From assembly GCA_049511795.1 (NCBI GenBank), contig JBEKXS010000001.1, positions 90,001 to 122,000 of the forward strand: a DNA stretch of 32,000 nt. The letters run 5' to 3'. Below are positions 1 to 32,000 of this stretch, one piece after another (the stretch's first letter is position 1; each line of letters starts with the position of its first letter). Below the pieces are notes generated by a model. The model saw only the letters and a program-made list of their open reading frames with translations, ran no database searches and was not told where the DNA came from. Both the position numbers and the translations under genes were made by a program. This DNA is from Candidatus Saccharimonadota bacterium. GTDB lineage: Archaea > Nanobdellota > Nanobdellia > Pacearchaeales > GW2011-AR1.

Positions 1-54
1 GATATTAATAATATGATATTAAATAACTTATGCACGACAGATTTTGGGATAAAA

Positions 55-297
55 TTACCTTCTTTTTCTCTTGTAATATGCCTTTTCAGTCACGATAAGG
101 TAAATTATTTCTGGAATTCCAAGAAGATTCACTATTAAAAATACAATAAACCACACAATATGATTCATTCTGGCAGATCTCCATAATGCAAGAGCTTTCC
201 AGACAACTGTCCATATTACAACAAGCACGAAAAGAAGCACAAGCATTCCAACAGACATCCCAATATTGGATGCAATCATGTCTAATGTTGTAGCCAT
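55..297 (-). CDS. small integral membrane protein, function unknown
   Basis: 80-aa ORF with hydrophobic segments (LVLLFVLVVIWTVVW, IVWFIVFLIVNLLGI) and a basic KRKRR tail. Divergent from nrdR. Confidence 0.55.
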   Translation of the reverse strand: MATTLDMIASNIGMSVGMLVLLFVLVVIWTVVWKALALWRSARMNHIVWFIVFLIVNLLGIPEIIYLIVTEKAYYKRKRR

Positions 298-485
298 AGA
301 CAGAATAAGCTGCCCGAGTTTATAAACTTTGCAAAAAATATATTGAGAAAATGTCTTTACAATTGTATATTCATGTTATTATATATCAGTAAGTATAAAT
401 CTTTAAATACTTCCCGAAGTTCTGGTCTTCAATTATACAAGCTCTTGGGATAAAAGAGTGTTGCATATACAATAGGTTGTATACA

Positions 486-920
486 ATGAACTGCCCATAT
501 TGCGGTGGAGATTCCAAGGTTACGGACAAGAGAGGCTCTCCTGAGGGAACGAGAAGGCGTCGTGAGTGCTTGAGATGTAAAAAGAGGTTTACCACTTACG
601 AAAGATTGAGCCACGGCGATTTTTTTATAATTAAGAAAGATGGGCGCAGGGAGAAATATTCAAGGGAAAAGCTTGAAACCGGAGTTGAAAGGGCGTTTGA
701 AAAGCGGCCTGTTGCAAAGGAAAAGATAACAAAAATGATAAACGAGATTGAAGAGCAGCTTGGAAAACTTGGAAAAAAAGAGGTTAAGAGTGCGTTCATT
801 GGCGAGTTAGTCATGAAAAAAATAAAAAAGCTTGACAATGTTGCCTACATCAGATTTGCTTCTGTTTACCGTGATTTTCAGGACATAAAAGATTTCAAAA
901 AGGAGCTGAAGGAACTGTAA
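486..920 (+). CDS. nrdR: NrdR-type transcriptional repressor (zinc ribbon + ATP-cone)
   Basis: MNCPYCGG..19 aa..CLRCKKRFTTYE zinc ribbon, followed by an ATP-cone-like body (IKKDGRREKYSREKL...VAYIRFASVYRDF). The ORF track starts at a TTG (477); I prefer the in-frame ATG at 486. The stop lies 1 nt before the nrdJ ATG. Confidence 0.88.
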   Translation: MNCPYCGGDSKVTDKRGSPEGTRRRRECLRCKKRFTTYERLSHGDFFIIKKDGRREKYSREKLETGVERAFEKRPVAKEKITKMINEIEEQLGKLGKKEVKSAFIGELVMKKIKKLDNVAYIRFASVYRDFQDIKDFKKELKEL

Positions 921-921
921 A

Positions 922-3900
922 ATGGGAACTATTAACTATTCTCGCCAAGAAATAAGAGTATATGACAAAGAAAGGCATGTTTCTGTTGAAGAAGCAAATG
1001 AATTATTAGGAAAAAATGATTTGTCTCCAGAATTATTAAAAACAGCAATGGAAACTGGGTTGATAAGAATATATAAATTCAATGGTGGCAAATACCTTGA
1101 CAGACTTGATATAGGTAGGGTTTATGAGAAACCTGTCACAGAAAAAAAAGGTCTTTCTATAGAAAGATTTTTTACAAGACAAGGAGAAAGTCCTTTAGAA
1201 ACAGAAAAATATTCACAAAAACATTTAGAAATAAAGACCAAGGATGGAAAAGTTATTTTTGAAATTGATGCAGAGTTCCCTGAATCATGGGATGAAAATT
1301 CTGCAAGAATAGTTGCTCAGAAATATTTCTTCAGACCCGTAGAATCAGAATGGCAGGAAAGAATAAAAAATAAAACTGGCTTTCCTGGGGAAAACTCATT
1401 GAAGCACTTAATTTCCAGAGTTACAAATTTTTTTGCGGATGAAGGAGAAAAAAGAGGCTATTTTGCAACTCCTGAAGACAAAAGTGCATTTAGGGATGAG
1501 CTATTGTGGTTACAGCTTCATAGAAGGGGCGCATTCAATTCTCCAGTACAGTTCAATGCAGGAATTTTTAATGAATACGGAATAAGGGGGAGCCATAGCA
1601 TAAATTTTTACAGAAACCCAGAAACAGGAGAAGTTATTAAAATGGAAAATCAAGAGTTCATGCATCCTCAGGCTCATGCCTGTTTTATTACAGGACCAAG
1701 AGATGATTTGGAAAGCATTCTTCAACATACTGTTAATGAAGGAGCAATTTTTAGCGCAGGTTCTGGTGTTGGGCAAGATATTGGAGCATTAAGAGAAGAA
1801 GGGGCTCCTTTATCTGGCGGTGGAAAATCTTCAGGACCATTGAGTTTCTTAAAAACAATGGATGATAATGCAGGAACAATAAAATCAGGAGGCAAAAGCA
1901 GAAGAGCTGCAAGAATGACAACAATGAGATATTACCATCCAGACATTATGAAATTCATCGAAGCGAAATTGAAAGAGGACAAAAAGGCTCTTACTTTAAT
2001 AAGAAATGGCTATGAAGGGGGAATGGATGGTGAAGCTTACAGAACAGTTACACTCCAAAATACAAATGTTTCTGTAAGACTTGATGATTATTTCTTCGAA
2101 CAACTAGAAAAAGGAGGGGATGTTGAATTAAAAAGAATAAAAACAGGAGAAGTTGTTGAAAGGGTTTCTGCTGACAGGATGCTCAAGGAAATTGCTTTTG
2201 GAAGCTGGAGAATAGGAGATCCGGGAGTTCAATATGAATCTAAAATTCAAGAGATGCATACTGTTCCTAATTCAGGAAGACAAAACTCAACAAATCCGTG
2301 CGGAGAATACATGTTTTTGAATGATACTTCTTGTAATTTGGCCTCGCTGAACCTTCTTTCTTTCAGTGATGACAAAGGAAATTTTGATTATAAATCAATG
2401 ATAAGGGCTGCAAGAATCTTTGCAATTGCGCAAGACATAGCAAATGATGCAGCATCTTACCCTGTAGAGCAAATTGCAGAAATAAGTCCTGAATTTAGGA
2501 CAATCGGACTTGGATTTGCTAATCTTGGGAGTTTGTTAATGAGAAGAGGACTTGCTTATAACTCTGACGAAGGAAGAGCGCTTGCAGGGGGGATAATGTC
2601 CCTAATTACAGGGGTTGCTTATGAAACTTCAGCAGAAATGGCAGGAGGACTTGGAACATTTACGCATTTCAATTTTAACAGAACAGAGATGCTTGGCGTT
2701 ATGGACACTCACAAAAGAAGTCTTGATGATATTTTATGGGATAAAATTCCTGAACAAGGATTTAAAGAAACAGCTTATCAGACTTGGAGGAATGTCATTC
2801 TGAATGGAATCAAAAACGGATTCAGAAATGCGCAGACAACAGTCATTGCTCCTACCGGAACTATTTCTTATTTAATGGGTGCGCAGGATTCAACAGGGAT
2901 AGAACCTCCTATTTCTTTAATAATAAACAAAGATTTGGCAGGGGGAGGTTCAATAAGAATAGCAAATGCAGAAGTTCCAAATGCTCTTAAAAATCTTGGA
3001 TATGATGAAAAACAGATAAAAGATATTATAGCATATGTAGAAAAACAGGTTTCTCCTGAATTAAGCAGAGGAACAGTTATAGGAGCTCCACACTTGAGTC
3101 CAGATCATTATTCTATATTTGATACAGCTCTTGGAAATTATGAAGGAAAGGGGAGCATTTCTTTCGAGGGACATGTAAGAATGATGGGGGCTGTGCAGCC
3201 TTTTGTTTCTGGAGGAATTTCTAAGACAAACAATCTTCCTGAAAGAGCAACTGTAAAAGACCATTATGAAGGATTTATTCTTGGACATAAATTAGGATTG
3301 AAAGGTTTGACAACATTCAGAACAAACAGTAAGCCTATAAGTGCTATGAATTTCGGGAGAAAAAATTCTGTAGAATTTAAAAGAGGAGAAAAAGAAGATT
3401 TGGTATATAAAAGAAATGCATTTGAGCAAGAAGTTGAAATTGGAGGTTCTCCATTTCATATAATAGTAAGTGAATACCCTGATGGTAGACCTGGTCAAAT
3501 TTTGTTTGCGGCCTACAAAGAAGGAGGAGCTCTTAAATCATTATTCACAATAGAAGGAATTACAGCTTCAAAGGCATTAAAGAGAGGGGTATCTCTTGAA
3601 GATGTAGTAAAAGGTTGGCTGGGGCAAGGATTTGAACCCCATGGATTTGTAAAAATTTCTAATTCAGAGGGTAAAATTGAACCACACCCATATATTAAGG
3701 AGGCATCTTCTGCCCTTGATTTTGCATCCAAACTGCTTTTATTAGAATATATGGGAAGGACTGAATTTGCAGGAGAACCAGATAAAGTTAACAGAAAACA
3801 ATTAAGAGGATTCCAAAATGGAGCATTTAGAACATTTTCAAGAATGAATCTGGATTCTTGGGATGTTAATGCTGTTCTTAATGATGCTGAACTTGGAGGA

Positions 3901-4068
3901 TTTGTAGCTCCAACAGAAGAAGAATTGATTAATGGAAATAATCATACAATACTAATCAATGAAAGAGGAGTTACATGTGATCATTGTGGAAATATCATGA
4001 GAAAAACTTCTTCAAATTGTTATGAGTGTCCTGTTTGTGCAGAAAAAAGAGGTGGTTGTGGACTTTAA
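922..4068 (+). CDS. nrdJ: ribonucleotide reductase, class II (adenosylcobalamin-dependent)
   Basis: 1048 aa. Finger-loop motif STNPCGEYMFLNDTSCNLASLNL, QTTVIAPTGTISY, and a C-terminal Cys cluster CDHCG..CYECPVCAEKRGGCG typical of class II enzymes. There is no ATP-cone; a ~75-aa N-terminal extension is present instead. Confidence 0.92.
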   Translation: MGTINYSRQEIRVYDKERHVSVEEANELLGKNDLSPELLKTAMETGLIRIYKFNGGKYLDRLDIGRVYEKPVTEKKGLSIERFFTRQGESPLETEKYSQKHLEIKTKDGKVIFEIDAEFPESWDENSARIVAQKYFFRPVESEWQERIKNKTGFPGENSLKHLISRVTNFFADEGEKRGYFATPEDKSAFRDELLWLQLHRRGAFNSPVQFNAGIFNEYGIRGSHSINFYRNPETGEVIKMENQEFMHPQAHACFITGPRDDLESILQHTVNEGAIFSAGSGVGQDIGALREEGAPLSGGGKSSGPLSFLKTMDDNAGTIKSGGKSRRAARMTTMRYYHPDIMKFIEAKLKEDKKALTLIRNGYEGGMDGEAYRTVTLQNTNVSVRLDDYFFEQLEKGGDVELKRIKTGEVVERVSADRMLKEIAFGSWRIGDPGVQYESKIQEMHTVPNSGRQNSTNPCGEYMFLNDTSCNLASLNLLSFSDDKGNFDYKSMIRAARIFAIAQDIANDAASYPVEQIAEISPEFRTIGLGFANLGSLLMRRGLAYNSDEGRALAGGIMSLITGVAYETSAEMAGGLGTFTHFNFNRTEMLGVMDTHKRSLDDILWDKIPEQGFKETAYQTWRNVILNGIKNGFRNAQTTVIAPTGTISYLMGAQDSTGIEPPISLIINKDLAGGGSIRIANAEVPNALKNLGYDEKQIKDIIAYVEKQVSPELSRGTVIGAPHLSPDHYSIFDTALGNYEGKGSISFEGHVRMMGAVQPFVSGGISKTNNLPERATVKDHYEGFILGHKLGLKGLTTFRTNSKPISAMNFGRKNSVEFKRGEKEDLVYKRNAFEQEVEIGGSPFHIIVSEYPDGRPGQILFAAYKEGGALKSLFTIEGITASKALKRGVSLEDVVKGWLGQGFEPHGFVKISNSEGKIEPHPYIKEASSALDFASKLLLLEYMGRTEFAGEPDKVNRKQLRGFQNGAFRTFSRMNLDSWDVNAVLNDAELGGFVAPTEEELINGNNHTILINERGVTCDHCGNIMRKTSSNCYECPVCAEKRGGCGL

Positions 4069-4082
4069 TTTCAGAGTTTTAC

Positions 4083-4106
4083 TTTATCACAATGATTTTT
4101 ATAAAC
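4083..4106 (+). promoter_or_regulatory. shared promoter-like motif upstream of the dCMP deaminase gene
   Basis: TTTATCACAATGATTTTTATAAAC. The TATA-like TTTATAAA lies 23-30 nt before the ATG. Near-identical copy at 4641-4665. Confidence 0.6.
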
Positions 4107-4126
4107 CTTAACAAGTATAGAAAATT

Positions 4127-4636
4127 ATGAGTTCCTCAATAGAAATACCTTCTTGGGATGATTATTTTATGACCTTAGTCTATATGGTGGCTTCCAGAAG
4201 CAAAGATTGGAGAACACATATGGGCGCTGTTATTGTCGATCAAAATCATTTTATTGTGTCTACAGGGTATAATAGTTTCCCAAGGCATATTGATGATAAA
4301 AAAGCTGAAAGACAGGAAAAGAATGAGAAAAAATATTGGATATTACATGCTGAAGAAAATGCAATACTCAATTCCGGGAGACTAACCTTAGAAGGATGCA
4401 CATTGTATACTAATGCTATTCCTTGCAGTGATAAATGTGCAATACAAATTGTCCAAAAAAGACCAAAAGAAGTTGTTGTTGATAAAAAATGGCCTACAAA
4501 TACCGCCGAATGGACTGAAAGGAACAAAAGAACATTGGAAATGTTTGCAGAAGCAGAAATAGGTTTTAGGCAGCTTGACACAAATTATATTCAAGTCGTC
4601 AGATTCAACGACGGTATTGTTTTACCCTTAAAATAA
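4127..4636 (+). CDS. dCMP deaminase (ComEB/Dctd family)
   Basis: 169 aa with the WDDYFM start, the zinc-ligand motifs HAEENA and PCSDKC, and typical size. Confidence 0.87.
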   Translation: MSSSIEIPSWDDYFMTLVYMVASRSKDWRTHMGAVIVDQNHFIVSTGYNSFPRHIDDKKAERQEKNEKKYWILHAEENAILNSGRLTLEGCTLYTNAIPCSDKCAIQIVQKRPKEVVVDKKWPTNTAEWTERNKRTLEMFAEAEIGFRQLDTNYIQVVRFNDGIVLPLK

Positions 4637-4640
4637 TCTT

Positions 4641-4665
4641 TTTATCACAATCATATTTATAAAAC
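4641..4665 (+). promoter_or_regulatory. shared promoter-like motif upstream of thyA
   Basis: TTTATCACAATCATATTTATAAAAC. The same 11-mer TTTATCACAAT plus a TATA-like box, 26 nt before the ATG. Confidence 0.6.
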
Positions 4666-4690
4666 GAGGCGCCATAAAATTAAATAAAAA

Positions 4691-5779
4691 ATGGTGAAGC
4701 AGTATCTTGAGCATTCTAGAGAAATATTAACTTCCCCTAAAAGTTTGTTCAAGGGCGGAAGCAAGGAGGTCCCTATTATTTCTTTATTCGGCTACCAGAA
4801 TGAATATGACCTTCGCGATGGTTTTCCTCTTCTTACGACAAAAAAAATGGCAATAATTTCATTGATTCATGAGCTTCTATGGTTTATGAGCGGAGACACA
4901 AATATCAAATATCTTGTCGACAATAAAGTTCCAATATGGACAAGGGATGCATTTAATTTCAACTTGGAAGCAATGGCAAGAGAAGGAGTTTTTCCAGGAC
5001 AACTGGCAAAATATTCCCCCGATTGGCAAAAAGCATTGTCTGAATATGAACAAAGAGTAAGAGAAGATTCAGATTTTGCAAAGAGGTGGGGAAATTTAGG
5101 ACCTGTATATGGTCAGCAATGGAGAAATTGGAAATCTGTTGGCGAAGATGGGAAAGTAGTTGTTGTAGATCAGCTTGGAAAACTTATTGAAAGTTTAGAA
5201 AAAAAGCCAACAAGCAAAAAAATAATTATGACTGCCTGGAATCCAGGGGAATTGTCAAGAATGGCTCTTGAACCTTGCCATATGTTTGTTCAGGTTGATT
5301 CTGACTCAAATGTAATGGACTTATTTATGCATCAGAGAAGCTGTGACCAATTTTTGGGAGTTCCATTTAATATTGCAAGCTATGCAATGTTTACTAAAGT
5401 TATTGCGCAACAAGCAGGATTTGAGACAAGAAGATTTATTCATAGTTTTGGAAGTGCGCATTTTTACTGTGGAACAGGCGAAAGAGGAAGATGGTATGGA
5501 GAACATCTTGATGAATTCAGGCAAAAAGTTGGACAGTGTATGTTTCCAGATGATTATAATGAAGCGCGTTTCTGGTTGGAAAGAAATCTCCCTCCTGAAG
5601 CAGAAGGGCAAGAAGGTTATGATCATGTTACTGCAATTATAGAACAACTTGCTAGACCAACAAGACCATTACCAAAAATGACAATTGCAGACAAGCCTTT
5701 TTATGAATTAAAAAGAGAAGATTTCAAATTAGAAAGTTATGACCCCTGGCCAAAAATAGAAAGAAAAATGGCTGTATAA
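4691..5779 (+). CDS. thyA: thymidylate synthase ThyA family, divergent and long (362 aa)
   Basis: IHELLWFMSGDTN, LGPVYGQQWRNW, TAWNPGEL, catalytic LEPCHMF, HQRSCDQFLGVPFNIASYA, PRPLPK-like RPTRPLPKM and C-terminal MAV. Has two large insertions. Confidence 0.88.
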   Translation: MVKQYLEHSREILTSPKSLFKGGSKEVPIISLFGYQNEYDLRDGFPLLTTKKMAIISLIHELLWFMSGDTNIKYLVDNKVPIWTRDAFNFNLEAMAREGVFPGQLAKYSPDWQKALSEYEQRVREDSDFAKRWGNLGPVYGQQWRNWKSVGEDGKVVVVDQLGKLIESLEKKPTSKKIIMTAWNPGELSRMALEPCHMFVQVDSDSNVMDLFMHQRSCDQFLGVPFNIASYAMFTKVIAQQAGFETRRFIHSFGSAHFYCGTGERGRWYGEHLDEFRQKVGQCMFPDDYNEARFWLERNLPPEAEGQEGYDHVTAIIEQLARPTRPLPKMTIADKPFYELKREDFKLESYDPWPKIERKMAV

Positions 5780-5780
5780 A

Positions 5781-6275
5781 ATGAAAGACCCTGAATTGAT
5801 AATAATCGTTGCTGCATCTTTGAATGATGTAATTGGAAAGGATGGCAATACTCCTTGGGATATTCCTGAAGACAGGCAACATTTCAAAAATCTTACTTTA
5901 AATCATCCTGTGATAATGGGAAGAAAAACTTATGAGTCAATTCCTCCAAGATTCAGGCCTCTTCCGCAAAGAAAGAACATCGTGCTTTCATCTTCTCTTG
6001 AGGAAATTCCAGAAATTTATATTGCAAGAAGCATGAAAGAAGCAATAGAACTTGTAGATGGGCAGGATGCATATGTAATGGGCGGTGCACAAGTTTATAG
6101 AGAATTTTTTAATATTACATCAAGGATAGAATTAACAAGAGTGGAAAGGAAATACGAAGGGGACGCCTTTTTTCCAAGAATTGATCTTACAGTGTGGAAA
6201 AAAGTTGGAAAAGATGAAGATGGAGTAAGCAGGACAGGCATACCTTATTCTTTTCAGAGATATGAAAGAGCATAG
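5781..6275 (+). CDS. folA: dihydrofolate reductase
   Basis: 164 aa: IIVAASLNDVIGKDGNTPW, HPVIMGRKTYESIP, YVMGGAQVY. Starts 1 nt after the thyA stop. Confidence 0.88.
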   Translation: MKDPELIIIVAASLNDVIGKDGNTPWDIPEDRQHFKNLTLNHPVIMGRKTYESIPPRFRPLPQRKNIVLSSSLEEIPEIYIARSMKEAIELVDGQDAYVMGGAQVYREFFNITSRIELTRVERKYEGDAFFPRIDLTVWKKVGKDEDGVSRTGIPYSFQRYERA

Positions 6276-6321
6276 AAGATAGTAAGACAAATTTTATAAA
6301 TCCAGATAATTCTTAGAGTTT

Positions 6322-6660
6322 ATGAAAACAGCAAAAGTCAAAACAAAGGGTGTTACAGAGCTGTCAGGAAATGAATTTCCTGATTTCACAAAAAAAGGCA
6401 CTGTTCTTGTTGATTTTTTTGCAGACTGGTGCATGCCATGCCTCATGATGGCTCCTGTAATGGAAGAACTTTCTGAAAAATTCACAGGAAAGATAAAATT
6501 CGCAAAAATAAATGTTGATGAGAACCAGCAGATTTCACACAAATTCAAGGTCATGTCAATACCAAATTTCATTCTTTTCAAGGACGGCAAGCCAATTGAC
6601 CAGTTTATAGGCTCAATGCCGATGGAAGATTTCGAGGAAAAGCTGAAAAGGCATCTGTAA
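6322..6660 (+). CDS. trxA: thioredoxin-fold protein with WCMPC active site
   Basis: 112 aa: VDFFADWCMPCLMMAP, KINVDEN, VMSIPNFILFKDGK. This is the typical Trx layout. Confidence 0.85.
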   Translation: MKTAKVKTKGVTELSGNEFPDFTKKGTVLVDFFADWCMPCLMMAPVMEELSEKFTGKIKFAKINVDENQQISHKFKVMSIPNFILFKDGKPIDQFIGSMPMEDFEEKLKRHL

Positions 6661-6711
6661 TTATTCTTAGTAGAAAGCTTTTTTAAACATCATTTTATTT
6701 ATTGAGCTAAC

Positions 6712-6786
6712 GGCTCCGTAGCTCAGCATGGATAGAGCACCGGACTTTTAATCCGGGTGTCGTGGGTTCAAATCCCATCGGGGCCA
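6712..6786 (+). tRNA. tRNA-Lys (anticodon UUU)
   Basis: Folded by eye. Acceptor stem GGCTCCG/CGGGGCC (one G-U pair), D arm GCTCAGCATGGATAGAGC, anticodon stem CCGGA/TCCGG with loop CTTTTAA (UUU), T arm GTGGGTTCAAATCCCAT, discriminator A. No encoded CCA. Confidence 0.9.
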
Positions 6787-6810
6787 TTCTGTTTTTCTTT
6801 GTTTTCTCTT
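6787..6810 (+). terminator. T-rich tract after tRNA-Lys (possible archaeal oligo-T terminator)
   Basis: TTCTGTTTTTCTTTGTTTTCTCTT lies immediately 3' of the tRNA. Confidence 0.4.
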
Positions 6811-6852
6811 AGGTATACAAATACTTTTAAATAAAAAAAAGTAAATAAAATA

Positions 6853-7134
6853 ATGTCTTTTGAAATAAAACCATTTGGTAATGGTAAAGGTTTTGGTTAC
6901 AGAGTGGTGAGAGCAGATAATGGTGCATGGACAGAGTCTTATGTTTTTGCAGAAATTATAGACAATCGTTATGTTTTAAGCTGGAATAATGGTCTGTCTC
7001 ATGGAAATTTTAGAGATTTGGGGTTAAATGAAAGAAACGTTGCTGATACAAGTCTCTGGCGCAAAGCGGAAGAATTGTTGGAAGAAAAAATAAAAGAAGA
7101 AGCTGTTTTATCTGGAAGCCATAGCAAAACTTAA
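6853..7134 (+). CDS. hypothetical protein (93 aa)
   Basis: ORF only; no motif recognised. Confidence 0.45.
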   Translation: MSFEIKPFGNGKGFGYRVVRADNGAWTESYVFAEIIDNRYVLSWNNGLSHGNFRDLGLNERNVADTSLWRKAEELLEEKIKEEAVLSGSHSKT

Positions 7135-7158
7135 AAGTAACTTATTCGATACTAATTT

Positions 7159-7569
7159 ATGCATAAGAAAAAAAAGGTGTGGATTTCTGTCATTGTGATT
7201 GTTGCAGCGATTGTCATATTATACTTTGTATTAAAAAGTCCACAAACAGGAACAAATGTAAATAATAACAATGAGAATGCTTCTGCTCCAAATCAAAATG
7301 CTCCATCTTCTGCAAGCACACCAAAAACAAATTTAGCATTATATTATAATCTTGACTGGCAAAAAGATTATATTGACAAGCCGAATAATATTGTTTCAAT
7401 TTCTATTTCAGGAAATTACAACGCGATAAATATAAGCAGCCAGACAGAAATTTCACAAGTAACACTGAGCGGAACAAACAACAAAATAACATTCTGCAAC
7501 AGCACATATCCTGCGCCTGTAATAAACAAAATCGGAATCAACAACGTAATAAATTATGTTGTCTGCTGA
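7159..7569 (+). CDS. N-terminally membrane-anchored hypothetical protein with an Asn-rich linker and a short repetitive beta-like C-terminal region
   Basis: 136 aa. KKKK + VWISVIVIVAAIVILYFVL anchor, then ISISGNYNAINISS / VTLSGTNNKITF repeats. Confidence 0.55.
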   Translation: MHKKKKVWISVIVIVAAIVILYFVLKSPQTGTNVNNNNENASAPNQNAPSSASTPKTNLALYYNLDWQKDYIDKPNNIVSISISGNYNAINISSQTEISQVTLSGTNNKITFCNSTYPAPVINKIGINNVINYVVC

Positions 7570-7665
7570 TTTTTTTCTTAATAGTATAATTTAGTCGCAT
7601 AATGCTTTTAAATAAAATTCCCTTATGTTCTCTATCGGATTTTTTGGTAAATCCATTATAAAAAA

Positions 7666-7923
7666 ATGAGGGTTTTGCTTGAAAGTATTGTTGTTAATGG
7701 TATGAAGTTGTATGCCCCTATTTCTCAAAATGGCGGGAACTACTCAGCATTAATTGGCAGAAAATTTTATGTATGTGAAAAAAGCAAGAAAGGCTACACA
7801 ATAAAGGGTGATAATTTAAGGGCCGCGATGGTTGGAGATGACCCTTTCTTTCCGGGAAAAGAAGATGATGACAAAGACAAAAGAGTAATTTATGATGCAG
7901 TTCCTGAACTGGTATCCCCTTAA
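7666..7923 (+). CDS. hypothetical protein (85 aa)
   Basis: ORF only. Confidence 0.4.
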   Translation: MRVLLESIVVNGMKLYAPISQNGGNYSALIGRKFYVCEKSKKGYTIKGDNLRAAMVGDDPFFPGKEDDDKDKRVIYDAVPELVSP

Positions 7924-7965
7924 GGGAGTTTTTTCATGATTTTTGGCAAATTCCTCTAAATCGCG

Positions 7966-7974
7966 ACGGGACAG
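7966..7974. repeat. left copy of the target-site duplication, ACGGGACAG
   Basis: Identical 9-mer at 12991-12999, in both cases directly abutting the terminal inverted repeats. Confidence 0.8.
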
Positions 7975-7998
7975 GGTTCTGTAAAGTTATCGGTTGGT
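7975..7998 (+). repeat. left terminal inverted repeat, GGTTCTGTAAAGTTATCGGTTGGT
   Basis: The reverse complement of 12967-12990 is GGTTCTGTCAAATCTTCGGTTGGT. 20/24 positions are identical, including the first 8. Confidence 0.8.
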
Positions 7999-8033
7999 AG
8001 AAAAGGTTAAAAGTTGGGATTCTTTAGAATTTT

Positions 8034-8216
8034 ATGGTTACGCCGAGCAGGGTTAGGATGAACAAATTAAGGCATAAGCACGGAATGATAGCCAAAGAAA
8101 AACAGGCAGAAAACGAAGAAAATAAGTCTTGGAGAGAAAGAAGTTCTAAATCAATATCTCAAGAAGAACATCAAGAAAGACTAAATAAACTGAAAGAAAT
8201 TGGATTATTAAAATGA
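8034..8216 (+). CDS. small basic/acidic hypothetical protein (60 aa)
   Basis: The ORF begins 36 nt inside the left inverted repeat. Its TGA overlaps the ATG of the next ORF (ATGA). Confidence 0.45.
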   Translation: MVTPSRVRMNKLRHKHGMIAKEKQAENEENKSWRERSSKSISQEEHQERLNKLKEIGLLK

Positions 8217-8851
8217 GTGAAAGTAAAGCAAAGGCAAAACTGAACGGAGATGTAATAAAACTACCCCTTAGTTTTTCTCAAGGCAGTATTAGGGTAGCAG
8301 ACAATAAAGGAAATCACTTTCAAAAACCAACACAGCAAATTATGGATAAGGAATTGTATATTGAATGGATGATAACTAATGATGAAATTAAATTGTTGTC
8401 AAAACTTATCCCCAAGAAAAATATAGGAGATTTGATAAAAGTGTTACAAAGAATAAATAAGTTTGCAGAAGCAACGAAATATTCTAAAAGAGAATCAGAT
8501 AGAGGAGAAAAAGTTATTGCTGAATTTGAGGGCTTTAAGATATATCATTATACAGATGATTTTAATTCTTTTGAGAAAGTTCTTGGTTCTACATTAAAAG
8601 TAAGATTAACATTTAAGTTAGGAGATTATGGTGTTACATCCCATCCTCATATGTATGTTCTTGTCCCATTCAATTTTAAGACATTAAAAATAAAAAATAT
8701 CTCTGGGAATGTTAAGATAGGAGAACCTCTTGGAAAAAAGTGTTTTGCAGAACTAAATTTGACAGAAGAAGAACTTAAAGAGATAATATTAACACTTGCT
8801 CACGCTTCAAGTAATCATAGAAATGATTTGATTAAAGTTCTTGAATCCTGA
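8213..8851 (+). CDS. hypothetical protein (212 aa), transposon cargo
   Basis: ORF translationally coupled to the 60-aa ORF. Its 3' end overlaps the convergent methyltransferase gene by 20 bp. Confidence 0.6.
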   Translation: MSESKAKAKLNGDVIKLPLSFSQGSIRVADNKGNHFQKPTQQIMDKELYIEWMITNDEIKLLSKLIPKKNIGDLIKVLQRINKFAEATKYSKRESDRGEKVIAEFEGFKIYHYTDDFNSFEKVLGSTLKVRLTFKLGDYGVTSHPHMYVLVPFNFKTLKIKNISGNVKIGEPLGKKCFAELNLTEEELKEIILTLAHASSNHRNDLIKVLES

Positions 8852-9968
8852 AATCCAAAACATCATTTTTCTTTATTGACTTACTGCCTACTCTATGGGT
8901 TATGTTTCTAAAATGTTCTAAATTCTTATTAAGGGCTTTACAAACAGATTCTTTTATCTTTTTATTGCTATTGAACTCATCTTTAAATTTAAAGACAAAA
9001 AACATATCATTCAAAACATCTTCTTTGACATTAATTAACCCTGATTTTCCCACGCTTACATTACCCACTCTTGTAACTGCAAGAGCATAATCCTTAACAT
9101 CTTTTTCTTTTGGTATTTCTTGGTGTTGTAAAATGTTAGCCCCTGAAATATTGTTTTTTGTATAATCTCTTTGATAATGGGCTTTTTCATTAGATAAGAA
9201 ATCAAATAAAGGTTTTCCTTCTTGATGGTTTTTTATTTTGTATAAAAATGTTTTTGGGATTAATTCTTCTGTTAGTAATAGATTTTTGTCTAAAACTTCT
9301 TTAACATTCTGTCCATCTTCATAAAGGATTATTATTTTATCTCTGAATTTATCTATATTTGTAAAGATAGCAAAACAGCAAGGTATAGGTTCTTCAACCA
9401 TATTCTTACTATTCTGATAAATTATTATTGTGCTAAATCTGTTTATGATTTCTTTCTTAACTTCTTTATTTTTCTTTGCTATGAAAAAGGAGATAGGCAA
9501 AACAAAAGCTATACTTGAATTTTCATCTTTAAGATGTTTTATAGATTTCAAAATAAAAGCATTTTCTATTTGAACTTTCTCTTTTTTCTTGAAGGATTCT
9601 GTTAAATAATCTTCATTATTCTTATACTTCTTTGGGAAAAAATAGCTGTCTTTGACATTATATTTTGTAAATGGTGGATTTCCTATAATCAAATCAAACT
9701 TTTTATCTAAATCAAACAAAAAGAAATCACAGGGCTTACTTGTCAGATTCTCATCTATTTCACACTCTTGAATATTGTTAAAACCCTGCTCTTGCATTCC
9801 CTTTACAAAGTTTCTTGTCCCTGCTGATGGTTCTAAAACATTTATATCTCTATTGTAATCTTTATATTCTAAAAGAAGTCTAATTACTCTATCAACAACA
9901 TTTCTTTTAGTGAAATATTGTCCCCAAACAAATTTCTTATCGCCCATATCTATTTTATGCTTTGACAT
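8832..9968 (-). CDS. N6-adenine DNA methyltransferase, gamma class (TaqI/Eco57I-like)
   Basis: 378 aa with motif order GQYFTKRN (X), VLEPSAGTRNF (I), LIIGNPPFTKY (IV), then a long variable C-terminal (target-recognition-like) half. Confidence 0.82.
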   Translation of the reverse strand: MSKHKIDMGDKKFVWGQYFTKRNVVDRVIRLLLEYKDYNRDINVLEPSAGTRNFVKGMQEQGFNNIQECEIDENLTSKPCDFFLFDLDKKFDLIIGNPPFTKYNVKDSYFFPKKYKNNEDYLTESFKKKEKVQIENAFILKSIKHLKDENSSIAFVLPISFFIAKKNKEVKKEIINRFSTIIIYQNSKNMVEEPIPCCFAIFTNIDKFRDKIIILYEDGQNVKEVLDKNLLLTEELIPKTFLYKIKNHQEGKPLFDFLSNEKAHYQRDYTKNNISGANILQHQEIPKEKDVKDYALAVTRVGNVSVGKSGLINVKEDVLNDMFFVFKFKDEFNSNKKIKESVCKALNKNLEHFRNITHRVGSKSIKKNDVLDFRIQEL

Positions 9969-9971
9969 TTT

Positions 9972-10874
9972 TTAACTCTTTTGACTTGCTAAGTATATCA
10001 AGTCAAGCCATTTATTTTTCCCAAGATTAAGATTAACCCCTGCTTGTTCAATAGGAGTTTTATTTATGCCTTGATGGATTCTTATAAAATTGTAATAAAC
10101 AACAAACAAAGACAAAATAGCTTCTGCACTTTCAGGGCTTTTGAAATTTCTCATAACCTTGATTCTTGCCCTGATAGTACCTTGTATTCTTTCTATTATG
10201 TTATTTCTTCTGTCTTCACTTGCTTTTAATCTTGTATAAACTTCTCTATCTAATTTTCTGTTTCTTGAACCCCAAACTTTTCTATATGCTTTCTTATAAG
10301 CAAAAGCTGAATCTGTGAATAATGATAATGGTTTATTCTGTGCTTTGAAGAAAAGCATTTTAGCACTCTTTGTATCTCTTTTTGTTGAGTAATGAGAAGA
10401 AACCAAAACTCTTGTTTCCTTATCTATCATATCCCAAAAATAATGCTGTTCATTCTTACATTTAACAAAAATCTCATCTGCGTGATAAATTCTTGAAAGA
10501 TTTAAGTCAAATTTTCTCTGAAAATCTTTTAACAATATAGCATATCTTCTTATCCAGTTTAGAACAGCTTGATGGCTTACTTGATAATCTGAAAACTGGT
10601 TAAAATGCTCTTTGACTTTTCTTAAACTCAACCCATTCATATAAAGAGAAACGCACTGGGTTATTACTTCTCTTTTGTGCTTTGTTTTGAAGAAACCATC
10701 ATCAACCACAAAACATTCAGAACAGGAATTACATTTCCATCTTTGCTTTTTTGTGGTATGGTTGAATCTGAAACCCCACTTAATAACTTCTTCAGATTTA
10801 CAATAAGGACAAACCTTCGGCTTGATAACCGAAACTAATTTATAGTTCTGTGTCTTCTGATTTTCGTTATTCAT
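9972..10874 (-). CDS. IS6-family DDE transposase with an N-terminal zinc ribbon
   Basis: 300 aa. CPYC..17 aa..CNSC, an HTH-like segment (LSLRKVKEHF...SHQAVLNWIRRY), then YHADEIFVK, LFTDSAFAYKKA and RRNNIIERIQGTIRARIKVMRNFKS. These line up with the DDE and GFKS regions of IS26 Tnp as I recall them. Confidence 0.88.
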   Translation of the reverse strand: MNNENQKTQNYKLVSVIKPKVCPYCKSEEVIKWGFRFNHTTKKQRWKCNSCSECFVVDDGFFKTKHKREVITQCVSLYMNGLSLRKVKEHFNQFSDYQVSHQAVLNWIRRYAILLKDFQRKFDLNLSRIYHADEIFVKCKNEQHYFWDMIDKETRVLVSSHYSTKRDTKSAKMLFFKAQNKPLSLFTDSAFAYKKAYRKVWGSRNRKLDREVYTRLKASEDRRNNIIERIQGTIRARIKVMRNFKSPESAEAILSLFVVYYNFIRIHQGINKTPIEQAGVNLNLGKNKWLDLIYLASQKS

Positions 10875-10889
10875 TTTGCGATGGGTAAC

Positions 10890-10905
10890 CTGCCCTTCGG
10901 GGCAG
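10890..10905. other. GC-rich 6-bp hairpin with a tetraloop in the transposase leader
   Basis: CTGCCC TTCG GGGCAG, 16-31 nt upstream of the transposase ATG (10874). Conspicuous in AT-rich DNA. Confidence 0.5.
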
Positions 10906-10973
10906 TCATATTTATTTGTATAAATATTAGATTAGTAAATAACTAATCTATTTAAATGTTTCTATGAGAAGTA

Positions 10974-11010
10974 ATTAGGCACTACAATTCACTATTATTA
11001 GGCACTACAA
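10974..11010. repeat. two perfect 14-bp direct repeats, ATTAGGCACTACAA, spaced 23 bp
   Basis: Copies at 10974-10987 and 10997-11010, spanning the stop of the 75-aa ORF and lying upstream of the transposase. Confidence 0.7.
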
Positions 11011-11209
11011 CAAGGGGAGAAAGTGTCATAAATATCTGTTCGGCAAAAATCTCGTCAGATTCTTTCCTTAATTTTTTATTAAGAAATTTATCAAGTTTTT
11101 TCTGATAGTTTGGAATATCTATGCCGTACTTTTTATCAAATTCATTAGTAAGTTCAATAATTTTTTCCCTCATTTCTACAACCTTCAAGTCATTTTCTTT
11201 CCAGTTCAT
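10982..11209 (-). CDS. hypothetical helical protein (75 aa), downstream partner of the AbrB-like ORF
   Basis: The ORF's ATG overlaps the TGA of the upstream 52-aa ORF (ATGA). Confidence 0.55.
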   Translation of the reverse strand: MNWKENDLKVVEMREKIIELTNEFDKKYGIDIPNYQKKLDKFLNKKLRKESDEIFAEQIFMTLSPLVVVPNNSEL

Positions 11210-11364
11210 TTTTTCTTTTTCTCCTTTTCTGTTTTCCTGATTTTTACTTCAAGAATATCTCCAAGTTCCAAGCCCAATTTTTCTATTGTTTCTATTGGAA
11301 TCGTAATTACTTTGGAACTACCCCCATCCCTGATTTTTGCGTCAAATTGGCTTTCAGTTTCCAT
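11206..11364 (-). CDS. AbrB/SpoVT-fold (MazE/VapB-like) small DNA-binding protein, 52 aa; not in the ORF track
   Basis: Hand translation: METESQFDAKIRDGGSSKVITIPIETIEKLGLELGDILEVKIRKTEKEKKKK. The core KVITIPIETIEKLGLELGDILEV matches the SpoVT/AbrB swapped-hairpin signature (vtIPkei.e.lgl..GD.lev). Confidence 0.65.
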   Translation of the reverse strand: METESQFDAKIRDGGSSKVITIPIETIEKLGLELGDILEVKIRKTEKEKKKK

Positions 11365-11468
11365 AATATATCTTAAACCTTTTTTAACAAGATTAAATAT
11401 ACATTTGACTATAAAAAACTTGTGTTTTTACAAAAGATTTAAAAGTAGTCATTTACTAACCTTTCTAT

Positions 11469-11729
11469 ATGGCAAAGGCAATACCAAAGTGGGTACAAGA
11501 AAGATTGTCAAGACTTTGGAAAAAATATGAGGGGAAAGACATAACATATGAAAATATAGAAAAAACTTTGACTATGGATGATAAAAATACAATAAATGCT
11601 TTTTTGAATGAACTCAAAACAGCAGGATGGATAGAAGTTAAATCAAATGAATCAGACGCAAGAAAGAAAATATATATTTTAAAATCTCCAAGCGTGGTTA
11701 TGTTGGAAATAAAAAAGGAAGAAAAATGA
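11469..11729 (+). CDS. winged-helix DNA-binding protein (86 aa)
   Basis: TINAFLNELKTAGWIEVKSNESDARKKIYILK resembles a recognition helix plus wing. The stop overlaps the next ATG (ATGA). Confidence 0.6.
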   Translation: MAKAIPKWVQERLSRLWKKYEGKDITYENIEKTLTMDDKNTINAFLNELKTAGWIEVKSNESDARKKIYILKSPSVVMLEIKKEEK

Positions 11730-12844
11730 TAATACACGATGTTATTACTGAGGCAGTTGATAAAGATTCAAGACTGGTTTTGAAAAGAATAAAAACTTCT
11801 GAAGGAGATTTTTCAAACAGAAAACTTGCTATTACAAACTTTATGTATAATTGTGAAAGGGACAGGATGAAATATGGACAACCATTATTTAATGGAATTT
11901 TCCAAACGTGTCATATCAGATTTGATAGGATTCTTAATGACTGGGATTATCTTGGGCTTGAAAACTCCAAAAAACACGCACAGAAAAACAATCGTATATT
12001 TTTGCCTTACAAACAAAGAAATGAAGAACAGCTATCCCAAATGAAATGGGAAAATTCTGTTAGCGATTTCAATACTATGGTTGGAAAGGTTGATAATGTT
12101 CCATTTGTCCTGCCTCTTTATGCAACCCTTAATGATTGGAAAAAATACAGGGCAAACGCTATTTCAATATTAAACCAAAATCAAACATTAATTCCTATAA
12201 TCTCATCAAAGCATAATGTTTCACATTTTCCAACAATAATAAAATATGAAAAAGGAAAAGATAATCTTATAGGGATAAATTCTTATGAATTGAGTGACAT
12301 AACAGAAAGAACAAACCTTTCATATTTGAGAGCAATAAACAGCGATACAAAAACAGGTGATAAAACTTCTTTATTTGTAAATTTCAATTATCCAAGAATC
12401 CTTACAAGATTATCAAATATCGCTGGTTCTTTTGCATTTACTTGCTTTGCAGGAGATATTTTTTCTGAAAGAGCAAGTTTCCCACAAGGAATGAAAAGAG
12501 AATCTGTTAATCTTATGTTTGACAGAAAGCCAGAAGAATATTCTTTTTATGATTCTAAAGAAAAGAAATTCAATAAATCCTTGCCTCAGAAAGAATGGTA
12601 TGGTGTTGATTTAACCAAAAGTTCTATGGCTAACGTTTCAGTTCTTCACGGATTAAGTGGTTATCAAGTAATAAAATGTTTAAGTCACATTAAACAACAA
12701 GATGATTTAGATTTAATTAATGCTTTAATATTGAATCAGCAAGATGTTTTGAAATTTATGAAAAATTATACTGGTTGGAGTGTATTCTTAGACAGAATGG
12801 TTATCCCATCTTCACAAACGCAACAAACCCTCTTAAAATTCTAA
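11726..12844 (+). CDS. hypothetical protein (372 aa), largest unknown cargo gene
   Basis: Long uninterrupted ORF coupled to the wHTH gene. No motif recognised. Confidence 0.7.
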   Translation: MIIHDVITEAVDKDSRLVLKRIKTSEGDFSNRKLAITNFMYNCERDRMKYGQPLFNGIFQTCHIRFDRILNDWDYLGLENSKKHAQKNNRIFLPYKQRNEEQLSQMKWENSVSDFNTMVGKVDNVPFVLPLYATLNDWKKYRANAISILNQNQTLIPIISSKHNVSHFPTIIKYEKGKDNLIGINSYELSDITERTNLSYLRAINSDTKTGDKTSLFVNFNYPRILTRLSNIAGSFAFTCFAGDIFSERASFPQGMKRESVNLMFDRKPEEYSFYDSKEKKFNKSLPQKEWYGVDLTKSSMANVSVLHGLSGYQVIKCLSHIKQQDDLDLINALILNQQDVLKFMKNYTGWSVFLDRMVIPSSQTQQTLLKF

Positions 12845-12868
12845 TAGTCACGTGACACAAGGAAAAAA

Positions 12869-12914
12869 CATTAAGGGGTTGCTTGTTCTTTCCAAGCAAG
12901 TAAATCCCTTAATG
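12869..12914 (+). terminator. long imperfect hairpin after the 372-aa gene, inside the transposon right end
   Basis: CATTAAGGG-G-TTGCTTG ttctttc CAAGCAA-gtaaat-CCCTTAATG, giving 9-bp and 7-bp stems. Preceded by the perfect 10-bp palindrome GTCACGTGAC (12847-12856). Confidence 0.4.
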
Positions 12915-12966
12915 CCTTCTTAAAAATATTAATTTTCCATTCCTTTTAAACTTTTATTCAATTTTC

Positions 12967-12990
12967 ACCAACCGAAGATTTGACAGAACC
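12967..12990 (-). repeat. right terminal inverted repeat
   Basis: See the left inverted repeat. Confidence 0.8.
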
Positions 12991-12999
12991 ACGGGACAG
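12991..12999. repeat. right copy of the target-site duplication, ACGGGACAG
   Basis: See the left copy. Confidence 0.8.
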
Positions 13000-13130
13000 A
13001 AACATTTTTAAACCAAATTTTGATATCTTTTATTATTGATGAGTTGTCAAAACTCTTCTGGAAAGTGCCTAAAACCCCCTGCCAGAAAAATTAAATTCAC
13101 CGTCGGTAACTGTCTAAAACTGCCAAAAAT

Positions 13131-13343
13131 ATGCATATTCTACAACCAAAACATACCAAACTAAAAGAGAAAGAGTCCCAGGAATTACTTGCAAAACTCA
13201 ATATTTCTAAAGCTCAGCTGCCAAAAATACTTTCAACAGACCCTGCATTGCCTGAAGAATGTGCTGTTGGCGATGTCATAAAGATAGAAAGGAAAGAGCA
13301 TGACAGCGATAAAACAACCCCATATTACAGAGTTGTTGTTTAA
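13131..13343 (+). CDS. rpoH: DNA-directed RNA polymerase subunit H (Rpo5)
   Basis: 70 aa: QPKHTKL..EKESQELL..QLPKI..DP..GDVIKIER......YYRVVV. Lies directly upstream of rpoB. Confidence 0.88.
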   Translation: MHILQPKHTKLKEKESQELLAKLNISKAQLPKILSTDPALPEECAVGDVIKIERKEHDSDKTTPYYRVVV

Positions 13344-13388
13344 AGAAAGTCCAAGCGAAATTAAGTAAAATTTGCATAAAAAGCCAAA

Positions 13389-16300
13389 ATGAAACCAGGA
13401 AAACACCTAATTGTGAAAAAGTATCTTGAAGAACACTCTCTGGTAGAAAGTAATATTATTTCTTTCAATAATTTCGTTGAAAAAAGAATGCAGGAAATCG
13501 TCGATGAAATTGCAGGAACAATAAACAACGAAGATTTTGAAATAACACTTGGAAAAATAGAAATTGGGAAACCAAAAGTCATAGAAGCTGACGGAAGTTC
13601 CTCGCTTATAACGCCTCAGGAAGCAAAATTAAGGGATTTAACATATGCTGCTCCTGTAAGCCTTGAATTGACAGTAAAAAAAGACGACCAAGTTGACTCA
13701 GAAACAGTTGAAATCGGAAAAATTCCTATAATGGTAAGGAGTAAATTCTGCAACACATATGGAATGACAAAAGATCAGCTTATAGAAACATATCACGACC
13801 CATTGGACCCTGGTGGATATTTTGTCATAAAGGGAAATGAGCGTGTCATGGTAATGGCAGAAGACCTTGCAGAAAACCAGCCATTTATAGAAGATAATTC
13901 AAAAGGAGATTTAACACTAAAATTGTTCTCATCAAAGGGAACTTACAGAATTCCTGTCCTTATTTCTGAAAACAAGGAAGGAATAATTGATGTTTCATTC
14001 AGCAAATTCAAAGATGTTCCTGCTGTCGTAATCCTTAAAGCTCTTGGACTGATAAAAGAGTCAGACATTGCAAAATACATCGGAAAGGAAACAGACGCCG
14101 TAATTGTCAATTTGTATGAATTTGCGCACATTGCAACAAAAGAAGATGCAATGCTTTACATTTCAGAGAAAACAAGCCTTCAAGGAACAAAGAAAGAAAT
14201 TCTTGACAGAGTTAAGCAGAGAATTGATTCATATCTTTTCCCACACATAGGGCAAAAGAAAGAAGACAGGATAAAAAAAGCTATAACTTTATGCAAGCTC
14301 ATAAAGCAATTCCTTATTTCAAAGGAAAATCCAAAATTAAGAACAGATAAGGACCATTATGCAAATAAAAGGGTCAGGCTTTCTGGAGACCTTCTTGCAA
14401 CTTTGTTCAGGGTTAATCTAGGAATTTTGATAAGAGATATCCAATACTCATTGCAAAAATCAGCGAAGAGAAAAAAATTCTTTTCAATAAAAATAATTGC
14501 AAAATCAACTCTCTTTTCGCATAGAGTAGAATCAGCAATTGCAACAGGAAGCTGGACAGGAGAAAGAAGCGGAATAACACAGAACATGGATAAGACAAAT
14601 TATCTTGCAACTATTTCACAGCTTCAGCGTGTTTCATCTATGCTTGCAAGTGACCAGGAAAATTTCGCTGCAAGAACATTGCATCCAACTCATTACGGAA
14701 GATTCTGCCCTATTGAAACTCCTGAAGGAACAGAAATCGGACTCAGAAAAAATCTTGCAATTCTCAGTAGAGTTTCAACAAGAACAGACCTTAGCGAGGA
14801 AAAATTCCTGAAAGACCTTTCTATTCATGGTCTTGAGGTTGAAGGAACAGACGGAACAGAAGTTTTCCTTAACGGTATTTTCATTGGGATGGTAAAAAAT
14901 CCAAAAGAGTTCACAATGGCAATAAGGGAAAAAAGAAGGAAAGGGGAATTGCCTATTGAAATGAACATAAGGCATGATGAAAATTTCCAGACAGTAAATG
15001 TTTACACAGAACCTGGAAGAGTTTTAAGACCCTTGATAATTGTCGACAATGGTGTTTCAAGATTGAAGAATGAGCACATGGTAAGAGTCGAAAGCAATGA
15101 AATAGGATGGAAAGACCTTTTAAGAGAAGGAGTTATTGAATATATAGATGCTGCAGAGGAAGAAGAAGCGCTTGTTGCATTGCATGAAGAAGAATTAACT
15201 CACGAGCACACTCACCTTGAAATTGACCCAACAGACTTGTTCGGTGTCATAACAAGCCTTGTTCCATATTCAAATCACGATCAAAGTTCCAGACTTAACA
15301 GAGGAAGTAAGACACAAAAACAGGCTCTTGGTCTTTATGCTGCAAATTATTTGACAAGGCTTGACACAGATGTTTCCATTCTTCAATATCCCCAAAAACC
15401 AATTGTAAGAAGTTTTGTTTATGATACATTGCAGGCATATCCTGCAGGACAAAATCTTGTCGTTGCTGTGATGACTCATGAAGGTTACAACATGGAAGAT
15501 GCACTTGTTTTCAACAAAGGTAGTCTTGATCGTGGAGTGGGAAGAAGTTTTTATTTTAGGCCTTACAGCGCTGTTGAAATGAATTATGCAGGTGGATTAA
15601 AAGATGAAATAGTCATTCCTGAAAAAGATTCTTCAGGTTACAGGACAGAGGAAAGCTACAAGCATCTTGAATCAGATGGAATTGTTTCTCCTGAAGCAGA
15701 AATTGACGAGGGAGAAGTCATGATTGGAAAAGTTTCTCCACCAAAATTCCTTTCAGAGGCAAGAGAAATTTCTGTAAGGACAAAGAAAGAGTCCAGTGTT
15801 GCAATGAAGCAGGAAGAAAAAGGAATTGTTGAAGGTGTTTTCATAACAGAAGACGACGATGGAAACAAAATTGTCCAGGTTAAAACAAGAGACCAAAGAA
15901 TTCCAGAGCTTGGAGACAAATTCGCAACATCTCACGGACAAAAAGGAGTTATTGGATTAATTGTTGATGAAGAAGATGTTCCATTCACTTCAAAAGGAAT
16001 AAGGCCAGATGTAATGTTTAATCCACATGGTCTTCCAAGCAGAATGACAGTTGGTTATCTTCTTGAATTGCTTGCAGGAAAAGTAGGATGTTTGAAGGGA
16101 GAAGTCATGGACGGAACAGCCTTCTCTGGAACAAGCAAAAAAGAACTTGAAGAAGCTTTGAAAGAGCTTGGATTCAGGTATGATGGAAAAGAAACAATGT
16201 ATTCTGGAATAACTGGAAAGAAAATGCAGACAAAAATCTTCGTCGGTAATTTATATTACTTGAAGCTTAAATATATGGTTGGAAATAAGCTTCATGGAAG

Positions 16301-16643
16301 AGCTTCTGGTAAAATTGCTTTACTTACAAGACAGCCTGTTGAAGGTCGTTCTCGTGGTGGAGCATTGAGGCTTGGAGAGATGGAGCAACAGGCAATGGTT
16401 GCACATGGAGCCTCTCTTCTTTTGAAAGAAAGATATGATTCTGACAAAGTTGTTCTTCATATCTGCACAAAATGTGGAGCTTTGGCAATAGAAGACAATA
16501 TCAGGGACAAAACAGTCTGCCCTATTTGCAATTCAGAGGAAGTCGAGCCTGTTGAAGTATCATATGCATTCAAGCTTTTAATTGAAGAACTCCAAGGACT
16601 TCACATTCACACAAACTTTGACCTGAAAAATAAGTATGAATAA
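13389..16643 (+). CDS. rpoB: DNA-directed RNA polymerase subunit B (unsplit)
   Basis: 1084 aa: GYFVIKGNERV, FCPIETPEG, NMEDALVFNK, GDKFATSHGQKGV, GEMEQQA, and a C-terminal zinc ribbon CTKCG..CPIC. Confidence 0.97.
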   Translation: MKPGKHLIVKKYLEEHSLVESNIISFNNFVEKRMQEIVDEIAGTINNEDFEITLGKIEIGKPKVIEADGSSSLITPQEAKLRDLTYAAPVSLELTVKKDDQVDSETVEIGKIPIMVRSKFCNTYGMTKDQLIETYHDPLDPGGYFVIKGNERVMVMAEDLAENQPFIEDNSKGDLTLKLFSSKGTYRIPVLISENKEGIIDVSFSKFKDVPAVVILKALGLIKESDIAKYIGKETDAVIVNLYEFAHIATKEDAMLYISEKTSLQGTKKEILDRVKQRIDSYLFPHIGQKKEDRIKKAITLCKLIKQFLISKENPKLRTDKDHYANKRVRLSGDLLATLFRVNLGILIRDIQYSLQKSAKRKKFFSIKIIAKSTLFSHRVESAIATGSWTGERSGITQNMDKTNYLATISQLQRVSSMLASDQENFAARTLHPTHYGRFCPIETPEGTEIGLRKNLAILSRVSTRTDLSEEKFLKDLSIHGLEVEGTDGTEVFLNGIFIGMVKNPKEFTMAIREKRRKGELPIEMNIRHDENFQTVNVYTEPGRVLRPLIIVDNGVSRLKNEHMVRVESNEIGWKDLLREGVIEYIDAAEEEEALVALHEEELTHEHTHLEIDPTDLFGVITSLVPYSNHDQSSRLNRGSKTQKQALGLYAANYLTRLDTDVSILQYPQKPIVRSFVYDTLQAYPAGQNLVVAVMTHEGYNMEDALVFNKGSLDRGVGRSFYFRPYSAVEMNYAGGLKDEIVIPEKDSSGYRTEESYKHLESDGIVSPEAEIDEGEVMIGKVSPPKFLSEAREISVRTKKESSVAMKQEEKGIVEGVFITEDDDGNKIVQVKTRDQRIPELGDKFATSHGQKGVIGLIVDEEDVPFTSKGIRPDVMFNPHGLPSRMTVGYLLELLAGKVGCLKGEVMDGTAFSGTSKKELEEALKELGFRYDGKETMYSGITGKKMQTKIFVGNLYYLKLKYMVGNKLHGRASGKIALLTRQPVEGRSRGGALRLGEMEQQAMVAHGASLLLKERYDSDKVVLHICTKCGALAIEDNIRDKTVCPICNSEEVEPVEVSYAFKLLIEELQGLHIHTNFDLKNKYE

Positions 16644-16650
16644 ATAAAAA

Positions 16651-16956
16651 ATGAACAAAACAGAAAGAATTAAGGATATGAGAATGGTTTCGACATTAGT
16701 TTACGATAGAAAATACACTGCTGCTAATGGCAAAGTTATGGATGAAGTAACAGCATGGGTTGGTTTACAATCTCCTTTTGTTGGATTTTCTGGAGATTTT
16801 GATTATTATGCACTTAATAGAGAACAAACACAAGTTGTAAGGGTTAATCCATCTGAAAGAACAATAGAATTATCAAAAGATGTTGATACAGACCAAAAAG
16901 GAACTATTGAATATATACTAAAAACGGAAATAAGGGGACCTGACCTAGCTGCTTAA
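16651..16956 (+). CDS. hypothetical protein (101 aa) embedded between rpoB and rpoA
   Basis: The ORF starts 7 nt after the rpoB stop and ends 8 nt before the rpoA ATG, on the same strand. No motif recognised. Confidence 0.6.
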   Translation: MNKTERIKDMRMVSTLVYDRKYTAANGKVMDEVTAWVGLQSPFVGFSGDFDYYALNREQTQVVRVNPSERTIELSKDVDTDQKGTIEYILKTEIRGPDLAA

Positions 16957-16964
16957 AAACAAAA

Positions 16965-19900
16965 ATGGCAAAAACAATCAGAAAAAAAATAAAATCAATA
17001 AGCTTTTCATTGCTTAGCCCTGAGAAAATAAAAAAGCTCTCTGTTGCGAAAATAGTTACGCCAGAACTTTATGATATAGATGGTTATCCTGTCGACGGTG
17101 GTTTGATGGATTTAAGATTGGGAGCAATTGATCCGGGTGTAAGATGTAGAACATGTGGTGGAAGACTGAAAGAATGCCTTGGACACCCCGGAAGTATTGA
17201 CCTCGCAAGATCTTTAATACATTTAAAATATGTTCCAATGATTGAGCTCGGATTACGTTGTTTCTGCAAACAATGCGGAAAATTAATGCTTTCTGAAAAA
17301 GACCTTGCAAAATACACGCCAAGCCAGAGAATAAAGAAAGCAAAGGATGTAAAGAAATGCCCACACTGCAATACTGTTCAGGAAAAAATAAAGCTTGACA
17401 AGCCAACAACATTCTACAGAGGAAAAACAAGAATATTCCCAACAGAGATAAGAGATACCCTTGTTAATATTCCAGATGAAGAACTTAAAAAAATAGGAAT
17501 GAATCCTCACAATTTCAGGCCAGAATGGGGTGTACTCACAATTCTTCTTGTTCCTCCTGTAACAGTAAGGCCTTCAATTATTCTTGAATCAGGAGAAAGA
17601 AGTGAGGATGATTTAACTCACAAGCTTTCAGATATAATAAGAGCAAATCAGAGACTTTGGGAAAATCTTAATGCTGGAGCGCCAGAGGTTATTATCGAGG
17701 ATTTGTGGGATTTGCTTCAATTCCATGTAACAACATTCTTTGATAACACTGTTACAAGAATTCCTCCTGCAAGGCACAGGTCAGGACAGCCATTGAAAAC
17801 AATCACAGAAAGAATAAAGGGTAAGGAAGGAAGAATCAGGAAAAATCTTGCAGGTAAAAGAGTTAATTATTCTGGAAGAACTGTTATCTCTCCTGATCCA
17901 TCAATGCAGATAAATGAAGTTGGAATTCCTTTTGAAATTGCAAAAATTGTAACAGTCGCTGAAACAGTAACTGACCTAAACATTGACAGGCTGAAAAAAA
18001 AGGTAGAAAGTGCAGAAGTTTATCCTGGAGCAAATTATGTAATAAGACCTGATGGAAAACGTAAAAAAATAACGCCAGAATTGAAAGAAGAAATAATCAA
18101 CGAGCTTGTTCCTGGATATCAGGTTGAAAGGCATCTTGAAAACGGAGACATTGTTCTTTTCAACCGTCATCCTAGCCTTCACAAAGGAAGCTTGATGGCG
18201 CATTATGTAAAAGTCCTTCCTGGAAGAACATTCAGGCTTCACCCTGCTGCAAAAACACCTTACAATGCTGATTTCGACGGTGATGAAATGAACATTCACA
18301 GCCCACAGACAGAGGAAGCAAGAGCAGAGGCAAAGATTTTGCTTGAAGTAAAGAAAAATCTCATTTCTCCGAAGAATAATACAAACTGGATTGGTTGTCT
18401 TGGGGATGCAATAACAGGAGATTATCTCATGGGTTTAGAAGAATTTTCAAGAGAAGATGCAAACCAGCTTCTTTACAGCTCTGGAATCGATGGAGAAGTT
18501 TCAAAGAAAACAATCAGTGGAATAGAATTATTTTCAAAAATACTTCCTAAAATTGATTTCTCAGGCGAAACAGTAAAAATAAAGGACGGACAGATAACAA
18601 AGGGTATTCCTGACAAGACTCTTTTCGGCGATGAAGATGGTGTCTTGATAAAGGATATAGACAAGAAATTCGGAAGAAATGTTGCATTTGAATCAATAAG
18701 AAAAGCGTTCAATATTGGCAAGAATTATCTTACAGGAAGGGGAATAAGCTTCTCTGTAGATGATTTCGATGTTGACCAAAAAATATTTGATATGTCTGAA
18801 GAAATTGTCAAAAAAGCAGAGGAAAAAACAACAGAGATAATCGACGAATACAACAAAGGGACTCTTGAAATCATACAAGGAAAAAGTCTTGAAGAATCAA
18901 GGGAAATAAAAATTCTTAAGGTTCTTAATGAAGTAAGAACAAAAATAGGAGAAATTGTTAAGGAAGAATTCCCAAAGGACAGTCCTGTCACTTACATGAT
19001 AAAATCCGGAGGCGGAGGAAACATGCTTAACATAACACAAATGGCTTGCTGTGTAGGGCAACAGGACTTGGAAGGAAGAAGAATTGATTTGGGATACAAT
19101 GATAGAACACTTTCATTTTTCAAGAAAGGGGATTTGAATCCAAAAGCAAAGGGTTTCATAAGAAGCGCATTCATGAAAGGTTTGAAGCCAGAAGAATTTT
19201 TCTTCCAGGCAATAACAGGAAGATCTTCACTTATGGATACTGCTCTTAGAACGCCAAGGTCTGGTTATTTGTACAGAAGGCTTGCAAATGCACTTCAGGA
19301 CTTAAGGATGGAATATGACAGCACTGTTAGAGACAGCAACAACAACATAATTCAGTTTATTTACGGCGACGATGGAATAGATGTTTCAAAGCTTCATCTT
19401 GGAGGAAAACTCGACCCTGGTGAAGCAATAGGAATAATTACTGCTCAGAGCTTTGGGGAACCATCAACGCAAATGGTATTGAGAACATTCCACTTTGCAG
19501 GTGTCTCTGAAATGCAGGTTACGCAAGGACTTCCAAGGCTTATTGAAATATTTGATGCAAGAAAAAAGCCATCAAGCCCTAAAATGGAAATCTATCTGAA
19601 AAAAGAATTCAACAATGAAAAAGACGCAAGAGTATTCGCAGAAAAAATAAAGGAAGTCACTGTCAGCGATTTTGCATCTGAAATAAACATTGATTTCACT
19701 GACAAAAAAATCGAAGTCAAGATTGACAAGGAAGGATTGCATCAAAGTCATACTTCTGTAAAGAAAATTGTTGAAAGGCTTAAGGAACTTGGATTCTCAT
19801 GCAATGAAAAAACAGATTCAATATCTATCAAAGCGCCGGGAGAGATCAGTTTCAAGGAACTTTACAAGCTAAAAGAAAAATTGAAAAAAACAATTATTTC

Positions 19901-20456
19901 AGATATAAAGGGAGTAAAGCAGATTCTCATCGTAAAAAGAGCAGAAGATTACATTGTCATGACATTGGGAACAAACTTAAAGAGAATATTGGAACTGAAA
20001 GAAGTAAACACTCAAAGAACAATTTCAAATGACCTTCATGAAGTTGCAGATGTTCTTGGCATCGAGGCTGCAAGGCAATTGATAATAAATGAAATACAGG
20101 AAGTTTTGAACACACAGGGCCTTGATATAGACAAGAGGCACTTGAAACTTGTCTCTGATGCTATGACAAACACCGGAGAAGTAAAAGGTGTGACAAGAAT
20201 AGGAATAATCGCGCAAAAATCCTCGATACTTGCAAGAGCAACATTCGAAACACCTGTAAAGCAATTTGTAAATGCGACGATAAAGGGAAACAAGGACCAG
20301 CTTACAAGCGTAATTGAAAATGTCATTCTCAACCAGCCAATTCCTGTTGGAACAGGACTACCAGGACTTTTAGTAAAGGTTGTCGGACCTCTCGTAAAGG
20401 AAGAATCCAAGAAGAAGTTTGCAAAAAAAGAAGTTGTAGACGAGGTTGCCAAGTAA
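16965..20456 (+). CDS. rpoA: DNA-directed RNA polymerase subunit A, with A' and A'' parts fused in one ORF
   Basis: 1163 aa. Zinc motifs CRTCGG..C, catalytic NADFDGDEMN, bridge helix GRSSLMDTALRTPRSGYLYRRL, then in the same frame the A''-type trigger loop AQSFGEPSTQMVLRTFHFAGV. Confidence 0.95.
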   Translation: MAKTIRKKIKSISFSLLSPEKIKKLSVAKIVTPELYDIDGYPVDGGLMDLRLGAIDPGVRCRTCGGRLKECLGHPGSIDLARSLIHLKYVPMIELGLRCFCKQCGKLMLSEKDLAKYTPSQRIKKAKDVKKCPHCNTVQEKIKLDKPTTFYRGKTRIFPTEIRDTLVNIPDEELKKIGMNPHNFRPEWGVLTILLVPPVTVRPSIILESGERSEDDLTHKLSDIIRANQRLWENLNAGAPEVIIEDLWDLLQFHVTTFFDNTVTRIPPARHRSGQPLKTITERIKGKEGRIRKNLAGKRVNYSGRTVISPDPSMQINEVGIPFEIAKIVTVAETVTDLNIDRLKKKVESAEVYPGANYVIRPDGKRKKITPELKEEIINELVPGYQVERHLENGDIVLFNRHPSLHKGSLMAHYVKVLPGRTFRLHPAAKTPYNADFDGDEMNIHSPQTEEARAEAKILLEVKKNLISPKNNTNWIGCLGDAITGDYLMGLEEFSREDANQLLYSSGIDGEVSKKTISGIELFSKILPKIDFSGETVKIKDGQITKGIPDKTLFGDEDGVLIKDIDKKFGRNVAFESIRKAFNIGKNYLTGRGISFSVDDFDVDQKIFDMSEEIVKKAEEKTTEIIDEYNKGTLEIIQGKSLEESREIKILKVLNEVRTKIGEIVKEEFPKDSPVTYMIKSGGGGNMLNITQMACCVGQQDLEGRRIDLGYNDRTLSFFKKGDLNPKAKGFIRSAFMKGLKPEEFFFQAITGRSSLMDTALRTPRSGYLYRRLANALQDLRMEYDSTVRDSNNNIIQFIYGDDGIDVSKLHLGGKLDPGEAIGIITAQSFGEPSTQMVLRTFHFAGVSEMQVTQGLPRLIEIFDARKKPSSPKMEIYLKKEFNNEKDARVFAEKIKEVTVSDFASEINIDFTDKKIEVKIDKEGLHQSHTSVKKIVERLKELGFSCNEKTDSISIKAPGEISFKELYKLKEKLKKTIISDIKGVKQILIVKRAEDYIVMTLGTNLKRILELKEVNTQRTISNDLHEVADVLGIEAARQLIINEIQEVLNTQGLDIDKRHLKLVSDAMTNTGEVKGVTRIGIIAQKSSILARATFETPVKQFVNATIKGNKDQLTSVIENVILNQPIPVGTGLPGLLVKVVGPLVKEESKKKFAKKEVVDEVAK

Positions 20457-20512
20457 ACCTAGTATACTGAGTATAACATTAATTTTAAAAAGGAGAGGGA
20501 TTAAATTATTTT

Positions 20513-20683
20513 ATGGACACTATTTTAGGTATTGTAATTTTAGATGCGGTTCTATTACTTATTGGTGTGTTCATGTCATGGAAAGAGTTGAATAAAAAAC
20601 ATACAGATGTAGTCTGGAAGCTAGTTGAATATGTAACAATGGCACTTGTGGGTTATCTCCTCGCAACAGGGAGGATAGTATAA
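20513..20683 (+). CDS. possible 56-aa membrane mini-protein (not in the ORF track)
   Basis: Hand translation: MDTILGIVILDAVLLLIGVFMSWKELNKKHTDVVWKLVEYVTMALVGYLLATGRIV. AGGAGAGGGA lies 12 nt upstream of the ATG. Confidence 0.35.
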   Translation: MDTILGIVILDAVLLLIGVFMSWKELNKKHTDVVWKLVEYVTMALVGYLLATGRIV

Positions 20684-20684
20684 A

Positions 20685-20801
20685 ATGACAAATATAATTA
20701 CTATTATCGGAATATGTGTTTTTGTCTTTGGTGGAATAGTCAAAAACAAAGAATTATTGGGTTTAGGAACTGTCTTGATTATACTAGGAGCTTTTATTTA
20801 A
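20685..20801 (+). CDS. possible 38-aa membrane mini-protein (not in the ORF track)
   Basis: MTNIITIIGICVFVFGGIVKNKELLGLGTVLIILGAFI. Starts 1 nt after the previous stop. Confidence 0.3.
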   Translation: MTNIITIIGICVFVFGGIVKNKELLGLGTVLIILGAFI

Positions 20802-20887
20802 TTTTTGTGTAAAAATAAATTAACAAAGATTTATAAGACAAATAATTTTAAAATTCATATCAAGAGGTTAAAAATTCAATAAACAAA

Positions 20888-21298
20888 ATGCAAACTATAG
20901 ACATGCAGGAGATTCGCTATCTGAATCTTTTCGAGCAATTGACAGGTGTGAGAACGCGTTTCTGCTTTCGATACAATGAAAATATAATTTTTTGTGTGCC
21001 AAAGCCGCTTGTTGCAAAAGCAGTCGGGCTGGGCGGAAGAAACATAAGAAGAATGAGCGAAATTCTTGGAAAAAGAATAAGAGTAATTGCAGCTCCGCGC
21101 GGGCTTTCTGATTCCGGAGATTTCATAAAGACCATAATCTCGCCATTAACACTCAAAGATTTTGAAATAACTGACACGGAAATAATTGCCGGCGGAGGAA
21201 AAAACAAGGCGGCGCTCATAGGCAGAAATAAAAGAAGATTGCTTGAAATGCAGAAAATAGTTCGTGATTTTTTCGAGAGAGATTTCAGGATTGCCTGA
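20888..21298 (+). CDS. nusA: archaeal NusA-like transcription termination factor (two KH domains)
   Basis: 136 aa: LFEQLTGV, AVGLGGRNIRRMSEILGKRIRV, GKNKAALIGRNKRRL. In the conserved position before rps12. Confidence 0.85.
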   Translation: MQTIDMQEIRYLNLFEQLTGVRTRFCFRYNENIIFCVPKPLVAKAVGLGGRNIRRMSEILGKRIRVIAAPRGLSDSGDFIKTIISPLTLKDFEITDTEIIAGGGKNKAALIGRNKRRLLEMQKIVRDFFERDFRIA

Positions 21299-21356
21299 TT
21301 TTTTGGTAATTTTCCCTCTAAAAACCTTTATAAACTATTTTTTTATCATAATTTAA

Positions 21357-21779
21357 ATGGGATTAAAAAACGCAGCTAAATTAAAGAAAAACAGGAAGAA
21401 ATTCAGATGGAAAGACAGAAATTTCAAAGTGAGAACTCTCGGTCTTTATGAAAAGGCAGATCCATTGGAAGGCGCAAGCCAGGCCAAGGGAATTGTGCTT
21501 CAAAAAGTTCAAAAAGAAGCAAAGCAGCCAAACTCAGCGATGAGAAAATGCTGCAAGGTACAACTTAAGAAAAATTCCAAGATTGTAACAGCATTTATTC
21601 CAGGAAATTTGGCCCAAAGGTTCATTGATGAGCACGATGAAGTTCTTATAGAAAGAATTGGTGGAAAGCAGGGAAGAACAAAAGGAGATATTCCAGGCGT
21701 TCGTTTCCAGGTTATACAAGTAAATGACCAACCATTGCATTTGCTTTGGCTTGGAAAGATAGAGAAGGGTAGAAGGTAA
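21357..21779 (+). CDS. rps12: 30S ribosomal protein uS12
   Basis: 140 aa: [33 protein letters not shown]. Confidence 0.95.
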
Positions 21780-21780
21780 A

Positions 21781-22389
21781 ATGGCAGAACAGGCACAAAT
21801 TTTCAAGATTTTTGACTTGTATGAAACAGACAATCTTGTTGTGGAAGACCCTGGATTGAAAAATGTCATAAATCTGAAGCCAAAATTAATTTTAAAAACC
21901 AGTGGAAGAAATTTCCAGAAATTCGGGCAGACAAAAGTAAACCTTGTTGAAAGACTGATAAATCATTTGGGAGTTGCAGGCCACAGGGGAAAAAAACACA
22001 AAATAATTCTTGGCACATCAACAGGAAAATATTCAAGAAATGCAAGAATAGTTTTAAATGCATTTGAACAAGTTGCTAAGAAAACAGGAAAAAATCCTGT
22101 TGCAGTTTTCCTTAAAGCTGTTGAGAAATCAGCACCAAGGGACGAAGTAACTGTTATTGAATATGGCGGGGCAAGATATCCTCAGGCAGTTGATGTCTCT
22201 CCTTTAAGGCGTGTCAATCTTGCAATAAAGCACATTGTTCAGGGTGCTTCAGACAAAGCTTTCGGAAAGAAAAAAGACATTGCACAGGCATTGGCAGAAG
22301 AAATAATCCTTGCTTCAGAAGAAAACGGCGATAGTTTTGCATTCAAGAAGAAAAATGAATCAGAGAAGCAAGCTGATTCTGCAAGGTAA
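21781..22389 (+). CDS. rps7: 30S ribosomal protein uS7
   Basis: 202 aa. Synteny after uS12; VERLINHL..GKK, AFE.V, REEVTVIEYGGARYPQAVDVSP-like core and a KQADSAR tail. Confidence 0.92.
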   Translation: MAEQAQIFKIFDLYETDNLVVEDPGLKNVINLKPKLILKTSGRNFQKFGQTKVNLVERLINHLGVAGHRGKKHKIILGTSTGKYSRNARIVLNAFEQVAKKTGKNPVAVFLKAVEKSAPRDEVTVIEYGGARYPQAVDVSPLRRVNLAIKHIVQGASDKAFGKKKDIAQALAEEIILASEENGDSFAFKKKNESEKQADSAR

Positions 22390-22410
22390 ATAAATTAATT
22401 TCATTTTCAC

Positions 22411-24600
22411 ATGGCAGACAAAGAAACACAGTTTGAAAAAATAAAAAGAATTAGCAGTCAGCAAAAACATATTCGTAACATTGCAACTTCTGCGCACATT
22501 CACCACGGGAAAACTGCATTGACAGATAATCTTTTGGCAGCTTCAGGGCATATGGCTGCAAAATCTGCAGGAGACCTTGAGGCAGGAATGGCAACATGGC
22601 AGCACTTAGATGAACAGGAAAGGCTTATGACAGTTGATTCTGCAAACGTTTCAATGGTTCACAATTTCCATGGAGATGAATATTTAATCAATCTTATCGA
22701 CACTCCAGGGCATGTTGATTTCTCAGGAAATGTTACAAGAGCTATGAGGGCTATTGACGGAACAATTGTTCTTGTATGCGCTGTCGAGGGAATAATGCCG
22801 CAAACAGAGACAGTAATCAAGCAAGCATTGAGAGAAAGAGTAAGGCCTGTTCTTTTCATAAACAAAGTTGACCGTTTAATCAAAGAATTGAAATTAAATC
22901 CAGAACAAATGCAGAAAAGATTTGTTGATATTTTCCATGAGTTCAATGATCTTATAAGAAAAATAGCTGACGAAGATTTTAAGGAAAAATGGCAGGTTGA
23001 TATCAAAGATGGGAGCGTTGCATTTGGATCAGCTAGGGAAAACTGGGCTCTCTCAGTACCATTCATGGAGAAAAAAGGAATCACATTCAAGGATATTTTC
23101 AAACTTTATGAAATGGATGAAGAGCATAAAAAAGAATGGGTTTGGAAAAATGCGCCTCTTTATGAAGTTCTTCTTGATATGGTAGTAAAGCATCTTCCAG
23201 ATCCATTGGAAGCGCAAAAATATAGGATACCAAAAATCTGGCACGGAGAAATTGATTCTGATTTTGGAAAAGGATTAATTCACTGCGACCCAAAAGGAAA
23301 AGTCGCTTTTGTCATAACAAGAATTGTCATCGATCCAAGAAGCGGAAAAGAAATTTCAGCAGGAAGACTTTTTTCAGGAACATTGCAGACAGGTCAGGAA
23401 GTTTATCTTAACCTTGCAAAGAAAAAACAAAAAATACAGCAGCTTTTCATTTATGATGGAGTAAAACCAGAGCAAATAGAGCATATAGGACCTGGAAATG
23501 TTCTTGCAATCTCTGGGGTTACAGGAGAAGCTGGAGAAACAGTAACTCTTGAGCCAGAAACTCCATTTGAAGAATTAAAGCACATATTTGAGCCTGTTAT
23601 TACAAAAGCTATTGAAGTTACAAAAACTGCAGATCTTCCTAAACTCGTTGATATTTTGAAAAAAGTTGCTAAAGAGGATCCTTCTATAAAAATTGAAATT
23701 AACGAGCAGACAGGAGAATCATTGATGAGCGGAATGGGAGAATTGCATCTTGAAATCATAGAAAACAGAATAAGAACAGAGAAAGGACTTGAAGTAAAAA
23801 CTTCACAGCCAATTGTTGTTTACAGGGAAACAACAGGAAAAGAATCTCCTTCTGTTGAAGGAAGAAGTCCTAACAAGCATAACAGCTTTTTCATAAGTGT
23901 TGAGCCTCTTGAAGACAAAATTTACGAGGCAATAAAATCAGGCGAGTTGCGTGAAGGAAGAGTCAAGAAAAAGAGCGATGAGCTTGCAAAGGTTCTTTCA
24001 AAACTTGGATGGGACGGAGACCAGATAAGAGCGATAAGGGATGTTTACAAGGGAAATATTTTCACAGATGAAACAAGAGGAGAAGTTCATATTGGAGAAG
24101 TAATTGATATGGTTCTTGATGCTTTTGAAATGGTTATGGACCAAGGTCCTATAGCAAGAGAACCATGCATGAAGATGAAAGTATCATTAACAGACATAAA
24201 GCTTCATGAAGACGCAATCCACAGAGGTCCTGCACAGGTTTATCCTGCTGTAAGAGAAGCAATAACAGAGGCAATGAAGAAAGGTGGAGCTTTCCTTCTT
24301 GAGCCAATGCAAATTCATGTTATTGATATCCCTGAAAAATTCCTCGGAGAAGTCACAAAACTCGTCGGAGGAAAAAGAGGGCAAATGCTTGAAATCAGAC
24401 ACACAGACAGCGGAACAGAAGTTGAGGCAAAGCTTCCTGTTGCCGAAATGATTGGTTGGAGCTCGGACTTAAGGTCTGCAACAGAAGGAAGAGGAACAAG
24501 CTCACTACTGGATCAAAGTTTTGAAAAAATGCCTCAGAACCTTCAGCCAGATGTAGTAAGAAAAATCAGACAAAGAAAGGGTTTAGCTGAGAACCAGTAG
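22411..24600 (+). CDS. fusA: translation elongation factor aEF-2
   Basis: 729 aa. P-loop AHIHHGKT, DTPGHVDF, NKVDR, and the diphthamide-site motif HEDAIHRGPAQV. Confidence 0.97.
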   Translation: MADKETQFEKIKRISSQQKHIRNIATSAHIHHGKTALTDNLLAASGHMAAKSAGDLEAGMATWQHLDEQERLMTVDSANVSMVHNFHGDEYLINLIDTPGHVDFSGNVTRAMRAIDGTIVLVCAVEGIMPQTETVIKQALRERVRPVLFINKVDRLIKELKLNPEQMQKRFVDIFHEFNDLIRKIADEDFKEKWQVDIKDGSVAFGSARENWALSVPFMEKKGITFKDIFKLYEMDEEHKKEWVWKNAPLYEVLLDMVVKHLPDPLEAQKYRIPKIWHGEIDSDFGKGLIHCDPKGKVAFVITRIVIDPRSGKEISAGRLFSGTLQTGQEVYLNLAKKKQKIQQLFIYDGVKPEQIEHIGPGNVLAISGVTGEAGETVTLEPETPFEELKHIFEPVITKAIEVTKTADLPKLVDILKKVAKEDPSIKIEINEQTGESLMSGMGELHLEIIENRIRTEKGLEVKTSQPIVVYRETTGKESPSVEGRSPNKHNSFFISVEPLEDKIYEAIKSGELREGRVKKKSDELAKVLSKLGWDGDQIRAIRDVYKGNIFTDETRGEVHIGEVIDMVLDAFEMVMDQGPIAREPCMKMKVSLTDIKLHEDAIHRGPAQVYPAVREAITEAMKKGGAFLLEPMQIHVIDIPEKFLGEVTKLVGGKRGQMLEIRHTDSGTEVEAKLPVAEMIGWSSDLRSATEGRGTSSLLDQSFEKMPQNLQPDVVRKIRQRKGLAENQ

Positions 24601-24622
24601 TCACAAGATATTAATAAGTACT

Positions 24623-24638
24623 AAAAGAAAAGAAAAAA
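24623..24638 (-). terminator. oligo-T tract (minus strand) downstream of the 568-aa gene
   Basis: The minus strand reads CTTTTTTCTTTTCTTTT, 17-32 nt after the stop, in the convergent gap with EF-2. Confidence 0.35.
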
Positions 24639-24654
24639 GTTTAAACTTATATTC

Positions 24655-26361
24655 TTACTTAGGTCTAATTTTAGGCCTCATTACTGCTATTACACCTGCA
24701 ATAAGACCAATTGCAACTAGAATTATTATTATAATTCCTACAGGACTTCCCAATGCTCCGATTACTCCACCTGTTATTGGTGCTGGAGTATTAGTTGCAG
24801 CTCCTGTTATTGGAGCTCCACCGCCGGCTGCTGTTGTTGCAGGATTAGTTGTTGGTGTTGTTGCTACAGGTGCTGTTACATATGTTCCTCCATAAGCATT
24901 TCCACCGCCACCACCATTTGAAGGAGGAGGGGATGTTATTTGAGCATTACATAAATCTGAAGTTAAATAATCATTAGAACCTTGAGAAGTTAATTGTAAA
25001 AGAGTACAACTATTAGCAGCACTATTATACTCATAATAAGGTTTTGTCACATTCAAAATTACAGTTACTGTTTGTCCGCTGACTGTTCCTGTGTATGTGT
25101 ATGTTCCTGCTGGATAGTTGTCATCAATAACTAAAGATTTACTCCCTAATCCAAGAGCATACTGAAATCCATCAATTAAAGCATAATTTCCTGCACCATC
25201 AGAAGTCAAGTAGAAGAAGGGTGAAGTTCCTATAATCTCATTGCCAATTTGAGTTTGCATAGCTGGAATCCAACCTGATTTAGCTGCAAAGTAATTTGTT
25301 AAGGTTGTTTGCTGTGTGCTGTTAGCTGCTAGAGAAAATGCGTATTTATTATTTGGTAATGGACCATTGGTAACTATTACATTACTAACATTTAATGTGT
25401 AGCAAGCATTAGTACCATTATTCGTTCCACTGCAAGAACCAGAATCAGTTGTTGCAAGAGTGGCTCCAGAAAGAGTACCAATTGATACGGCGTTGCTGGT
25501 AATAGTTGCGGATGTTAATATTGGTGTTGGTACTGTTGGTGAGTTTACAATTCCACCAGTTCCAGTGAATGTAACAGCAGTCTGAGACAGAGCCATTCCA
25601 TTTAGTGTTGCACCATTCAAATTAATATAGGTTGATGGTCCTGCTAATATTACTCCCTCAAAAACTGAAGTACTCTGAAGTTCAGCATATGCACCTGCAA
25701 CAGTCCAGAATATGTTTTGAGACTGACAAGCTCCAGTTAATGTAATCTGAGTATTGCTTCCTACAGTGAGGTCACCTGCTATTTGGAAGATAAATGTATC
25801 AGAAGAATCTGGACAATAAAGTGTAACACCCTTCACATCCCCATTAGCAATATTGTGAGGATTACCAGCATTTATTAATAGTCCATTTGACCATTTGTAA
25901 AGACCAGGTGTTAATGTCATCCCACTAATATCTCCAGCTCCTAATTCAGTAGCGGTAGGAGTTCCCTCACCTGTACCTGATGCTGTATTATAAGCAGTTT
26001 GCATATCACCTGCTGCATTAGTTACTAGAGCAGGAGTTGCACCTCCACCTGCTATTCCTGTATAATCATATGCATACATCTTTTCAGACACTAAAGATGA
26101 TGTCGCAAAGTTAAGTGAAGAATCCATTGTTTGGCTAAACCCTGTAAAAGCAGTACTAGTGACTCCTTGACCTAATCCAATATTTCCAACAATTGAAGTG
26201 ATTCCAGCAGCTGAAATACCTGTATCTGCAAAAACAGCAAAATTACCTGATGCTCCAAGACTAGGTAGTGCTGGACCAGCTGCTGTAACAGAAAATGCAG
26301 ATAAAAGAATTGCTACAGAGAGCAATGCGAAAATTAAAAACTTTGATTTATTATTTGTCAT
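24655..26361 (-). CDS. surface protein: signal/anchor + DUF3494 (ice-binding-like beta-solenoid) + extra domain + P/T/G linker + C-terminal TM anchor
   Basis: 568 aa: LGASGNFAVFADTGISAAGITSIVGNIG, TATELGAGDISGMTLTPGLYKW, FIFQIAGDLTVG, NIFWTVAG, GMALSQTAVTF. The C-terminus is GIIIIILVAIGLIAGVIAVMRPKIRPK. Confidence 0.8.
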   Translation of the reverse strand: MTNNKSKFLIFALLSVAILLSAFSVTAAGPALPSLGASGNFAVFADTGISAAGITSIVGNIGLGQGVTSTAFTGFSQTMDSSLNFATSSLVSEKMYAYDYTGIAGGGATPALVTNAAGDMQTAYNTASGTGEGTPTATELGAGDISGMTLTPGLYKWSNGLLINAGNPHNIANGDVKGVTLYCPDSSDTFIFQIAGDLTVGSNTQITLTGACQSQNIFWTVAGAYAELQSTSVFEGVILAGPSTYINLNGATLNGMALSQTAVTFTGTGGIVNSPTVPTPILTSATITSNAVSIGTLSGATLATTDSGSCSGTNNGTNACYTLNVSNVIVTNGPLPNNKYAFSLAANSTQQTTLTNYFAAKSGWIPAMQTQIGNEIIGTSPFFYLTSDGAGNYALIDGFQYALGLGSKSLVIDDNYPAGTYTYTGTVSGQTVTVILNVTKPYYEYNSAANSCTLLQLTSQGSNDYLTSDLCNAQITSPPPSNGGGGGNAYGGTYVTAPVATTPTTNPATTAAGGGAPITGAATNTPAPITGGVIGALGSPVGIIIIILVAIGLIAGVIAVMRPKIRPK

Positions 26362-26394
26362 TTTGTTTTTTTGATTAAATTAAAGAGAATAAGG

Positions 26395-26437
26395 GAGTAT
26401 ATATGCTGGCGCGGTAGCCATACATAATTGTTGTATA
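26395..26437 (-). promoter_or_regulatory. conserved intergenic motif, copy A (TATA-like element plus GC-rich box plus distal box)
   Basis: GAGTATATATGCTGGCGCGGTAGCCATACATAATTGTTGTATA, 39/42 identical to 31152-31193. Lies 33 nt upstream of the 568-aa gene ATG. Confidence 0.65.
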
Positions 26438-26480
26438 TGCTAGTACTTCTCTTTGTATAAAAAATAAAGAATAAGAAATC

Positions 26481-27440
26481 TTAGTTTGATATTGTTACAG
26501 CGTTGTATTGCAATGTAACAGCTGTTTGTGCCAATGCTCTACCATTCAGTATTGCGCCAGTGTTTAGTGCAATATTTGTTTGATCTAAAATATTCCCTTG
26601 GAAGTTAGATGTTGTTCCAAGTGTTGTTGTTCCAGCAACCTGCCAGAAAATGTTCTTTGGTCGGCAACTACCACTTAAAGCAATCATTGCGCCATTACCT
26701 ACAGTAAGAGTTTGTGCTATTTGGAAAATAAAGACAGCATTCGTATTGCCTCCACAGTTAAGAGTAACACCAGTTGGTATTGTCAATCCAGTACTCCATT
26801 TGTATAGTCCAGGTGTTAGTGTCATCCCATCAATATTTCCAGCTCCAAGTTCAGTAGCAGTAGGGTTTGTCCTTCCAGCTGCGTCAGTATATGCTGTTTG
26901 CATATCGCTTATAGCTGTACCTATATTAATAGGAGTAGGGGGTGAATAATCTGATGCATATACTTTTCCAGTAACTAAAGATGATGTTGAAAATGTATTA
27001 GAAGAATCCATTGTTAATCCAAATCCAGTAATAGCAGTTGAGGTGATTGGACTAACTCCAATGTTTCCAGTGATTGAAGTTGTTCCAGTTGTTGATATTC
27101 CTGTTTTTGCTAATATAACAAAATTACCTGCTGTTCCAAGATTTACTGCTGCAGGACCTGATGCACCAGTTGTTGCGTTACCTGAAGTTCCTCCAGACGA
27201 ACCAGAACTTCCTCCGCTACTTCCACCACTACTTGTTCCTCCAGAAGTCCCACCTGATGTTCCGCCAGAACTTGTTCCTCCTGAATTTCCAGTAGTTCCA
27301 GTTCCTCCTGTTGAAGGAGTTCCTGTTGTAGGAGTACCTGTTGAAACAGAAGGTGTACTATAATTTGAATATATTAAATAACCTAAAACTATAACTACTA
27401 CAATCAAAATAACCCAGCCCCATAAACCTCTTTTATTCAT
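26481..27440 (-). CDS. secreted/anchored DUF3494 (ice-binding-like) protein with a G/S/T-rich stalk
   Basis: 319 aa: LGTAGNFVILAKTGISTTGTTSITGNIGVSP..ITGF, TATELGAGNIDGMTLTPGLYKW, AVFIFQIAQTLTVG, NIFWQVAGTTTLGT, GRALAQTAVTL. This is the canonical DUF3494 pattern. Confidence 0.85.
   Translation of the reverse strand: MNKRGLWGWVILIVVVIVLGYLIYSNYSTPSVSTGTPTTGTPSTGGTGTTGNSGGTSSGGTSGGTSGGTSSGGSSGGSSGSSGGTSGNATTGASGPAAVNLGTAGNFVILAKTGISTTGTTSITGNIGVSPITSTAITGFGLTMDSSNTFSTSSLVTGKVYASDYSPPTPINIGTAISDMQTAYTDAAGRTNPTATELGAGNIDGMTLTPGLYKWSTGLTIPTGVTLNCGGNTNAVFIFQIAQTLTVGNGAMIALSGSCRPKNIFWQVAGTTTLGTTSNFQGNILDQTNIALNTGAILNGRALAQTAVTLQYNAVTISN
27156..27359 (-). repeat. low-complexity coding repeat, (G-G-T/S-S)n stalk of the 319-aa protein
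   Basis: Residues ~28-95: STPSVSTGTPTTGTPSTGGTGTTGNSGGTSSGGTSGGTSGGTSSGGSSGGSSGSSGGTSGNATTGASG. Confidence 0.8.
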
Positions 27441-27491
27441 ATTATTTATTAATAAATTTTTATATTTAAATACTTTTTGTTGTATATCTTA

Positions 27492-28664
27492 TTACTTCTC
27501 TTTTATCATTCTTTGCTTTAAAGAAGTGAATACTTTGCTGATTATGGGTACTGTTATTTTTGGTTTTTCAGGTTTATGAAATTTCTCTATTTTATCGTGC
27601 CTTTGTTTAAAGGTTTCAAAATAGGTTAAGAGTAATGGTAATAATATAGGTCCGATGAATATTCCAGGAACCCCAAACATGGTGGCTCCGCCTATGACAC
27701 CTATGATTACAACTATTTGACTTACCTTGGTTTTTGTTTTTGAATGCACTATCTTCGCAAGTAGAATACTATCAATGGTACCTATTATAACAAGGCAGTA
27801 GAAGAATAGTCCTATTCCTCTATACATGAGCCCATAATCATGAGAAAGATAACCACTTATAACCATAAATAGCGAGATAGGTACCCATAAAATTGCTGTT
27901 CCAATAGTTGGAATCAAAGCAGCGAAAGCCATCACAAGTCCTAAGATTATCGGAAGAGGAACACCAAATATGTAAAATCCTATAGTTCCTAAGACTCCCT
28001 GGACGAATGCAACAAATAATTGTGCATAAACTACTGTATGGGTTATATCTCCGAATTCCGTGATAAGTCTTTTTGTTGTCTTTTTTCTCATTGGGAGTAT
28101 ATTCTCTATTTTTTTTAATATATTCTCCCAGTCTTTTAGGATAAAGAATGACATAACTAATGCAAGAATAATTTCTGCGATTATGATAGGTATAGTAAGA
28201 ATAAAGGTTGCTATTTTTTCCTCCAAAATAGGAAGTAGTTTCTGCAGTTGCGTGTTAAATCCAAATGCTGACAATCGGTCTAAGCTAAATTTTTCTATGT
28301 GGTTAATAACAGAACATAATGTTGAGTTTGCACTAGTGCATCCGATACCAAAGAGTTGTCCCTTCGCAATATTATTTGATAATGAACTGTAAAGAGCAGA
28401 TCCTTGCTGTGTAACTTCGAATGCTAAGAAAGCGAATGGAATTAATACAATAATTACAATAATGAACAGAGATAAAATAATTGAAAGAGATTTATAGGGT
28501 ATCTTTTTATTTATTTTAGTATACAGAGGAAAAGCAATATAAGAGAGAATTGTGCTGCTTAAAAGAATAGTTATCATAGGCCTGACAAGGAAGAATAACA
28601 GAATTAATGCCAGCACAAACATTATGAACGGGACTACTTTTTGATACTGGTTTTGGATTGCCAT
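27492..28664 (-). CDS. AI-2E family (PerM/UPF0118) membrane transporter
   Basis: 390 aa, ~8 TM helices. Central loop and the conserved LVMAFAALIPTIGTAILWVPISL / IIGVIGGATMFGVPGIFIGP segments are typical of PF01594. Confidence 0.78.
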   Translation of the reverse strand: MAIQNQYQKVVPFIMFVLALILLFFLVRPMITILLSSTILSYIAFPLYTKINKKIPYKSLSIILSLFIIVIIVLIPFAFLAFEVTQQGSALYSSLSNNIAKGQLFGIGCTSANSTLCSVINHIEKFSLDRLSAFGFNTQLQKLLPILEEKIATFILTIPIIIAEIILALVMSFFILKDWENILKKIENILPMRKKTTKRLITEFGDITHTVVYAQLFVAFVQGVLGTIGFYIFGVPLPIILGLVMAFAALIPTIGTAILWVPISLFMVISGYLSHDYGLMYRGIGLFFYCLVIIGTIDSILLAKIVHSKTKTKVSQIVVIIGVIGGATMFGVPGIFIGPILLPLLLTYFETFKQRHDKIEKFHKPEKPKITVPIISKVFTSLKQRMIKEK

Positions 28665-28685
28665 TGTGTAAATGGTAACGAGAAT

Positions 28686-29171
28686 TTACCTTGCCTGGGT
28701 TTCACCAGGAGATGCTAAAATTGAGTCTCCTTTATTTTCTGAGTCCCCTTCTGAAAATCTATAGTGCCTTGTTATTTTTATTTTGGCAGTATCTTCAATA
28801 ACGTCCCCTGATTTGTCAGGCAGTAAGCTCATATTGTTAATATCTATTCCCTGAATTTCTATCTCAACTTTTCTGACGCTTGAGTGGTTTGGTGTTAAAA
28901 CAATTGTTTTGTGGTCGGGTCCCCATTTTTTCTCGAATGTTCCTGAAGTGTAATTAAATTTAGACAAAGGTATGTTTGGAATATCTGAGATATTGGCTTT
29001 GAGATATATTATGTAGTCTCCGTAGGTCATTATAGGTATTGTACCTTTCCCTTCTGCCTCACTGGCTTTTTCAAAGGCTTCTGCATTCTTCCTATGTATA
29101 TAGTACAAGCTGTCTTTTTCATTTATGCAGTTTGTTATTTCATCTATTTTGTCTTCTTTTGTCTGTTCCAT
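28686..29171 (-). CDS. hypothetical soluble protein (161 aa)
   Basis: ORF only. Its ATG shares one base with the stop of the upstream 30-aa mini-ORF (TAATG). Confidence 0.55.
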   Translation of the reverse strand: MEQTKEDKIDEITNCINEKDSLYYIHRKNAEAFEKASEAEGKGTIPIMTYGDYIIYLKANISDIPNIPLSKFNYTSGTFEKKWGPDHKTIVLTPNHSSVRKVEIEIQGIDINNMSLLPDKSGDVIEDTAKIKITRHYRFSEGDSENKGDSILASPGETQAR

Positions 29172-29263
29172 TATATTACTCCGAAATATTTAAGCAAAAC
29201 AAATCCACCGATTAATGCAAGTATGAAAAATATTACGCCTCCAACAGATCCTTGTTTGTTCAT
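29171..29263 (-). CDS. possible 30-aa single-TM mini-protein (not in the ORF track)
   Basis: Hand translation: MNKQGSVGGVIFFILALIGGFVLLKYFGVI. Its N-terminus MNKQGSVG parallels MNKQGTVG of the DUF1328 protein at 30133-30330. Tightly packed between two ORFs. Confidence 0.35.
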   Translation of the reverse strand: MNKQGSVGGVIFFILALIGGFVLLKYFGVI

Positions 29264-29264
29264 T

Positions 29265-29558
29265 TTATTTTTTAAATAAGTCATTTTTTTTATTTCTACC
29301 AACCAAATAATAAATTATTGCTGTTATTATGCTAAAAAATATGGCTAATACAACCCAAAGAACTTTCATTCCGTCAGATAGTCTCTTGTTATTTACAAGT
29401 ACATCATAAATAACCCATATTGCTGCTATAACTGCTATAATCATAAATAACAGACCAAATCCATATCCACCCATCATTCCAAATCCGAAGCCTCCAAATA
29501 ATAGTAAAACTAAAACAACTATTAATATAATCATTAAAGTTTTATTTTCGTTTTTCAT
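29265..29558 (-). CDS. small membrane protein with a PLDc_N-like (PLD nuclease N-terminal) TM domain
   Basis: 97 aa: IWVIYDVL.....S...KVLWVVLAIFFSIITAIIYYLVGR. This matches my recollection of the PF13396 pattern. Confidence 0.6.
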   Translation of the reverse strand: MKNENKTLMIILIVVLVLLLFGGFGFGMMGGYGFGLLFMIIAVIAAIWVIYDVLVNNKRLSDGMKVLWVVLAIFFSIITAIIYYLVGRNKKNDLFKK

Positions 29559-29568
29559 TTTTTATTGT

Positions 29569-29688
29569 TTAAGTCCTCATTATATTTCTTCCAGCGGGCC
29601 TGTTTTTTACATGACCTTTTCCGCCCTTTCCCTTTCTAGCTCTTGCCTTTGCTGCCTTCATTCTTCCGCCTCTGCTTTTTTTTGCCAT
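29569..29688 (-). CDS. possible 39-aa highly basic peptide (not in the ORF track)
   Basis: Hand translation: MAKKSRGGRMKAAKARARKGKGGKGHVKNRPAGRNIMRT. Sits in an otherwise empty 183-nt gap on the same strand as its neighbours. Confidence 0.25.
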   Translation of the reverse strand: MAKKSRGGRMKAAKARARKGKGGKGHVKNRPAGRNIMRT

Positions 29689-29741
29689 TTTTTGTTTTTT
29701 ACTCCTGTTTAATTTTTAGATTATGATTATTTAATTTATAA

Positions 29742-30077
29742 TTACCTTGTTCTTGTTGTTGTAGTTGTTACTGAAGTTCCACTCGGCAATGCTGCTCTTC
29801 TTGATCTTCTCCGTGTTGAACGCCTATGATATGCAGTTCTTCCTCTTGGTCCTCTAGGTCCTTGGACTACTCTTGTTGGACCGGAACTTGCTAAACCAAT
29901 AACTAATAATAGGAAACCAATAATTGCAGATGCATATGCCCATCCTACAGGAATAGTTACATTAGCAGATGAACTATTTGAATTTACACCGGCTTGAATA
30001 TTCTGGAAAGGTACAAAATAGAACAATCCTCCAAGAACTAGAAAAATTACTCCAAATATAATCAGGCTTGCTTTCAT
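29742..30077 (-). CDS. two-TM membrane protein with an Arg-rich C-terminal tail
   Basis: 111 aa. Two hydrophobic helices, then GPRGPRGRTAYHRRSTRRRSRR. Confidence 0.55.
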   Translation of the reverse strand: MKASLIIFGVIFLVLGGLFYFVPFQNIQAGVNSNSSSANVTIPVGWAYASAIIGFLLLVIGLASSGPTRVVQGPRGPRGRTAYHRRSTRRRSRRAALPSGTSVTTTTTRTR

Positions 30078-30132
30078 TTTGTTCTCCTTTCTTGTTTTTT
30101 CATTTTATTTAAAATTATGAAGTGTGATATTT

Positions 30133-30330
30133 CTAAGCTGCTTTTATTGTATGAGCTATTACCGAAATTATGAACAGTATTACAAAAATTATTGCTAGCC
30201 ACTTTGCTATTGTTAATGAAACTCCTGAAATAAGCCCGAATCCAAATATTGCAGAGACTATTGCTATAATTAAGAATATAACTGCCCAAGCCAACCAACC
30301 AACTGTTCCTTGTTTGTTCATTTTATTCAT
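30133..30330 (-). CDS. DUF1328/UPF0391 (YtjA-like) small membrane protein
   Basis: 65 aa: WAVIFLIIAIVSAIFGFGLISGVSLTIAKWLAIIFVILFIISVI fits the family pattern. Confidence 0.72.
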   Translation of the reverse strand: MNKMNKQGTVGWLAWAVIFLIIAIVSAIFGFGLISGVSLTIAKWLAIIFVILFIISVIAHTIKAA

Positions 30331-30441
30331 TTTTTATACTTTATGTTAAATCTGTTATGATATATATAGTCGCGCTGTATGAACCCATACTCTTAATCTG
30401 AATGTTAAGTTCTAAAAAATAATTATAATTAAAAAAATTAA

Positions 30442-30816
30442 TTAAAACTTTTCATCACCGCAAAAATATAATCTTTCATTTATTATTTTATTATCTTTCC
30501 AGTGCTGAACATTTACCCTGTGAATTATTTTCTCTTTTTTATTTTTATCTTCAATGTTTATAGCCCATTCTGTCATTGAAATATTATCATCAACTCCCCC
30601 AAAAGTAACAGATTTTATTTCAGCGCTGTTTAATTTTTCTATTTCCTTAAGAAATATGGTTTCTCTCTTTCTGTTATTTTCTTTTCCGTTTATGGGAAGA
30701 TTTCCATTTACCTGTGTAATTACTTCATCTCCGTAATATTTTTCAAATGCTTCCAAAAGCTTGCCGTCCCTAATTAAAGCATTCAATTTTTCTACGTTAT
30801 TTTTTAGTTTTATCAT
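30442..30816 (-). CDS. SnoaL/NTF2-like fold protein
   Basis: 124 aa: LIRDGKLLEAFEKYYGDEV..., V.V.HWKDNKIINERLYF. This is the typical SnoaL-like layout; a weak call. Confidence 0.5.
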   Translation of the reverse strand: MIKLKNNVEKLNALIRDGKLLEAFEKYYGDEVITQVNGNLPINGKENNRKRETIFLKEIEKLNSAEIKSVTFGGVDDNISMTEWAINIEDKNKKEKIIHRVNVQHWKDNKIINERLYFCGDEKF

Positions 30817-30837
30817 TTTCTTGGATAAAAATATTTT

Positions 30838-31113
30838 TTAGGTGAAAATAAAAAGGGCTTCAACTGCCAAAACAATCAGCAGTCCTAAAACTACGACTAA
30901 GACCATATTCGTATTTCTGTCTTTCACTTCTCTTCTATTGTCGGTTATATCATCATTTCTTAATCTGTTCTCTCCCATAGTTCTATCTGCTTTGGATCTT
31001 CTTTCTGCAGTTAATTCGTCATTTCTAAATCGACTATCTTTCATTGTCTTGTCTGCCGTTTCTCTTTTGTCCGTAGTTACCACATCATTCTTCATTCTTT
31101 GCGTATTTGTCAT
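30838..31113 (-). CDS. tail-anchored protein with 22-aa charged tandem repeats
   Basis: 91 aa: ADKTMKDSRFRNDELT / ADRTMGENRLRNDDIT repeats and a C-terminal TM MVLVVVLGLLIVLAVEALFIF. GGAGG lies 10 nt upstream of the ATG, and conserved motif copy B lies upstream. Confidence 0.55.
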   Translation of the reverse strand: MTNTQRMKNDVVTTDKRETADKTMKDSRFRNDELTAERRSKADRTMGENRLRNDDITDNRREVKDRNTNMVLVVVLGLLIVLAVEALFIFT

Positions 31114-31151
31114 TTTTTTCTTTCCTCCATTGCATTATATCATAATCAAAA

Positions 31152-31193
31152 GAGTATATATGCTGGCGCTGTAGCAAGACATAATTGTTGTAT
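31152..31193 (-). promoter_or_regulatory. conserved intergenic motif, copy B
   Basis: GAGTATATATGCTGGCGCTGTAGCAAGACATAATTGTTGTAT, 38 nt upstream of the 91-aa gene ATG. Confidence 0.65.
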
Positions 31194-31219
31194 GAGAAAA
31201 TACTTTATCGTGTAAAAAT

Positions 31220-31996
31220 TTATACTACTTTTTTAGAATAATCCCAAAGAATGCCATAAAAATCAAGATATTCTTTTGCAATAACATCATTTTCTATTAC
31301 AATTGTATAAATAGGATCAATCCAAAGAGTGATATAAACAGAGCCATTGCAGACTACATGGGTTATTTGGGAAGTTTTAGCCTGCTGAGTTTTAGGTAAA
31401 AGCCTTGCTTCTGTAAATTTTAAGTTGCTGAGCGTTTTAACTTCTTCATGAGGAAGCTTATAAAAAAGAAGTTTAAGCTCAATATGATTTTTTATTCTTT
31501 CAAGATGGAAAGAATTCATTAATCTATCATTAAGAACATTGATTATGCTCTCATTTTCTGCAAGACCATAAATCCAGATATCTGATTTTTTTTCCAAGAG
31601 ACCGAATAAAATGCTTTTTACGGCATTTAATCCTTCTAAAGTATAAACTTTGGGCGTATGACCAGACACAAAAGTTGTTTTTATGAATTCCATTGCTGTT
31701 TTTAGATTTTCCAATTTATCTTTTTCTTCATTAATAATCAAGTCTGTTGCTAAAGCGGCAAATACCTGCTTTCCTTCTTTGTTGGACAAATAAACCAGAT
31801 TTCTTTCCTTAAGCTTTGTTAAGGTGTCATATACATTAGCCCTATGCATGCCTGTTCTTTTTGAAATCTGTGTTGCAGTAGATTCCTTGTTTTTTAGCAA
31901 ATCAAGGTAAACAGTAGTCTGCATTTTAGGGATGCCTACTGATTCAAAAGCTTTCAAGATATGTTCGTCTACCATTTTATTTTTAAGTGTTTTCAC
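31220..31996 (-). CDS. trmB: TrmB-family transcriptional regulator
   Basis: 258 aa. N-terminal wHTH LKAFESVGIPKMQTTVYLDLLKNKESTATQISKRTGMHRANVYDTLTKLKERNLV plus a C-terminal effector-like domain. The first codon in the track appears to be a non-ATG start; Met8 (about 31975) is an alternative start. Confidence 0.78.
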   Translation of the reverse strand: MKTLKNKMVDEHILKAFESVGIPKMQTTVYLDLLKNKESTATQISKRTGMHRANVYDTLTKLKERNLVYLSNKEGKQVFAALATDLIINEEKDKLENLKTAMEFIKTTFVSGHTPKVYTLEGLNAVKSILFGLLEKKSDIWIYGLAENESIINVLNDRLMNSFHLERIKNHIELKLLFYKLPHEEVKTLSNLKFTEARLLPKTQQAKTSQITHVVCNGSVYITLWIDPIYTIVIENDVIAKEYLDFYGILWDYSKKVV

Positions 31997-32000
31997 TATA

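Follow-up and report, generated by a model that had tools for sequence, protein, structure and literature searches.

The window analysed here, a stretch of 32,000 nucleotides, carries an RNA polymerase (RNAP) operon on its forward strand, in which a small open reading frame, ORF101, is lodged between rpoB and rpoA. Archaeal RNAP is generally held to vary little in composition, and rpoB and rpoA as a rule lie side by side. The features of the locus are as follows.

13131–13343, + strand: rpoH (Rpo5, 70 aa), the first gene of the operon (Pfam RNA_pol_Rpb5_C, E 9.6e-19)
13389–16643, + strand: rpoB, unsplit, 1084 aa, the upstream flank of the slot (Pfam Rpb2 domains 1–7; ORF list)
16644–16650, + strand: 7-nt spacer ATAAAAA, separating the rpoB stop from the ORF101 ATG (sequence; alignment with the relative L001; junction listing)
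16651–16956, + strand: ORF101, 101 aa plus stop, ATG start, member of an unannotated family (homologues; HMM 114 bits; AlphaFold2 pLDDT 91.8)
16651–16964, + strand: 314-nt segment made up of ORF101 and an 8-nt spacer, absent from L001 (DNA alignment with L001)
16965–20456, + strand: rpoA, 1163 aa, with A' and A'' combined in one unsplit ORF, the downstream flank of the slot (Pfam Rpb1 domains 1–5)

Pfam and NCBIfam assignments give the operon order rpoH-rpoB-ORF101-rpoA-two tiny hydrophobic ORFs-nusA-like KH protein-rpsL (S12)-rpsG (S7)-EF-2, while rpl30e was not found with these libraries at its usual operon place in the window. The GC content is ~36%. The initial annotation had located the small ORF exactly, placing its 101 aa at 16651–16956 with gaps of 7 nt to the rpoB stop and 8 nt to the rpoA ATG, and the peptide it quoted is the ORF101 translation. 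It had named the flanking genes rpoB and rpoA, with rpoA' as the usual neighbour of rpoB in archaeal genomes; the Rpb2 and Rpb1 domains confirm both identities, but the downstream gene is an unsplit 1163-aa rpoA and not rpoA'. The spacer between the ORF101 stop and the rpoA ATG reads AAACAAAA. Neither spacer contains a T5 run (0 in both), and at 7 and 8 nt they leave no space for a promoter or terminator, hence co-transcription with rpoB and rpoA is indicated. Read from these spacer lengths, ORF101 must be carried on the rpoH-rpoB-rpoA message, in agreement with the co-transcription already proposed in the initial annotation.

When the 321-nt slot was shuffled 20,000 times, only 3 of the resulting sequences stayed open for 101 codons or more. 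The codon-position GC values of ORF101 follow a coding pattern (GC1 > GC2 > GC3 = 0.47/0.36/0.16), with GC3 lower in ORF101 (0.16) than in the flanks (0.28–0.30). The ORF list contains no ORF of at least 50 aa antisense to ORF101, and an Rfam search found no RNA family in the rpoB-rpoA slot. The start at M1 is supported by the closest homologues (P0002, P0003, P0004 and P0020), which align with the ORF101 N-terminus through the ERIKD segment. A public 72-aa gene call for ORF101 (P0001) was recognised as an artefact, the corresponding contig (L062) beginning inside the gene. ORF101 was not accepted as a fragment detached from RpoA or RpoB, since each flanking protein has full-length matches to its Pfam domains and the family HMM matches neither RpoA nor RpoB.

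A word-indexed search of 5.8 billion proteins returned a single match, the truncated 72-aa call of ORF101 itself. A full HMMER search against 1.84 billion cluster representatives gave 17 matches, 16 of them small proteins of 87–100 aa, and profile searches extended the family beyond these to a total of ~33 members of 80–113 aa, all unnamed or labelled 'hypothetical'. The 679-aa protein P0016 (four weak repeat matches, E 3e-4) was discarded as spurious: its repeats are PPC-like and the profiles did not recover it. ORF101 is 54–55% identical to P0002 and P0003 and scores 114 bits against the family HMM (alignment A4). It displays the family motifs YDEV..AW(I/V)G, YYxLD, Q(V/I)(V/I)RxN, RTIE(L/I)S and a C-terminal I.HI(L/I)KTEIRGxDL. 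The conservation among relatives that the initial annotation had proposed looking for is thus present, with homologues at the same locus and ~33 in all; its statement that ORF101 lacks a recognisable motif of an RNAP subunit or factor likewise stands, as Pfam, NCBIfam and PDB sequence searches came back empty. Neither these sequence searches nor profile searches, with ORF101 or with the family, yielded anything significant, and the literature searched does not describe any gene lodged between rpoB and rpoA in DPANN. The ORF101 family is previously undescribed; small lineage-specific genes embedded in RNAP operons are already known as a kind. Three parts can be distinguished within the protein.

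Residues 1–17 (16651–16701, + strand): N-terminal extension (..ERIKDM..), present only in the closest subfamily (P0002, P0003, P0004 and P0020)
Residues 18–92 (16702–16926, + strand): folded core (DSSP on the model; column conservation)
Residues 92–101 (16924–16953, + strand): conserved tail T-E-I-R-G-x-D-L (family alignment; per-block pLDDT)

Conserved core positions are Y18, D31, E32, Y52, Y53, R64, I72, E73, S75, V78, I86 and I89, while T92, E93, I94 and R95 of the tail are invariant in the family alignment (A5). The family contains no Cys and no catalytic motifs, and its net charge spans −9 to +8 with a median pI of 6.1. For the least saturated informative pair of family loci (L014 and L064, dS 0.51), the Nei-Gojobori method gives a dN/dS of 0.31 for the family gene and 0.03 for the flanking rpoB and rpoA. 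The dN/dS is below 1 in all family pairs, with dS saturated for most of them. By this measure, the family is under purifying selection and evolving ~10 times faster than rpoB and rpoA. A dN/dS near 1, which the initial annotation had named as a sign of a missing coding signal, was not obtained, and judged from its sequence ORF101 is a genuine, selected protein-coding gene.

Tandem paralogues occur at L064 (113 and 92 aa) and L070 (92 and 101 aa), L063 holds a fragment together with a full copy, and at least four subtypes can be distinguished within the family. The trees of the family and of RpoB disagree: between the window and L063 the family proteins share 49% identity and the RpoB proteins 82%, and between the window and L004 the respective values are 33% and 93%. 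Such a discrepancy would be accounted for by ancient paralogues that arose in place and were differentially lost, or by exchange among related genomes.

An AlphaFold2 model of ORF101 was generated using a 29-sequence family alignment, and has a pLDDT of 91.8 and a pTM of 0.81; a single-sequence run (pLDDT 44) was set aside. DSSP assigns a strand (18–23), a helix (27–40), four strands (43–47, 50–54, 62–66 and 71–75) and a second helix (80–92). This confident model depicts ORF101 as a two-layer α/β domain, with a five-stranded sheet against which two long helices pack, and the product is predicted to be a soluble, cysteine-free single domain. The initial annotation had likened ORF101 to small β-barrel subunits such as Rpo8, a likeness the predicted α/β fold does not bear out, and the Foldseek comparison proposed there revealed no significant similarity to Rpo8 or to anything else. 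The lack of Cys together with the wide span in net charge makes a metal site or a conserved DNA-binding surface less likely and favours protein binding. The C-terminal tail is modelled with low confidence (block means 63 and 48). As its TEIR residues are nevertheless invariant, the tail looks like a candidate docking peptide, which is probably flexible.

The order of the elements in the model, β-α-β4-α (S1-H1-S2-S3-S4-S5-H2), is the same as that of the TBP-like (helix-grip) domain. No Foldseek match in the PDB was found at E ≤0.001. The best one, the C-terminal domain of the Thermotoga maritima protein-L-isoaspartate O-methyltransferase (1dl5; probability 0.96, E 0.076, TMq 0.51, rmsd 3.7 Å over 86 columns, 13% identity), is an appendage of a bacterial enzyme with no functional or contextual link to ORF101. 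Weak matches to TBP (1ais_A, E 0.48, TMq 0.30; 4rod_B, E 0.51, TMq 0.33), CENP-N and RnlA followed at E ~0.5–1 and TMq 0.3–0.43 (0.30–0.37 for TBP); CENP-N and RnlA are presumably TBP-like folds as well. None of 29 members matches the Pfam TBP family (PF00352), even with the E cut-off relaxed to 1, aligning the family profile (A4) to the yeast TBP core (checked against 1ngm_A) with hhalign gave a probability of 0.06%, and a structure search of BFVD with the ORF101 model found nothing. The resemblance to TBP, derived from the secondary-structure order of the model and the weak Foldseek matches, is topological only. Monopartite TBP-domain proteins of Thermococcales and the halobacterial TbpA were found through PF00352 (Brindefalk et al. 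2013, PMC3597702). ORF101 is similar to these monopartite proteins in being archaeal, stand-alone and ~90–100 aa long with the β-α-β4-α order, but unlike them its family does not match PF00352.

The occupancy of the slot among relatives was determined by scanning for the RpoB C-terminus in one genome per GTDB species. This gave 61 loci, mostly 73–99% identical over that segment, nearly all from MAGs labelled Nanoarchaeota, Pacearchaeota or Woesearchaeota, which places the window in a DPANN archaeon of this group. The host organisms are tiny groundwater archaea. An interpretable rpoB-rpoA junction is available for 54 species representatives, which are distributed as follows.

Slot empty (rpoB and rpoA adjacent, gap ≤75 nt): 28 of 54 species
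Slot occupied (189–742 nt): 26 of 54 species
Slot with a member of the ORF101 family (L002, L004, L014, L040 and L043): 5 of 54 species
Slot with unrelated, mostly orphan ORFs: 21 of 54 species

The closest relative, L001, belongs to the first class. Its RpoB C-terminus is 99% and its RpoA N-terminus 97% identical to those of the window (dS ~0.65), and it lacks exactly 314 nt, such that its rpoA ATG lies where the window has the ORF101 ATG, preceded by an rpoB-rpoA spacer identical to the ATAAAAA of the window. The flanks of the two loci are ~88% identical overall, with a flat profile (83–94% per 150-nt bin) that does not spike at the slot. This flat identity offers no sign of recent import, and recent import by recombination was considered unsupported, the level of identity between the window and L001 being found on both sides of the slot.

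Closely related species differ as to whether the slot contains a family member, an unrelated ORF or nothing. The non-family occupants are mostly unrelated to each other, and remote homology to the ORF101 family was not found among them (hhalign probability <5%). Two that were considered as family members, those of L029 and L033, were rejected (HMM E 0.08–0.4, hhalign probability <3%). Only 1 of the 26 non-family rpoB-rpoA slot ORFs has a Pfam match, 53 of 92 slot ORFs are singletons, and several occupants are transmembrane or Cys-rich mini-proteins (transmembrane in L049, L045 and L023). The single slot-ORF family to span several lineages is an 18-member cluster corresponding to the ORF101 family; other clusters contain three members at most. 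In a quick neighbour-joining tree of RpoB and RpoA segments (600 aa), the family appears in at least five separate clades, interleaved with empty or otherwise occupied slots. Most close relatives lack the family, and ORF101 is hence better viewed as an optional add-on than as a core subunit. As read from these loci, it is optional and dispensable, lost many times and duplicated in place, and its family is confined to one Nanoarchaeota lineage (public labels Pacearchaeota, Woesearchaeota and Nanoarchaeota). Further family copies from NCBI genomes were sought in protein databases and not found.

Where the family does occur, its position is highly consistent, with 16 of 18 distinct family loci placing the gene in the rpoB-rpoA slot on the same strand. 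When the family HMM was run against 3636 ORFs (≥35 aa, both strands) from 72 sequences (71 loci and the window), 20 ORFs matched, all of them on the + strand between rpoB and rpoA. Protein-first look-ups, which are independent of rpoB, also gave the rpoB-X-rpoA arrangement (L063, L064, L067, L069–L073, L075, L077 and L078). Stop and start codons of the family genes are 1–8 nt apart from those of their neighbours or overlap them, with TAA-A-ATG as a recurrent pattern, and the family gene adjoins or overlaps rpoA in L063, L069, L073, L075 and L077. This spacing makes translational coupling likely, and the family member is thus likely made by coupled translation between RpoB and RpoA. The exceptions are two divergent members outside the rpo operon, P0025 (L074) and P0030 (L076), both of which sit divergently beside a CBS-domain gene; in addition, a thermosome gene begins 4 nt downstream of P0025. 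The locus thus reveals a structured, selected and unannotated family almost confined to the rpoB-rpoA gap of uncultivated, genome-reduced archaea.

We propose that ORF101 is an optional RNAP-associated accessory binding protein that is encoded with RNAP, a tentative assignment to which we attach a probability of roughly 0.4. It leads the possible explanations by virtue of the family being the sole multi-lineage occupant of the slot, its exclusivity to that slot and its frequent overlap with the rpoA start. The family would have been inherited mainly inside the rpoB-rpoA junction, with ORF101 transcribed on the rpoH-rpoB-rpoA message and translated in coupling between the catalytic subunits. 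The product may then act as an optional protein-binding module made alongside RNAP, possibly docking through conserved polar and aromatic β-strand residues and through the C-terminal KTEIRGxDL tail. The most plausible partner would be RNAP itself or nascent RpoA, and the role one of modulation or assembly of RNAP rather than catalysis or that of a stoichiometric core subunit. The δ, ε and ω subunits of Firmicutes RNAP are small, non-essential and lineage-restricted, and have been shown biochemically to co-purify with RNAP. ORF101, which is not homologous to them, is proposed to be analogous as a tuner or protector of RNAP. If ORF101 does bind RNAP, it would represent a type of archaeal polymerase accessory factor that is rarely seen, being optional and strain-variable, and would provide a handle on DPANN transcription.

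It is nearly as likely that ORF101 is a passenger unrelated to RNAP, in view of the operon-wide cargo, the species frequency of 9%, the two members lying outside the operon and the failure to see co-variation with RNAP. ORF101 would then derive from an old insertion into the strongly expressed rpoH-rpoB-rpoA-nusA-rpsL-rpsG operon, where small lineage-specific genes of various functions settle in these very compact genomes; it would have been vertically inherited, duplicated and often lost. As a small binding domain, its product would act outside transcription, with the position supplying just a promoter and ribosomes. Several observations are in keeping with this. Every operon junction varies in length among the 61 relatives (rpoA-nusA 24–988 nt, nusA-S12 37–1220 nt and S12-S7 −13 to 412 nt). 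The gaps of the operon house cargo that cannot be linked to RNAP, such as an AdoMet decarboxylase with an Ocnus-like ORF (L078), a DUF3800 protein (L064), an HD plus OB protein (L063) and, in the rpoB-rpoA slot itself, the transmembrane mini-proteins. Such unrelated cargo and variable junctions across the operon render position weak evidence of function. The preponderance of singletons and the near absence of Pfam matches among slot ORFs, as well as the occurrence of the family in only 5 of 54 species, point the same way. Furthermore, no RpoB or RpoA columns or indels tracking the presence of the family were found in what is an underpowered comparison.

Against a mere passenger speaks the retention of the family, alone among slot ORFs, across at least five clades of the RpoB/RpoA tree, the fact that it was never seen in other slots of the operon, and its frequent overlap with the rpoA start codon. 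In addition, unknown ORFs in archaeal information-processing operons have historically tended to be functionally related to their surroundings. Irrespective of how ORF101 acts, the rpoB-rpoA junction and indeed the whole operon are unexpectedly plastic in the host group. If ORF101 does not bind RNAP, position in a core operon would still be a poor guide to function in such genomes, and the locus would bear witness to a stock of small orphan genes carried along by housekeeping operons.

The proposed RNAP-associated role could be taken further. It is conceivable, albeit unlikely, that the rpoB-rpoA junction of this DPANN lineage is a hypervariable accessory locus whose translationally coupled small products dock on RNAP, ORF101 being the oldest and most successful of these. 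A fast-diversifying single domain of TBP-like topology would, in such a scheme, tune RNAP or shield it (e.g. from viral or host inhibitors), and be swapped, duplicated and lost over time; this would amount to a previously unseen kind of strain-variable archaeal RNAP accessory subunit. A special case of an RNAP factor, and in our view quite improbable, is a guard or modulator driven by conflict, with the hypervariable slot directed against inhibitors of viral or host origin. This would account for the fast evolution, in-place duplication, subtypes and presence/absence polymorphism of the family, and is consistent with a dN/dS ~10 times that of the flanks, the tandem paralogues and at least four subtypes, a family tree at odds with that of RpoB, and slot contents that differ between closely related species. 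However, the dN/dS is below 1 in all pairs, and hidden paralogy with differential loss accounts equally well for the tree incongruence. PADLOC, PHROGs, BFVD, IMG/VR, phage and plasmid searches provided no supporting match: PADLOC gave just two isolated hits (E 0.003–0.008), each in 1 of 29 members, and no match to a defence model. We also know of no virus of this lineage that targets RNAP, which counts against such a guard.

A selfish or mobile insertion (a homing endonuclease, IS remnant or viral gene), raised as an alternative by the initial annotation, is scarcely credible: the patchy distribution, the clean 314-nt presence/absence difference to L001, the GC3 of 0.16 versus 0.28–0.30 in the flanks and an imperfect direct repeat (28 nt, A-rich) at either end could be taken in its favour, but Pfam and NCBIfam searches found no nuclease, endonuclease or transposase domain, no terminal inverted repeats and no viral, phage, plasmid or defence-system homologue were found, no copies exist at other sites within the loci scanned, the flanks bear no signature of imported DNA, and the direct repeat is at the background for A-rich start regions (14–23 matches of 36 in 11 loci). 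That same background of 14–23 of 36 elsewhere led us to reject the 28-nt repeat, together with a resemblance between the N-termini of ORF101 and RpoA, as evidence of duplication.

Similarly, it is very improbable that ORF101 stands in functionally for Rpo8 or Rpo13 as a core or lineage-wide RNAP subunit. The tight coupling between the catalytic subunit genes would suit such a subunit, as the initial annotation had envisaged. This idea fails on distribution, with the family absent from the slots of 49 of 54 related species, 28 of which, including the closest relative L001, have an empty slot and only 5 a family member. In addition, the lengths and domain sets of RpoA and RpoB are unchanged with or without the family, no Pfam match to Rpb8/RpoG was found, and the predicted fold is not a β-barrel. 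Rpo8 is a β-barrel and Rpo13 is helical. ORF101, encoded with the catalytic subunits, can be likened to the small archaeal RNAP subunits: Rpo13 of Sulfolobales and Rpo8/RpoG of Crenarchaeota and Korarchaeota are, like ORF101, ~100 aa long, restricted to one lineage and lacking a bacterial counterpart. In contrast to these, ORF101 has a predicted two-layer α/β fold and no sequence match to either, and whereas Rpo13 and Rpo8/RpoG are fixed within their lineages, the ORF101 family is found in 5 of 54 species. A comparison can also be made with rpl30e and nusA, located in the rpoA''-rps12 interval, which share the RNAP operon transcript as ORF101 does. Both occur in nearly all Archaea, on the downstream side of rpoA, whereas ORF101, an optional gene confined to one lineage, sits in the rpoB-rpoA slot.

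Variable, ORF-filled junctions are a property of the whole operon and are not confined to ORF101, the 101-aa gene between rpoB and rpoA. Among the relatives compared with the window (loci L001-L078), the rpoH-rpoB, rpoA-nusA, nusA-rpsL and rpsL-rpsG junctions all differ in length, up to ~1.2 kb. They are filled with closely packed small ORFs, orphan for the most part (53 of 92 are singletons), with occasional recognisable cargo in the form of AdoMet decarboxylase, an Ocnus-like ORF, DUF3800 and an HD plus OB protein.

Within single rpoB-rpoA slots, tandem paralogues or fragments of the ORF101 family were found at three loci (coordinates within each locus):
L064, 4656-5279, tandem paralogues/fragments in one slot
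L070, 1958-2635, tandem paralogues/fragments in one slot
L063, 3638-3805 and 5001-5300, tandem paralogues/fragments in one slot
The family has therefore undergone duplication and decay in place. Two divergent members are located outside the rpo operon (L074 750-1004 and L076 225-467), each in divergent orientation beside a CBS-domain gene, with an AT-rich upstream region of its own; the L074 member ends 4 nt upstream of a thermosome (group II chaperonin) gene. The GC3 of ORF101 itself is 0.16, ~3 standard errors below the 0.28-0.30 of rpoB, rpoA and EF-2, which could reflect either weaker codon selection or an origin of lower GC content.

The slot is also occupied by ORFs that do not belong to the family. 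Among these a 'R(K/D)DPxTA..Y.ELK' motif recurs, the L028 and L061 ORFs form one phmmer cluster, and several others are Cys-rich mini-proteins. Non-family slot ORFs with recurrent motifs are:
L028, 3793-3972
L061, 6902-7132
L030, 3637-3825
Recurrent-motif or Cys-rich slot ORFs also occur at L019, L028, L016, L015 and L005.

The window rpoA (16965-20456) is unsplit, with Rpb1 domains 1-5 all contained in one 1163-aa ORF, as is the case for at least the relatives at L064 and L078, which have full-length gene calls of 1163 aa each. Unsplit RpoA is reported from Thaumarchaeota, Korarchaeota and Caldiarchaeum, with separate A' and A'' found in Crenarchaeota and Euryarchaeota (PMC3082918). The interval between rpoA and nusA (window 20457-20887) lacks rpl30e and instead contains a pair of very small hydrophobic ORFs:
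20513-20683, 56 aa
~20685-20801, 38 aa
The presence of T5 runs at 20719 and 20802, together with a TTTATAA box ~60 nt upstream of the nusA ATG, suggests that transcription terminates in this interval and that nusA has a separate promoter.

Several other features of the window surround the operon. An IS240-type DDE transposase gene (9972-10874, - strand) adjoins an Eco57I-like methylase gene (8832-9968, - strand); this region (8832-10874, 27-31% GC) sits 2-4 kb upstream of rpoH, inside a low-GC stretch at ~8-13 kb. A compact deoxynucleotide-synthesis cluster, encoding NrdR, class II ribonucleotide reductase, dCMP deaminase, ThyA, DHFR and thioredoxin, is followed by a tRNA at 6712-6786, cluster and tRNA together spanning 477-6786. 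Immediately downstream of EF-2, two adjacent genes (24655-27440, - strand) encode ice-binding-like proteins (PF11999; 568 and 319 aa).
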